DNA of 61,413 bases, filler included. It is 7 parts of 7 records of this genome, joined end to end, with 100 filler letters (N's around TTAATTAATTAA, not from the genome) between each part and the next. Parts side by side here need not be neighbours in the genome. Positions count along the whole stretch, not along the records: positions 1 to 27,719 come from SRR15195285_727; 6 more parts are not named here. One strand, given 5' to 3'. Under the pieces are notes generated by a model. That model did not search any database and was not told the origin of the DNA. It worked only from the letters and a program-made list of their open reading frames with translations. A program made the translations under genes and the position numbers. Positions within the stretch are counted from its first letter, which is position 1. The number at the start of each line of letters is the position of its first letter. This document shows positions 1-61,413 of this stretch, one piece after another.

Positions 1-5
1 CGGCG

Positions 6-29
6 CCCCCCCCCCCCCCCCCCCCCCCC
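6..29 (+). repeat. poly-C homopolymer (24 nt) at window start
   Basis: Run of C read directly from the sequence. Confidence 0.9.
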
Positions 30-184
30 ACGGCCCCGCCCCCTTTCTCCCCTTTCCCCGTCCCGTCCGAAGCATTGTGTCAGGTGAGAGCTGCGGCGGG
101 GGAGTGGGCTGTGAATGGAGGGGAGGAAGGGTGAGGGGGGATTTGTCAGGTTTTGAACGCGATTGGCTCGTTGTGCTCTCGCAG

Positions 185-1901
185 ATGGCGGCGGCCCTCG
201 CAGCAAGCATGATGGATGCGGGGGGCGGGGCGCCTCCTCCGGGCGCTGGCGGTGGCGGTGGCGGCGGTGCCGTGGAAGCGTTGGTGCGTCTTCGGGTTGT
301 GGCCATGCCGTGCGCTCGTGTCAGCCAGGTGCTTGCGAGCAGCTGACGCCTGCTTGCCGCCGTTCATTGCAGATGATGGCGGAGACGAGCAGCGCTGCTG
401 CATTGGAGGTGGGTATCTGCCCGGCTCCCGAACTGCGCTGCGCAAAAAGTGTCCTGTGCGTGCGCTGTCGGCTTCTGTCTGACTCCCTGCTGCGGCTGCG
501 CCAGGCTCTGGATGGCATCAAAGGAGCGGTACCCGAGGAGCTGCGCGCCTCGCTTGACGAATGCCGGGCGCTCTACGAGTCCAAGTACGTCCTCCCTGCC
601 TGCATCGTCGTTGCGCGTGGGGTGCAGCTGATGTGCGTGTATTGATGTGCGCGCTCGTGCAGGCGATGGCATGAGCTGACCAACCAGTTGGACGCTTGCC
701 TCGGGATTGCGGCTTGGCTGACCAACGATGCAACCAAGGGTGCAGTGGTGGAGCTGTACAACAGTTTCATCTCCACTTTCTGGGAGAAGCTGAACCGCAA
801 GCGGCTTGCTAGCTTTATGATCAAGGCGGCGAGCTGCATTACTGCCGGTCCGGAGGCTCGCCTGAGCTTCCTCCAAGACGGGTCCTCCAAGCTGCTGACT
901 GAGCGCACTCCGGACGATGAGGCTGGCCTGGTCCTGCGGTGCGAGATGGCCAGCATCGTCTTGCAGACGGGCGAGACCAAGGAGTGTAAAAAGATGGTAG
1001 AGGAGATCGAAGAGAAACTTGACGGGATGACCGGCTGCGAAAATCGTACCTACTCGACGTTCCACAAAGCTGCGGCGCTCTACTACAAGTCGATGGCCGA
1101 CGCAGAGGCTTACTACAAAGCGGCGCTGCAGTTCCTTGGCTACGTGGACCTGGCCGACCTTTCAGCGGAGGAGCAGCACTCGTGGGCGTTCGATATTGGC
1201 AAGGCTGCGCTTCTGGGCGAGAAAGTGTTCAACTTCGGGGAGCTGCTGGTGCACCCGGTGCTGAAGGCCCTGGAGGGCTCGCCCGAGGCTTGGATGACGG
1301 AGCTGCTCCTGGCGTTCAACGCTGGGGACGTTGCAGCGTACAAGGCCGCGGTACAGACGCACGGGGCGGCGATTGGCCAACAGCCGGAACTTGTCGCGGG
1401 CCAGACCTCTCTGGAGCAGAAGGTCGCGATCCTGGCGCTGATGACGCTTGTTTTCAACCGCGCCGGCGACGAACGAGTGCTCTCCTTCAGTGATATTGAC
1501 ACAGCCACAGGCGTCGGCTCTGACGGCGTAGAGTTCTTGGTTATGAAAGCAGTATGTATCGGGGTGATCGACGCGACGATCGACGAGGTCGAGGTGCGTG
1601 CCTCGAGCGCCCGGCCGCACTGTCGGTGCAGCACCTTGCCAGTCTGTGCCACTATCGGCAACACTACAAAAGTAGCTTTTGTTGGTGGCGTGACATCTTG
1701 GCTGGCGCTGCATGATAAATATCTGAACCCAGTCACTCCCGTTGCTGTGTGTAGGGAAAGGTGGCAGTGACACGTGTGCAGCCGCGGGTCCTCACCGTCG
1801 ATGCTGTAGGTGTGATGGCTGACAAACTCGAGCAGTGGTGCGGGGTGGTGAAGGAGACGCTCGTAATGGTTGAGGACGCGTCGCCAGAGTTGTTGGCTTG
1901 A
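185..1901 (+). CDS. PSMD13: 26S proteasome non-ATPase regulatory subunit 13 (RPN9), PCI-domain lid subunit; exons 185-283, 373-408, 505-584, 663-1593, 1755-1901
   Basis: GT-AG splicing joins the frames into LYESKRWHELT, AALLGEKVFNFGELLVHPVL, VEFLVMKA..GVIDATIDEV and VQPRVL, all characteristic of RPN9; exon phases are consistent. The start may be 185 or 373; likely 5' UTR intron at 84-184. Confidence 0.93.
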
Positions 1902-3714
1902 GCTGAATGAAGATCAACTCGACACTGCACCGTTTCGGCTACCGTCGACGGCGGCAGCCTGCCCGTCCCCTCCACAGCCACTTGATTCCCGTCTTCCACG
2001 TCGTATCTGTCGCCTCCCACTACAGCTGTACGCTTTGTTCCTGTCCCAGAAGCTGCGTACCGTCGTTGGATCCATCGTTTGATCCGCCACACGTCGACAG
2101 ACGGGCTCATCTGATGATTATCTCTTGCCCAATCATAGCGGTCGACCACAGGCCAGTTGTCGGCAAGAATGCTTTTGACTGTTTGAACGGGGGCTGTGAA
2201 TGTACCGGAAAGCACTTGCGTCGTGGGCTCCGATGTCCGGTGGGCAGGCAAAATGTGCAAAAAAATGGCATCTTGTTCTCACCGCTCGAAGCCTGCGGCA
2301 GCTGCTGGTGGAACCGAGCGCTCAGCATCACGGAATACTATGATACGAGTCGGAACCAGCGCCAGCGCCCACGTTGGTGACGCAGCAAGGCCCAGCTGGG
2401 CTGGTCTGTGCCGCAGAGCCATCCGAACTGGCCGCCGCGCGGTCTGCATCAGAAAAGCACAACACATGGTCACCGCTCCCGTGCTGATACCGGGAGCATG
2501 GGTCCGAGCGCCTTGCCTGCCCCCAACACCATGTCAGGGACCTCCTCCGCCTACCCATGAGCGCTGAGCTGCCGCAGCCAGCGAGTGCAGCCGGCCGCAG
2601 TGGCGTCCGAGAGGTGTCAAATCGACCTCCGAGACCGGTTTTGGAGGCCACTGCCAGCGCCGAGGCACGCAGCACAGCGCGCGGGTGGAGTAGCGGGTTC
2701 GTACAGACCTCTGGGCGGTACCGTTCTTCCGATCGAAGGCGCTCGGACACATGCTCACGCCACCAGCACGGGAGCGGCGGCCGTTTTTCGTGTGTTTCGC
2801 GCCGCAGCAGCGCGTTCTGAGTCGCCCTCGCTCTGGGTAGTCCATCAGCACCCGCGACAATTCGCGTTGGCAACATTTGTGAGTACTTTAAATGCAGTTT
2901 TTCTGAGCCGCGGCGGCCGATCCGCGACCGACGCTTGGCCTCTTGGGATCCCGCAGCCGCGGAAGCCTGAGAGACTCGGGATCGATTCCCTGGTTCGTTG
3001 TACAGTACTATGAGCATCAGCCACACAGTTGACCAACAGTACAGTACAGCTGTAGGATTCCTACCTGTAGCATCACTCCAATGACCCATTTTTAGCTTCA
3101 CAGTCATGCCGTGTGCTTCGTTTTGGAGGCCACTGCCCACCAGCGCCGAGGTACACAGTACGTACTGTTCGATGAGCATCGCTGCCTCGAGGCTGCAGCG
3201 GGTTCCAGAGACCCGATTTCTCAGTGGAGTTCTCGGACGCCGCCCGCAGGTCGATTCTCGATCAGTACAGCTCACCCAGTTCATGAAGACGCGAAGCATG
3301 CGCCTTCAGAATGGTACTAGTTTCCAATACAGACCGCATAAAGAATAAAAATAAAAAATACCCCGGCGCTTGACTTTGCATATGGAATTGGAAATCGATC
3401 AGTCGTTGCAACAGAGATTTTTTGATGCCGCAGATGGGACAGACGATGGCGCTGCTGTGGTTTGGCGGCGCAGAGGACGGCCCCATGGGGAGGATGCGCT
3501 GAGGTGCTGAGGTGCTGTGGCGCGCGGCGTGCAGGGGATGAGTGGCGGCAGTCCGCAGCAGCGAAGCCGCGCAGGCACATCAGCAGCCGGCTCGCAGTCT
3601 GGGGGCATGCCTGGCCATGAGGCTGCGGGCGAACAGCAACACGGCAGGCGGTGCGTGCTGCGGTGGGCTCGGGCCGGCGCTGAGCACAGCAGAGCTAGGC
3701 GCACGGCGCGCGAT

Positions 3715-6700
3715 ATGTGGAGCGCTCCGGCACTGGTGGGGCTGCTGGCGGCGCTGCTCGTTTCACCATCCTCGATCGACGGGCAGGCCATGCGCGAGCA
3801 GCGCTACTGCTTCAATCTTGGAGATGGGGTGTGCGACGAGGGCCCGTACACCGAGGCTCCGTGCGCCGTGGGGTCGGACGAATACGACTGCCGACGGCAG
3901 GTCGGCCATGTGCAGGCCGATCCCTACGGTAACGGCTGGCAGGCCGGGCGTATCGTGGACGTACACGATGGACGCTGGCCGACGACTTGGCGTTCCGCGG
4001 AGGTTAGCACTCAGAGCGTCACGATCGAGCTCGATCGACCACGCTGCCTTGCGACGCTGCGCATGACGTGGTGGGATACGTTCTCGGCGCGCGACTACCT
4101 GGTGATGCACTCTCTCGATGGCGAGACCTGGTCCGTATTGTTCAGGGGTGACGACATAGCCAAAGGATATGGCAACCGCGTGGACGATTGGGAGCTTCCA
4201 ACACTTGAGCAAGTGGACGGCGCTATGGTGGGCACGACTGGGCGAATGCGATTTCTTCGCCTGGCCATGGCGACAGGCCATGGCGCTCACTATGAACTGC
4301 AGACAGTGGATTGGACGGAGGACGATGCCCTGTGCCCGGCATGCAATGTTTGCGCAGCCGTTGTTCTGAATGGGGAGGCGAGCACTTGCACCCTTGTGAC
4401 GACGCCTTCTGGCGCGCAATGTGCTTACACCGCAGCCAGCGACCCGGATGGAATCGCTGACAGTGGCGATGAGGTCGAGGAAGCCTGCAATGATGCATTG
4501 ATGGACTGCGCCGCGTGCACGGCGCAAGGATGTGCGTGGTGCGACGAACCGTCAGGTGCATCGTGCAAGCCGGACACAGCAGGATCCTGCCTTGCCTCCT
4601 CGAATCACACAAGCTCTTGGAGAACACCAGAGACGCTGCAGCGGCGCACTTGTGCTGGTGAGTGCGACGGCGAGTATTGCAATCCTGAGACAGGATACCG
4701 CGCCGAGTGGCTGGAAGTTGCTACATACACCGACCCACCGTTCTGGCCAGCCCCTGCATCTGTGTTGCCCGCGTCTACAAAACGAGCGGGTGTCCCACGA
4801 GAATGCGCTGCATTCGAGATTCTTATCAGCGTGGATAACGCAGTGGCCTCGTCAACCCACGCGAGCGAGAATTTTGCCCTCGAGAAGCTGTTCGACGGCG
4901 AGACGTCAGAGATTGCGTTTCAAAACGTATGGCAGACTGCCGCGGGATGCCTAGAAATGACTGGAGACTTCTGCACCAAGATGGAGCCGCAGTGGGTGCG
5001 GTACGATTTCGGCCAGCCTCAGGCAATATGCTCGTATGCGATGCGTAGTCGAAAGCAGGGTAGTCTGCTGTGGATGAGCCCGAAGTCCTGGAATTTCGAG
5101 GGTTCCAACGATGGATATCACTGGATCACGATCTCGCAAGTGAGGAACGAGGACGAATGGGAAGAAACCGCAGACAACGAGTTGCCACAGCTACGTACCT
5201 ATGACCCCGGTCTAGCTGTGTTTCGGTGGTATCGGCTGTACTTTACCGAAGTTTTCGGCGAGGGCCTGCAGGAAACACTAGCGCTGTCTTTGCAGGAGAT
5301 GCAGTTCTTTGCACCACTAAATGAGTGCATATCTGATCCGTTGGAGTACGAGTCGGCCGCCCCTACTGATAGCTCGGATCGTGAGTGCACCATGGTGCTC
5401 CAGTGTACGTCGCTTGAGTATGAAACTGTGGCACCAACAGCCACGAGTGACCGAGAATGTGCTTCTTTACGGTTCTGCCAGTCTTTCGAGTACGAAAGTG
5501 TGGCGGCAACGGCAACGAGCAATCGAGAGTGCACGATGCTCCAGACGTGTCCTGAAGGTTCTTACGAGAGTGTTGAGCCTGCCTGGGTGCAGCCTGCGTG
5601 CACAGGCCCTTCAACCACCTGTTACTTCGTAGCAGATCGCACGTGCTCTTTACTCCCAAACGTGAATGAATTTGTAGTGAGTAGAGTCTACAGCGACGCG
5701 TTGATTGTTCAGTGGTCTCGGCCGGTGATTGCACGAGCCCAGTATAGCTACACAGGCTTCCAGGTATACCTTAACGGGATCAATGCAAAAGCCGTCTCAG
5801 CAGTCTGTGTGGACGGGGGGATGATGTGTGCAGATGCAACAGCAGCTCGAGGGGGATGTCCCGATGGTTGTACAGGAGAGGCAGCAATTCCAGCTGCCGC
5901 TGTTTCATCCGCAATTGTTGCCACGCCGGCTGCGGGTGGCGATGTGGTGTCGCTCGTCGTGGAGGACACCACTATTGCTGCTGGGCAGTTGCTACAGCTT
6001 GCAGATGCTTTCGGTCAGACATGCGCCGCTCAACCGAAGGGCTCAGATTTGGAGGTACAGTCTGTACTGGCTGCAATTGCGGTTCCCGTGGCGTCTGCTG
6101 ATGACACGACTGAAATGGTGACTCTAGCAGTAGAAGAGCTGTCGATTGAGGTAGGCCAGGCACTGCGGTTGGTGAACGCTGAAGGCCAAACATGCCTTGC
6201 AGCGCCCACGGACTCGGATCTGATCGTCGAATCTGTGAGCCGCGCTACGTGCATTACTACTGTCGTGGAGGCCTGTGAGAGTGCAGCTGCAGATCAGGAC
6301 ATTTGCACCAGTGCCGGTGCGTGCACCTTTGCTGCGGCAGCCGGCGACATTCCAGCCACCTGTACGACAACAGAGGTACCAGAGTGTGCGGCAGCGAATG
6401 AAGACGCGGCTACTTGCGTGGCTGCTGGCGCCTGTACATTTACTGGGGCTCAGATCGCGCTCGCCACAGATCTTGAGCTAGGGGATGCATCTGCCATTCC
6501 TCCCCAAGCCTGCAGTGCTCTTACTATTTTGACAACGCTTGACGGGTATGACGCCTTGGTCTACACAGACACCCCTACAGCAGCTGGATTTGCGATTGGG
6601 GACACAGTCGAGATCACAGACACTGGCGGTGGTGCGTGTGCACAAATCGCATACGGCGAAGGTCCATATATCGTCAATTTTGTAGATGACACTTCAGTGC

Positions 6701-9700
6701 GATTCAGCGGCATCGCTGCTGGCGTGAGTAACCCCGTCGACCCGACCCTCTGCTCTATCGGGCGGCCGGCCAGAGATGCGAGCACACAGTGCACATTTGC
6801 TCGGCTGCAGATGCTCACGTTTGCAACGGACTTGACAGTTGGAGACGCGAATGCTGCAGCGTCTTGTGTCGTCACGCGCGCCCACACTTGCGCGGGCACC
6901 GCGAGCTGCATTTTGGGCCAGGAGGGTCAGGCAGAGGATTGCCCAGAATTTTGTGACTACGATCCAGGCCCTGATGAAGTTGTCGAGGCGAATGACTTCA
7001 GCCAGAGTCTTGGTCTGATTCAAACCTTGATCGGCCTGGAGACATCAACCTCGTACACCATCGCAATCCGCACCATCTGGGAGGAATTTGGACCAAGTCT
7101 TGCTGACAAAGCAATCACGCAGGTAACGGGGCCATCGGTTAGTCCGGCTGGACAAGGTACTCGCCTCTGGACGGACGCGATGGAGGTCGCATGGACACCC
7201 CCCGCCTCCCCATTCCCAATCATGGGCTGGGTCCTGTACAGTAGACTTACGCCGTACATTGTCTTGGATAGGCAAGATTGTGGTGGAACAGCGGTTGATA
7301 CACCCGTGACAGCAGATATTGCTGCTGCAACAGTCCCGGCGTGCATTGCAGCCTGCGACGAGAATCTGTACTGTTGCGGCTTTCGTTACGATGCGGAGAC
7401 GAACCCGCTACAATGCACACTGGTGGTCTCCTGCACGTACGAGTGTGGACATGGGTGCATGGGCAATTTCTACAAAAAGCAAGTCGCAGTTCGCGATGAC
7501 CCGCGCGATGTCGTGGGCCTGCACTTTGACAATGACTACACAGGGTCTACGGACACAGCTGCTCTGGTGCAAGGCCTACGAGCTGGCTCGACCTACGATT
7601 TCTGGGCTGTTGCACAAATTGTCGTGGATGGGGAGCTGATGGAGAGCTTGCCGCGCGATGGTACTGGCTCGGTGATGCCGTCTTTTCAACAAATGACGGT
7701 GCCTGCCGGAACAAATCTCATTATGCAGCCGATGACAACTCTGCGCCGGAGTGACGCAATCCAGGTCTCTTGGGATGAGCCCGAAGTACCTAGCGATGTC
7801 ATTATCAACGGGTATCAAGTGTATTACACCGACCCGACTGAGGTTCTCGGGGATGTTGCTTGCGTGGACGATGTCTCGATGTCATGTGAGGCATCAGATG
7901 TATCGTGCCGTTCGACGCATTCCTCTGGCTCTGTGATGGCGTCAGGATGTTGCCAGTCGTGTGCAGGGGTCGGGTTGTTTCCAGATACACCGGCCGTGTC
8001 TAGCCTGGACCTCTTTCCGAGATGTGGTCATTGTGGAGTATTCGTGCCAGCGAACCCAAGGGAGATGCTAATCCGAGGCCTCAGCCCATCCACTTTGTAC
8101 GCGTTCTACATGGTACCGATTATTACCGATCAAGGCCTTGCAGAGCAAGGTGGCTACCCTCACAGCGGTGTTGCGCTGACGCCTCTTACATTCACTGAGT
8201 GGACTGCCCCAGACGTAATTGCGGAAGCCGAAACGACTACGCTGGCTTTTGATTCGGTTAGCTTGTCCTGGGACTTGCCGACGTTGCCTGACGACGGTGC
8301 GGATATCGTGGGCTACATCGTTATGTATCGTCGCTCGATGTGTGGATATTTCGAGAACTCAGTTGAACTTTCAACAGTTTATGGCGCGAATGCTTTTCTG
8401 GGTACTGGACCGATCACTTCTGCAGCGATTGAACATTTGCCTGAGCGCAATACCGAGTATGATTTCGTTGTAGTTCCAATCGTTACTGACAGAAACGGTC
8501 TGGAAACCATCTGTTTTCCATACGTGGGTGGTACTGAAGCGCTGCCACAAGAGCCCACGATTAGGCCCCTGATAGATGCACAGGTGGTCACAGCTTTCTA
8601 TACTGGCCGCACGGCGGATGTGCCAGGTCGACCAACGAAAGTCGTCGCCGTGCCAGCATCAGCAGCACTGGAAGTATCGTTCGAACCTCCTGCGGTGGAG
8701 GGACGATTTAGCGCAGTTGAACCTCTTTACAGAGTATCACTGGTACCCGAGGTGATCATTTACACGATCCATTGCGAAGCAGCAGGCGAGTGTGTCTTTG
8801 CTCCGGCTAATCCATACTCAGGCAGAGAGGCCTCGTGCGCAGCTGTTGCGACTACATTCTGTGAAGATGCCGACCTGGGTGCTGAGGAGATCGATGTGGA
8901 ATTGAAGGCGCAAATGTGTGAGGCAGCTGGTAGGTGTACCTACACGGCAGCCACCGACCCTGACGGAGTAGAGGACAGTGGCGACGAGGTTGTGGAGACC
9001 TGCTGGGCTACCGACTCACTGGCGTGCGCTACGGTTGACCTCGACCTCAATGTCTACATGGAGACCTCTGAGAGCCCAGCTGTAGTCACAGGGCTTTTGA
9101 ATGGTGTCACGTACTCCGCTGCTGTTGCTGCAGCGAACGAGTTTGGGTACGGCCGAGATTCGATTACACCGTCCACAGGCATGCCGTTCTCTGACTGTGA
9201 GCCCTTTGTTCCGTTCGCGCACGCCGACGCCTCATGCCATGACGGCAACGCATTTGGAGCTGTATGCGAAGTGGAGTGCCACGCTGGGTTCTACCAGGTT
9301 GGAAGTACGTTCTACGAGTGCCAGGCAATTGGTGAGTGGCAGGGTGACATGCGATGCCTGGACGTGAACGAGTGCTTGAGCACGCCCTGCACCAATGGAG
9401 GAGCTTGCAGGGATTCGTCCGATCTGAGCCGACCATTGCTTCCTTTCGACACGTTCAACTGCACGTGTAGGTTTGGATATGTAGGGGAACTCTGCAACGA
9501 GTATCTAGATCCTTGCCTCTCCGTGCCATGCCTCAACGGTGGCACATGCGATCATGGCTCCGAGTGGGACTACATTTGCGCGTGCACTGAAAACTTTCAG
9601 GGCGATCATTGCGAACGGTGCGACCCTGGCTGGGAGGGGCCGGACTGTGCGACTGATGTCAACGAGTGCGCCTCCTCTCCGTGCTACAACGATGGCACAT

Positions 9701-12700
9701 GCTTCGATGCATTCAACGTATGGGTGTGCGAATGCCGCGATGGCTTTAGTGGAGCACGATGCGAGCAAAACATCGATGACTGTGCATCACGCCCGTGCCG
9801 GTCTGGAATCTGCCACGATGCAGATAATGCATTTACGTGTGAATGCGCTGTAAGCACGACAGTAGCCTATACTGGTGAAAGGTGTTTTACCGGTCCTATG
9901 GATCGATGTGACGACAATCCATGCGCTGTACACGCTTTCTGTATCTCCGATGATCTGTCCGGAGATACTTGCATTTGTGAGTTCGGCTTCTCTGGAGACC
10001 CATTCGAAGAGTGTCTGGACGTACAGGAGTGTGCCAGCGACCCATGTGGGCTGGGTGGCACCTGCGTGGAGCCTGATCCCAGCTCCTTTGGGTGCATTTG
10101 TAGGGACGGGTTCGACGGTGCTCATTGCGACGTGGAGATCTTTGACTGTATCAGTTCTCCATGTGTAAATGGGGGTCTCTGCCATGATATCGCCCCAGGT
10201 TATCTGTGTGCTTGTGCTGCTGGATTCGACGGCGACAACTGCGAAATCTCAACGGATGACTGCGCCTCGCAACCTTGTCTCAATGGCGCAACATGCTCAG
10301 ACTGGGTAGATGAGTACAGCTGTTTCTGCCAAGCTGGCTACAGCGGTGGGCGATGCGAGTCAGAGCTTGACATTTGTCTGGCTGGCATTGATGACTGTGA
10401 CCCTGAATTGTCCATATGCACGCACACTGGGCCAGGATCATACCGTTGCATCTGCATTGAAGGATTTTCTAGCGAAGATAGCTATAGTTGCGTAGATGTC
10501 GACGAATGTGCAATCTATCCTTGTGATTCCATTGGAGCGCGAGTTTGCTCGGAGTCGACAGTGGACGTCACTATCCCCGCAGGTCGATTTGTGTGCGGAT
10601 GCAGAGACGGTTTCACTGGGCCATTATGTGAAATCGACTTGGATGAATGCATCGGGCTACCATGTCAAAATGGAGGCGTATGCAATCAGCGAGATGGCTA
10701 CTATACGTGTACGTGTACAACTGGTTACGACGGCTACAACTGCGAAAACGAATCAGACGAGTGCCGGTCGGACCCATGCGTGCATGGTTCTTGCACAGAC
10801 GGTGTCGTCAGTTATACGTGCGTGTGTGATGCCGGCTGGGATGGGGACAATTGCGCTGTCGACAAAGATGAGTGTGCATCAGAACCCTGTCAGAACGGTG
10901 CAACATGCCTTCACTCGCTTCGCGACCATCAAGTGCATGACAACGTACTGGCCGGTGGCACACTTGATGCATACAGCTGTGCTTGTGCAGCTGGATACGC
11001 GGGGCTACACTGCGAGTCTGATTTCGATGAATGCAGCTCGTCACCGTGCCTCAATGGTGGGCGCTGCATTGCTTACAAGTCAACGACGTTCGGTGATGCG
11101 GATGCGTACACGTGCAAATGCTTACCGGGCTACGATGACGAGATATGTGGCACAGTAGTAAATCCTTGCTTGCGGCAGACAGATGACTGTGACAGGGTTC
11201 GGTCTGAGTGCACTGGGCTCGGTCCAGGTGAGTTCAAGTGCACCTGCAAGGCCGGCTGGGCTGGAACTGACTGTTCCGATGACATTAGGATACCGACGCT
11301 AGTGTGCCCACAATCACTGACAGTGACCAACACCGACGGAATTGCATTCGGAACAGTGGACGCGAAGATGCTGTTGCCGGCTGAACTCGCAGACAACGAT
11401 GAAAACACCCCTGGCTTGACGATGCGCACATGCGTGACCGGTTTCAACTGCGTCGATTTAACGCCTGCTGATTTCGTCCACGTCGAAACCAACACTGTTA
11501 CCTTTCCACTCGGAATATCCAACGTGGAGCTATCTGCATTCGATAGCTTGTCTGGAGCGTGCGATGTATTCGATAATCGATGTGGGGCTATTGGCATGGC
11601 GCAGTGCGGCGACTCTTGTATTCCGACGTCTGCAGATAAGGCAGAATGCCAATTTACCGTCACGGTGGAGCATCCCCAGGTGCAATACTATACCTTATCA
11701 CAGGGTGATACTGGGCACTTTGCACCGCATGAGGGAGGATCGATCGCCGCCACAGCAACCACTGGATCACACGATCAGCACTTCTTCGACCTGCGCAACT
11801 CGGGAAGCACCACTTTGCAGGTTGACTCTGTTACCAGCGATGTACAGTGGGCCTTCATCTTTCAGGGCGCGGTGTATACCCAGCTTGATACGCCGATACG
11901 ACTCGCGGTGGGACAGTCAGCTCGTATTGGTGTCCTGTTTCATTCTACGACTGCTGGCGTCTACGCAGGTGGTATCACAGTCGTTTCGAATGACCCGTTC
12001 TCATCCCGCCTACGTGTACCGCTCTCATTCACCGTGGATGTTGCCACAACGTATACAGTTCTCCTGCCTGACGCGATACCACAACAAGTCATGTCGCCGC
12101 TTGAACGGGCTGCAACAGATACGACGGTGTACAACGTAAAGGAATCTAGCGTCGGTTGGGAACTGCTCGGGTGTACAGGCAGCTCTGGAACAAGAGTACT
12201 TCCTCCAAGATGGTTCGATGGCGAGGTGACTGTTCCTCCTGGAGCAGTAGACACGTCAGTCGCGTGGCTAGGCGCTTTGCCTACATGTAGCGGAATTCTG
12301 CAACCGGGTGCCCAGCAGTCCTTAGAGGTACTTTTCGAAGCTCCCTACAGGGCAGGTGTATATACTGCTGCGGTGGAGCTTAGCAGCTGGTGTCACAATC
12401 CGTGTCCGCTAGTGACGTTGGATGGAACCGCGGAGACGTGTACAAGTGCCGGACCCTGTACACATGTGGCTGCGGTGAGCCCGGTCGAAATGTCATGCTC
12501 GTGCCCAATTGACCTGCGCAGCCCAGAAGAGAAGTGCACCGATGCTGGTACGGTCGACCTAGTCGTAGAGGCGTGCGTGGCATCTAACCCGTACTCGGCA
12601 TTCTTCACAACAGTGTGCGGCGCAGTTGACATGCGACACCCAAGCGAAAAATGTATCTCCGCCGGGCATTGTGAGTACAGCCGTCCCGTTGGAGGTGCAT

Positions 12701-15700
12701 TTTCATGTACCGCCATGGACGCCCTAGTGTGTGCGGCAAGGGTGCTAGACAGTACTGCTGCGGCATGTGCTTGTGGCGATACACCGTCTGGACTCCCATG
12801 CATTTACACACCGGGTGATTCTGAGCTGGGTATCTCCGAAGCATGTACAGCGACAGACGTGTCTGTCTGTGAAGGTGTTGATCTGACACAGGCAGATTCA
12901 AGCACCTGCACGAACGCAGGCTCGTGCACGCACAGGGCTGCGGTTACAAGCTCGTGCATATATGCTCCGCCGCCTGCATCCTCTCCGGGCGCACTGGGAA
13001 GTTGCGTCGCCGCTGATGTTGATGCATGTGCCACTGTGGAGCTGGATGGAAGTGAGCCTACCTGTACAGATGCAGGATTGTGCACTTACACAGCCCCAGT
13101 TCAAATAGTAGACGAGGACTGTGTTGCGATTGATGCGGCTGATTGTGACGTCACATTAGACGGCGACCCGACTACATGCACAGATGTGGTGACAACAACG
13201 GGCGATGCATGCGTGCACACGCCAGCAGCAATCGGAGTGCTGGAGTCTTGTAATGCCGCCCATGCCGCTGTTTGCGGCGATGTGGAGGTGGACGGTAGGG
13301 CAACTACATGCACGAGCGTCGGCGACTGCACTCATGTCCCAGCTGTTGCTGGTGTGGCTGAAGCATGTGTTGCAACTGACATCGCCGTTTGCACAGCGGC
13401 ATCATTGTCCCCAGAAGAAACTTGCGATGCAGCAGGTTGCTCCTTCACCGCCCCGGTGGCACAGGTGGATGAAGCGTGCGAACCCGTGAGTCCAGCGGCA
13501 GGATGTATGATCCAAGACCCGGCTTGTCCTACGTCATCCACACTTGTTGAGGACACTGGGCGCAGCACTTCGATGTTGGAAGTGTCGATGGTTGTGCAGC
13601 CCGGACCAATCGACCCACTGTCAAGTACTGTGCAGGTCGTTGATGCTTCGACCGCGAGGGCCGGACAGGTTCTTACCTTACAGATTAACCCGGTAGATTC
13701 TTATTCCAATGGGGGCACGCCCAATACCATTGTTGCGGCGGGCTTGGGGTTCGTTCTAGAACTGCAAGGGGATTCACGAGAGGCGTTACAATTTGAGTCG
13801 TATTTTGATGCACGCAGACAAATTTACTTCTTCGAAATTCCGCTCCTCAAGTCAGGGTCGTTTGACATCAGAGTCGACACGAAGTGGACAGGAGGTACAT
13901 ACACGATCCCGCTGACGCTTGGCAGTGCAGCCGAGGAAATGCTAGACGATTGCGGTGCGGGGGCTAACCAGATCGTGTTGCATTCAATAGCTCTGGATTT
14001 CCCCAATTACGAAATCCCACTGGCAGCCGGACCGCTACGACCTGCAGCGAAGATTTCAAATATCGTCGTCGCAGACCTGTGCGCGCAAGTGATGTTGGAT
14101 GGGTCGCCAGGGACGTGCACAGGTGTGGCGTACCCTGGTGGGTGCAGCCATATTCCAGCTACTTTGATTCCACCTGCCGATGAAGCCTGCGCGCCGACGA
14201 GCCACCCGCTGACGTATTTTACGTCGACGCTGACGATGGGATCACACGCGACTGCTGGCGTGGATTGGACCATCAGCCAGGTGCCTTCCTATCTTGACGG
14301 GCTGCCATACATTCAAACCATCCATTCAGACGTCAGCTCGCCAGTAGATACGCCTGACTGGCTGTGTTTCGAGATTGACGAGGACGCTACAGTTTACATA
14401 TTGCACGACAGCCGCGCTTCGGATGCTCCACCGGCTTGGCTAGCACAGGGCTACCAGAAGATTAGTGATGGTGGTTTCATTTCCACCGTGGATGGTAGTG
14501 GTGTAACGGACACGTGGGACGTGTATGCGGCGGAACGATCTTCTGGCAGGGTGTGCCTGGGAGGCAGCAATGCCGCAAACGCCCAGAAGATGTACATTCC
14601 TGTTGTCGGGCCGCATGAAATCCATCTGTGCACCCAGACGGGAGTCGTACGCCAGATGATAGGCATTCGCACCACGGATATTACTGTCCAGCCTGGTGCC
14701 TTTGTGCACGATGTTTACTTCACTTTCCTGTTGGAAGACGCGTACCATCAATATATTGCTGATGCCGACCTTACAATCACGATCGAGGCCGCTGACGACA
14801 CAGTTGCGCTGGTCGGCAGCTCCGGCGAACTGTCTAGCAAGCAAATCGGCACGAACAGTGTGGCTTGGAAATTGCGTTCGTGGGCTCTTGACCCGTGCGC
14901 TCGAGTAGGCATGCAAACGGACGAGTGTGGTGATTGCGTGCCAGCATACGATGTACCACTTTGTTCTGAGGAGAACTCATTTTGGAAGACTGTGAGAACC
15001 CCAGACCTATCTGACCTCTTGCGAGAGGTCGTTGACCGGCCGGGATGGGAAGCTGGAAATGCTGTGACATTCCTCATCGAGGCGTCCGGTGCCTCAGATG
15101 CAGTGAATCCAGCCAAGTTGATTGTCGGCGAGACACCGGCCTTCATCTACTCATGGGGAGAGATCGTTGATACCAAGCAGATTGTTGTTCAGGACGCAGT
15201 GTGCTGGCCCAACAGCCAACTCGATGCGACTGGGTCCAGCTGCATATGCATCGATGGTTATCATCCCGGTGAGGACTTAAAGAGCTGCCAGCCGTGCCCG
15301 CAAGGGCACTATGGTGCCGCGGAAACATGCATCCGTTGCCCCGATGGTAAGCAGCCGTCTGGCGACCGGACTGCTTGTGAGATTTGTACATCTGACCAAG
15401 CCGGTACAGGTGGCGTCTGCGCACAGTGCGAGTCAGGCCGGTCTTCAACCATAGATCGTACTACTTGCGCTGTGTGTCCTGAGGGTTTTGCAGGTAAAGA
15501 TGGTATGTGCGACCCATGCGAGAGTGGGACAGAGCCTGCTCACAACCAAGAAGAATGTCAGGCTTGTCCGACCACCCACATTGGCGACGGCATCATTTGC
15601 ACGATATGCGGACCGGGTACTGAGCCGAATGCGGAACAATCAGTATGTGTGCCCTGTTCGGCTGCACATGTTGGTATCAGTGGCGTCTGTGTACGGTGTG

Positions 15701-18700
15701 ATGATGGCGAGGCACCAAACTCCTACGGCACTCAGTGCGAGCCGTGCCCACCTGGAACGGCAGGCCTCGACGGAGCATGTACAGTGTGTGCAGCTGAAAC
15801 AACGCCGACTGCATCGAGAACAGACTGCATAGGATGTCAAACAGGCACAGTGTCATCGGGTGGGATTTGCATCGCTTGCAGCAACGGCTTTGCAGGCATT
15901 GACGGTACTTGCGAACAATGCGAAAACGGCAAGGAGCCAGATGAGTTTCGGGCCACGTGCATTCCGTGTGCACCCGGATATGCTGGCCGAGAAGGGTCTT
16001 GCTTCCAATGTGGTACTGGGCAAATGCCAAGCGATGACTTGTCTCTGTGCATGTCGTGCCCGGTAGGAACATATGGGGCAAATGGCGAAACTTGCCAAGC
16101 CTGCGAGCCGGGCCAGCAGCCCAACTTGGGAAGATCCGGATGCGATGATTGTGGCTTTGGATTGTACTCCGAAGACGGCACAAAATGCTTGACCTGCGAT
16201 GCCGGGTTTGAACCGACCAAAGCGCATGACGCGTGTACTCAATGCATTGGTGAATATTCAGTAGACGGGCGCAAATGCTTGCCATGCAGACCTGACGAAC
16301 GTCCAGACAGCTTGTACGGTGCCACATCATGCGTACAATGCAAGGAAACCGGTGACGCTGCTATAGGTTTCGATGGCGTCGAGTGCACAGATTGCTTGCC
16401 TGGGTACGAGCCTGGACACTGGACTGGTGCCACCAATACTTTGTGCGTGTCATGTGCAGAACGTGGCCGGGACTGGTTTAGCCGCGAAGGCCAGCAGTGT
16501 GCTCAGTGCCCGGCTGGCTCTGAGCCAAACACAGAACGCACAGGATGTGTTTTCTGCATGACGACGGGCACCAATACCTTCACACCGGCTGCCGACGAGT
16601 GTGCACCCGTGGGCATGGAACTCGGAGCGTGTGGTTGCGTACCAGTTGTGGATGCTCCGTTGTGCTCCGAATCTGGCCCTACGTGTACAGAGTGTGAAGC
16701 AGGCAAAGAGCCACTGGCAGACAGAACGGGGTGCATGTCGTGTGCAGAAATCAGCAATGCTCACATCTCCGTAGACGGCAGCAATTGCACCCCCTGCCCA
16801 CCCGGAACTCAGGCAAATGCCGACTTGAGTGAATGTGATAGATGCCCACTGAACACTGTCTCCCTCCAGGGATCCCCGTGCGAGGTTTGCCACGATGACC
16901 CGTTGATCAGGCGCTATCTAATACCTGATGCAGAACAGCTGAGCTGTCTTCCATGCCCAGAAAACACCTACTTTATTGCAGATACCCACGAGTGTCATGT
17001 GTGCAGACCGGGATTCACACTCAATCCTGATCGCAGCCTCGATGATCCATGCATTGTTTGTGGCACGGGCGAAGTTGGTGTCGATGGCACGTGCACTCGC
17101 TGCAGACCAGGCTTGTACGCAAATGCCGCGCATACACAGTGCTTGGAGTGTGGCGATTGGGAAGAATTGGAACTGTATCATCCATTCGGTCTAGTGGGCG
17201 ATGCAGATGGCTACATTGGTGTCGACGGTGTGTGTGAAAGGTGCGGTCCCGGAACAGCTCCGGGAGCACAAACTCCAGTTGATGATGTACTAGAGGTGGT
17301 GCGGGATGACGTGCATACTGAATGTGCCTTATGTCCCCTCGGTCGATTCAGTGATGATGGGACCGAGTGCAAGCTTTGCGAGCCAGCGCACGAGCCGAAC
17401 CAGATGTCTTGCATGCCTGAGTCTCATTGGCAGATTGGTATGCCTCCAGTCGATGTAGCAGTAGATCCACGCACAGAAAGCGGCGTTGGTGCACCTGGTC
17501 ACAATGGCGCTGTGATGACCCTTGGCACCGGCGCGACAGGTTGCGTTCGCTGCTTGGCCGGCTGGTACTCTCCTGGCTCCGGACAGTTTTGTTCATCTTG
17601 CCCGATGGGCCAACAACCCAACGCCGAGCAGACTGCTTGCGAGAATTGCAGCCCAGGAAAAGTCAGCGGCGACGGTCGTATCATCGATGGACAGGTCAGT
17701 GGCGATGGATTTGGACGTCTTTGCCTGCCTTGTCCACCCGGGACCCAACCAAACGAAGCTCACGATCGATGCATACAGTGCGAAGACCAGATTTCAGTAG
17801 ACGGTATGGCCTGCATCAGCTGCCGCATGGGACAGTTTCCAGAGTTCCGGTTGCTTGCTAGTCGGTGTCTGCAGTGCGCTGACCAGAATGACCGCTCATA
17901 CGGTGCGAACGGAATTTTCTGCGAGATCTGCGAGCCAGGGTCTCAGCCTGACCATTTTCATGAAGCGCGCTGTGCGTCCATACCGGGCACGGTTGCATGC
18001 CCCGGAACCGATGGATACTGTATGCCAGCAGGGTCGCAATGCACCGATGGCCGAGGCACGTCTGCTCAGGACGAGGCAGCATGTGCGTTGGTTCCTGGCT
18101 TGAAGGCATGCCAACTTATCCCACGCCTCGGATCTGCCCCGTGGTTTCATCACGACAACGGGCACACAAGCGTAGGCGACTGCATTCCAATTGACGTACC
18201 TTGTCCGGCTGATACACATAACGATAACTCAGGTTGCTTGGCCTGCGAGTTGATTGCAGACAACGTTTACTCAACCGAGGGTGCCCCATGTCGGGCATGT
18301 GTGCCCGGGAAGCAGCCCAACGGCATGCGGACAGAGTGTCTATCTTGTGCACTTCTTGGCGATAACCTCATCAGCCCTAGTGGATCACCATGCATTTCGT
18401 GCACGGCCGGCTTTAAACCTAACCTTGAGCGTACTGAGTGCCTAGCGTGTACCGCCGGGCAATACTCAAGCCATGGAGTGTCATGCGGTCCTTGCAGCCC
18501 AGGTGAGCAACCCTCGGACGATGCAACTGGGTGTGTTGCATGCAGCACCTTGACGGATGTTCGGAGCTACGCGAACCTGGGTGCCGCAGGAGCATCTGTG
18601 CAGCCCGTGATCGCTAGTATGGGTACGCTGATATCTGAAGCTACTGCATCTGTTGGTGAAGCTTTGTCAGAGCTTGTGGCGATCAACGACGCTGCGCATC

Positions 18701-21700
18701 CTGTCTTGCCAGAGAGGTGTGAAGACACGGTTGGCAGCTGTGATGGTTACGAACCCGGGACGGACGGCACGCCTTCGACTACGTGCCCATCAGGTTGTAC
18801 CTTAGCTGGGCTACCGGGAGTGAATGAGACGTGCAATAACACGGTGGCCGACTGTGTCACTGGGTACGTGCCCGGTAACCTAATAGCACGATCAGACTCG
18901 TGCCCGGAAGTCTGCACTCTCACACCGGCAGTTCCAGAGTCCCCCGGCGTACCTGGCCTTAGAAGGCTAGTTCGCCAGATCGAGTTCGATATGTTGGTAC
19001 TGGGGAACTCGTTCTCCACTTCAAGCGATTTCATTCCAGGTGACACGATGTACAGCCTGGACGGCCGCCAGTGCTTGAGTTGCTTTCATGGCATGTCGCC
19101 AGATCCGCTCCACACGACCTGTGTCAGATGCAGCGAGGGCCGGGCAGGGACGTTCGGTGTGTGCAAGGACTGCGAGCCTGGCAAAGTGCCGAACAGACTC
19201 CAAACCAATTGTGTGCCATGTGAGACTGGCAAGTACAATCCTGACTATGGTAAAGAGCTATGCATGTCTTGTTTCAGCGAGGGTCTACACATTCCGAGCT
19301 TTCCAGGCACCTCGTGCATTTCCTGTCGCAATGGAACAATACCTGTTGAGCCGCTGCGGCACACAACAGAAACATCAGAAGGCTGCAAGATCTGCGACCC
19401 AGGATGGGCTGGTGTTCTTGGTGTATGTACCCCGTGCCCGGGTGGTCACCGAAACTCGCTGGATCACACCCAATGTGACCGGTGTCCACCTGGAACCGTT
19501 TCTGCTGAAGGCATTGAGTGCAGTTCGTGTCGACCAGGAACACGCCCAAATCCAAAACAAACTGCTTGCGACCTTTGCCCGGAAGGGCGCTACAGCCCTG
19601 ATGGACTCCAGTGCATCGACTGTTGGCCACTGTCTGTGTCACGCGAGGACAGAACTTGGTGCCTCTGTGCTCCTGGCTCCGAAGACGTCTGGGAAATCCC
19701 TCTGAACGGAACGGAGCCTGTCGCCAGCTGTCGAGACGTGAACGAGTGTCTCGTCAACAATGGTGGCTGTGATGAGTCCACCCAGTGCTACAACTTGAGC
19801 CCAGGTCGTCTCTGTGGAGAATGCCCGATAGGCTATTTTGGAGAATTTTATTCACTAGGATATTCTATCTTGGAAGGCAATACCACGTGTGTTGAACCTC
19901 CTGTTGATGAGGACGAGGACATTCTCTCGCCTGAGCTGAAGCTGATGATGGACGCCAGCGTGGAAGTTTTGACCGTACAGGTGGCACTGGGAAACGAAAT
20001 CTGCTACGAACAATTCGGTGTGCGTGCCACATCGTCCGTCGTTGCCGTCGACCGTAGTGAAGACGATGTCATGGTCGATTTTGCAGACGGCGCAAAAATC
20101 GAAGTCAAGCTTGCAGACACGGGCCAAGGGATCTCACTTCGCTTCGCTGATGGAGAAACGGCGTCGACAGAATCACAGCAGCTGTTGTCTCCTGAGCGAC
20201 TGGAACTTGAGACTGGACTGATTGCGGACCTTGCGATGTCGCTTGGCGTGAACCAGTCCAAGATTCAGATAACCAGCATCATCAATCCCCGTGCAAGGAG
20301 ACTTGTGCAAGAGCTGGCCACAATTCCGAACAGGCGGTTGCAGTCGACAATTGGTGTCGAGGTGACTTTCATTGTCATTTCTGACCTTCCTTCGGTATTC
20401 GATGATCTCAACAATCAGCTGGCAGATCCGAACTCAACGCTGCTGACCAGTTCTACGGCTGGCACAATCTATCGGGATCAGTTTTTCAACCTCAGTGATG
20501 GTTTGGAGGTCTTCGAATTCTCGTGCACTGATCGATTAGTTCACGATGAAAAGACGGATACATGCCTTCCGTGCCCAGCTGGCACTGAGTTCCACCTCAA
20601 TGCTGGAGAGAGGACATGTGTGACATGTCCAGTGGGGAGGTGGAGCCCAGTTGGAGGGTGGTGCATAGACTGCCCGACTCATGAGTATACTCCATCATAT
20701 GGTCCTGCAGCTCACATTTGGTGTTACCGCTGTGATCCGGGCTACACTGTCAACGCCACGTCTAGTGGGTGTGACGCTTGCGATTCACACCACGGCTACT
20801 ACAATGCCGATGGGCGTGACTGCACACGGTGCAAGTCAGGAACGCGCCCAGAACGGAAAGAGGCTGCTCGGTACTGCGTGAGTTGCCAGATGGATGGTCC
20901 AAGGCACTACAGTAGCCGAGGCCTGTACCGAGATCGTACAGTCGTATGTACTGCCACGGCTTCTGATGAGTGCCTCGTGGCAGATATCGGGGGCGACGAT
21001 CTTGCGTGGGCACGCTCTGCAGCGACGCGCGACGATCTCCACACCGCGGTAGCTTGCGTAGCTAGCGAGGAGCAGGTTTGCAACTCAACTGATCTAAAGT
21101 ACAGTTGGCGCAAGCACACCGATCGCCGACTGGAAGGATGTACGGTAGATGGCTGCGTGAACCACGGCAGCCGCGCAGCAGCTGAGCAAGCGTGCATTGC
21201 CTTGGAGGATTCTTGCGGCGGTATTCTCGAGAACCCTTCGGGCTCATGGCAGACCCGCACGGGCGTGGAGCCACATGTTAGCGAGGTAGGTCAAAACTGT
21301 TGGCTCAAGGAGACGGGTGTCCTTGACGCGCAAGAAGCTTGTGAATCCGCTGGTGGTGGTGCAGTCTGTGGCTACACTGCGTATGAAGACGAGGTGCTGG
21401 AGAGGTGTGAAGCCACTGTCGAGTTTCCTCGAACCGGTCTTCGAGGTGACATCCGAGTCTGTGGGGGCGGTCCGGGTACATGCCGAGGCTGTTCTGCGTA
21501 CAGCCCAAGTGGCTGCCCAGCGGACAATTCCATACCGTGCAGCAGCTCGTGCGCTTCTGCTGGCATCGGGCTACCAGGTTCAGCGTTGAGCTGTGTGTAC
21601 ACTCCAGCAAATTCAAGTGATCCAGACAGTACGGATAGCTGTATTGCGAAGGCTGCGTCTGCGTGTGCTGCAATCGACCTTGGTGATCTACGTGTCAATG

Positions 21701-24700
21701 ACCCGAACGACAAGCTTCGCTGTGAGCTAGCTGGGGAGGAGCCGGGCGTGTGCACATATACGCCATTCCTGCCTACGATATTCGAAGCATGCGAGTCTGT
21801 GGAAATGGCAAACTGCTCGCTTGCCGAGCTGAGCACAACGAATCAGACGGCAGATCTAGAGTCTTGCGATGCTGCAGGAAATTGTACGCTTTGGACGGCA
21901 TCTCGTCACGCTTGTGAGACTGCCGCTGGTGGCAACGGGGCGTGTACATTCACAGACGAGCCACGAAGCTGCGTCGCAACGGATCAGGATGCATGTGCTG
22001 ATGCCAACATACGACGCAACGTGGAGGCGTACACTTTCGATACGCCCAACCGCACCCACGACTCGCAGTACGAGACCTGTCTTCTCGCTGGAGTCTGCAG
22101 CTACACATCGCAGATTTCGGCTGTGACCCAGCCGCTAGAGTGCGACGAAATGTGCGGTGCTGGGTCACAGGTCAATACGACGTCGTCCTTCACTAGCTGT
22201 GAACGCTGCTCGGATGTAGGCCCACGGCACGTCTCGCCTGATGGCACGCCGTGTGTGACCTGCCCAGCCGGACGGCAGGCGAATGACGAGCGCACGCATT
22301 GCTTTGACTGCCCTGCAGGAAAGTACAGCGATCAAGCTGAGAATGGGTGGCATTGCCGAGCATGCCCACCGGGCTGGGAGCCGAACACACGCATCGCTGC
22401 CTGGGCATGCATGCCTTGCCGTACGAACCATTACAGCGCTGGCGACCGATGCCATCATTGCGTAGAGAACACTGTGACCCAGACCTCCGACGGCATGATC
22501 ATTGCTTCTCCCGCTGCTGCAGAGCAATGTCGCTGCCCAGATGGAACTTACGATTCCGCTGTCCTGGCCGGCGAGAGGTCTCACATTTATTGTTGGGATG
22601 ACAGTTACTATACAGCACTGCCGTGGCTGGAACCGTCTAACCGTCCGTCAGAAAAGGACGTTGCGGATGGCAAGAAGTGCATCGCCTGTCCGCGCTGCGT
22701 AGAGTGCGATGGTGGAGTGCCGCGAGTGCGCGCTGGATACCACGTGGGTGGTACAGACGCAGGCAATCTTAGTACTGGTTTGATGCTGTTGTCGGAGAGA
22801 CTGCTACGTGCGGACAGGCACGTTTATCGCTGCCCCAGACCGGAGTTGTGTTTGGGCGAAGTCGCTTCGGGCTGCGACATAATCGATTGTACGCCGATGT
22901 GGTATGAGGCAGAGACAGGCCATGCGGTGACAAGCACAGGGGATGAGTTCACCCGCACTAACCATCTGCACGAACAGGCGGAGCACATCGAAACCCCACC
23001 ACTTCTCGCCGCAGAGTTGGGCAGCACCCGCTGTGCGTCTGGGTTTGACGGGAGATTTTGCCTTGGCACGTGCGTAGACGGAGAAGCAGGCTCTCGTTTC
23101 TGCGACATATCGAAATGTAGTCGCACCGACTGGTCGCTGGTGTACGTATGCGGGGCTGCGGCCATGTTCTTGCTTGGTCTTGCAGTGTCTTGCTGCCGTG
23201 GACAACGGATACATCACGACGCTCGGACACGCCAGTGCTGCTCAAGAGCCCCGAAGAATAGCGATGACCCTGAGCAGACAAGGCCATGTCGCGTACATGG
23301 GCCGTGCTCAGTTGCTACCTACAGGGGTATTGCCGCAATGCTCCTCAAGCCGCTTGAATTGCTCTGGCCGAGGTTGCGCGTAGCACTGACTTTGCTCATG
23401 GGTCTGTACCAAATCCTTTCGTCACTTTCATCTGTGCTTGCTTTGCCGGTGCCATCTCGTGCATGGGCATTGGTCGAGTTCTTCGCGCCAATCGCAAACC
23501 TGGACATGACGCTAATTCCATCGATAGGCTGTGGAATGGGTTTCTACACAGTTATGTGGATCCGGCTGCTGACTGTCGCCGGGATGATTCTGCCAGTATG
23601 GGTGATCTGCTTCATGCGCACACAGTTCAACTGCATCGAAACGCTCAGAGCCAAGAACGGAGGCACGCTCAGAAAGAAGCACAACTCGGTGCATCCGCAG
23701 GAAGAGGCGCCCGTCCACCAGTTGTACCCCGAGGGCGAGGTATACCAGGACAGAAGCGTGCTGGCGATGTTAGCGAATCGCAGGATGCGGAACCACAAAC
23801 TTCGCGAAGGCGCTGCAAATTGGACGTTTGGCGTGATTTTCCTGGCGCTCCCATCACTTGTACGGACAATGCTGCAACTGTACGACTGCCGGCGCATGGA
23901 CGATGGCTCAAGTCATCTCGTTGTAGATGTAAATGTTGTTTGCAGCGAGCCAAGGCCGTTCGACTATGACGATTTAACGGCCACGGGCTCACTTGATCCT
24001 CTGTACGGGTTCCACCTGTCTGTAGCAAGCGCAGTGCTCGCTGCCTGTGCAGCGCTGCCGGCGCTGGCCGGGCTCAGGCTGTGGTACCTCCGTAACAAGA
24101 TTGCTGACGGTTTGAAGATTCCTGCTCTATCCCCTTTGTACCTGCACTGCAAGCCATCTTGCTTTCTGTGGGAGATAGCCAGCATCTTCGGACGTGCGTT
24201 GCTCTGTGGAGGCTTGATTGCCTGGGAGCGTGGGAGCGTGATGCAGCTAGGAGCTGGAGTCTTGCTGAGCAGTACGCTGTCTGCGGCGGTGTTGTGGAGT
24301 CGTCCGCTTGACTCAGGGCCTCGCTCCGAGGAACGGCAGCTGGCAGCGACGAAAGAGCTGGTGGCAGAAGCCAAAGTTGCGGTGAAGACTGCAAGTGCGA
24401 AAGTGAAGAAGCTTCGGATGATGCGGGAACAGAGTAAACGCAAGGCCAATGAGATGCTAACGAAGCTTAACAGGAAGCAGCGAAAGGAGGCAGCCAGGCT
24501 CGTGCGGGAGAGAAACATTGTGGTGGCAGGTGCACCGCAGAGGAAACGGGACCTGAAACCTACAGAAGGCGGCGTGCTGGAAGTGGTGCTTGCTCGATTT
24601 GATGGGCTGCCGACGCTAGACCACAAGGCGGAGAAAATGAGTCGCAATGTGACGCTGGCGGATTACTGGGCGCAGCAAGTCTCCCGCGAAGACCAAAGAA

Positions 24701-25476
24701 GCATCGTGGATGAGCTGAACCGCACCTTCGAGGGCAAAGGATTCCGCCAGAACAAGAAAGGACTGGACATCAAGAACGCCGATAAGACGTATCCGGAGTA
24801 TAAGTTCAGCCATTTGAAGCAGCTCGTCGTGCAAGAGTCGATGAAGGTCCTGCTCGAAGAGCAGGTGCAGCAGAAACGCGACGCCAAGCTCAAGCTGTAT
24901 CAGCTACAGAGGAGGCTGCGGCCATCTGGCGCGGCGGGAGGACGGCTGGCAAACGTCGCGCTCGCGGTGTGCATGGGGACTGTGACCGCAGCGTACCTGT
25001 TGTGTCTGGTGCTCAGAGCTGGGACCAGATACAACTACATCTTGGTCGAACGCTACTTTTCGACTTCGTCGCCGGACACGTCGCTGTTGCAGCTGCGGGA
25101 TGAACGCCCGGAGGCATTGGACTCGCTGGAGGATATAGCGGGGTTGTTGCTCTTGCTCATCCAGATCCCACCACTGGTAGTACTCGGTGCCATGGTGGGG
25201 CTACCATTGCGCGCTGACTGCAAGCGCGCGTCTGCTGCAAGAAAAGCTGCGAAATTCAGGCCTGTGGTTGCGCCAGAACCTGAGCCTGAGGATGAGTCGC
25301 GACCAGTGACTGCAGACTCTGAGCCGAAGGTACAGGAGGAGACGTGGCCAGAGAAGGACGAGGAGACTGATATCTCACGGTCACGGGTACTGATGGAGAA
25401 TGCGTTTGACAAGGTTGGTGCCAAGTTCGGTCGGAAGAGGCCCGAAGGCAAGTACATTACGGCCAGCACAGGCTAG
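3715..25476 (+). CDS. Giant intronless (~7253 aa) cell-surface multipass protein: signal peptide, 2 F5/8-C (discoidin)-like domains, ~5 FN3, sushi, 15 tandem EGF, HYR-like, Ig/filamin-like, long CxxC (growth-factor-receptor-like) array, SEA-like domain, C-terminal multi-TM region
   Basis: One uninterrupted frame. ATG 3715 gives MWSAPALVGLLAALLVSPSSIDG (signal peptide). Motifs: PQWVRYDFG..PKSWNFEGSNDG (F5/8), GLxxxTxY (FN3), DECxSxPCxNGGxC (EGF, 9361-11283), CxxCxxG repeats (~15200-22550), hydrophobic helices at ~23130-25200. Confidence 0.9.
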   Translation: MWSAPALVGLLAALLVSPSSIDGQAMREQRYCFNLGDGVCDEGPYTEAPCAVGSDEYDCRRQVGHVQADPYGNGWQAGRIVDVHDGRWPTTWRSAEVSTQSVTIELDRPRCLATLRMTWWDTFSARDYLVMHSLDGETWSVLFRGDDIAKGYGNRVDDWELPTLEQVDGAMVGTTGRMRFLRLAMATGHGAHYELQTVDWTEDDALCPACNVCAAVVLNGEASTCTLVTTPSGAQCAYTAASDPDGIADSGDEVEEACNDALMDCAACTAQGCAWCDEPSGASCKPDTAGSCLASSNHTSSWRTPETLQRRTCAGECDGEYCNPETGYRAEWLEVATYTDPPFWPAPASVLPASTKRAGVPRECAAFEILISVDNAVASSTHASENFALEKLFDGETSEIAFQNVWQTAAGCLEMTGDFCTKMEPQWVRYDFGQPQAICSYAMRSRKQGSLLWMSPKSWNFEGSNDGYHWITISQVRNEDEWEETADNELPQLRTYDPGLAVFRWYRLYFTEVFGEGLQETLALSLQEMQFFAPLNECISDPLEYESAAPTDSSDRECTMVLQCTSLEYETVAPTATSDRECASLRFCQSFEYESVAATATSNRECTMLQTCPEGSYESVEPAWVQPACTGPSTTCYFVADRTCSLLPNVNEFVVSRVYSDALIVQWSRPVIARAQYSYTGFQVYLNGINAKAVSAVCVDGGMMCADATAARGGCPDGCTGEAAIPAAAVSSAIVATPAAGGDVVSLVVEDTTIAAGQLLQLADAFGQTCAAQPKGSDLEVQSVLAAIAVPVASADDTTEMVTLAVEELSIEVGQALRLVNAEGQTCLAAPTDSDLIVESVSRATCITTVVEACESAAADQDICTSAGACTFAAAAGDIPATCTTTEVPECAAANEDAATCVAAGACTFTGAQIALATDLELGDASAIPPQACSALTILTTLDGYDALVYTDTPTAAGFAIGDTVEITDTGGGACAQIAYGEGPYIVNFVDDTSVRFSGIAAGVSNPVDPTLCSIGRPARDASTQCTFARLQMLTFATDLTVGDANAAASCVVTRAHTCAGTASCILGQEGQAEDCPEFCDYDPGPDEVVEANDFSQSLGLIQTLIGLETSTSYTIAIRTIWEEFGPSLADKAITQVTGPSVSPAGQGTRLWTDAMEVAWTPPASPFPIMGWVLYSRLTPYIVLDRQDCGGTAVDTPVTADIAAATVPACIAACDENLYCCGFRYDAETNPLQCTLVVSCTYECGHGCMGNFYKKQVAVRDDPRDVVGLHFDNDYTGSTDTAALVQGLRAGSTYDFWAVAQIVVDGELMESLPRDGTGSVMPSFQQMTVPAGTNLIMQPMTTLRRSDAIQVSWDEPEVPSDVIINGYQVYYTDPTEVLGDVACVDDVSMSCEASDVSCRSTHSSGSVMASGCCQSCAGVGLFPDTPAVSSLDLFPRCGHCGVFVPANPREMLIRGLSPSTLYAFYMVPIITDQGLAEQGGYPHSGVALTPLTFTEWTAPDVIAEAETTTLAFDSVSLSWDLPTLPDDGADIVGYIVMYRRSMCGYFENSVELSTVYGANAFLGTGPITSAAIEHLPERNTEYDFVVVPIVTDRNGLETICFPYVGGTEALPQEPTIRPLIDAQVVTAFYTGRTADVPGRPTKVVAVPASAALEVSFEPPAVEGRFSAVEPLYRVSLVPEVIIYTIHCEAAGECVFAPANPYSGREASCAAVATTFCEDADLGAEEIDVELKAQMCEAAGRCTYTAATDPDGVEDSGDEVVETCWATDSLACATVDLDLNVYMETSESPAVVTGLLNGVTYSAAVAAANEFGYGRDSITPSTGMPFSDCEPFVPFAHADASCHDGNAFGAVCEVECHAGFYQVGSTFYECQAIGEWQGDMRCLDVNECLSTPCTNGGACRDSSDLSRPLLPFDTFNCTCRFGYVGELCNEYLDPCLSVPCLNGGTCDHGSEWDYICACTENFQGDHCERCDPGWEGPDCATDVNECASSPCYNDGTCFDAFNVWVCECRDGFSGARCEQNIDDCASRPCRSGICHDADNAFTCECAVSTTVAYTGERCFTGPMDRCDDNPCAVHAFCISDDLSGDTCICEFGFSGDPFEECLDVQECASDPCGLGGTCVEPDPSSFGCICRDGFDGAHCDVEIFDCISSPCVNGGLCHDIAPGYLCACAAGFDGDNCEISTDDCASQPCLNGATCSDWVDEYSCFCQAGYSGGRCESELDICLAGIDDCDPELSICTHTGPGSYRCICIEGFSSEDSYSCVDVDECAIYPCDSIGARVCSESTVDVTIPAGRFVCGCRDGFTGPLCEIDLDECIGLPCQNGGVCNQRDGYYTCTCTTGYDGYNCENESDECRSDPCVHGSCTDGVVSYTCVCDAGWDGDNCAVDKDECASEPCQNGATCLHSLRDHQVHDNVLAGGTLDAYSCACAAGYAGLHCESDFDECSSSPCLNGGRCIAYKSTTFGDADAYTCKCLPGYDDEICGTVVNPCLRQTDDCDRVRSECTGLGPGEFKCTCKAGWAGTDCSDDIRIPTLVCPQSLTVTNTDGIAFGTVDAKMLLPAELADNDENTPGLTMRTCVTGFNCVDLTPADFVHVETNTVTFPLGISNVELSAFDSLSGACDVFDNRCGAIGMAQCGDSCIPTSADKAECQFTVTVEHPQVQYYTLSQGDTGHFAPHEGGSIAATATTGSHDQHFFDLRNSGSTTLQVDSVTSDVQWAFIFQGAVYTQLDTPIRLAVGQSARIGVLFHSTTAGVYAGGITVVSNDPFSSRLRVPLSFTVDVATTYTVLLPDAIPQQVMSPLERAATDTTVYNVKESSVGWELLGCTGSSGTRVLPPRWFDGEVTVPPGAVDTSVAWLGALPTCSGILQPGAQQSLEVLFEAPYRAGVYTAAVELSSWCHNPCPLVTLDGTAETCTSAGPCTHVAAVSPVEMSCSCPIDLRSPEEKCTDAGTVDLVVEACVASNPYSAFFTTVCGAVDMRHPSEKCISAGHCEYSRPVGGAFSCTAMDALVCAARVLDSTAAACACGDTPSGLPCIYTPGDSELGISEACTATDVSVCEGVDLTQADSSTCTNAGSCTHRAAVTSSCIYAPPPASSPGALGSCVAADVDACATVELDGSEPTCTDAGLCTYTAPVQIVDEDCVAIDAADCDVTLDGDPTTCTDVVTTTGDACVHTPAAIGVLESCNAAHAAVCGDVEVDGRATTCTSVGDCTHVPAVAGVAEACVATDIAVCTAASLSPEETCDAAGCSFTAPVAQVDEACEPVSPAAGCMIQDPACPTSSTLVEDTGRSTSMLEVSMVVQPGPIDPLSSTVQVVDASTARAGQVLTLQINPVDSYSNGGTPNTIVAAGLGFVLELQGDSREALQFESYFDARRQIYFFEIPLLKSGSFDIRVDTKWTGGTYTIPLTLGSAAEEMLDDCGAGANQIVLHSIALDFPNYEIPLAAGPLRPAAKISNIVVADLCAQVMLDGSPGTCTGVAYPGGCSHIPATLIPPADEACAPTSHPLTYFTSTLTMGSHATAGVDWTISQVPSYLDGLPYIQTIHSDVSSPVDTPDWLCFEIDEDATVYILHDSRASDAPPAWLAQGYQKISDGGFISTVDGSGVTDTWDVYAAERSSGRVCLGGSNAANAQKMYIPVVGPHEIHLCTQTGVVRQMIGIRTTDITVQPGAFVHDVYFTFLLEDAYHQYIADADLTITIEAADDTVALVGSSGELSSKQIGTNSVAWKLRSWALDPCARVGMQTDECGDCVPAYDVPLCSEENSFWKTVRTPDLSDLLREVVDRPGWEAGNAVTFLIEASGASDAVNPAKLIVGETPAFIYSWGEIVDTKQIVVQDAVCWPNSQLDATGSSCICIDGYHPGEDLKSCQPCPQGHYGAAETCIRCPDGKQPSGDRTACEICTSDQAGTGGVCAQCESGRSSTIDRTTCAVCPEGFAGKDGMCDPCESGTEPAHNQEECQACPTTHIGDGIICTICGPGTEPNAEQSVCVPCSAAHVGISGVCVRCDDGEAPNSYGTQCEPCPPGTAGLDGACTVCAAETTPTASRTDCIGCQTGTVSSGGICIACSNGFAGIDGTCEQCENGKEPDEFRATCIPCAPGYAGREGSCFQCGTGQMPSDDLSLCMSCPVGTYGANGETCQACEPGQQPNLGRSGCDDCGFGLYSEDGTKCLTCDAGFEPTKAHDACTQCIGEYSVDGRKCLPCRPDERPDSLYGATSCVQCKETGDAAIGFDGVECTDCLPGYEPGHWTGATNTLCVSCAERGRDWFSREGQQCAQCPAGSEPNTERTGCVFCMTTGTNTFTPAADECAPVGMELGACGCVPVVDAPLCSESGPTCTECEAGKEPLADRTGCMSCAEISNAHISVDGSNCTPCPPGTQANADLSECDRCPLNTVSLQGSPCEVCHDDPLIRRYLIPDAEQLSCLPCPENTYFIADTHECHVCRPGFTLNPDRSLDDPCIVCGTGEVGVDGTCTRCRPGLYANAAHTQCLECGDWEELELYHPFGLVGDADGYIGVDGVCERCGPGTAPGAQTPVDDVLEVVRDDVHTECALCPLGRFSDDGTECKLCEPAHEPNQMSCMPESHWQIGMPPVDVAVDPRTESGVGAPGHNGAVMTLGTGATGCVRCLAGWYSPGSGQFCSSCPMGQQPNAEQTACENCSPGKVSGDGRIIDGQVSGDGFGRLCLPCPPGTQPNEAHDRCIQCEDQISVDGMACISCRMGQFPEFRLLASRCLQCADQNDRSYGANGIFCEICEPGSQPDHFHEARCASIPGTVACPGTDGYCMPAGSQCTDGRGTSAQDEAACALVPGLKACQLIPRLGSAPWFHHDNGHTSVGDCIPIDVPCPADTHNDNSGCLACELIADNVYSTEGAPCRACVPGKQPNGMRTECLSCALLGDNLISPSGSPCISCTAGFKPNLERTECLACTAGQYSSHGVSCGPCSPGEQPSDDATGCVACSTLTDVRSYANLGAAGASVQPVIASMGTLISEATASVGEALSELVAINDAAHPVLPERCEDTVGSCDGYEPGTDGTPSTTCPSGCTLAGLPGVNETCNNTVADCVTGYVPGNLIARSDSCPEVCTLTPAVPESPGVPGLRRLVRQIEFDMLVLGNSFSTSSDFIPGDTMYSLDGRQCLSCFHGMSPDPLHTTCVRCSEGRAGTFGVCKDCEPGKVPNRLQTNCVPCETGKYNPDYGKELCMSCFSEGLHIPSFPGTSCISCRNGTIPVEPLRHTTETSEGCKICDPGWAGVLGVCTPCPGGHRNSLDHTQCDRCPPGTVSAEGIECSSCRPGTRPNPKQTACDLCPEGRYSPDGLQCIDCWPLSVSREDRTWCLCAPGSEDVWEIPLNGTEPVASCRDVNECLVNNGGCDESTQCYNLSPGRLCGECPIGYFGEFYSLGYSILEGNTTCVEPPVDEDEDILSPELKLMMDASVEVLTVQVALGNEICYEQFGVRATSSVVAVDRSEDDVMVDFADGAKIEVKLADTGQGISLRFADGETASTESQQLLSPERLELETGLIADLAMSLGVNQSKIQITSIINPRARRLVQELATIPNRRLQSTIGVEVTFIVISDLPSVFDDLNNQLADPNSTLLTSSTAGTIYRDQFFNLSDGLEVFEFSCTDRLVHDEKTDTCLPCPAGTEFHLNAGERTCVTCPVGRWSPVGGWCIDCPTHEYTPSYGPAAHIWCYRCDPGYTVNATSSGCDACDSHHGYYNADGRDCTRCKSGTRPERKEAARYCVSCQMDGPRHYSSRGLYRDRTVVCTATASDECLVADIGGDDLAWARSAATRDDLHTAVACVASEEQVCNSTDLKYSWRKHTDRRLEGCTVDGCVNHGSRAAAEQACIALEDSCGGILENPSGSWQTRTGVEPHVSEVGQNCWLKETGVLDAQEACESAGGGAVCGYTAYEDEVLERCEATVEFPRTGLRGDIRVCGGGPGTCRGCSAYSPSGCPADNSIPCSSSCASAGIGLPGSALSCVYTPANSSDPDSTDSCIAKAASACAAIDLGDLRVNDPNDKLRCELAGEEPGVCTYTPFLPTIFEACESVEMANCSLAELSTTNQTADLESCDAAGNCTLWTASRHACETAAGGNGACTFTDEPRSCVATDQDACADANIRRNVEAYTFDTPNRTHDSQYETCLLAGVCSYTSQISAVTQPLECDEMCGAGSQVNTTSSFTSCERCSDVGPRHVSPDGTPCVTCPAGRQANDERTHCFDCPAGKYSDQAENGWHCRACPPGWEPNTRIAAWACMPCRTNHYSAGDRCHHCVENTVTQTSDGMIIASPAAAEQCRCPDGTYDSAVLAGERSHIYCWDDSYYTALPWLEPSNRPSEKDVADGKKCIACPRCVECDGGVPRVRAGYHVGGTDAGNLSTGLMLLSERLLRADRHVYRCPRPELCLGEVASGCDIIDCTPMWYEAETGHAVTSTGDEFTRTNHLHEQAEHIETPPLLAAELGSTRCASGFDGRFCLGTCVDGEAGSRFCDISKCSRTDWSLVYVCGAAAMFLLGLAVSCCRGQRIHHDARTRQCCSRAPKNSDDPEQTRPCRVHGPCSVATYRGIAAMLLKPLELLWPRLRVALTLLMGLYQILSSLSSVLALPVPSRAWALVEFFAPIANLDMTLIPSIGCGMGFYTVMWIRLLTVAGMILPVWVICFMRTQFNCIETLRAKNGGTLRKKHNSVHPQEEAPVHQLYPEGEVYQDRSVLAMLANRRMRNHKLREGAANWTFGVIFLALPSLVRTMLQLYDCRRMDDGSSHLVVDVNVVCSEPRPFDYDDLTATGSLDPLYGFHLSVASAVLAACAALPALAGLRLWYLRNKIADGLKIPALSPLYLHCKPSCFLWEIASIFGRALLCGGLIAWERGSVMQLGAGVLLSSTLSAAVLWSRPLDSGPRSEERQLAATKELVAEAKVAVKTASAKVKKLRMMREQSKRKANEMLTKLNRKQRKEAARLVRERNIVVAGAPQRKRDLKPTEGGVLEVVLARFDGLPTLDHKAEKMSRNVTLADYWAQQVSREDQRSIVDELNRTFEGKGFRQNKKGLDIKNADKTYPEYKFSHLKQLVVQESMKVLLEEQVQQKRDAKLKLYQLQRRLRPSGAAGGRLANVALAVCMGTVTAAYLLCLVLRAGTRYNYILVERYFSTSSPDTSLLQLRDERPEALDSLEDIAGLLLLLIQIPPLVVLGAMVGLPLRADCKRASAARKAAKFRPVVAPEPEPEDESRPVTADSEPKVQEETWPEKDEETDISRSRVLMENAFDKVGAKFGRKRPEGKYITASTG

Positions 25477-25615
25477 TTTTGCCTGTGCCTTGCACACGTA
25501 CGCACGTGCAAACAATGTACCTATTCGAATATCTCACTGGCAGGGATCGTTGTCTACGCGTGCACATCTTTTGTCACTCTGTTTGGCAGGCTGTGACCGA
25601 TCGCACTCAGCTTCT

Positions 25616-27002
25616 TCACAGGAGGATAAAGCCTGTACTCCCCGACCGTAGTAGCACGAGTACTGTGATGATGGTGACAATCCTCCGGATACCGAGTCTC
25701 CGCAGCAACAGCAACGCCAACCCACCTCCAGCTACCGTTGCACCCACTTTCAGCCCAGTCCAGAGCAGCTGCTGCGCATCATGGCCATGGGCACGACCGC
25801 TCGCCGCATCTGCTGTTGCCGTGCCACACGCTGCTTGCCCTCCAGCCAGGCAGTTGTCCATCTTCAGCCGCAGCTGGTGCCCAGAGCCTATTTGCACTGT
25901 ATACCGTTGGTGCTGGCGATCAAACTCACGAATGTTGCCCCACAGCCCGTTGTACTGAGTCTCTGATTGGAGGCCAGTCACCATGACCCGCGTCCCATCG
26001 GGCAGCAACACGCTGCTGGGCAGCAACGCCATACGCTGCCCTGCGATTTCAATCACATAACGCCCTCGTCTATTGTCGAAGTCAAGCACTTGGCCTGCGC
26101 GGGATGGAGAAATTCAGTCAGTGAGAGTCTCAGCAATCTGACGGCGGAATTCGTGAGCAAGATGCGAGCTGACCTGTCCGACCGTTGAGCTGCGGCTGAC
26201 TGGTGATGCCCACCAGCTCGACGCTGCTGACCAACTGCAACAGGTGCGATGCCTCTAGCCGCACCCCCGTGATTTGGTTCATAAACGGCCCCATCACCTG
26301 GACCATCACTGTGTACCGCTTGGTAACTTCGTCGTACTCCTGGATCTGACCCTGGCAGCAAACAAGAGAATGGGCGCGCGACTGGAGTGTGAGTGTGCAC
26401 ACATTGTCGACGCGCTCACGTTGCCCTTAGCACACAGGCGCACCTGAGCATCGTTTAGCTGCCGATCGTTGCGGAGCCCTTTCACCCGCACGCTCGTGCC
26501 GGCCGGCAGCACATCATGTTCAGCCTCACGCGGCATCGCGCGCCGCCCGCCCATCCCGCCGCCGAAGTGAAATGTTCGAAAGTTTCCACCTGCCCCCCGC
26601 CCATTGAACTCCTGGAAAAACTCCTCGAAAATCCTGAACGGATCAGACCCTGCCGCTTGTCCTGCAGGACATTCCGAAACGCGAAGACGCTGAGTCGGAG
26701 GGCGCCGGCGGGCGGGCGGGCGCCGGGCGGCAGAGGAGATTGCCACTGAAGGAGCACGCACCACCACTCGCAGGCGAGTTGGAGTTCGGGTCGAATCCCG
26801 CATCATAGATCTGACGCTTGCGCGAGTCTGAGAGAACCTCGTACGCTTCGCTGATGTCCTTAAACTTTGCCTCAGCTGTAGGATCGCCCTGGTTCTTGTC
26901 CGGGTGAAACTTCAGCGCCAGCTTGCGGTAGGCCTTCTTCAACGCGTCGTCCTCGGCGTCTCTGTCCACGCCGAGCGTCTTGTAGTAGTCCGCGGTGGGC
27001 AT
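25616..27002 (-). CDS. DnaJ-domain protein with G/F region, three SH3-like barrel repeats and C-terminal hydrophobic segment; exons 27002-26762, 26661-26444, 26351-26174, 26094-25616
   Basis: [24 protein letters not shown] (HPD motif), then [10 protein letters not shown]; three in-phase GT-AG introns; repeats of the form VxVxGLxxxxQxNGxxGxIxxxDxxxxRYxV. Confidence 0.88.
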
Positions 27003-27074
27003 CGCCGGCCCGCCCGCCCACCGCCACCGTCCGCCACCGTCGCGGCGGCTTTACATCTCCATATCACTGCTGCG

Positions 27075-27282
27075 ACCCTCAGTCAACAGTATGGGCGAGA
27101 AAACAGGGCGACCACGCCGCTCACATCCCGGGGTACAGCGTGGCACTGCCAAACGCCGCAAAATCGCCGCCGCACGTCTCTGTGAGGGACCCTCGCGTCT
27201 GTCGCCCAGCACCGTACCAGCGGGCAGCGGGAGCCCTCCGCCACCCTCAGTCAACAGTATGGGCGAAAAACAGGGCGACCAC
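27075..27282 (+). repeat. Two ~40-bp direct repeats (27075-27115, 27243-27282)
   Basis: ACCCTCAGTCAACAGTATGGGCGA(G)AAAACAGGGCGACCAC; the copies differ by one indel. Confidence 0.9.
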
Positions 27283-27677
27283 CCTTCGCCAGCCAACAGT
27301 ATGGTCCCCGGTAGACCCTCAGAATTCAACACTGTTTCGGCGGAGTGAAAATAACAGTATTTTCATAAATAATGAGAAAGAAAACGCAGCGGTGCGAGGC
27401 GGTCAGAGCGGTGCACTGCAGTTTCTCAGTCAGATTTCCATACTCTCAACGTCTGGTGCCGGTGCAGGGTGCACTGTCACTGGCGGGTCCTGCCAACGTC
27501 CAGGGCCTAGAATTCCTACTAGGAATTCATACACTCGCCCGAGCCCGTTCAGCCAAGATTTTATCGCAGCGGTCAGTATTGGAAAACAGAGGTTTGGCGA
27601 TGTCTCAAACACCGGTGAGCCCCAGAGTTCGGCGGCCCCGCAAAGACGGGTCAATCTGTACTGGTGTGCGAAAAAAC

Positions 27678-27710
27678 CCAGTGTCTTGGGGCGGTCCGCG
27701 GAGTCTGCTG
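27678..27710 (+). repeat. Dispersed repeat motif, copy 1 (possible transposon/MITE end)
   Basis: CCAGTGTCT-N6-GGTCCGCGGAGTCTGCTG; 30/33 identical to 33430-33462 on another contig. Confidence 0.75.
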
Positions 27711-27719
27711 TATTTATCA

Positions 27720-27819
27720 NNNNNNNNNNNNNNNNNNNNNNNNNNNNNNNNNNNNNNNNNNNNTTAATTAATTAANNNNNNNNNNNNNNNNNNNNNNNNN
27801 NNNNNNNNNNNNNNNNNNN
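27720..27819. other. Synthetic contig linker
   Basis: N44-TTAATTAATTAA-N44, with stops in all six frames. Confidence 0.98.
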
Positions 27820-28272
27820 AGTGCCCAGGTTGGGTGTTTGTGCCTGAATAAAATGCATGCAGAGGCAGGGATCGCGCGCGCCGGGGGCGCCGACGCCGCG
27901 CGGTGGCGGTGCCGCAGATACGGAGCTGCCGCGTGCCGCGCGGCGGAGCTTCGTTACGGCTGTATCATGATGCATATATACTCTGTTCGCGCGCCCGCGC
28001 CGCCAGAGGCTGGACGCGCCGGCTGGAGGCGCTGCACTGAGCGGCCAGCAGCCTTTTCGCAAGGATGGCCAGCCCATCTGCCGAAGACCGGTAAGCTGGA
28101 GACCTCGGCGAGGAGATGTGATGCCTGGTCCTGCGGGGTTGCCGAAGGCCGGCGAGCTGGTAGCAAGAGCGGTCGCGAACGAGAGCGAGCCGCCGGAGAG
28201 TGTGGGTGGCGCAGGGCGTGGGATCTACTAGCGGCCTGCCGCTGGACAGTTTGGACACTGCCCAGGGTATCA

Positions 28273-29358
28273 ATGGCAGCAGACAAACCGTGGTGGCTCG
28301 ATTTCGCTGGGGGTGTCGTGGGTGGATGTTGTGGCATCGTCATTGGACACCCGCTGGACACGATCAAGCTGCGGATGCAAGCGGGACAGTTCGCGACGCC
28401 GACGGAGGCGTTTGGCCAGACGATGCGTGCGGAGGGTGTACGCGGGCTCTACAAAGGTATGTTGAGCCCCGTCCTTGGGAACGCGCCGCTGCAGGCAATA
28501 CTTTTCGGTGTCTACGGCCGGGCCCTCCGCGAGCTGGAGGGAGGCAGCGTGAGCGACAATCCCAGCTTGACCAGCGTCGTGGCCGCAGGCCAGATCGCTG
28601 GCCTCGTGCAGCTTGTGGTCATGTGTCCAAGCGAGCACTGCAAAATTGTGCTGCAGCACCAGCTAGAGACGGCTGGTGCAAACGCAACCGTGGATGCCAC
28701 CGGTCGGCAGCTGTACACCGGCAGCATTGACTGCGCGCGTGACATTCTGCGGCGCGATGGCATTCGGGGGCTGTATAAGGGCATGACATCCTGTATGATC
28801 CGCGATGTAGGCATCGGCAGCTACGGAATGTACTATGGCGTGTACGAGTTCGTGCGACAACGGTTTTTGACCCCAGATCCAGCCGATCCGATGCGGGCGG
28901 TCCACCCTCTCGCGACAATGGTGGCAGGCTCTGCCTGCGGCCTGGTGTCCTGGACCTGGTGTTACCCGGTCGATGTCATAAAGTCTCGGATTCAGGCAGA
29001 GCCGTACGCGGTGGAACGCGTGACGCCGTTCTTGCGAACTGCTAGCAACATATATAAGGCGAGCGGCTGGCGTGGCTTCTTCGTCGGCTATTGGGTGATG
29101 GCAGCGCGCTCCATCCCCGTGAACGGTGTGACGTTCTATGGGTAAGTGCGTAGCCCCTCGCCTACAGTGAGAATCATTCTCTGTCAAGAATGGATATGTG
29201 CCTTCAATTGCGAGACGAGGCAGTCAGCAGTCAGCCGGGTGATAGCGCGCAGTGTCTGCGTCAAAACTGACATTGTATTGAGAATTGCCACCGTTGATCG
29301 CAGGTATGAAGCTACTGTGTCGGCCTACACAACCTGGAAGCAGGACCAGCAAGAGTAG
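28273..29358 (+). CDS. Mitochondrial carrier (SLC25 family; carnitine/basic amino acid carrier-like); exons 28273-29141, 29304-29358
   Basis: Three Px[DE]xx[KR] repeats (HPLDTIKLR, PSEHCKI, YPVDVIKSR) plus EGVRGLYKG and DGIRGLYKG; GTAAGT...CAG intron restores TFYGYE. Confidence 0.93.
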
Positions 29359-29474
29359 TAACGACATTGCCGTTGAATGCAAACCCATTCACTCGACTTC
29401 TGCCGTAGCACACACTTTGCCCAATCCACTCGACAGCAGCACTTGAAGAACATTAACGCATCACGTCTCCAGCA

Positions 29475-32400
29475 TCACACCGTTGCTTTCAGGCCAACGG
29501 AACTCGCTGTCGGCACGCCCTGCCCTCCACGTGTGTTGTCACAATCCTCTTCGTGGTTTGGTGGTGCCATCGCATCATGTTCCTGCAAGTCTGGAGTACT
29601 GCTGGTATCGCTACGCAGCTGTGCGTACTTATCAGTGCGACGCCAGCGTGCCTGCTTGCATGCATCAAAAGCAAGGCTGAGTTGGTTCATCGTCGTACTT
29701 CGATGGCGCCGATAGATTTGCATGGAGATAATGAGAGTCAAGCCCAACGTGGACCAGCCTGCAAACGTTGAGTCAGCCGTCTGGGCCACCAGTGCCAGGC
29801 AAGCGAGTGATATGGCTTCATGACACTGATGCCGCAGGTGCCGATAAGGTTGACATACCGCGAGGGTCACCAGCGAGAGCAGCAACGTTGTCACTGCTGG
29901 CGTTTGACCTGGGACGTACCAACGAGGCAGGTCAAACGGTGTCGAGGAACCATCTGCTGCGAGTGCGCAGAGTACCAACGAAAACTTTCGGATCGCGTCG
30001 AGCACAAACCATACGCCGGCCGCCCATCCGGGACGGTACAGCTCCGGTAGTAACGCTGGATGCAGAGTTCGGGCCGGATGGATTGCGTCGTCGATGTCGT
30101 GTCCAGGCTGTGCTCTCCAGCATCCCCAGCAAACGATCATATCAGGGATGCCAATGCCGAAGAACAGGAGCACACAGGCTCCAAACACCCATGCACATCG
30201 TGCTTCCGAAGTGATGAAGAACTGTACGGACGGGTCTCCTTGCAGGAGCAAGGACTCCCTCGTGTTGGGGTCCCAGGGCGAACTCCGCGGATCCCAGGGT
30301 GAGCTCCGCGGTAAGACCACAGCCAGGGCGCTCCTGCCGATGGGCAACCAACAGAACTGGTAGATCAGGCCAGCACAACGCCATCCATGAGCTTTTGCGC
30401 GATCGGCTGCGGCGGGTGCAACCACACAGCAAGATGGTAAAATTGCGTAGAGCGCATGGCGTTTTGCAATCGATCCTGGCGGGTCAAGTTTGCACGACGT
30501 CCCAACATTTCGACAGCAGCAGCAACAACAGTAGCAGCTGCTGCTGGACGCATTGTCATCCTTTCCAGACGCCTCCACGACACCGTTATCGCCGTCGTCC
30601 TCATCCTCGCCACTCTCAGACTCAGTGGCCGGCTGTACGCCTTGGCTCTCCTCGCCATCTGAATCGGAATCAAAGGTGATAGCTGCAGACCTGGCGTGCA
30701 GTGATTCTAGCCTCTCTGTCTCTGGGCTTCGGAGCGATCGATTTGCGGCCCATTCTTGAGCTTCTCGCTGTACCACCTCAAGGTGGTCTGCATCACTGGC
30801 AGTCGTGCTCACGCTGCTGCTGCGGTGGCGGGCGGGTGGTCCAGAAACTCTTCCTAGATCCTCGGTGTCATCGCTAGTTGCAGCACTGCTTTGCCGCGAA
30901 GATGACCTTTGAATCGCACAGCCCAGCCAGCATCCGAGGGTGACCAGGAGAGGCATTACCACTGTAGTTATGTAGACGCTGCCAAGAACTCCCACGGCAA
31001 AAGGCGGTGGGCACTGCAGTGGTTCACACGGGTGAACAGCGTGATACGGGTAGCGCTCCGGCTTAACATCGAACGACAGCGCGTCTGAGGTGATGACGAC
31101 GAAATTGTGAATGTAGTCACGCAGATGAGACCCTGGAGTGTACCACCACTCGCTATCTTTTGGAGGAAAGTTCAGCAGCTGCACCGTCTGATAAAAGAAC
31201 CCAAGAGTCCCCAGCGCTGCAGCCACATCAGTGGACAGTGAGGACACCTGCAGTTGTTCTGGGCCTGGCGATAGGTCTTCTGTCTGTACCGCCAGAGAAA
31301 TCCTGTATTCGGGAGAGTCGACATCCAGTGAAACCGGGCGCGCAGCGACGGAGATCAACAGGCCAACCAAGATGCAGATGAATGCTGTCGCGTACGCCGG
31401 CAACCAAGACCCTAATTCACAACAGCGACCAGTGGGCATCTTGTGCGCGCCATCGACGCACTCTGCGCAGAGTCTTCCGGTGTGCAGCACCGCGCAGAAA
31501 TGCGGCGGGTCGCCACAGCTGAGCTGTAGCGTCGAGTTGTACAAATGCTCGACGTCTCTTTCGTCTGCTTTCGCTTCCAGCTCAAGATCAGCGGACCATC
31601 CGAGGCAGTAGTCTGCGGGACACACGAGCTCTGCCCTGCTCAGCGCCATTTCAGCATTTTCCATCCAGAATCCCGGCCGGGGGAACAGAGGGGCGATGCC
31701 ATCAGCTGAGAGATCACCGCCGGGACAAGCACCAACGAACCCAGGCCGTGCCGGACATTTCGCGCACTCGCTCACGCTGCCGTAGTAGCCTGGCTTGCAC
31801 GTGCACGCACCGCCATTTGCAGCCTCGCGTTCAGTGTCCTCACACGTCTGACACGTTACGCCGTCTCCGTACAGAGGCGCAGGACAGACGCTGCACCGCA
31901 GTGAGAACTTTTCGTACGTACAGAATCGACCAATGCCACATGTGGTCGGGGGATGGGCGCTGCAATCCGCAAGGGTGCCGTCCAATTCGACGCAGTGCGC
32001 TGCAAGCGGTCTAAACTCCGTGTCGACGATCAGGGTGGAGAGCGGCGAGCGCACGCGAACGGCACTGCCAATTGGAACAGCAGCCGTGGCCGTGTTGTTT
32101 GAGAAATTGCAGGACGTCACAGACAGGGTGGATTGCTCAGCGTCGATTGCGCCGCCTTCCTCTGCGCTATTGCGTACAAAAACGGCCTGCGTGACAGTGA
32201 GCACGGCGCCACGCGTGGCGTGTAGCGCAGCCCCGTGCATTTGCGCTACGTTGCTCAAGAACGTCGACGAGTCGACGGCCACGCTGGCATCGTTCCCAGC
32301 GTGGACGGCGCCGCCGAACTGCGCAACATTGTGCTCGAACACGGTATGTTCGATGCGCACTGAGCTCCGCGGCCCGATCCAGATAGCCCCACCGGTGTGA

Positions 32401-32858
32401 TCGGCGCGATTTTCGACGAACGCTGAGAGCGCGACCGTCAGGTCGCTGCCATCATGCGCCGCGAGTGCGCCGCCGTGCCAGTCCGCGAGCCCTTGCATCC
32501 GCGTTCGCTGCAGCACCAGCACCGCGGAGGACTCCACGCTGATCCGCGACGGGAACGCCGCGCCGCGTGCCGTCACCGCGCCTGCACTGGCGCCCTGAAT
32601 CAGCCATTCCGACCCCGAGACCAGCACGAACGAGCCGTCTCCATCCATCTCACTCGGCCACTCCAGCTCCTCATCATCACCTGCGACGCACTGCAGCAGC
32701 TGCTGCCGCCGTGGGGCCCTCGCTTCCGCCGGCTGCCCCTCACCGCAGCGTGGCACGGATGAGCTCTCCGCGGCCGCGCTGCTGGCGCGGAAGAGGCAGC
32801 AGAGGCTGCAGCACAGCAGCGCAAGCAGGCCCATCGCCGTGCCCATCGCTGTGCCCAT
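29475..32858 (-). CDS. Signal peptide, polymorphic-membrane-protein-like beta-helix repeats, Cys-rich stalk and multi-TM region (adhesin/receptor-like), intronless
   Basis: LLALLCCSLCCL signal; repeated FxxNxA..GGA(I/V/L); CxxC repeats; CAVLHTGRLCAEC; about 7-9 hydrophobic segments. Start is one of three ATGs in an MGTA tandem. Confidence 0.85.
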   Translation of the reverse strand: MGTAMGTAMGLLALLCCSLCCLFRASSAAAESSSVPRCGEGQPAEARAPRRQQLLQCVAGDDEELEWPSEMDGDGSFVLVSGSEWLIQGASAGAVTARGAAFPSRISVESSAVLVLQRTRMQGLADWHGGALAAHDGSDLTVALSAFVENRADHTGGAIWIGPRSSVRIEHTVFEHNVAQFGGAVHAGNDASVAVDSSTFLSNVAQMHGAALHATRGAVLTVTQAVFVRNSAEEGGAIDAEQSTLSVTSCNFSNNTATAAVPIGSAVRVRSPLSTLIVDTEFRPLAAHCVELDGTLADCSAHPPTTCGIGRFCTYEKFSLRCSVCPAPLYGDGVTCQTCEDTEREAANGGACTCKPGYYGSVSECAKCPARPGFVGACPGGDLSADGIAPLFPRPGFWMENAEMALSRAELVCPADYCLGWSADLELEAKADERDVEHLYNSTLQLSCGDPPHFCAVLHTGRLCAECVDGAHKMPTGRCCELGSWLPAYATAFICILVGLLISVAARPVSLDVDSPEYRISLAVQTEDLSPGPEQLQVSSLSTDVAAALGTLGFFYQTVQLLNFPPKDSEWWYTPGSHLRDYIHNFVVITSDALSFDVKPERYPYHAVHPCEPLQCPPPFAVGVLGSVYITTVVMPLLVTLGCWLGCAIQRSSSRQSSAATSDDTEDLGRVSGPPARHRSSSVSTTASDADHLEVVQREAQEWAANRSLRSPETERLESLHARSAAITFDSDSDGEESQGVQPATESESGEDEDDGDNGVVEASGKDDNASSSSCYCCCCCCRNVGTSCKLDPPGSIAKRHALYAILPSCCVVAPAAADRAKAHGWRCAGLIYQFCWLPIGRSALAVVLPRSSPWDPRSSPWDPNTRESLLLQGDPSVQFFITSEARCAWVFGACVLLFFGIGIPDMIVCWGCWRAQPGHDIDDAIHPARTLHPALLPELYRPGWAAGVWFVLDAIRKFSLVLCALAADGSSTPFDLPRWYVPGQTPAVTTLLLSLVTLAVCQPYRHLRHQCHEAISLACLALVAQTADSTFAGWSTLGLTLIISMQIYRRHRSTTMNQLSLAFDACKQARWRRTDKYAQLRSDTSSTPDLQEHDAMAPPNHEEDCDNTRGGQGVPTASSVGLKATV

Positions 32859-33191
32859 CGAGATGAGAGTACACAAAACGGCTTTACGGCCACGTCGGAA
32901 GCTCCCCTGTTTTCCAGCAATTTGGGATCAATACACGGCGGAATTATCTCATATCATCACGTATGACGTTGAAATGTAGGATTCCTGTAGCAGAAAGGAT
33001 AATCGGCCACGGGAAAGTCGGTAGCGTTGGCAGGAACAGAGTCTCGATTAAAAAATTCACCTCGTCGATGCCCTCCGGTTTGATTCGTAATGCCATCGTC
33101 TGCCGCCGCTCAATCTCGGATCTGCTTCACGTCAGGCTAATTTCAGTAGGGACAATTTACAAATTGAATGAAAAGCAGCGACTCGAGGCGG

Positions 33192-33291
33192 NNNNNNNNN
33201 NNNNNNNNNNNNNNNNNNNNNNNNNNNNNNNNNNNTTAATTAATTAANNNNNNNNNNNNNNNNNNNNNNNNNNNNNNNNNNNNNNNNNNNN
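33192..33291. other. Synthetic contig linker
   Basis: N44-TTAATTAATTAA-N44. Confidence 0.98.
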
Positions 33292-33429
33292 TCTGCAAAA
33301 TCAAGCGCCGGTGTAGGGTGTACTGAGAATCGACCTGTGGGATCGAGTCATCTCCCCACAGGCGCGGCCAGGACCATACCCGGATTCATAATATCGCGCG
33401 TTGGAATTCCTAGTGGTATGCGAAGTAAA

Positions 33430-33462
33430 CCAGTGTCTCCGGGTGGTCCGCGGAGTCTGCTG
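33430..33462 (+). repeat. Dispersed repeat motif, copy 2
   Basis: CCAGTGTCTCCGGGTGGTCCGCGGAGTCTGCTG matches 27678-27710. Confidence 0.75.
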
Positions 33463-33782
33463 CTGCTAGGGTGCCCGCTCATGGTGGTGCTAGCAGCGCG
33501 CCGTTGCGCCGGCGCAATGAGTGTAAGCCAAATACTATCTCTCTTCAACCGACCCACACGAATGTGAGTCATGCACACTGGGTTCAAGTGGAGCAACCTA
33601 CGCAGTCGTCGTTTTTGTTGCTGTTGTTGCAAGTGTTAGTACATTAGTTGTCACAGTGTCTGGAGATACATTGCTTAGACTCGCATCGCAATCGTCTGTT
33701 TTTTGAGCTGGCAGGTTGAAATTGATGCTCGACGGAAACAGCGGAAAGCTCGTGTTCCATTGATCACCCACAAAGCGCCTGG

Positions 33783-36700
33783 CTAACGCCCACCATCCGC
33801 CTGTTCCATGGCCTCTGCAAGAGCCTCTGCTTCTATGGCAGCGATTTCCTTTCGTCTTTCATTTTCGCGGAATGACGCGTCGCTCATCTCGTCGGAAAAG
33901 CGTCTGCTGCGGCGACTCGACCTATTCTCCCTGTCCATACGATCGCGTTCCCGCGCAGTCCCAGACGTCTCGCGTTCTCGGAAACTGTCACTGTCCGAAT
34001 TGCGTCGAGCGCGGGAGCTGCGCGAGAGGATGGATCCACCGGAAGACTGCGCGCTTTTTGAGACCTTGAAGCTGCCCTGGGAACCAACTGACCCACCACT
34101 ATCGACAGCGTTGCTGCGGCGAGAACGCACGGAACTGCCACCACCGACATTGAGAATCGAGCGCGTGGAACTGCTAGAACGAATGTTGCTGCCGGCAGTG
34201 GCAGCAGGCTTGGCTCTGAGCACACGACGGAGGTCCAATTTGCCGCCACCCTTCGCTTTCGCTTTTGCAGTAGAGCCGAGCGCAAATGTGGAGCTCGAGG
34301 TCTGCCCACTTCGCCCACCGGTGTCATCGACGCTGCCCCTCAGGTAGTTCGAGCCCGAGTTCCCTTGCTGCAGAGACTCCAACGCTGCCCGATACTTCCA
34401 AGAGGAGTTAGAACGCAAGTCACCGTCGTCGTACCTGCCACCCCGGCTGACAGAGTTGCTAGTCAACTTCGAGGCACCGCCAGCACTACTGCCGCTGGAG
34501 AGGATTGACTTAGAGCGCAGTGCTGGGTCGCCGACCTTGAAACTTCCCGACTTAAAGCTCCCACCTGAGCGATACGAATCGCCTCCAGAGCGAAGCGTGT
34601 TGGCCCTGAAGGATCCCTGTGCTGAGAAGCTACCGTCTGAGTTGAAACTTCCTGCAGACTGGAGGCTACCGGCCCGAAAACTACCTCCTGATCTAAAACT
34701 ACCGGACCTAAAGCTGCCGCCGGAGCGGAACGACTCACCACCTGCACCAGACCTAAAACTCTGGCCACCTGAGACGAACGATCCGCCGCTGGGTGCTTTG
34801 AAAGAACCACCAGCTGAGACGAACGAACCACCGGACTTGATTGAGTCAGAGCGCAGAGAGCCCGCGCCGTCAGAAGAGTCATCACCTCTGTCTTCTCCCC
34901 TTCCATGTACAGCCTCCCGCATGGCAAACTCAAAGCGTCTCTGCTCAAGCAGAGACATGCCCATCTCACTCAGGTCTTCTGTTGAGATGTGCGCCAAATC
35001 ATCTGGACTGCGGGCTCCGATTCGATGGAACTCTCCAGCGTAGTGCTCGAGCCGCACCTCTGCAAGAAACAATGCAACATCCCTGAATGAGCCGCTGCCA
35101 TCGATCTGAGATCTGACACCGCCCTGTTCCTCACCACGTTCGCGATATGAACTGACCTTGCGATCTTCTCCTGTCTTCGTGGTCTTCGAGAAATTGACTG
35201 ACTTCGAGCGCAAAGAACTGGATTTGACATTCCGCAGCGATCCCGACTTTATATTGCGTAGCGACCCTGATTTCAGAGAGCCTGATTTAAGTGACGAGGC
35301 GCGTAGTGAAGAAGCTGGAAGATGGCCGCTTGAGCGTGATCGGGTGGAGTCCGAGCTTAAGTCGGCGCTGTGTCGCCGTACTCCATCGTCACTCCACTCT
35401 TCGTAGCTGTTCGAGCGCAAGTGACTAGATCCACACATGCTTATGATAACAAGCAGCGCGAGCTCGATGACGACGCGTAATGCTACAGCTACAGCGATGA
35501 CAATAGATGAACCTGCTTCAATCTGATCCTCGGTTGATAGCAAGAGGTCCAGCGCTGTAGTGACGCACACAGCAAACAGTGAAAGTAGACACGCCAGCGA
35601 CACACACCACCGCGCTCGTAAGGCAATTTTAAGTGCACCTGTAGCGTCGGCGACTGGCTTGTCGTATCCATCGTCCTTATAGTCTGGATGAATTTTGGCG
35701 ACTGTGGCTGACCAGCCGCCACCCACGAGCATTTGGCGAATTGGCGTCACTGTCAAATCTGCCAGGGCAAACTCAATCACTGCCACGATCGCTCCGGCCC
35801 ACCAGCTCGCTGTAGCAGCGATGATTGGTGGAATGAGCACAGACCCACAGATGATCAACGTGATCTCGAACGCAAGCGCGGTCAAGTGTACGGATCGATA
35901 CGCGCAGCTCACGTTGACTGTGCAGCACAACGCGAATGGAACTGAGGCTTTCGCGAGCGAATCTGCGCGTCTTCTTGCAACGCATGAACGTGGACGCAGA
36001 GCCAGTGTGCCAATTGCACGAAGATGGATGCTGAAAACGACAAGTATCGCTGCAGCTACGGCACACAGCAGCAGCAAAAGAGCACATTGGAATGCAGAGA
36101 AGGTTTCGGCCTCGGTGGAGTCATCAACGAGGCCCTCGTCATTCTTCGCAACATTCAAGCTGACAGTAGTGCTGTCTTGAACAGGCAAAGCAACATAACT
36201 TCCTATCGAGGCGAAAGAACAGCGAAGCACCTCCGAGCTTAACCTCTCCGAGCTAGTCGAAGCTTCAATTTGCCAGATTCCCGTTGAAGCGTTCCACGAC
36301 CCGCAGCCAAGGGTGACGTTCTGTGATGACGCGAAGATCTGCATGTCCAGACGGACTCTATCAGATGAACGCCGGCCAACGAGAGCTCGGTCCCCGATGT
36401 TCAATGAAAACACGGAAGAACCGAAAAGAGTGCCCTGTTCCGGGTTTGTCTGTTGTGGAAAACTGTCTGATTTCCACTCAATTAGAGACGAATGAGCTCC
36501 GTCACTATCAACGATGTTTTCTGCTGAATCCGCTGAATCCAGAAGACGCGCAGGTAAACTGAATGTGCTTGTTGCGGTACGGGGGTAGACCTGTATTGCA
36601 ATGGCGAACAGACGATGGTCTTGCTCAAACGCCACCTCTCCAGCAACGCGCTGTGATCCCACTGCCGCACCGGTTTTATGCAGAGCAGCCTCACACCTGA

Positions 36701-39700
36701 GTAGGGTTGCTCTCAGCGTATCCTGGTCACTTGCATACAAGACCGCTGACGCTGCAATTGCACTGTGCATCGATGATAGTATGCTGCCAGCCGTTGCATC
36801 ATTCATGCTATAGTCTCCGTGTGACAGATCTTCACAAACTGACACTGTCGTCATGACCGATGTAGCATCAAGCTCGATGCTGACAGTTGTTATGCTCGCC
36901 AGAGTCTGTGCAAGCCGTTCTGCAATATCCGATGTCACAGTTTGCGTTTCAGTCAAGCTCCGTAGATTTTCTACCAGCAAGCGGCGCGTCGACGTAAAGT
37001 CTTCAATGTTATCCTCGGCCTCCGTAAATACACAGCCGCTCGGACATGTGGTTGAGGGTTCGACAGCATCGCCAGGGATATATCCAGTCGTGCAGTCGAA
37101 TACTATCGCAGTACAAGTTTCACCAGCATCAGTCCGCGTTAGACTACAGGTCGGCGGACAGCTAGTCGATGGACTTTCTGCGGTGCCTGGGATGTACCCT
37201 GTGCAAGAATCCACTTCGCAAGTCTCAGCGGACTCTGCAAGCCGCCTACGCGTTCCAGCATGGTTCAGGGTGTCGGCTATAGATTGCACAATCTGGGCGG
37301 ATTTCTGCACGTCTCCCTGAGCACTTGCACCATCCAGCAAGCGCGTTGCAAGCGACTCTATTGTGCCCGTGCCGGCCTGAATCGGAGACACGCTGACCGA
37401 CCCGACAGCTGAACTCCGACTGCCATACATATCTTCAGCTTCGACAAATGCAGGATACGATCCTGCGCTGCTCACATCTCCAGGAGGAAGCAGGCTGCCT
37501 ACCTGTGACAATCGTTGGAAGTCCGACAAATACCTGATTGTGTCATGCGACCCGTAGCCAAACCGGTACGACAACGGCCGGTCTTCATCGTAGAAATCAG
37601 TCGCACGAATGGTGAAAACGGTCACCAGTGCAGTGCCTGCAGTCGGCTCTACGACAGCAACGCCCGCAGATGGTGGTTCGTTCACTTCAATTGTCAGTTG
37701 GGAGTACCCTTGCACCATGCCTGTAGTTGCGGTAAGCTTAAAACAGTACACATTCCCCGGTTGCAGCACATAGGGCTGCAAAACAAGGTTCGTAGCTGAT
37801 CTTTCTGTCAGAAGCGAATCATCCCCTAGCACCAGATACGCACAATCATCGCTGTCCGGCCAACTCCAGTAGGAAGTGTATTCAAGGCCACGAGTGGTAA
37901 TGTCTCCTTGCAGGGTGAGTTTCTCATCATTGTTGACCTTCGTGTGGAGCTGATCTCGAACTGTAATGCCAACACTTGGTGGCACCCATCCCACCTTTGT
38001 TATGAACACAGTTGCCGAAGCAGACCTGCCCTCGTTGCTTACAATCACTGAAAATTCGTATGTGGAATCAGTGTCGGACAATTCTTGAGCATCGATTTCC
38101 CATATCTCAGAGAAGCCGAGCTCAGAGGTGTCGAAGCAATCTCGGCCATCATCTTTTTTGCATGTCCAAGCAAAGGATAGGGTAGCGTCCTCCGCAGCAG
38201 CTGGATCATATGACGTACTGGCATCAAGAGAAAACACCTCATCGTAGCCGACGAGCCTCCGAGTACCACCCGTGATACTGGCAATCATGGGTTCTGGTTT
38301 GCATGTCAGGACGACTGAATCAATGCTAGTAGTCACAACGTTGTTGCTAGTACGGTGGTGAGCCTGTACTTGTACCACATTAGACAGGCCTCGCGCTAGC
38401 TTGCCACGCGAGATATATAGCGTTGTGGTAGTCTCGTCCTGTTGCCTGTCTGAGTTGATATACCACACCAACTCGAGGCGGCCTTCGGACCGGCATGTGG
38501 GGAGGTTAGCTGTTGCATGCAGCAATACTGGCTGTGAGCATCGGACTTCCATCGGAGACGGCCCTTGTATAGACACCAGTGGGACGTCCTTAGCTATTCT
38601 GCGAACCGAATGAGAAGTTGTATCTTCTAGTTGCAGGACTGGATCGAAAATAGTCAGATAGAAGGTCAGATCCTGCCCTCGATCAAGATAGTTTACGTGC
38701 AAGTTGGGCCACTCGCTTGTTGGCAGCACCAACCGCAATGACCCTGTTGCGTTCAATAGAATTTGTTCCATACCAGGGAACACTGCTCCATCTGGTGTAT
38801 CCCAGCTCCATTGGGTTGTAAGCGACGAGGTTGAGCTTGCGCCCCCACTTGATGTTGAACCGTCCAGCTCAATAAAATCAACACACGGGCGACGGTCTGA
38901 GCCGTGACTGAGTTGATCTGGTCCGATGATGACAGCGGATGGATGCACTGGATCAGTCGGTGCCCGGATCGTCAATGTTCCCCACAAGGCATGTTCGATT
39001 GGACCCGAGAGAGTCTCTTGATAGATGGTCCATATTGTGCACGGTTGAAGAACAAATTCATCGTTGGGATAGATGTGCCCGTCAACTCCCACAGAGATCC
39101 TCAACGTGTTGGCAGATTCTTGGTGCTCACATAGGGCCTGGCTCCCGAGCGCGACTTCAGGCGACAGACTGATCCCATGACGAATGATGCGTTGCAGCAA
39201 GGCCACACATGTCGAGAGTGCTGGCCCATCCACTAGATCTCGGGTATGGCCGTCAATCGCAAAATCTACAGTCCTGAGTGACGGTGCCAAATGGGCTTCC
39301 ACTGCGATTGCCGTTTCAGCACTCTGTTCACCTGACTCACATGTCGCACAGGTACGGCCGCTATAACCAGTGACACACGAGCAAACGAAACGTTCAACCG
39401 AAGCTCCCATTCCTTGAGTGCACGCCCCAGCATTCAAACACGGCGCATCTGCGCACTCATCAATGTCCTCTGCACAGTTGTCGCCTTCGAATCCGGAGGT
39501 ACAGCTGCATGAATACGTGTGCTCGTCGTCATCGTCTACACATTCGCCAGAGTTTTCGCAAGGCATGGATGTACAGTAGTCAATATTTACCGTGCAGCTC
39601 GGCCCAGTCCAGCCAGGGTCGCATCGATTGAAGGCGTCACTGCCGCACTGTTCAGGGTCTTGGCAACAGCCCTGAGAATCATCACAGAAGTACACGCAAG

Positions 39701-41426
39701 TGCCGTCGTCCTCGTTAGCAAACGTGGCATGGTTGATCGCATTTGGATCTGTGCATCCAAGTCTCACGACTGCACATCCTTGTGGACCCCGTGGATCCCC
39801 GATGAACCCCCTGGGACATACGCAGGAATGCTGGCCTTGCCCCTCGTATTTGCATTCCGACCCGGGAGGGCAGTCATCATCCGCAGTAGTGCACGGATCG
39901 ATCTCGCAGCTCCCATCATCACTGTTGGCAGATAGCAGAAAATTGGTCGCAACCGGATTGGTGCAGCCATATATACGAGCCATACATACACCAAACTGTG
40001 TGTTTGCGGTAGGGTTGTAGTTTAAGGCCGTCTCATCGATGCAACCGTAGACTCTTCGAATGCAGCTGCCATCATCTGCATTGGCGGTGGCATTGTAATT
40101 CCAGCTGGATGCATCCATGCAACCTAGCACCTTTGCAACGCAAGAACCATCATCCAAGTCTGCTGCGGTGTCAAAGTTCAGTGCTTCTGCGTCCGTACAG
40201 CCCAGGATTGGATTTGGTTCGCAATTGAACCCATCCCAGAAGAACCCTACAGGGCACTCACATTCGGAAGACCCGGGTCCGGTGAAGACGCAGGTCGCTG
40301 AATCAGGACACCCATGTGTCCCAGTTGCACATGGATTGTAGTAGCACGTGCTAGGATCTTCCTCAGTATCTGCAGATAGATCGAAATTGTGTGCACCGGG
40401 ATGAAAAGAGCAACTCATATATTCGCAACGCTGCCTGGCAGTATCAAAGTGGACCCCTCGAACCTCTACCTCAGCGCAGGATGCCGCGTTGGCTATGTCA
40501 ATTGAAGTGCAAGTAGGACCATCTGTACAGCCCTTGATTTCAGGCACGCATCGCATTTCATCACCTCCAATGTTTTTGTAGTTGGGTAGGCACATGCATT
40601 CATAGCTATCTGCACCAATATTGGGTACGCATAAAGTGTTGGCACCGCATGCGACCTCTGCCAATTCTTCGCACCGATCGATGATGCAAGTGCCATCGTC
40701 AGTGTTGGCATTAGGATTCCTGTTGACCGCGTACTCGCTAGTGCATCCTAGGACAACTGCGACACATCCGTCATCCTCGCCGGTCGGCATCGTGTTCGCA
40801 GCAGGGTTGTAGTTGTAAGCTTCCTCCCACATGCATCCAACGACAACAGACTCACAACCACCATTGTCTACCGTTGCAGTTGACATGTAGTTGAAGGCAT
40901 CCGGATCGGTGCAGCCAAGGATGATCTCAGTTTCGCAACTAGCACCGAAAAAATTGGCACTGCATTTGCAACCATAGGCATCTAATTGGTTAGCTTCGAA
41001 AAATTCATAGTCTTGGCAGTTGCCACCACAGCAACGTGCACTTGGCAATGTGGCGAAGTTGTCGCGACCGAGACAGCAACGCCCATCAGACTCTCGATAG
41101 TTAAAGGAAATGCAGCCTTCGTTCTGTGTACACAACGCCGCGCATTCCGGCCTATTCAGGTCTGTTTGACACAGCCACTCCTGCTCGCGATACATTTTGC
41201 AGCCCTCGAAAGGGCCCGCGAAGTTCGCAACGGAACTGGAACTGATGGTATACGCTGGAACAATGCTCGATTCATAGCACGTCGCGCCATTCTGGCACGG
41301 TGCGGACGAGCACTCGTCGATGTCAACCTCGCACTCCTCGCCACCCCAACCATCCGCACAAACGCACGTGTAGTCATCAACAGCAATCGTCGCAATTGTT
41401 GAGTCTAAGCAAGCACCACTGTTCTG
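33783..41426 (-). CDS. 5'-truncated polycystin-1-like receptor (at least 2547 aa): EGF, PAN, 9 GCTD-type repeats, REJ, GAIN/GPS-like, ~5 TM, SAM, Ser/Gly/Arg-rich tail
   Basis: Frame stays open to the contig end and encodes EGF upstream of the listed Met. REJ motifs LDASTSYDP..LSFAWTC and NEPPSAG..VEPTAGTALVTVFTI..DEDRPLSYRF; GPS-like CGSWNASTGIW; SAM VALFLAEVRLEHY..LSEMGMS. Confidence 0.85.
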   Translation of the reverse strand, partial: QNSGACLDSTIATIAVDDYTCVCADGWGGEECEVDIDECSSAPCQNGATCYESSIVPAYTISSSSVANFAGPFEGCKMYREQEWLCQTDLNRPECAALCTQNEGCISFNYRESDGRCCLGRDNFATLPSARCCGGNCQDYEFFEANQLDAYGCKCSANFFGASCETEIILGCTDPDAFNYMSTATVDNGGCESVVVGCMWEEAYNYNPAANTMPTGEDDGCVAVVLGCTSEYAVNRNPNANTDDGTCIIDRCEELAEVACGANTLCVPNIGADSYECMCLPNYKNIGGDEMRCVPEIKGCTDGPTCTSIDIANAASCAEVEVRGVHFDTARQRCEYMSCSFHPGAHNFDLSADTEEDPSTCYYNPCATGTHGCPDSATCVFTGPGSSECECPVGFFWDGFNCEPNPILGCTDAEALNFDTAADLDDGSCVAKVLGCMDASSWNYNATANADDGSCIRRVYGCIDETALNYNPTANTQFGVCMARIYGCTNPVATNFLLSANSDDGSCEIDPCTTADDDCPPGSECKYEGQGQHSCVCPRGFIGDPRGPQGCAVVRLGCTDPNAINHATFANEDDGTCVYFCDDSQGCCQDPEQCGSDAFNRCDPGWTGPSCTVNIDYCTSMPCENSGECVDDDDEHTYSCSCTSGFEGDNCAEDIDECADAPCLNAGACTQGMGASVERFVCSCVTGYSGRTCATCESGEQSAETAIAVEAHLAPSLRTVDFAIDGHTRDLVDGPALSTCVALLQRIIRHGISLSPEVALGSQALCEHQESANTLRISVGVDGHIYPNDEFVLQPCTIWTIYQETLSGPIEHALWGTLTIRAPTDPVHPSAVIIGPDQLSHGSDRRPCVDFIELDGSTSSGGASSTSSLTTQWSWDTPDGAVFPGMEQILLNATGSLRLVLPTSEWPNLHVNYLDRGQDLTFYLTIFDPVLQLEDTTSHSVRRIAKDVPLVSIQGPSPMEVRCSQPVLLHATANLPTCRSEGRLELVWYINSDRQQDETTTTLYISRGKLARGLSNVVQVQAHHRTSNNVVTTSIDSVVLTCKPEPMIASITGGTRRLVGYDEVFSLDASTSYDPAAAEDATLSFAWTCKKDDGRDCFDTSELGFSEIWEIDAQELSDTDSTYEFSVIVSNEGRSASATVFITKVGWVPPSVGITVRDQLHTKVNNDEKLTLQGDITTRGLEYTSYWSWPDSDDCAYLVLGDDSLLTERSATNLVLQPYVLQPGNVYCFKLTATTGMVQGYSQLTIEVNEPPSAGVAVVEPTAGTALVTVFTIRATDFYDEDRPLSYRFGYGSHDTIRYLSDFQRLSQVGSLLPPGDVSSAGSYPAFVEAEDMYGSRSSAVGSVSVSPIQAGTGTIESLATRLLDGASAQGDVQKSAQIVQSIADTLNHAGTRRRLAESAETCEVDSCTGYIPGTAESPSTSCPPTCSLTRTDAGETCTAIVFDCTTGYIPGDAVEPSTTCPSGCVFTEAEDNIEDFTSTRRLLVENLRSLTETQTVTSDIAERLAQTLASITTVSIELDATSVMTTVSVCEDLSHGDYSMNDATAGSILSSMHSAIAASAVLYASDQDTLRATLLRCEAALHKTGAAVGSQRVAGEVAFEQDHRLFAIAIQVYPRTATSTFSLPARLLDSADSAENIVDSDGAHSSLIEWKSDSFPQQTNPEQGTLFGSSVFSLNIGDRALVGRRSSDRVRLDMQIFASSQNVTLGCGSWNASTGIWQIEASTSSERLSSEVLRCSFASIGSYVALPVQDSTTVSLNVAKNDEGLVDDSTEAETFSAFQCALLLLLCAVAAAILVVFSIHLRAIGTLALRPRSCVARRRADSLAKASVPFALCCTVNVSCAYRSVHLTALAFEITLIICGSVLIPPIIAATASWWAGAIVAVIEFALADLTVTPIRQMLVGGGWSATVAKIHPDYKDDGYDKPVADATGALKIALRARWCVSLACLLSLFAVCVTTALDLLLSTEDQIEAGSSIVIAVAVALRVVIELALLVIISMCGSSHLRSNSYEEWSDDGVRRHSADLSSDSTRSRSSGHLPASSLRASSLKSGSLKSGSLRNIKSGSLRNVKSSSLRSKSVNFSKTTKTGEDRKVSSYRERGEEQGGVRSQIDGSGSFRDVALFLAEVRLEHYAGEFHRIGARSPDDLAHISTEDLSEMGMSLLEQRRFEFAMREAVHGRGEDRGDDSSDGAGSLRSDSIKSGGSFVSAGGSFKAPSGGSFVSGGQSFRSGAGGESFRSGGSFRSGSFRSGGSFRAGSLQSAGSFNSDGSFSAQGSFRANTLRSGGDSYRSGGSFKSGSFKVGDPALRSKSILSSGSSAGGASKLTSNSVSRGGRYDDGDLRSNSSWKYRAALESLQQGNSGSNYLRGSVDDTGGRSGQTSSSTFALGSTAKAKAKGGGKLDLRRVLRAKPAATAGSNIRSSSSTRSILNVGGGSSVRSRRSNAVDSGGSVGSQGSFKVSKSAQSSGGSILSRSSRARRNSDSDSFRERETSGTARERDRMDRENRSSRRSRRFSDEMSDASFRENERRKEIAAIEAEALAEAMEQADGGR

Positions 41427-41526
41427 NNNNNNNNNNNNNNNNNNNNNNNNNNNNNNNNNNNNNNNNNNNNTTAATTAATTAANNNNNNNNNNNNNNNNNN
41501 NNNNNNNNNNNNNNNNNNNNNNNNNN
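41427..41526. other. Synthetic contig linker
   Basis: N44-TTAATTAATTAA-N44. Confidence 0.98.
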
Positions 41527-41854
41527 AAAACGGTTAATGCGAAACGGTTGCCAAATCACACGCCTGGCTACCATACTCCAATGACTCTAGTACCGAGTGT
41601 ACACATGATTTATCACCGGGCTATTTGTTTGTCATGCTATTATGAATAGGAATCCGTACCGGATTTATCCCTTCTTCTTGGTTTTTTTTTGTGTGATTGA
41701 CCGTTGACGCAGCCGTTCGCGGGAAAGCGGCGCCGTTGCCGGAGCACGCAGCAGGAGCAACGCCAACGCCAGGGTGGTCCTTCGCTGCTGCACCAGAGAG
41801 CAGCTCCTGCTGGGCACAGCCAGTCGAGCCGTGCTGGTTGCGACTGCTCAGCTC

Positions 41855-41875
41855 TGTGTGTGTGTGTGTGTGTGT
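41855..41875 (+). repeat. (TG)n microsatellite
   Basis: Read directly from the sequence. Confidence 0.9.
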
Positions 41876-41974
41876 CACTGTACGTCTGGCTCTTCGTCTC
41901 TCCGGTGATCGACACCTAAGACAGTGTCTGCGCACGCAAGTAGGTAGGGAGCGGTCAACAGGGCAGCGGCTGGT

Positions 41975-44774
41975 ATGGCCGTGCCTCCGTCGTCTCCTGG
42001 CGAGCCGCTGGCGGCTGGGGCATCGGTGCCCTTACCTCGCGTTCGGAAGAATGACGTGTTGTTCTATGTACCAGAGGACGACAACGGCGCCGTGACGTAC
42101 TATCCACAGGTCGTGAAGTTGGACAGCCCACGATTCCGTGCGTCGATGGAGTTCCATGGGGTGGAGATGTTCCAGCTGGAACGGCAGCCGGAGCACGGGC
42201 CCTATGGTAGCAAGGTCGGTTCTGCGGGGCCGCTGGTGGCGCGCAAGCGTAGGGATGCGTGGGATAAGTTGCGCGCCAAAAATCTCGGCATTGTGCTTCG
42301 CGGCCGGGACAAGATGGTGCAGCAGGAGGCACGCGAAAAGGAGGCAAGGCTGAAGGCGGCGGCCGAAGGCTTTGGCCAAGTATCGATCGCGGAGCAGTTG
42401 CAGGAGCAGCGGAGCGCCATGATAGCCATGGCAGAAGCGCAGGCCAAAGCTACGGGCGAGGCCATGCAGCGTCGGCTGGCAGACGTACAGAAACAGGTGG
42501 AGTCTGAGAAGTCCCTCGCCGACGCCCGGGTCAAGAAGCAGAAGGAAATCATGATCGAGCTAGAGAAGCGCAAGGAAGCGCAGCGCAAGAAGACAGCCGC
42601 GCAGAGAAAGCAGGCACAACAGGCTCAACTGGAGCGGGAACGACTGAAAGCAGAGCGCTACGAGAAGCAGCAGGCAGAGAAGGCGTCGAAGCTGTACAAG
42701 TATGCTGAGGCGGATCAGGTTCGGGAGGCGGAAGCGGCCCAGCGGCGCTCGGAGTTGCGCCGTCGATCCCTGGCGTTTGCACGGAAGCATCAGCGCAAGA
42801 TTGCAAGGATCAAGGCAGCGAAAATTGTGAAAGAAGAGGAGCGCGTGATTATGGGCGAAGAAACTGCGGTTAAAGTGGCGGAGAGCGAGAAAATTAGGAT
42901 GGAACGGGTGGCAGCACGAAAGGAGGCAGTGATGGCAGAAAATAAGGAGCGCAGCAGACAAGCCGAGATCCGGTTGCAGAGCCACATCGAGAAGCTTGCA
43001 AGACAGGAAGAAGAGCTGAAGGTGGCAGCTGCAAAGAAAGAAGTTGAGGTCACAGAGCGCGTGGCGGCAAACAAGAAGCGAATTGCAGAGGAAACAGAGG
43101 CAGCGAGGGCGGAGGAAAAGAAGAAGGCCGAGGTCATTGCTCAGAAGCTGTTGATGGGTGAAGCGCATCGAAAAGAGAAGGCAAAAGTGCTGGTACGTGG
43201 GCGGCAATGGCTTCTGTTTCGGCTTCTGATGTAGTAGCCTCAGAGGCCCGCGAATCCATGGTCGCTGTCTGTTGTGGCGTAGCGATATATGAAATAGGAA
43301 GATTAGACTGGGTTGCAAATACGTAGTCTGCACGTCACGTCGACTAGGCGAACCGTTGCATCTGGTGCTGTTTCTCATTGCACCACTGCAATGTGTTGGC
43401 CCACAGGCGGCGGCGGCGGCGGAAAAAGACGCAGAGATTGCTGAAGTTCAGAAACGGCGAGAGGAAGGATATGTGGTGCGGGCGGAGGACAGCCGGCTGA
43501 AATTTGCAGAGAAAAGAGATTTTGTGGACCGGAAAAAGCGGCTTGAGGAAGCAGCGCGGTGCGTCGGTCCTGCGTCCAGGTTAGTGGTAGATAGCTGTCT
43601 TATTTGGTTGTGTTTGGGCAGGCGCAAGCGAGAGGAGCAGGTGGAAGAGAAGGACCATTACACCACCGAAGTAATTCAGCAGAAACGAGAGTATGTGGCA
43701 ATGCGGAGAGACATGGCGATACGTTCTATGGTTGAGGTAACACCGGCTGATGACACGACTCGTTGCTTGTTGCTCCGGCTGTGCATGGTTGAACAAGATT
43801 TTTCACGCCCTGCTCAGTACTGAATCTGGTGTGACCACGCCGTCGAATGTGGCAGGTGCGCTCGCTCTTTGACGCTGCGAAGGAAAACAGACCCGCGTCC
43901 GCCGATCCAACAGGGATCGAGGTGCGAGCAGCCGAACTTAGACAGCGCGAGCTGGAGCTATCCAGCTGTCCTGGTGGGAAAGGGGGCAGCAAGAGTTCCA
44001 GTTCTGCCTCAGCTGGCATGGTGAGTAGAGCAACCCCAACTCTGCATGCTACACGTTGTCCACTGCGGCTTCGTATCAGGCGCGTGCTTGCATCCTTGTA
44101 TGTTGCTTACACACGTGAAGTGCCAGCTGCTTACACACGTGAAGTGCCACCCATTTGCTGCAAGGTGGTCGCTTACTTGTATGTGCCTCTTGATTGTCGG
44201 CGTGACCTGCCTCCAATACCAGGGACGTGGCGTGCTGACGGTTGCGGCTCCGTCTAAATCAAACGGATGGATTGGCGAGGTTGAATCGTCGATCGAACTG
44301 CAACCCTACAACCCAGACGGCCACGCAGAGAAGAGCTTCTCCCGCCCTCACTCTGCAGCCTCAGTCGTGTCTACACGCTCAATGCCCGAGATGGGCATGA
44401 GCAAGCGCGGCAGCAGGGTTAGCATTCGGCGGAGCCAGGATGGCAGCCGTGTCGCTTCACAAGGTGCTGGAGCAATCGTTGGGCGTCGCAAGCTTCAGGT
44501 ACTGAACGAGGAAGAACAGCAACTAAAGAAGATGGTTGCTGCTGTGAAGGCCCGTGGCGGTGTTGGCGAGGGCTGGCGCCTGTACGCGCCTGGGCTGCAC
44601 GTTGGGCTGAGTTGCAAGACGGATGAGCATATTGTCGAAAAGAACAGCTTCGCCAATGGTCTGTATTCGGGTGTCTGGGGGGGAACGCGGCGCGGAGGAG
44701 ATATCGGCAGGCCGACAACACCTGGTGCAGCGGTGGTCGGTTCTCGCGAGGCAAACGCCACAAACCCGTTCTGA
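41975..44774 (+). CDS. Uncharacterised long coiled-coil protein (~733 aa); exons 41975-43192, 43407-43558, 43622-43736, 43856-44020, 44223-44774
   Basis: E/K/R/A-rich helical ORF continued through four in-phase GT-AG introns. Confidence 0.75.
44104..44149 (+). repeat. 24-bp-period tandem duplication inside an intron
   Basis: TGCTTACACACGTGAAGTGCCA occurs twice. Confidence 0.9.
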
Positions 44775-44893
44775 CAAATGGAACACGCAGTTGTCCAGCT
44801 TTCCACGGACTAGCAAGTCACTGGATCTTCCCAAGTCAGCGCAAATGGGTTTCAGCAATGAGCACTCAGAGCCATGCACACTACGGGTCGCCG

Positions 44894-46123
44894 TTAACAG
44901 TCCAACAGAGTTGCTCGAGCCCAAACTGGAACCGTCAAGCGATCCCTTTCTGCGCTTGTGGCGACGTTTTCTGCATGGCTGTCGTGCTGCTCCTCTGCCT
45001 CATCCCGCAGGCTGTCGCTGTTTGTCGACCCTTCGCCATCATTTTCGCGGTCCCAATAGTCGTCCTGGCATTGCCTTAAGGCCTCACGGTCGGTATGCTT
45101 ACCGTGCCGCGGCGGCTCCGCCAGCTCCTCAAGATACGCAATAGGCTCGCCTCGGACAGACGGCTGCACAGCTCCGACCTCATCGACCACAGGTGCCGCA
45201 GCTTTCATGGTGAACATCGGTGGGTGCGCTTGCATATCGAATGCGGTTACTGTGGGCACAACCTTTTGCTGCGGGTCCAAAGTCATGTGTCTGGGCAGCG
45301 AGTTCATGTCCGCCGCTGGCACCCAGCCGCGGTCATGGTCGTTTGCGCGGCTGTCCTGGGTGACCCCGTCCATCTCGCCGGCAGCTGTCGTGGACACGGC
45401 CCCCTCAACATCAAGCTCAGCCACATCACGTGGCTCTGGCAGCGGAGCCGATGCCTCCGCGCCCACAAGGTCGCTGTCAGTCTCCGGGTGACAGTCGTAC
45501 AGCCGCTCATCAGCCGCAGAACTGGTGGTCTCGGCCAGCGCAACTGGCGGGGCGTCGCGACGCGCGTCGGGTTCGTACGCGCTGAACCACGTCACCGGGC
45601 GCATCGTGCAGGACACGTTGCTGTCTACCGCAGCAGCACTAAGCACTTGCTGTAGGACGCCCAGACGCGGCCCGTCCGTCTGTCGTTGCGCCGCCAGTAG
45701 GTCCGCGTGGGCGGCCGCTGTCGCTTGCTGCGCGACACTCAGATATTTCTGCGCGGCCTGGTGCACTTGCGCACGCAGCACGCTGCCGCTGGGGCTGCTC
45801 GCGCGCAGCTCGGCACGGGCGCCGAAGAGCAGCCCCACCAGCTCATCATGCTGGTCCAGCAGCTCATTCCACCACTCCGCCAGCAGCAGCATATCAGCGT
45901 CCCGTGCCGCCTGTCGCCGCAGCACAGTCGGCGCACCGCCCTTCCGTCGCGACGACTTCACCACCGCCTCCGCAGCGGCCCGGCACGCCGCGCCAAACCC
46001 CGCGAGCTCGTCGACGTAGGCTTCCAGGGGTGGTATGGCCGTAGAGGGATCGACGAACTCGTGCATCGAGCAGCCCAGGCTGGGGCCCTCGCTCTGCTCG
46101 GCGCCGCCATCCAGGGCGACCAT
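44894..46123 (-). CDS. Hypothetical protein (409 aa), helical N-half and acidic C-half
   Basis: ATG-initiated long ORF with protein-like composition, convergent with the neighbouring gene; no recognised motif. Confidence 0.6.
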   Translation of the reverse strand: MVALDGGAEQSEGPSLGCSMHEFVDPSTAIPPLEAYVDELAGFGAACRAAAEAVVKSSRRKGGAPTVLRRQAARDADMLLLAEWWNELLDQHDELVGLLFGARAELRASSPSGSVLRAQVHQAAQKYLSVAQQATAAAHADLLAAQRQTDGPRLGVLQQVLSAAAVDSNVSCTMRPVTWFSAYEPDARRDAPPVALAETTSSAADERLYDCHPETDSDLVGAEASAPLPEPRDVAELDVEGAVSTTAAGEMDGVTQDSRANDHDRGWVPAADMNSLPRHMTLDPQQKVVPTVTAFDMQAHPPMFTMKAAAPVVDEVGAVQPSVRGEPIAYLEELAEPPRHGKHTDREALRQCQDDYWDRENDGEGSTNSDSLRDEAEEQHDSHAENVATSAERDRLTVPVWARATLLDC

Positions 46124-46918
46124 ATCGGCGGAGGGGCTCCGCCGGTGCCGTATTATCGCTACTGTACACAGTAGGGACTCCCTACACTACAGCTGTACTA
46201 TATTGTATATAGATCTACTATGAATAGTACTCGTAGTATGTACCTGGGTACTATACTCGAGTACTGGTACCGTGGTATAATACTGCACAGGACGCCGATC
46301 GGCTAACACGTAACAGAATGGTAGTATTTTCCGGTAGGGACTGCACAAAAATTGGAACCAACAGAGTGCTTAGGGTTAAGGGTAGGGTTGAGTCTATCCC
46401 GGGTCCGGAATTTCGCCTTTCTCGGGAGATGACGCAACAAATAGAAATGCAAAACAGCATTTGCACCCGGGCGGGCTCGAACCACGATCCTTCTGGTTGG
46501 TCCTGACGCGTGACGGCGCCTGACCTCTTCGATGACCAGAAGCCAAGCGTCGGGGAGGATCACCCGTTGCGCGCATTCAAAAGACGTATATCCGGGCATG
46601 CAGGTATACCGATTGCAGGGCATTGCTTATTCACACCCATATCAACGGCGTTGGCCAGGCAGCGGAATCAAGAGGTCGATGGGCGCTGCTGTCGCGCCTA
46701 AACGCGCGAAAACCGGCCACCACTCCCGTGCTGGCGCCGTGAGCACGGGTCCGAGCGCCCTCGATCGGTAGATCGGGGTTGTCCGAAGCTCTGGGCGAAG
46801 CCGCGACTCCAGCGACGACTCCAGCCGCGTGCCTCGACGCTGGCAGTCGCCTCAAATCGGGTGATCGGCGGCCGATCGGACGCCTCTGTGACGCGGCTGT
46901 GGCCGGCTGCACTCGCTG

Positions 46919-47018
46919 NNNNNNNNNNNNNNNNNNNNNNNNNNNNNNNNNNNNNNNNNNNNTTAATTAATTAANNNNNNNNNNNNNNNNNNNNNNNNNN
47001 NNNNNNNNNNNNNNNNNN
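46919..47018. other. Synthetic contig linker
   Basis: N44-TTAATTAATTAA-N44. Confidence 0.98.
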
Positions 47019-47048
47019 CTTTGTGACACCCTGCAGGGTGTCACAAAG
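47019..47048. repeat. Perfect 30-bp palindrome at contig start
   Basis: CTTTGTGACACCCTGCAGGGTGTCACAAAG equals its own reverse complement. Confidence 0.95.
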
Positions 47049-47476
47049 CGCCACTACGGCGCGCAGAGTGGCCATCGCAGTGGCGAAGTGCACGTCATGG
47101 TACTTGGCGACGCAGTTCTTCCAGCCCACAAGGCCAGGGCAGAAGCGCTTCGACTAAATCAATACTAATCACCATGCAAATGAACGCACGATTGACGATT
47201 GAACCGATCCACATCTGTGGCGTCACCTTCAATAGCCTTCAGCTGTGCTTCGATTGCCACACTAACACGCTCAGTGGGGTCTTTGATACGCAAGAGCGAC
47301 GTGCACTCCGCAGACACAGTCACTTGATTCGCAATACCAGCACCATCCCTGTTGATGGGAGCACCGCCGTTTGCTCCACCACCTCTGTGTACATGTACCG
47401 GTACACGAATTCTCTGCCTGCATTATGAGCATGGTGGCCGCGGCGTGTATCGATGTATCCTAGATAATGTGGGCGA

Positions 47477-47512
47477 GCGCGCGCGCGCGCGCGCGTATAT
47501 ATATATATATGC
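47477..47512. promoter_or_regulatory. (GC)n(TA)n alternating purine-pyrimidine tract, candidate core promoter / Z-DNA element
   Basis: GCGCGCGCGCGCGCGCGCG followed by TATATATATATATAT, about 75 bp upstream of ATG 47586; the function is inferred. Confidence 0.45.
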
Positions 47513-47585
47513 TCGCCGCCCGTGGCGCCGCGGCGGCGCGGCGCCGCGATCGCGTACCACTGTCTAGGCGCGCGTGCACGTTACA

Positions 47586-50572
47586 ATGCCTCACCACGCA
47601 CGCCTTCGCTCTGTCCTTTCGGCAGTGAGCCGCCCACAGGTGGCCGAGGCCGCTCAGGCGCGGGCTGCGCCGTCCGCTGACCTGGCCGTACGTGCGCCAG
47701 CCGCGGAGAGCGATGCGGATCCGCCGCTGCTGCTGACCGCCTCGCAGCTCAAGGGATGGATTGCACGCGGGTACATCGCGTTGCCTGTCACAGCTCTGCC
47801 GAAGGCCTTTCACGACCAGTTCCATGGAGCCACAGAGGCACAGAAAAGAAGTGCTGGATCTGGTCGAGGCAACGACGAGCTCGCAGCCGCTGTAGACGCT
47901 GTCCTGAGCTCGAAAGTGACGCGCGGTGCCCTGACCAGCATTCTTGGACCGGGGTTCGTGGGCAACGTGCCCGGCGCCGGTGGTTCAGCTGGGTCCAACG
48001 ACCAGGACCAGGGCTATCACAGTATGTCGCTCGCCGCTTGGTCAATATTGCGACTTCTATGCTGTGTTATTATCTGCTGAGTTCTGAAAAGCACGGGCTG
48101 TGTTGCTTGCGTATCTCTGAACACTCCGCCACGTGCGTGCGCAGAGGACAACAGCTCGAACTGTGCAGTTCGCGACATCATGACTCCTCGGCAAATTAGC
48201 ATGTTCTACTACCCTGGGAAAGTTGGACCCAACGACGGCCCAACGTGCTTCCTCCCCGGCACGCAGTATCTGGCCCTCGACCGCGAAGGTCTAGGGCAAG
48301 GAGAGGAACGGCTAGACCCGCACATGTTGCCTCCTAAAGCTCCTACTGAGTGGTATGATGCCATCTCCGGGTTTACAGACTCGCGACCCAATTCATACGA
48401 GGAGACAGACCAGCGACGCGTGGCTGGAATGCAGCTCCTTGGGCTGCCAGGCCTTCAGGAGAAGCCGATGACAATCTCAGAAGAGGACCGTGGCATGATC
48501 GTCATGTGCGTCCATGATTGGCTGTGTTGCTCTGAACGTGCAGCGTCCTGCTTAATTTGCTCTGTGCTCTGTGGTGTAAGAGATGCTGTTGACTGACCGA
48601 ATACACGCAATTGCTGATGCCTCGACGCAGCTGGCACAATGATATTTTCCATCGCCGGTCTCGTCAACGCCATCCGTTGCTTCAAACTTATCCAGCCCCA
48701 CAAGGTCACGACTACTCTGACCAGGCTGAATTTCCAGGCTCCGGAATCACTTTCCGACCGTGCTTACTCCGAGGAGCTATGATCATGTCAACATTTCCTT
48801 GCAGCATCTATTGGGGGGTGAAGCACACGTTTTGTGGAGGTAACTCTGTTTTGTTGTCGGTGCAGGTATGTCCGGATGGGTTTCTTTCGAGCCGCAGAGC
48901 CGACTGTCCCAAGCTGGCTGGAGGACGACGTAGGTGATGATGGATGGGCAGAACCAGCTGCACCGACTGGCCTTACGCCCCAAGAGGTTGAGAATGCTGC
49001 TAGCTCACTTTGGCAGCCGCGGAAGGAGTGGCTAGCGGATGGCTATGGCCGCAGCACACTTTATGAACGCAGCGCTGAGGAGGTGAATGCACTCGCACAG
49101 AAGTTGCATGACGCGTCGGAGGCTGCACGAATGACTGCGGCAGGACAGCTCGCGCACACCAGTGGATGCCATGGCATCGAACCCCTCGTTTCGGAGATGC
49201 GCAGAGCCATGGAAGCACCTGCACGCGCAGCCACGTACGGTTTGGCAGCAGCTGGCGATGCCGCTGTTCCTCCGCTAATCGCCCTGCTTGAAGGGACCGC
49301 AGCTCCGGTACCATCTGGCTCCGCGAGTAGTTCCATTTCAACTGACCGGCCGTTGTACCGCAAGGACAAGATTGCCTATGCCCTCGGACGTGCTGCTACG
49401 ACAGCGGACAGTATCACCAACGCAGTCGATGCTCTTGCGGTAGCGTGAGATCCTCAAAGTTCTCCCACTGTGTTGCTGTCAACCATCCGTCTGAAATCTG
49501 GTGACGCAGGTGCGCGCGTGCATCTGCGGAGACGACAATGCTTACAGAAAACTTGTCTCCAGTTGAGGTTGAGGAGGCAGCAAAGTATGCAATGAGTGGT
49601 GGGCGAGGTTATGGAGGCGACTGCTACGCTGGAAGAGTCATTCCAGATCAACGCTCAGACGATGCACGTGGCCTGCTCATGGAATCTGCGCGTTCTCTGG
49701 GAATCCTAGGTGAGTAGCGCTCAGAATACAGGCAGTAGGACTGTGTTTTGTGGATGCCGCCGTAATCTCAGATGATTGGTCGTGTCGTAGGCTCGAAGGC
49801 TTGCCGACTTCAGATGAGCGCTCTCGTGGTGCAGATTGCGCGGCTGCTGATGCCGCTGGTAAACGAAGCAGACATAGGTGCACTGCTGCCGAGCCGTCAC
49901 GTGAGTCTCTCTCTCTCTGCAGGTGCACTGTCCCGTAGTAGTTGGTTTTCTTTCAAGGCTCTACAGATGACGACATGACTGCGTCAGCATGCGCAGACAA
50001 AACATACTGTGTGCCATTGTAGACAGTCATCTCAGCCTGAGCTCACTCGATGTTTCTGTGCTGCTCGATCGCAGTCGAATGTTGATTTGGTGCAGTCAAA
50101 TGCGGCATTGGCGATGCTTAACATGGTGTCAACGGCAGACTGTCCAGCCGCACTGCTATCGTCTGCGCGCGAAGGGCTGGAGGTGACACTTCCTACTTTC
50201 GCCAGGCTGCAACGGGAAGGAGACGTGGTTGGCAACCACAAACATCCAAAGCTGATGGACAGCGATGGCAAGCCTTTGCTTCCCTCAGCAATGACAGCTG
50301 GAAAGACTCGGGAGTACGTGAACCTGTGTCCAACACTACCGAGGTAGAGCTTTCAGTTGCGAATAGTTGTGTTGGCGACAGTTGTTGACAGCATTCGCGG
50401 ATGGAGCAGGTACTTGCAACTTGCAGTGTCACGTCTACACTGGCTTGTGGAGGCAGGCAAGGCAAACGAGGCACACGCCGCAATCCTCAGAGAGTGTCAA
50501 GAAAGTGGCAGCTCTGATTTGTGGGGAGTCGTGAACGCGGCAACGCTGGCTCAACCTGTAATCTCTCGATGA
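47586..50572 (+). CDS. PhyH-like Fe(II)/2-oxoglutarate dioxygenase with C-terminal HEAT-like helical region (~744 aa); exons 47586-48021, 48145-48505, 48631-48759, 48866-49444, 49510-49709, 49791-49900, 50075-50313, 50392-50572
   Basis: LLTASQLKGWIARGY start; splicing creates QGYHKD (HxD), FYYP..DGPTCFLPGT and WHNDIFHRR (distal His); ARAATYGLAAAGDAAVPPLIALL is HEAT-like; all seven introns are in phase. Confidence 0.82.
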
Positions 50573-50848
50573 CTGTTTTGTACACCGAGAATGCTGCCAA
50601 AATGCCGCGAATGTTCATCTGGAATGTGTTGTTCATTTTTCATCCACTGCCCACACACTGCACTCTCAGCGCCCTGGGTCCAACTCTCTGCTTCGAAATG
50701 TTCGAATTTCATCTGGCTGATCGTGCGTCCAACGCCGACCACGGTTAGTGGTTCAAGACTTTTCCTTGACCGCGTCCCGGTTGAGCGAACAACGTCATAG
50801 TCACCACGGCGAATAATTATACCGTTGAGATCGACCGCCTCATTTCAT

Positions 50849-51237
50849 TCACTCACGATCGTCCACATGCTGACGATCGTCCACATGCTGTCTCTTGCGC
50901 TTCTTGAGCCCTGGATCCTCCCCACCGCAAGCTGGGCTGCCACCGTCGCACCAGTACCCACACTTGTGCGCAACAACGCTGATTGCTACGTCGGGCAATA
51001 CGCACGTGCCTATGAGCTCAATCACGTCCCGTGGCAACGCCGAGAGGGCGCCCACAGAACAGCCCAAGGGCGTTGGCAACGTGCACGTAGCCAACGTCAC
51101 GCGCAATTTCGCGCAGTGCAACGCGATATTCGTTGTGGTTATCCACTGTAACGCTCGATGACGGTTTAGCTCTGCCGCAGCACACCGGAGGGCCCTGCCG
51201 TCCTGCACCACAGCTGCGAGCACAATCTCGCGGTCGC
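50849..51237 (-). CDS. 3' fragment of a DUF4116-repeat protein (cut by contig end)
   Basis: DREIVLAAVVQDGRALRCAAAEL matches the DUF4116 repeat pattern; downstream LSALPRDVIELIG. Confidence 0.65.
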
Positions 51238-51337
51238 NNNNNNNNNNNNNNNNNNNNNNNNNNNNNNNNNNNNNNNNNNNNTTAATTAATTAANNNNNNN
51301 NNNNNNNNNNNNNNNNNNNNNNNNNNNNNNNNNNNNN
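51238..51337. other. Synthetic contig linker
   Basis: N44-TTAATTAATTAA-N44. Confidence 0.98.
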
Positions 51338-51905
51338 GCCGGAGGGGTATGGGGGCCAGCTGCAAAGGCGTTCTTCCGGGGGTGCCTAGCGTTGGCGGAT
51401 AACGACTGTATGGCTGACTAGTTCGGCCGTTACCTTCCGCCCCTGTTGCGCTTGAGCCGCTGCCCGACGCTCGCCGAAAGGTCCATAAATATTTACATTC
51501 GCCGAACGCCGATTACTGGCTAGTACGGTAATAATATGGCACATCACGGTATGTACCGGTACGGTATCATATGGTAGCGCGCGGCATATCGATACGGTAT
51601 CGTACTACCGTATATATATATACACGCCTTCGCTCGCGCGTGCGTGCGTCGGTCGCGGCCCGCGGTGTCGCCGCCGCCGCGGTGCCCCCCCGCGCGCGGG
51701 CGCCCCGTGGGTGGAGCCTGGAGCGGGAGCGTTTCTGCTCTGCATCAGTCGAGCATATGACTACCTGGTACACGTATGTGAGAACAGGCTGACTGCGTGG
51801 GCGGCGGCGGCCTTCCGGTAGTACCCGGTAGTGAAAAAGTCCCTGTGGCTGGTCTGTGGTTGTTCATACTCACCTGCTGGAAAAAGCGTACAGGTGCAGG
51901 CTGCA

Positions 51906-53514
51906 ATGACAGACGGTGGCATGCGCGAGTGGGTCGAGTCGTTAGGCATTCGCGAGGCCTCCGCGGTCGACGCAGTCGTTAAGATGTGCCACAGCCAAGG
52001 TTACAAAAGCCCAAGCGAGGCAGCCGGCACTGCGACGAAGCGGAAATTTTCCGAGTCCAAGCTGAAGGAGCTTCTCGCAGGGCAGAAGATGAATGTTCGG
52101 AAGAAGTTTTACAACGGCCTGGAAAGGCTCGGCGGCCGAGATGGTGCTGGTGTGCCCGGAGATTTGCTCGCTAGCCCAGACGCACCCGTCGACAGTGCCG
52201 GTAGTGTTCCTGACAACCACACTGGAGCGCTCAAACTCCCGAGCATGCTCCCAAGTGCCCTGCCAGACCCTTCCGGCTTAGCATCGTCGAATGCGTCGCC
52301 GGCAATAGGAGTCCAATCCACGGCACGTCCTCAAAGCCCGACCGTCGGAGCTCGCTCGCCTAGCCCTGACTGGGGCTCTGGGGACCGAGCATTGGTCAAG
52401 GAGATTTTTGAGATTTTCAACACAAGCCGTGACGGTCGTTTAAACCATCCACAGTATGCCGCATTCTGTGCTGCAACTGAAGCCGGCGCGAGCTGCAGCG
52501 ATGATCGGTGGCAAAAGGTGAAGCTCTCATTGTGTAGCGCGCGTGTGGTTTCTGTCAGCCCATCGCGTATCTCGCTGGGTGACCATGCCGTTTTGCACGC
52601 TCGCAGCACGTCAAGTCGATCCGCAGTGCTGTGCAGAAGCATAGCCAGTCGAGCAACGGAGGAGGTGTCAGCCCTCCCACCAGCATAGAAGAAGATCAAG
52701 AGCATGGGCTCAGCCTCGAAGAGTTCTCAATGCTATACTTTGCCCCAGCACTAAAGAAACACTACGGCCAGGCTGCTCAGGATCTGGCTTTAGCGAAGGC
52801 GCCAACTCCCGTGAGATTTATTCCAACACATTGCCCATCTTGACTGTCCCTCAAAGAAGGTAACAAAAGAGCCATACCTAATGATTTTTCAACAGAAGTC
52901 TGTGCAACGAGATGTCTTTGGCGGTGGAGAATGGACTGTAGAATCATCTACGTCTACTGCAGGTGGTAGTGCGTTGACTTGGCAAGGCTCCAGTTTTTTT
53001 GACGACAACGCTTGGAATTCTGACGGGTGTTTGTTTGAATGCAGAGGCTTCGCCTTCGCCTCGACCAAGAAATGAGAGTGCGCGGACGGTGGTCGTAGAC
53101 GGATTGCAGTCGATGAACGCGAGCCTCGAGAGCGAGGAGAAAGTGCTGAGACACTTCCAAACCTTTGGTGTGGCGCCTGTTCATCCCAATCCTTACATGC
53201 CCGAGTTTGTCCTGTACACACACAGCTTGTGGCCTTCTCTATGCTCAGCCTAGCAGCTCCTGCCGATTTGAATTGCATTTTAGACGGGCCTAAATTAATG
53301 TTTCTTTTTTGCAGGAAAACTAGAAGCTGAGCGATCGCAGCTTCGCCCACCCAGCGTATCTGTGGTGTTCTTCGACCCGCTGTCTGCACAGAAAGCGATA
53401 TTTATTGGGGAGAACATGGCGATGTCCCTCGGTGGACACGCGATCACGTTGTCACTGTTGAGCGAAGATGGTGAGGGCAATGATGCTGCAGCGAAGCGGC
53501 GAAAGCTAGGGTAG
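51906..53514 (+). CDS. Protein with SAM-like N-terminus, EF-hand and C-terminal RRM-like domain; exons 51906-52517, 52607-52810, 52896-~52962, 53045-53167, 53315-53514
   Basis: MREWVESLGI; IFEIFNTSRDGRLNHPQY (EF-hand); RTVVVDGL..EEKVLRHFQTFGKL..VVFFDPLSAQKAI (RRM-like); terminal AKRRKL; introns in phase. Confidence 0.68.
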
Positions 53515-53855
53515 ACGGGTAGAAACCGTTGCAGTAGAGGGACAGACAGAGAGCGCGAGAGAGAGGACGGAATCAAGACAAGACGACCATGAATGTACTA
53601 CAGCAACATTCTTCTGTCTATATGGATAACAAATCGCGCTGGTGCGCGAATGCTCACTATCAATCCCGCGATCCTGCCCTCTCTGCGCGACATTTCTCAT
53701 GCAGACGTGCCTTGTCCCCGCACAGCTCAGACAACAAATCGTGTGGCGGACGGATCGCCGGCGCGGAAGGCGCGACAGTCATTTTCCCTGTCACACGATA
53801 ATGCTACTCTCAGCTTTGCGCAATCTACGCTTGTAGCTGGCAAATGCCAACACAT

Positions 53856-55393
53856 TCATCGCCAGGGACGTCCGTGCGCTCGGTTCCCAAGGAAGCGCAT
53901 CGCCGTCTCCATCTTTTGCGCACAACGCGGGCACGTGCTGCCATTCGCCTGCTTCCTGTGTGCGTGGGCACAAAGTATGCGTAGCATCAGCAGACGATGT
54001 AGGCGCTGAAGATTATTATGCTGCCGAATGAGCGCACTCAGCGTGCCAGTGCTACTACGCGGCGCTGAACTTACCGCTGGAACTACCCCATTAGTCACCA
54101 CCGGAAGCACGAAGAGCCGCACGAGATCACTCAGCATCGCGCGAATGAGCGGCGTGATTGCCTTCTCATCTGGATGGTCCGGATCGTTTGTGTATGCATA
54201 CAGGTTCGGAGGGCAGTTTGCTTCGATCAGCCATGGGGTACCGTCCGCATCTGCGATAATATCGGCGCCAATATGGCAGAAGTGATCAGCACTGAGCTGC
54301 CTTGCCATGAATGGAGCCACACACCTGCAACATGACAAACGACTTGTGAGCGCAGCATCTCACGCTGTTCGCCAGTAACAGCTCAACACATTCACGTCGG
54401 TACCTACCGCGCGAGGTCAGCGAACAACGCAATCAGGTTCTTCCAGACGACCGGATACTCAGCTTCGAGGTCGACCTGGGGGTACCGGTGAAACTGGCTG
54501 GCATCGTGGATATTCTGCGAGCAATTGGTAATATGAACCTCTTTGTCAAACCCGTTCCCGTCGCCGGTGCCACTGCTGGTGCCCGAGGAGGATGCATCGT
54601 ACGCTGTGCCGAAGGGTTTGTTAGCCACATGAGCAAACGCATTGCGGTAGATATAGAAGTCCATCGTAGCCGTAAGCACCACGTAACACCGGAAGTGGAA
54701 CTTGCAGCCATCGGGCCAGAGCAGCGGGCGCTCCACGTACTTCTGGACCACGTAGACAATCGGGCCAGCCCCGGAGCGGGCGTTGCTGCTGTGCTGCTCG
54801 ACCTGAGAAACGGTCTCCATCCAGTTATCGTGCGCCAAAACCCATAGGCCATCGCCACCGTTTCCCCCAGCATCCTTTACCATCCACATCCCGTCTCCAC
54901 CGCCTTCCCCGAACTGACGCTGGCACCAATGTGCTAATCGCGCCGGCGTCTCGCACACGTAACTCTCCAGCGTAGGGACCTCCATCCGCTGCTGCAGCAG
55001 CGCCAAGTTCCTCTTGTCTTCCATGACCTCAAACCCACTCAGCAGGCTGCAGACGGTCGCAGATTCGCGCAGCTTCTCGGTCGCCTTCGTGGCTTTATGC
55101 AGCCAGACAAAGTCAGCCACTTCGCCGGCTGCCACCTCTTCGGCAGATAGTGCTCGGAAATACCCGCTGAAAACCTCTTCAATAAGGTTCGGGATGCGCG
55201 ATATCTCATGTGGTGAGACGTAAAACGTGTGCTTCGGGCCGTCACAGGGCTCGGAGTGCTGCATTTCGACAGCAGCAGCGTTCTCAGCGCGCGAACCGTT
55301 TGCTCTCGTGCAGGCTCGCCACGCCAGTGTTAGGCCCAAGCCAAGGCCTGCCATCACAGCCACCGTCCTGCTGCGATCCACGGGGATCGCCAT
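53856..55393 (-). CDS. Tubulin-tyrosine-ligase (TTL/TTLL) family ATP-grasp protein; exons 55393-54408, 54324-~53856
   Basis: WMVKDAGGNGGDG, VVQKYVERPLL..KFHFRCYV, HITN, GADIIAD..PWLIEANCPP; the 3' end is uncertain. Confidence 0.88.
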
Positions 55394-55503
55394 GGCCTGA
55401 TCCAGCTGCGAGGTCACGGGGGCCCAAGCAAGCAAGCGCGTTCGCGAGTCAGCGTAGCTGCGTGCTATTTACGCGACTGAATGCTGAACGTGCAGGAGGC
55501 GAC

Positions 55504-55603
55504 NNNNNNNNNNNNNNNNNNNNNNNNNNNNNNNNNNNNNNNNNNNNTTAATTAATTAANNNNNNNNNNNNNNNNNNNNNNNNNNNNNNNNNNNNNNNNN
55601 NNN
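55504..55603. other. Synthetic contig linker
   Basis: N44-TTAATTAATTAA-N44. Confidence 0.98.
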
Positions 55604-58600
55604 TGGCTCCGGCTCAGGCTCCGGCTCCGGCTCAAGCAACGGCTGCGCCTGTTCGCGCGGCAGCAACGGCTCCTCATCGCCATCGTGATGATGTGGACCA
55701 CTGAACTTGGCGCGCAAGCCGTCGAGCAAGGCTGCCTCCTCCTCCGTGGTCAGTTGCATCGTTTGAACGAACCTCTTGCGTGCCACTCGTGCCGCGGTGT
55801 TGAAACGAGGGCTGCTGCTACTGTCGCCCTGACCTCTGGCCTTCACCATCAGTTCAAAGTCGCCTAGCTCGGACCACTCCAACGAGTCTCCGGCAGGCGC
55901 AGCGCAGCGCCCAAGCCCAATTTCATGCAGCCAGCGCTGCACATCCGTCAGCCCCGTGTCAGCTGCCGACTCTCGCCAGATCTCGATCCGCGCCGACGCG
56001 TCGTCTGGGAAAAATCGTGCGGCAACCTGACGGAACGAGGGGCGCTTGTCCGGGCGCGTCTGCCAGCACTGCTCGATGGCATGCTGCCAATGAGCTTCGC
56101 AGCCACTAGGTATCGCGGGACGTATGCCCTGCTTAGCCCAGACCGGGATTACCACAGCAATCGCCGGCCGGCCATGGGCCGCTGCCTCCCACGCTTCGGC
56201 AAGATCCACACGCGGTGAGACCATCTCCCACAAGATCAAGCCAAACGAATACACGTCCGCCTTGGTTGTCACGGCGGATTTGGCTTTTGTGCGCTGTAGG
56301 ATCTCCGGTGCCATGTAGAAACCCGTTCCTGGCGTCTCGGCGCGCCCGAGTGAGACCTCGCGTGGCCTGTCCCTGCTGTCCCTGCTGTCCCTGCTGTCCC
56401 TGCCACCGTCTCGGTTCGATGAGGCACCACGCTGCAGCTCATCGCTGAGCTGCTCCACAGCGGCACGGGTCAATCCAAAATCAGCAAGCTTGGGTCGTAA
56501 GCCGTCCATCCTGTGTTACATTGCACACCGACACGCATACATACCGAGTTAGTTGCAGTACCAATGTGCCATATAGTGGTGGCTGAGCGATGTAATAGTG
56601 CAGACAAAACTTACAGGATATTACAGGACTTTAGGTCCATATGCGCTACACTCTTGTGGAGATGGAGGAAGAGCATACCAGAGACAATCCCGGCTGCAAT
56701 CGAGGCTCGCGTGGAAATAGGCACCGGTTGCTGCTCCCACAGGAACTGATGCAGTGTTAAACCAAGATATTCCATCACCATCCCATCTTGAGGCACAGAG
56801 GTGGAATCGAAGATTCCTCGCGTGACGCCAAGGCACTGCACCACATTCGGGTGTTGCGACCCCAGGCTGAACTCGATCTCGTTGCTCCAGTCAGAGTCAG
56901 AGCTCCGCGAGGAGGTGTAGCGCCCTGTACCGTCATCAGTCATGTGGACGGTCTTCACGGCCACAGTCTTGCCGCCACTGCTCCAAATGCCCCTCCAGAC
57001 GTCTCCGAAAGCACCACTTGTGATTTTTCGCAGGCCACTCAGGTCTTCGAAATCGATAGGCCTGTGGTGACTTGTGGGCCGGAGAGGTGCGTGGTCGTAC
57101 CGTGCCGCCCCAAGGGCCTCCAAAATCTTCTGAATCGACACACGCCTGAAGACTAAATCTTTATAGTATGGAATTACCGCACCAAAGTTGGAACTGCGAA
57201 TCGCCGATGCGACGTCAATGTAAGCAGCTTCAATACGCTGCGCGCTGGTCATGTCAGCAACTGCCGCCCGCCAGCCATGCTTGTCGTCGTAATCCTGCCA
57301 ACCGTGCCGCATATCTGTCTCACCCACCCAAACAAGGCGCACATCGTGCTCGATGCAGCGCTGCAGCATACTCAGCACCCCATCCACATTAAACAGAAGC
57401 TCGGTCAAGTACACCATCACTATTGAACCAGGGGGTGGATCGACACCGTCCACAAGCGTGCGAGAGAAACGCCCTTGCAGCGATGGACAGCAGCCAATTA
57501 GTTCTCGCTCGATGGCTGCCGTTTGACCAGCACCTCTTCGTGGGTGGTGCACAACGAAGACAGACGGCGGATCCTCAAAATCAAAGGTCACGGGTGCTGC
57601 CGCTGGCGGCACTCGTCCAAGTTTCTTGATCAGTTCTGCGAGGCTCACCGTGTGAAAGTCTGCATCGTTGATATACCAAGGTACTGCAGCATCACTGAAG
57701 ATCTCCACCAGGCCTTCCCCATCGTCATCACCGACAGACTGCGCAACATCTTCAAAGAAGGTGCCGAACGATGGCACCGCGCCGTCTCCGTCTTGCTTCC
57801 ACAGCAACACAATTGTCTTCTGGTAGTGCATGGCCCACCGTATCTCCTTCCTGCAAAATTCTCTGAGTAGCACTCCTTCAGTCAAATACAGTACAAAGTA
57901 CTGGTTGTCTCTGACACCTGTGCGCATGCCTTCAACCGAGGGATCTTCGTCCTTGTCATACCATATCATGCCTGCAAGCTCTGGAATAGTATCTTCAAGC
58001 TCCAGTTTCAAAGCCATCACGTCTGGGCCGTGCACTTGATAGTGTGACAGGAAGACACCGGGCTGTGCTGTAGCTTGGGCTCGCTCCGCCAGAGCCGCGG
58101 CGATGAGGTTGATTCGCGAAGATCCAAGTGGAGAATCTGTGGTTTCCAGCTGCAGCTGCTCTGATGCCGTTTCCATTACCTCTTGGTTCTTCATCTCCAA
58201 GGGCAGCGCCAGCTCCTCACGGATCCACGCCAGCGTCCGCACATCTGCTGCGGACAAATCCCAGCCCATTTCGATTCGAATCTCCGCTACTACGTTGTTT
58301 AAGTTTCGCATTTCCTGCCCTGACGCCAAGCCAACCATGGCACGCTGGAACTGTTTCTGAGTAGCCACGTCGGTATCCTCATGCTCTGTCTGACCAGCAG
58401 TGTCGTGCAGATGACACAGAAGGTCTAGCTTGGAAATCATTACGGCTATGAAAGCCAGAGGCACCAAGGCAACCAGAAAGAACATAAGTATCCAGGCTAC
58501 CAAAGACGTATCCAATGCAGCAAGACGATCACCGGGCATCTGGGAGATCAGTCCACCAAGAAGAAAGATGAATATGTGCAGTTCGCATAGTAGGCGAAGG

Positions 58601-61356
58601 GCGTTATCTTGCCAGAGACGGAATGGGCGTACTGCAAGAAACAAGCCAAAGAAGGCAAATGTGCTAATGATTCCGAGCACCAGCTGCCAGAGGCCAGAAC
58701 CTCTACCGAGTAGCACAGAAATGCCAATCAGCAGCAGCTTCCTCAGCATTTCGAGTGGCTCCATATACATATTTCGAAAGCCATAAGCGTCGACAAGGGT
58801 AGAAACGCCACGAGACAGCGAGAGATCCCGTACTACGATCTCAGCCTCCGTTGCCTCTAGATTGTACTTCTCTGCAAGTTGGAGGCTCACTTGCAAGTAC
58901 TTGGTCGGCTCGGATTCGAAACGGGCTTCGTGGTTTTTGTGCTTGAACAAGGACCATAGCAGGTATGTTGGTGCTCCACAGCCGACGACGATAATCATAA
59001 CCATAGATACTACCTGTATGGCAAAGAGGTCGCTGCACATGACACGGTCATCAGCGACGAGGATACTTTGGACGCTTCGCTCCAGCTGCAATGTTCGGCA
59101 ATGGAAAGAAGAGAACGCCACGTACATAACTGAGGGATACAAAATGAACAGCAGGATCTCCAAATTTCGCTTCGCATGATCACGCGCAAGGGTCTCGTTG
59201 GACATGGCCCGCTCAGTTACGTAGGCAATAGCAGCTAGCAACACTAGCGTTGAAGGCCAAAGGAGTGCTCTGATGAAAAAGGTAGTTTGGAAGTCATCCA
59301 CATCGCCACATTCGGTGATAAACCTCCATACTTGGAGCAGCAGCCTGACTCGATTTTGCATGACCAACAAACTATCGGGCCATGACGCCCTGAGGACAGC
59401 TGAAAGCAACCCAATGAGCTGAAAATGGGAGAAGGTTATGCGCAGCGGTTGGATCGCAGCTCGCAAAACTAGCCGAAGACACAGCGTGCGCCCGAACCAC
59501 AACACTGTGAAAGTGGAAGATGCCTGCATCTCTTCTCCTTGCTGCATACCAGGTACGAGATTCCACCCCCTCTTGGGCCGCCAGCGGTAGTTTGCCGCTG
59601 CAAGCACCAGCGCCACGAGCACAAAACCCAACAGCAGCACAACAACGACCGTGGCAGTGGCTGAACCTTTGGCGTCACACGAGACACAATCGTAATTGGC
59701 ATCGAGGAAGTATTCCTCCTCGCAACTCTGGCAGAGCGCTCCCGTATGCCCGGCATCACACCCCGCGGAATTCCTTCGCGCACCAGCGCAGCCCCTGAGA
59801 CTGTCACACTGAAACGCAATCCGCAGCTTGGGGTCCGATTGCATTTTCTCGACGTTACTTTCAGGCTCCACCCAATTTTCGTTTAGCAGCGGAGGACTCT
59901 GCCCTCCAGCGCACGTAGCACAGTTTGGGCACGGTTGGCACGTAAATTCCGGTGTTTCTACCATCACAGGATCAATATCGTCGTCATAGCAGAGCAAAGT
60001 ACCGGCGGAGGTGTTGTAGTACGATTGCGCACATTCGCACTCTCTCTCTGTTGCCGACAGCCTCAGTGCTAGGTCGTCACAAGATATTGGTGCTAGCCGC
60101 GGCAGAGACGGCGATGATGGTGCGCAGGGGCAACCGTAGCATCGATCTGGCTCGCAGCACGACACAGCGTCAGCACCGCTAGGCGTTGTATCGCAAACGG
60201 TGCCGGCACATCGAGTGTTAGAAGCGGTGAGGTTGCGCTTAAACCCTCCTTCGCAGTCGCTGTCAGCGATACTGCCGCATATAGCCCGCTGGGCACACCC
60301 AGAAAACTCGAACTCCGTGTTTGGACTTGAACAAGAGACTGTCGGCGGTACATCTGTCCGCTCCATTACATGGGTCTCCATGATACAGCCGATGGTGCCA
60401 AGGGCAGCAACAGTGGTGGCACCTGGATTTGCTACAATGTAGCCAAGCCGCGTCAGTCGCGAGATATCTGCTGCAACGCAGGCATTCGGGACACAGCCAC
60501 TTAACTCAAACTGCTCCAAGTCGTGGGGACACGCTGCCTTTAGGCCTGTGCTGGCTTGGTGAAAGCCATCAGAACAAGAAATCTGCCCGAGGCTGGAAAC
60601 CGTCCGAGCGGATGGGTGTTCAATACTGTATCCCGGCTCCATAGATGCGTTGACTGGTTGGCAACGATTATCGGTGCAACAGGTGGACCGGTCAACATCT
60701 AAATCACATGTGGAGTTCACACACAGCGCGTCCGTTGGCTTGAAGCCTGGTTCACAGCGCAGTGTGCTACATGCCGCCCTGCGCACACAGCCGTCAAAGC
60801 TAAACGAGCCGTTGGGTAAACATGAAACAACTGGTACTTGGCGTTGCACGTGAGTCTGACGGAAGCACTCAACTCCACCGAGGGTGGTGGCAGTCGTTGC
60901 ATCGGGGTGTTCGACTATATAGCCCATTTGCTGCAGTTCCTCGGGTGTCATTGGCTGGCATGCGTTGTTGTCTAGGTGGCAGTTGCTGGTACTGCAAGAT
61001 AACCGATCGAGACTTGAGCATTCGTTTGCTGGGCAAGCGATACATGTCAGTCCATCAAGAGAGCGAGTGTTGTCCGGACAAGGGTCGCATAACACGGAGC
61101 CGTTGCGGTAAGCACACTCAGAGCCTGTGGTGAAACCGTTTGAGGTGTTGCACGGGTAAAGGTCGCATCCGGACAAGTCCGGCACACGTAACGAGCGAGT
61201 GCCGCCCAAAAACGGGCTGAACGAGGTATTGAAGACATACATCCGCTTTGATCGATCATTTGCGTACAGGTGGTCACCGGAATCGGCTGCTTGGTTGTTC
61301 GAGAACGTGGAGCCCCGGATGTCGACTTGCCCTGAACTAACGTAGATCGCGCCGCC
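55604..61356 (-). CDS. Partial multipass receptor: beta-helix repeat, Cys-rich ectodomain, multi-TM, TIR, degenerate TIR, TKL-type protein kinase, SAM-like; exons 61356-56615 and 56510-55604 (both ends incomplete)
   Basis: GGAIY..FSNNQA; TIR VFLSHY..WYD..FVLYLT..FCRKEIRWA; kinase SGAFGDVWRG, VAVK, HMDLKSCNIL joined across a GTAAGT..CAG intron to DFG, YMAPE and DVYSFG; VQRWLHEIGL. Confidence 0.88.
56367..56402 (-). repeat. 9-bp tandem repeat x4 encoding (RDS)n in the kinase activation loop
   Basis: CTGTCCCTG x4 on the + strand. Confidence 0.9.
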
Positions 61357-61413
61357 CTAATAGACGCACCTCACGGACATTAACCGAATAATTCACTACA
61401 AGTGACATGTAGG

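Follow-up and report, generated by a model that had tools for sequence, protein, structure and literature searches.

A self-nesting two-cysteine module within a split FN3-like domain of a giant surface protein

Domain nesting is usually seen as a rare oddity, confined to a few enzymes and to bacterial adhesins. Among the extracellular proteins of animals, integrin beta offers a three-level case, in which a PSI domain contains the hybrid domain and this in turn the betaI domain; these are three different folds, fixed across animals, and are not known to nest in themselves or to vary among lineages. Deeper recursion is described for the Si3 insertion of the cyanobacterial RNA polymerase beta' subunit, in which SBHM/HABAS hybrid-motif domains are nested within one another over six levels (PMC13114784; see also PMC10895346). 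In RTX adhesins such as AhLap, split Ig-like domains project ligand-binding domains outward, with up to three levels in the order beta-roll, vWFA and insert (PMC12077191). Here we describe a surface protein, probably eukaryotic, in which nesting appears to be systematic.

The window, that is, the whole stretch of DNA analysed (61,413 nucleotides, filler included), carries on its plus strand an open frame at 3517-25476 that runs for 7,319 codons with no stop. The giant surface protein of 7,319 aa that it encodes contains two discoidin and five FN3-like domains together with EGF, Sushi and ephrin-receptor-like Cys repeats, and its hydrophobic segments start at aa 6541. The ortholog P0002 is 90% identical to it (6593/7302) and the ortholog P0003 68% (4916/7265). 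The source is probably an intron-poor marine eukaryote (a protist), and the region considered here part of the outer portion of the protein, an assignment covered by the joint probability given below for the explanation as a whole. All eight of the motifs quoted in the preliminary description of this DNA are found in the single frame (plus strand): LIVQWSRP (5701-5724), YTGFQVYLNG (5749-5778), the start motifs of modules A (5983-6066) and A' (6154-6237), IALATDLELGDASA (6454-6495), FAIGDTVEITD (6589-6621), LTFATDLTVGDANAAASCVVTR (6814-6879, earlier given as 6811-6882) and LIGLETSTSYTIAIRT (7027-7074).

The first of the FN3-like domains, FN3-1, had been read as split by some 400 residues of inserted domains. 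Its N-terminal half (5650..5787, +; aa 712-757) is placed by Pfam fn3 and by alignment with the relative P0009, and its C-terminal half (6985..7116, +; aa 1157-1200) by the latter alignment. In P0009, FN3-1 is unbroken and aligns to both window halves with a single gap at window aa 758-1148, so that these ~390 residues are taken to be an insert in the C-C' region. The FN3 identity of the host is itself suggested by weak scores. The N half matches the fn3 profile at 3-37 with a weak 13.1 bits (E 0.11), and a Pfam search with the C half by itself gives no match. The natural domain of P0009, in which residues 666-732 form one fn3 stretch (profile 11-69) spanning the insertion site, scores 19.9 bits, under the gathering cut-off of PF00041 (25 bits per domain); over the first 2,000 aa of the window protein, fn3 sums to 55.8 bits, with no single stretch reaching that cut-off. 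Against PDB sequences, three of the four weak matches to P0009 FN3-1 are FN3 domains, colinear over 14-87 vs 15-90, and phmmer returns 0 matches for each window half.

A local FN3 profile, for which relatives supplied 68 FN3 domains, proved too narrow: it gives 1.8 bits for the spliced halves and -0.9 for P0009's natural domain, not above controls. In hhalign, a spliced four-row FN3-1 alignment meets the local FN3 alignment with a probability of 0.7%, controls reaching 5.9%. The short pieces that hhalign does align lie in the expected registers. AlphaFold, run on aa 712-1200 with the four-row alignment, gives a mean pLDDT of 30.1 and a pTM of 0.20, values that speak neither for nor against a single domain. 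What supports the interruption in the original claim is the empty site in P0009.

Four further FN3-like domains follow (7129..9156, +), read from the sequence and from Pfam fn3 matches to C-terminal halves that cover profile positions 42-80, 42-73 and 46-78. By the same reading, FN3-2, FN3-3 and FN3-5 carry Cys-rich inserts, each after a 'Y.V.Y' strand as in FN3-1. A PAN/apple-like reading of the FN3-2 insert, made by eye only, was set aside, Pfam giving no such match.

The FN3-1 insert is built around a module of ~70 residues, recognised by three colinear parts (a, b and c), two conserved Cys and an end-to-end match, without inserts, to a family profile built from 14 seed copies taken from relatives only. 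The relatives retrieved contain 52 uninterrupted copies, 24 of them distinct at <90% identity. From the outside inward, the layers are FN3, module A, module A' and two four-Cys units, all on the plus strand. The start of the insert (5788..5940) takes in B1, a Cys unit at aa 764-785 with the pattern C..C..CPxxC, as well as A's leader; parts a+b of A follow (5941..6066; aa 809-850; part-HMM iE 1e-8 and 2.9e-6). At insertion site 2 of A comes the leader of A' (6067..6111; aa 851-865), then parts a+b of A' (6112..6237; aa 866-907) and, as the innermost layer, two four-Cys units of ~36 aa (6238..6444; aa 908-976). Part c of A' then closes A' (6445..6522; aa 977-1002), and part c of A closes A (6805..6885; aa 1097-1123; iE 1.7e-9), after which the last stretch of the insert (6886..6984; aa 1124-1156), with Cys unit B2, leads back to FN3-1. 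The proposal that the tails close in reverse order, three to four layers deep, is supported by this order of part-HMM matches and by empty sites at each layer. At the level of sequence, the order found is the A1-B1-C-B2-A2 pattern by which nested insertion is defined (PMC13114784).

Between the two closing parts, beside A' and within A, lies A'' (6523..6771; aa 1003-1085), an unbroken, divergent module-like copy with a weak match to the module HMM (6.5 bits alone, -3.1 bits within the whole protein); a variant of like kind in P0039 is 47% identical to it over 19 aa. The preliminary description had this third variant cutting into the tail of A', which is not the case, as A'' begins only after A' has closed. 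Units of the CPxxC (B) type number 4 in the protein vs 0.26 expected in shuffles, and the two that flank the nest may possibly form an additional layer. The four-Cys motif occurs 6 times vs 0.055 in shuffles; the unit is free-standing in P0007, P0011 and others, and the pair seen in A' is missing from all 24 plain modules.

The layers are also conserved, each being 50-80% identical to P0003, compared with 68% over the full length of the protein. Within the window protein (blastp), A and A' are 52% identical over the 42 aa of their N-parts (E 8e-11) and 57% over 14 aa of their tails (E 0.012). Both resemble modules of other proteins (57-62%) more closely than they resemble each other (52%), which makes the nest in the window an old one. 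A search of the window for direct repeats in the DNA where the layers meet found none at the settings used.

When its inserts are removed in silico, A aligns to the module profile as one domain (HMM 3-69) at 92.1 bits, compared with a mean of 57.1 and a maximum of 65.1 bits for 300 controls in which the N-part was joined to a random piece. Spliced A' reaches 74.7 bits (HMM 2-61; controls mean 48.6, maximum 55.5), and parts a+b alone score 56.9 bits for A and 48.3 bits for A'. The earlier reading of A and A' as interrupted copies of one domain is upheld by these values, both aligning nearly end to end to the plain module and above controls. Cross-paired splices (the N-part of A with the c-part of A', and the reverse) score equally well, at 81.7 and 84.9 bits, so that sequence alone cannot prove which N-part and which c-part belong together in the outer layers.

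Modelled by AlphaFold, the plain module is predicted to be a small beta-barrel (pLDDT 83.5, pTM 0.72), a single compact beta domain made up of all three parts. Site 2, the main insertion site, falls in this model on the two-residue turn of a tight hairpin between strands 53-59 and 62-65. The module's best fold matches are the FCCH beta-barrel of the E1 ubiquitin-activating enzyme (4p22_B, Z 8.0, rmsd 2.7 A, 80/87 residues aligned) and small barrels of phage tail spikes and fibres, with a phage tail tube, 9n71, also at Z 8.0; a best Z of 7-8 is usual for models that lack a clear match, and the matches indicate the fold class and no more. Several small barrels of the FCCH and phage type are themselves inserted domains. 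No sequence relation to these barrels appears in Pfam, PHROGs or NCBIfam, and E1_FCCH (PF16190) in particular has no sequence match on the insert or on module-bearing relatives. Foldseek with the module model finds nothing at E <= 0.001 in PDB (best 1.7e-2) or BFVD (best 6.7e-3), and the ESM Atlas, with a lead to E1_FCCH at 0.79, gives an unnamed best score of 0.82 and none at 0.9 or above. The module's 'GQ.L.L' motif might mark a lipoyl/SBHM-like barrel; no such chain is among the 50 fold matches listed, a listing that does not rule out families outside it, and the claim was dropped.

The insert has no Pfam match, PHROGs and NCBIfam return 0 families for it and for four module-bearing relatives, and a word search at near module length finds 2 proteins only. 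The ~70-residue self-nesting module is undescribed and unnamed, the principle of nesting itself being already known, and two domain families are missed by current libraries.

The equal scores of the cross-paired splices, together with the pLDDT of 30 for the whole-nest region, would also suit an account by which a+b and c are separate mini-repeats that multiplied in tandem to give (ab)n(c)n, nesting being only apparent; two local tandem duplications could yield the ab-ab-c-c order of the window. The relatives make this quite improbable. In 24 distinct copies the three parts follow one another without a break, and in the predicted structure of the one compact domain the first strand of c pairs with the last strand of b. 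The strings extend to ab-ab-ab-c-c-c in P0004, and every balanced nest has a contiguous abc as its innermost unit; the order a[abc]bc, found in P0006, P0013, P0015 and P0051, uses a different site and is not expressible as (ab)n(c)n. Part totals in the order test are near-equal (a 85, b 81, c 83), and the order is fully balanced in 22 of the 36 proteins with matches, the 14 with unmatched or open parts being fragments or having parts below threshold. The module is nested up to four deep in relatives, and it has two or three defined loops that receive further copies of it.

That the insert belongs to the protein is supported by RNA-library contigs from 4 runs in 4 studies, which are colinear over both insert junctions with no joints. 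Together with the continuous frame, they support the earlier claim of in-frame insertions in a gene with no introns, as far as this place is concerned. That the 1.2 kb separating the FN3 halves lies outside the protein, as an assembly artefact or an intron gone unrecognised, is scarcely credible; the sole point for this reading is that P0009 lacks the segment. Against it stand 399 open codons with 50-70% protein identity to P0003, an identical architecture in three independently assembled orthologs, and the RNA-library contigs themselves; P0009, moreover, takes up 1,077 aa (3,231 nt) of a 4,375-nt contig, which leaves no room for a spliced-out piece of 1,173 nt.

Empty and filled sites, whose comparison had been suggested from the outset, are present at every layer: the unbroken FN3-1 of P0009, the 24 plain modules and the Cys-unit pair. 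Eight cassette sites are filled in some and empty in others of four related proteins, namely that of the window and P0002, P0003 and P0009. In P0003, a near-identical second Cys-unit cassette sits inside a discoidin domain whose window counterpart is empty, and this copy appears to be recent, the two sharing 63/67 residues. The nest could instead have grown in place by partial duplication or gene conversion, the empty FN3 domain of P0009 being a clean deletion and the architecture still nested. For none of the eight variable sites does an outgroup fix the direction, and the near-identical P0003 cassettes could reflect gene conversion of two old copies. We nonetheless judge such growth improbable, as three of the four related proteins have an empty site in discoidin domain 2, P0009 alone has its FN3-2 sites filled, and one orthologous locus carries a nest of depth 1 in P0046 and of depth 3 in P0039; a loss-only account would need many precise in-frame deletions.

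The observed part order, empty sites, layer conservation and colinear RNA-library contigs support the original interpretation of successive nested insertions, as far as sequence can carry it. We give a probability of roughly 0.75 to the following explanation, in which the nested architecture, its knob role and its copy-and-insert origin are taken together. FN3-1, the first in a stalk of five FN3-like domains, would be opened in its C-C' region by a side branch of ~390 residues, beginning with Cys unit B1 and then module A, a ~70-residue, two-Cys beta-barrel. The beta3-beta4 hairpin of A would hold a second copy, A', and the divergent copy A'', and the same hairpin of A' the two 36-residue four-Cys units; the chain would then close A', pass A'', close A, pass B2 and complete FN3. 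Because its ends would be adjacent, the module could be plugged into hairpins with the host left intact. By analogy with the split domains of bacterial adhesins, the branch may be a disulfide-braced, putative binding or adhesion knob set off the stalk axis. The nest is presumably the outcome of successive rounds in which small cassettes were copied and inserted in frame, a process that may have continued in related lineages.

A bolder and doubtful extension, which we offer tentatively, is that the disulfide-braced ~70-aa barrel and the 36-aa four-Cys unit are in-frame copy-and-paste cassettes still copying into FN3, discoidin and EGF domains and into themselves. If so, domain shuffling free of introns would build surface proteins that are tree-shaped rather than beads on a string, and nest depth would be a fast-evolving trait in these intron-poor marine protists. 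Taken as a natural series, the empty and the filled sites bear on how domains tolerate insertion, on a route to new surface-protein architectures without exon shuffling, and on which loops accept grafts, with use in protein design.

Compared with known systems, the contrast first drawn with animal extracellular proteins was overstated, nested insertion being a known design. Integrin beta and FN3-1 are both multi-level nests in extracellular proteins, self-nesting being found only in the module of FN3-1. A eukaryotic receptor ectodomain resembles FN3-1 in carrying a long insert within an FN3 domain; that insert, however, is of ~120 residues and reported to be disordered, whereas the FN3-1 insert consists of stacked, nested modules. 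With AhLap, FN3-1 shares a broken beta-sandwich in a stalk, a domain with adjacent ends that buds sideways, and a chain that then finishes the host. AhLap differs in being bacterial and calcium-dependent, with known lectin, vWFA and RTX heads, where FN3-1 has a nest of unnamed modules and Cys units whose binding is putative. Si3 is alike in that a small domain of beta-barrel type is inserted into its own copies, within a loop of a host element, and in that the inserts exceed the host in size. No sequence match joins Si3 to the module, and no SBHM chain is among the 50 fold matches listed. Si3 belongs to a cytoplasmic bacterial enzyme and has no disulfides, while the FN3-1 nest would be extracellular and eukaryotic and is built on a two-Cys module; nest depth here varies among close relatives.

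The first FN3-like domain (FN3-1) of the protein encoded by the frame 3517-25476 (+) is divided by an insert of ~390 residues into an N half (5650..5787, +) and a C half (6985..7116, +). Pfam lends this domain little support on the window protein: fn3 is matched by the N half with 13.1 bits (E 0.11; profile positions 3-37) and by the C half alone not at all, and the 55.8 bits found over the first 2,000 residues are reached only by summing pieces. Stronger evidence comes from an empty counterpart in a relative, P0009, which supports the split FN3 domain proposed in the preliminary description. P0009 is a 1,077-residue fragment with the window protein's N-terminal architecture and 52% identity over the aligned region; the alignment covers both FN3-1 halves and has a single gap, corresponding to window residues 758-1148, with invariant residues flanking each side. 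Residues 666-732 of P0009 form one Pfam fn3 stretch (profile 11-69) spanning the site, at 19.9 bits and E 8.5e-4, below the 25-bit cut-off. Of the four weak matches of this domain to PDB sequences, at E 0.59-1.1, three are to FN3 domains (integrin beta-4, Robo3 and PTPRF), and the PDB FN3 alignments (14-87 against 15-90) place the insertion site in the C-C' region. The 4,375-base contig that carries the 3,231 coding bases of P0009 leaves no room for a spliced-out piece of 1,173 bases. Four further FN3-like domains lie C-terminal to FN3-1 (7129-9156), of which FN3-2, FN3-3 and FN3-5 have Cys-rich inserts that all follow the same strand; the FN3-2 insert was PAN/apple-like by eye, a candidate we rejected as Pfam gave no such match.

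The insert is real coding sequence. RNA-library contigs cross its 5' junction without joints at 5669-6178, 5730-6101 and 5698-5920 and its 3' junction at 6698-7305 and 6926-7076, these contigs deriving from four libraries that belong to four studies, with the proviso that RNA libraries can contain DNA. Layer by layer, identity to the ortholog P0003 is 50-80%, against 68% for the whole protein.

Within the insert lies module A, a two-Cys module of ~70 residues composed of successive parts a, b and c. A full search with residues 700-1210 matched 26 proteins at E <= 0.001, all from marine meta-omic sources and annotated at most as "hypothetical"; in relatives the motifs that start and end A are contiguous, with a turn of about four residues between them. 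Relatives hold 52 uninterrupted copies of the module (24 distinct at <90% identity), and from 14 seed copies we built a module profile and part-profiles for a, b and c. With the inserts removed in silico, A scores as one domain (profile 3-69, 92.1 bits; N-part alone 56.9), as compared with a mean of 57.1 and a maximum of 65.1 bits for 300 controls joining the N-part to a random piece. The second copy, A', reaches 74.7 bits over profile 2-61 when treated likewise (48.3 alone; controls, mean 48.6 and maximum 55.5). Pfam, PHROGs and NCBIfam are all without a match to the module.

The eight motifs quoted in the preliminary description all lie where it had placed them or a few bases off, and its view of A' as a paralogue of A is borne out, the N-parts being 52% identical over 42 residues (E 8e-11) and the tails 57% identical over 14 (E 0.012), both against the window protein alone. 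It erred in taking a third variant to interrupt the A' tail: A'' (residues ~1003-1085) is a divergent copy in its own right, uninterrupted, that starts beyond the end of A' and adjoins it within A. Scored alone against the module profile it obtains 6.5 bits, a weak family membership.

AlphaFold gave a mean pLDDT of only 30.1 for residues 712-1200 taken as a whole; given an alignment of 15 rows, it reached 83.5 (pTM 0.72) for the plain module. In the latter model, parts a, b and c are predicted to be a single compact beta domain, with strands at 6-11, 18-21, 33-38, 53-59, 62-65 and 80-84; the b|c site is a two-residue hairpin turn and the a|b site a loop. Foldseek returned no significant match to the module model. 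A wide fold search gave, among the matches listed, the FCCH barrel of E1 enzymes at the top (Z 8.0, rmsd 2.7 A, 80/87 aligned), with a phage tail-tube domain also at Z 8.0 and, lower, elongation-factor-type barrels (Z about 6) and the P22 I-domain (Z 5.4); since Z values of 7-8 are common, these matches denote fold class and not kinship.

Judged by the order of part-profile hits, nesting appears to be a habit of the module family. The window protein reads ab-ab-c-c, one module nested at the b|c site of another; P0004 and its cluster read ab-ab-ab-c-c-c, and P0006, P0013, P0015 and P0051 read a[abc]bc. Insertions occupy two sites, a|b, before the first Cys, and b|c, at the hairpin. Part order is fully balanced in 22 of the 36 proteins with matches (from 60 scanned, including close members of the same cluster and two entries of the window protein); in the remaining 14 some parts are open or lack a partner, these proteins being fragments or having parts below threshold. 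In P0039, weak part matches in the correct order indicate an extra outer copy split at two places around a three-deep nest, all of it between an FN3 N-part and C-part, and at the same locus of P0046, a related protein, the nest has a depth of one.

Other Cys-rich units accompany the nest. The motif of the four-Cys units, two of which lie inside A', occurs six times in the window protein against 0.055 in shuffles, and such units also stand free in other proteins. Two C..C..CPxxC units border the nest (four copies of the motif, against 0.26 in shuffles); they may be one more layer or simple tandem neighbours, and two of these units lie directly side by side at residues 5068-5133.

At eight sites, Cys-rich pieces are present in frame in some and missing from others among the window protein, its orthologs P0002 and P0003, and P0009. 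After discoidin-1 (4363-4509, residues ~283-331) a Cys cassette is present in the window protein, P0002 and P0003 and absent from P0009; its tail (4420-4488) has 78% DNA identity to that of the FN3-5 cassette (8935-9003; repeat family D4). At the start of discoidin-2, inside the domain (~4831, residues 438/439), P0003 has a 68-residue double Cys cassette and the window protein is empty. Further sites lie in the linker before FN3-1 (window residue ~693), in FN3-1, in the FN3-2 insert and in the FG region of FN3-2, and P0009 has two additional cassettes inside FN3-2 that are absent from the window. In the EGF domain (~10519, residue 2335) P0003 carries a 149-residue Cys-rich insert, and at residue 5081 (~18757) an insert of at least 62 residues in a CPxxC unit; neither site is filled in the window protein or P0002. 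The discoidin-2 cassette of P0003 matches the cassette inside its A' at 63 of 67 residues, while orthologs differ by about a third, which implies a recent in-frame copy within another domain type, or gene conversion. The window's own A and A' are old, being 52% identical and each nearer to modules elsewhere.

The host frame runs uninterrupted for 7,319 codons, along which Pfam finds two discoidin (F5/8 type C) domains, fn3, Sushi, many EGF and ephrin-receptor-like Cys repeats. Its product looks like a giant surface protein, with 487 cysteines N-terminal to residue 6541 and hydrophobic segments from there on, suggesting a multi-pass membrane end (residues 6541-7319, 23137-25476). The frames around it code for proteins of eukaryotes (proteasome subunit PSD13, a mitochondrial carrier, a REJ-domain protein, tubulin-tyrosine ligase, kinases), an identical protein sequence is present in a eukaryote proteome collection, and RNA-library contigs nearly identical to the window originate from marine samples; on these grounds we regard the source as a marine protist poor in introns. 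It is intron-poor rather than intron-free, because a kinase domain shared between the frames 56611-61242 and 55556-56509 (within 55556-61242, -) fits the presence of one short intron. Nearby are two further large genes of the surface type, at 29475-32876 (-) and 33783-41195 (-), one of 1,133 residues with beta-helix and PMP-like repeats and the other of 2,470 residues with REJ, EGF and SAM domains. Composition is sharply anomalous at 42001-44000 (GC skew 0.238, AT skew 0.219; elsewhere near zero), and the overlapping frames 41975-43234 (+) and 42560-43378 (-) match no Pfam family. The window contains 528 N, indicating a scaffold gap.

Elements of this arrangement have precedents. Hybrid-motif domains are recursively self-nested to six levels in cyanobacterial RNA polymerase (PMC13114784), split stalk domains project binding domains in RTX adhesins (PMC12077191), and one FN3 of the insulin receptor contains a long insert (PMC2577065). 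By analogy, a binding role may be inferred for the nest. What is new is the setting of such nesting in a eukaryotic ectodomain encoded by a gene without introns, the two cassette families without a name, self-nesting at defined loops, and a depth and occupancy that differ among relatives.

Follow-up and report, generated by a model that had tools for sequence, protein, structure and literature searches.

A candidate protist membrane receptor joining a Cys-rich ectodomain, a multipass membrane block, a TIR pair and a non-RD kinase in one predicted chain

The window, i.e., the whole stretch of DNA that was analyzed (61,413 nucleotides), is composed of seven contig parts joined end to end, and its last part carries most of a large gene on the minus strand. 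The spliced frame encodes at least 1,883 amino acids and includes a Cys-rich ectodomain, about nine transmembrane (TM) helices, a TIR domain (TIR1), a second TIR-like domain (TIR2), and a kinase. The following features were delineated, with the basis of each assignment in brackets:

59671–61356, minus strand: ectodomain fragment, aa 1–562 (Cys and sequon counts, alignment with the relative P0005)
60277–60960, minus strand: three tandem Cys-rich repeats of ~65 aa each, aa 133–360 (local alignments)
58387–59670, minus strand: multipass membrane block, aa 563–990 (hydropathy and AF2)
58069–58386, minus strand: helical juxtamembrane linker, aa 991–1096 (AF2 for aa 1040–1096)
57607–58068, minus strand: TIR1, predicted enzyme-type TIR domain, aa 1097–1250 (AF2, VIA, Foldseek)
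57844–57846, minus strand: codon of Glu1171 in FCRKEI, candidate catalytic Glu of TIR1 (codon read)
57094–57576, minus strand: TIR2, degenerate duplicate of TIR1, aa 1261–1421 (hhalign, AF2, column counts)
56615–57057, minus strand: kinase, exon 1 part, aa 1434–1581 (Pkinase E 1.3e-14)
56511–56614, minus strand: intron, 104 nt, phase 2 (GTAAGT...CAG)
56015–56510, minus strand: kinase, exon 2 part (PK_Tyr_Ser-Thr E 8.1e-16)
55694–55960, minus strand: conserved helical tail domain (conservation in 7 sequences)
55604–55633, minus strand: (EP)5 repeat bordering the contig end (sequence read)
55504–55603, no strand: non-biological assembly joint N44-TTAATTAATTAA-N44, adjoining the contig end at 55604

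The first frame runs without stops from 61356 to 56611 (1581 aa) and the second from 56515 to 55604. An earlier, sequence-only reading had proposed that one spliced frame links these parts, and the two open frames indeed join through the GTAAGT...CAG intron, with the exon junction reading ...HMDLKSCNIL followed by MDGLRPKLADFG...; its coordinates, Glu codon, intron, and HMD loop were all recovered when frames and translation were read again. Splicing at 56614–56511 is supported by the comparison of related sequences: P0033 aligns across the intron without a gap (residue 359 then 360), and the intron is kept in two related genomic contigs, L002 (94% nucleotide identity) and L001 (about 71%). 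Both retain GT..AG and the exon flanks, have an in-frame stop at the donor, and differ from the window in the sequence and length of the intron interior. The gene is truncated at both ends, on one side by the contig joint at 55604 and on the other by the end of the window. Since the visible N-terminal part of the frame includes neither a Met start nor a signal peptide, and TAG/GG at 61357–61359 resembles a splice acceptor, one or more 5′ exons are placed outside the window. Linkers join the contigs, 4–8 kb each, of this fragmentary assembly (the joint occurs in six copies in the window). The window also holds further giant genes of adhesion or receptor type, whose domains include EGF, fn3, F5/8C, and REJ.

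The ectodomain fragment, which lacks its N-terminus, consists of a beta-helix-like GGAIY... remnant, Cys-rich modules, and then a furin/ephrin-receptor-like stalk. It includes 52 Cys in 560 aa, compared to 13 in the remaining 1021 aa, in agreement with its earlier description as Cys-rich, along with 8 N-x-S/T sequons, and P0005 could be aligned across it. Against 200 shuffles, pairwise local alignments of the three tandem repeats had z scores of 11.6 to 24.2. The Pfam search was empty for these repeats, which belong to no known family, as it was for the ectodomain fragment as a whole at E ≤ 10, and no leucine-rich repeat (LRR) was matched in the part present.

Hydropathy and an AF2 model (pLDDT 70.1 for the TM block) gave nine candidate TM helices where about seven to nine had been proposed, the odd count hinging on helix 614–654, which is weakly hydrophobic (1.29) and contains four Arg. 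With nine helices, the N-terminus would be extracellular and the C-terminus would lie within the cell. Conserved Cys (Cys683, Cys753, and Cys774) occur only in loops with a predicted outside orientation. No hydrophobic segment was detected by hydropathy between TIR and kinase, consistent with both lying on the same side of the membrane. In the juxtamembrane linker, AF2 predicted three helices within aa 1040–1096 (model residues 2–9, 18–28, and 40–57), with pLDDT values of 95–96 in four of the five full 10-residue blocks and 80 in block 31–40, aa 991–1039 being outside both high-confidence models.

TIR1 was modeled by AF2 with a mean pLDDT of 91.6 and a pTM of 0.88 as a clear flavodoxin-like five-strand beta-alpha fold, confirming the TIR domain placed at ~58059–57617 by the sequence-only reading. 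The best VIA match was the SARM1 TIR (9hq0_A; Z 17.1, rmsd 2.0 Å over 128 of 140 residues) at 20% identity, the 20–23% to SARM1 being the highest among the structural matches, followed by C. elegans TIR-1 (Z 15.6). Animal adaptor and receptor TIRs reached Z 14–15, plant TIRs 13.5–14, and bacterial TIRs about 13. Foldseek also ranked SARM1 and TIR-1 at the top, with a probability of 1.00 to the TIRs of SARM1, RUN1, L6, and TLR10. Sequence profiles gave weaker scores: Pfam TIR_2 (PF13676, STIR clan) reached 17.1 bits on the window protein, below its gathering cut-off of 28 (E 0.008), was detected at E ≤ 0.001 in 27 of 42 aligned relatives, and attained 30.4 bits in P0041, while PDB sequence searches with the A2 profile and with TIR1 alone found no TIR. 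Glu1171, at the start of helix 127–138 and after strand 112–119 in the AF2 model, is a Glu in all 37 sequences covering this column (5 fragments without coverage were left out). The Glu of SARM1 presumably sits in a similar ..KEI.. context. Motif position and fold thus make Glu1171 a candidate counterpart of the SARM1 catalytic Glu, and TIR1 is predicted to be an enzyme-type (NADase-type) TIR from the fold match and the conserved Glu. Beyond this domain, however, SARM1 and TIR-1 (ARM-SAM-SAM-TIR NADases) have a different design, as SARM1 is soluble, carries an ARM autoinhibitory domain, and has a single TIR and no kinase, from which the protein described here differs on each point.

The second TIR-like block, likewise called degenerate in the sequence-only reading, aligned to TIR1 in hhalign with a probability of 99.7% (E 9e-25, 150 columns), and AF2 models it with the beta-alpha order of TIR1; it is an internal duplicate of that domain. 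Column counts revealed no Glu at the equivalent position, from which TIR2 is predicted to be catalytically dead; it also has an 8-residue deletion at DPSVEGMR and conserved motifs of its own (ETDMRHGW, PFYKD..FR). In the plant paired TIR-NLRs RRS1/RPS4, a catalytically dead TIR regulates an active one. As an analogy, TIR1 and TIR2 may resemble this pair as described, i.e., an active TIR beside a Glu-less partner, although here the pair is a tandem duplication in one chain, anchored in the membrane, with no NB-ARC or LRR core.

Both halves of the kinase score above the Pfam cut-offs, at 54.7 and 43.9 bits for Pkinase and at 45.3 and 58.5 bits for PK_Tyr_Ser-Thr. Exon 1 encodes the G-loop SGAFGDV, Lys1468 within VAVK, and the catalytic loop HMD (56635–56643), and exon 2 the DFG motif, a long low-complexity insert in the activation loop, APE, and the C-lobe. 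The catalytic Lys, the HxD Asp, the Asn (HMDLKSCN), DFG, and APE are thus all present, while no Arg precedes the catalytic Asp: the loop reads HMD in this protein and P0032 but HLD in P0033, P0015, and P0036. With P0033 as the query, the nearest solved kinases were CTR1, MAP3K12, and RIPK1. This is a complete non-RD kinase of the TKL type, in line with the intact non-RD kinase originally proposed. The SAM-like assignment of the tail was not confirmed. Pfam, including SAM, had no match to the tail of the window protein at E ≤ 10, the profile search against the PDB found no SAM, and the Atlas search returned no match. SAM_1 and SAM_2 reached 19 bits (cut-offs 23 and 20.5) only in P0012 and P0014, over the first helix only. 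The true C-terminus is absent; P0012 and P0014 extend beyond the (EP)5 position and carry the tail domain a second time, and two such copies after a kinase are a loose echo of the tandem SAM of SARM1.

The overall architecture recurs in independent relatives. The kinase fusion is common to at least three of them, P0032 (73% identity) and P0033 and P0034 (55%), with a nearly identical linker between TIR2 and kinase. In other relatives, the TM-TIR1-TIR2 core is found without a kinase and with LRR, CUB+LRR, weak dCache-like, or beta-helix ectodomains, LRRs being carried on the same multipass core by P0003, P0004, and P0008. Receptor, TIR, and kinase are hence combined on a multipass scaffold as had been suggested, but the contrast drawn with an LRR receptor was too sharp because LRR or CUB+LRR relatives share this core.

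No characterized protein with this exact layout was found in the literature searched, although proteins of a known kind are already in print. Choanoflagellate "Kinase TLRs", uncharacterized proteins with an LRR-TM-kinase-TIR order, and Kinase TIRs likewise place receptor, kinase, and TIR in one chain, and the report describing them calls kinase-TIR layouts unique to choanoflagellates and proposes that the fusion bypasses the recruitment of adaptor and kinase (Richter et al. 2018, PMC6040629). As described there, they combine LRR, one TM, kinase, and TIR, whereas here a Cys-rich/beta-helix ectodomain and nine TM helices are followed by a TIR, a putatively dead TIR, and then the kinase. The fusion here is probably independent of the choanoflagellate one because the lineage differs. 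TIR genes of the alga Gephyrocapsa huxleyi are reported to encode extracellular regions or multiple TM helices ahead of a TIR with the conserved Glu, to be induced early in virus infection, and to be proposed receptor-like signal generators (PMC12489294, 2025); the description there mentions neither a kinase nor a tandem TIR nor a scaffold of nine helices, and these genes may overlap with the family studied here. A preprint further describes a green-alga TIR that makes 3′cADPR, within a clade including haptophyte TIRs with the conserved Glu (10.64898/2026.04.20.719644). Animal TLRs with IRAK and the plant non-RD kinases FLS2 and XA21 follow the same logic of an outside sensor with an inside TIR and/or non-RD kinase. 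However, TLRs are single-pass with LRR ectodomains and recruit kinases in trans, and plant receptor kinases have no TIR, whereas this protein is multipass, without an LRR match, and carries TIR and kinase in cis.

Taken together, it is on balance probable that the gene specifies the greater part of a single large membrane receptor, with a surface sensor and both NAD-cleaving TIR and kinase outputs, in a marine alga-like protist. The same molecule could instead serve a non-immune job in mating or recognition between cells, in adhesion, or in the sensing of abiotic cues or nutrients. We consider this unlikely, even though the ectodomain repeats are of no known family and adhesion- and receptor-type genes (EGF, fn3, F5/8C, REJ) are present in the window: to our knowledge, TIR domains with a catalytic Glu are linked to defense or cell death in every studied system. 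In addition, a response to virus within 0.5 h is reported for the related G. huxleyi membrane TIR genes (PMC12489294). Ectodomains of the LRR, CUB, and Cache types bind generically and are no proof of immunity.

It is rather unlikely that TIR1 is a mere protein–protein scaffold recruiting other TIR proteins, with the kinase as the sole catalytic output, i.e., a TLR and IRAK in one chain. Animal receptor and adaptor TIRs do nearly match the SARM1 score (Z 14–15 vs. 17.1), a complete kinase is fused in the chain, and choanoflagellate Kinase TLRs have been proposed to act likewise (PMC6040629). A pure scaffold is hard to square, however, with a Glu kept in 37 of 37 relatives, kinase-less ones included, and the best structural match, with the highest identity, is the NADase SARM1. 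Catalytic activity is moreover reported even for animal immune TIRs (10.64898/2026.04.20.719644).

Alternatively, the nine-helix block could be a TRP-like conduit of the Pkd2/Flc type that regulates, or is regulated by, TIR and kinase (a "chanzyme"). Fungal Pkd2/Flc proteins likewise have about nine helices after an N-terminal part that is Cys-rich and luminal or outside, although they carry no TIR or kinase. PF06011 (TRP) was detected on the same helices, the last of the block, in three relatives (P0007, 26.9 bits, E 2.7e-6; P0006, 22.3 bits, E 6.6e-5; P0009, 17.0 bits, E 0.0028), and "TRP C-terminal domain" clusters are among the Atlas look-alikes of the TM block, which are mostly haptophyte; clusters with PF06011 in 12–13% of members scored 0.90–0.92. 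Charged and polar residues in or beside TM6–TM8 (E866, K873, Q891, D917, N918, R921, and E925) are also invariant or nearly so. Yet each PF06011 score is below the gathering cut-off of 28.5, the profile did not match the window protein itself, and the comparison of the TM block to PDB folds yielded no match, to solved channels or otherwise (best Foldseek E 0.16; best VIA Z 7.8, which falls within noise for helical bundles), so that we regard such a conduit as doubtful. Finally, an artifact, either a chimeric contig or a TIR gene wrongly joined to a kinase gene, is very improbable despite the fragmentary assembly, as TIR2 runs into the kinase N-lobe within one unbroken frame and the fusion is also found in the independent records P0032, P0033, P0034, L001, and L002.

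If the region does encode a receptor with TIR and kinase outputs, the beta-helix and Cys-rich region would be the sensor outside the cell, and a rigid TIR1–TIR2 tandem, a short conserved linker, the kinase, the helical tail, and the (EP)n repeat would lie inside. Ligand binding or clustering of the ectodomain may then signal through the membrane block, upon which TIR1 would self-associate and cleave NAD+, leading to an ADP-ribose-type signal or to NAD+ depletion, with TIR2 as a built-in regulatory partner and the kinase phosphorylating downstream or neighboring proteins. Such a protein may sense biotic cues and have an immune role, in a family that swaps ectodomains on one TM-TIR1-TIR2 core.

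The gene is encoded on the minus strand by two stop-free frames, one running from 61356 to 56611 (exon 1; 1581 aa, protein P0001) and a second running from 56515 to 55604 (exon 2; protein P0002). The first frame ends in ...HMDLKSCNIL followed by a TAA within a GTAAGT donor, and the second is preceded by a CAG acceptor and reads MDGLRPKLADFG. Splicing at 56615|56510 takes out 104 nt (56511-56614), restores the order of the kinase subdomains, and yields a product of at least 1,883 residues. The sequence-only reading had named this intron at the same coordinates, and it is kept in two related genomic contigs, L002 (94% nucleotide identity to the window gene) and L001 (~71%): both retain the flanking exon sequence and, in the same position, a GT(A/G)AGT donor and CAG acceptor, all three genes have the in-frame stop at the donor, and the three intron interiors differ in sequence and length. 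The relatives P0033 and P0015 read ...HLDLKSNNILMDGSRPKIADFG... uninterrupted across the intron site, and residues 359 and 360 of P0033 flank the intron gap when it is aligned with the window gene. Overall, this comparative evidence provides good support for the predicted intron.

The gene is truncated at both ends. At the upstream end, TAG|GG opens the frame, with neither Met nor signal peptide, and the window stops 57 nt further; a relative, P0005, has ~450 extra N-terminal residues compared with the window protein. At 55604, while inside an (EP)5 repeat, the frame meets the last of six joints of the form N44-TTAATTAATTAA-N44:

27720-27819, joint between contigs
33192-33291, joint between contigs
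41427-41526, joint between contigs
46919-47018, joint between contigs
51238-51337, joint between contigs
55504-55603, joint between contigs, abutting exon 2

These split the window into separate contigs of ~4-28 kb, and gene order across a joint is meaningless. Because the joints separate contigs, what follows the 55604 joint is unrelated sequence, and the gene lacks a usable genomic neighborhood. No further copies of any domain of the gene were found within the window.

Relatives were gathered and 42 sequences aligned (alignment A2), and a structure was predicted for aa 1040-1440 (mean pLDDT 91.6, pTM 0.88). On the window protein, Pfam TIR_2 scored 17.1 bits, below the cut-off of 28, and searches of PDB sequences with the A2 profile and with TIR1 alone found no TIR, their sole row being a chance-level match to a hemolysin-related protein (E 0.52). 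A TIR_2 match at E ≤ 0.001 was obtained for 27 of the 42 aligned sequences. In the model, residues 58-211 (aa 1097-1250, TIR1) matched the SARM1 TIR with a Z of 17.1 and an rmsd of 2.0 Å over 128 aligned residues (20% identity), the next structural match being C. elegans TIR-1 (Z 15.6), followed by the TIRs of animal receptors and adaptors (14-15), those of plants (13.5-14), and those of bacteria (~13). SARM1 and TIR-1 also took the top Foldseek ranks. Against a viral fold library (BFVD), the model returned two rows at E ≤ 0.001, namely a glycosyltransferase of Solumvirus (probability 0.41, E 6.2e-4) and a TIR/WD40 protein of Tetraselmis virus 1 (probability 1.00, E 8.7e-4), the next row being a TIR protein ("Toll-like receptor") of Chrysochromulina ericina virus (E 1.6e-3). 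None of these seems to be a close relative. Algal giant viruses have TIR-domain proteins matching TIR1, and haptophyte viruses with TIR genes could bear on a virus-host arms race.

Profiles of aa 1095-1254 and aa 1261-1424 were cut from A2 and compared by hhalign, which aligned them over 150 columns with a probability of 99.7% (E 9e-25). This match, together with the beta-alpha order that both blocks share in the model, indicates that the second block (TIR2) is a tandem TIR duplicate. In TIR2, the column matching Glu1171 of TIR1 is hydrophobic or variable, and eight residues are deleted opposite DPSVEGMR of TIR1, between strand 2 and the next helix. The duplicate has conserved motifs of its own, ETDMRHGW and PFYKD..FR, with E1346 of the former present in 32 of 34 covering sequences. 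The pTM of the two-domain model suggests that the predicted mutual arrangement of TIR1 and TIR2 is fixed.

The first 560 aa contain 52 Cys and 8 sequons, as well as three repeats of ~65 aa that were missed by a BLAST self-comparison of the ectodomain and recovered by direct pairwise alignment (z 11.6-24.2 against shuffles); no Pfam family matches them. Hydropathy and an AlphaFold2 model (pLDDT 70.1, pTM 0.70) yielded nine candidate transmembrane helices, by which the N-terminus would lie outside and the TIR and kinase inside, and no transmembrane segment lies between TIR and kinase. Within the membrane block, conserved Cys occur only in predicted outside loops (Cys683, 10 of 11 sequences; Cys753 and Cys774, 13 of 13 each), which supports this topology; its weak point is the helix at 614-654, with a hydropathy of 1.29 and four Arg. 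Foldseek returned no row at E ≤ 0.001 for the membrane-block model against solved structures, and the best match of this block in a wide VIA search had a Z of 7.8 (Hrd1, de novo helical designs); the rows of both searches were taken as noise. In the Atlas the block resembles mainly haptophyte clusters, some of them labeled TRP C-terminal or Ephrin_rec_like, and PF06011 (TRP, fungal Pkd2/Flc type) was detected below threshold over the same helices in three relatives.

The exon 1 and exon 2 halves of the kinase each pass Pfam, and the G-loop, VAVK (Lys1468), HMDLKSCN, DFG, and APE motifs were all found. The catalytic loop is non-RD, with HMD in the window protein and HMD or HLD in relatives. Using the relative P0033 as query, the closest solved kinases were CTR1, MAP3K12, and RIPK1, which points to a TKL-like kinase. 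The tail, spanning aa 186-274 of P0002, shows conservation across seven sequences, and P0012 and P0014 have a second copy beyond the EP repeat. The domains, frame, and intron described in the sequence-only reading were borne out, and its interpretation as a receptor, TIR, and non-RD kinase in a single chain is supported in part. The SAM-like character of the tail is an exception: no Pfam, PDB profile, or Atlas search of the tail gave an above-threshold result, the last two gave no match, and matches to SAM_1/SAM_2 were below threshold, covered the first helix only, and came from two relatives. Repeats of (EP)3 or longer were observed near the C-terminus of 8 of the 184 collected proteins (the window protein at 55604-55633, P0007, P0008, P0010, P0014, P0017, P0033, and P0059), with or without a kinase and membrane-bound or soluble; they could be a motif that these proteins share for sorting or docking, or could reflect a compositional tendency of the lineage.

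Scanned with phmmer, 1.84 billion representatives yielded 492 matches at E ≤ 0.001, including 22 at E ≤ 1e-30. Sorted by domain with local phmmer, the 150 matches listed comprised 111 with TIR1 only, 33 with TIR1 and TIR2, 5 with TIR2 only, and 1 with neither; among the 33, two carry the kinase type of the window protein. The fusion of TIR2 and kinase, with a near-identical linker, also occurs in P0032 (73% identity), P0033, and P0034 (55%). Eight long relatives combine the membrane block, TIR1, and TIR2 without the kinase, and have LRR, CUB + LRR, weak dCache-like, or beta-helix ectodomains. The tandem TIR was also found in soluble relatives, joined to an N-terminal kinase (P0047, P0051), WWE (P0057, P0059), or FYVE and ankyrin (P0072). 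This is the pattern of a receptor family, in which sensors are exchanged on a single signaling core.

Some records showed additional features. P0036, with a Sushi-repeat ectodomain, one transmembrane helix, and a non-RD (HLD) kinase of the same subfamily, is a conventional single-pass receptor kinase with the window kinase type. In P0008 (CUB + LRR), an apparent extra canonical TIR_2-type domain, judged by eye from the sequence and a precomputed Pfam list, lies within TIR2, between its halves (~1900-2130). P0032 has 17 additional residues in TIR1 (~95-111, after ...IWYDKDN, between local TIR1 matches 46-94 and 112-224); this stretch, listed with L001 and absent from the window gene, is possibly an in-frame intron left unspliced in that record. 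Elsewhere in the window, a single stop-free plus-strand frame at 3511-25476 encodes 7,321 aa; EGF, Teneurin-EGF, fn3, and F5/8 type C matches in the first 3,000 aa suggest a giant extracellular adhesion-type protein, and the other 4,321 aa have no Pfam match at E ≤ 1e-5. A minus-strand stop-free frame at 33783-41474 (2,563 aa), which reaches a contig joint, has REJ (E 1.1e-53) and EGF_3 matches, and its product looks like a polycystin-1/REJ-type receptor. The 2-kb bin at 42001-44000 has a GC skew of 0.238 and an AT skew of 0.219, far exceeding the rest of the window.

Glu1171 (codon 57844-57846) is matched by Glu in all 37 sequences covering its column, the remaining five being fragments, and it lies in a ..KEI.. 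context similar to what we take to be that of the catalytic Glu of SARM1. The enzyme-type TIR is strongly constrained, and the non-RD kinase was added in the branch of the window gene. With moderate confidence, we read the protein as a surface sensor that would signal through NAD+ chemistry by TIR1 and through phosphorylation, TIR2 being a regulatory partner built into the chain; enzyme activity, inter-domain coupling, and the immune role are what we infer here. A non-immune role, which overlaps this reading, is rather unlikely. Set beside the Glu1171 column, a TIR serving only as a scaffold is unlikely. A channel-type core, compatible with the sensor reading, is quite unlikely, and the invariant polar residues in TM6-TM8 leave room for a conduit function. 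We consider it very unlikely that a single self-contained receptor-enzyme-channel polypeptide combines the sensing step, synthesis of a second messenger, reception of that messenger, and ion flux. In such a protein, ligand binding outside would activate TIR1, whose ADP-ribose-type product would be sensed in cis, either at the conserved ETDMRHGW pocket of TIR2, the dead copy, or by the nine-helix TRP-like block, with the latter opening as an ion conduit; the kinase would relay or reset the signal. This would be a single-chain counterpart of the route by which plant TIRs act through EDS1 and helper NLRs to bring about Ca2+ entry, and also analogous to TRPM2, an ADPR-gated channel; the WWE fusions of TIR1-TIR2 fit an ADP-ribose-type ligand link, because WWE domains bind ADP-ribose. 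That the gene is an artefact is hardly credible.

LRR-TM-kinase-TIR "Kinase TLRs" and soluble "Kinase TIRs" were described in choanoflagellates, and called choanoflagellate-only (Richter et al. 2018, PMC6040629). G. huxleyi TIR genes are reported to have extracellular regions or multiple transmembrane helices, a conserved Glu, and early induction upon infection (2025, PMC12489294), and a preprint reports that a green-alga TIR makes 3'cADPR and belongs to a clade that includes haptophyte TIRs (2026, 10.64898/2026.04.20.719644). The literature searched contained no account of a multipass protein with the TIR-TIR-kinase layout. The window gene shows that fusions of TIR and kinase also arose outside choanoflagellates, the lineage in which they were first described and to which they were supposedly unique. 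TIR domains are a currency of immunity common to bacteria, plants, and animals, and to our knowledge almost nothing is established about TIR wiring in the large protist groups behind ocean primary production. Haptophyte-virus systems control blooms. The family of this gene combines a single multipass TIR1-TIR2 core with exchangeable sensors (LRR, CUB, Cache-like, beta-helix), and if the TIR is active, its members would be candidates for immune receptors at the algal surface that write an NAD-derived signal directly at the membrane.
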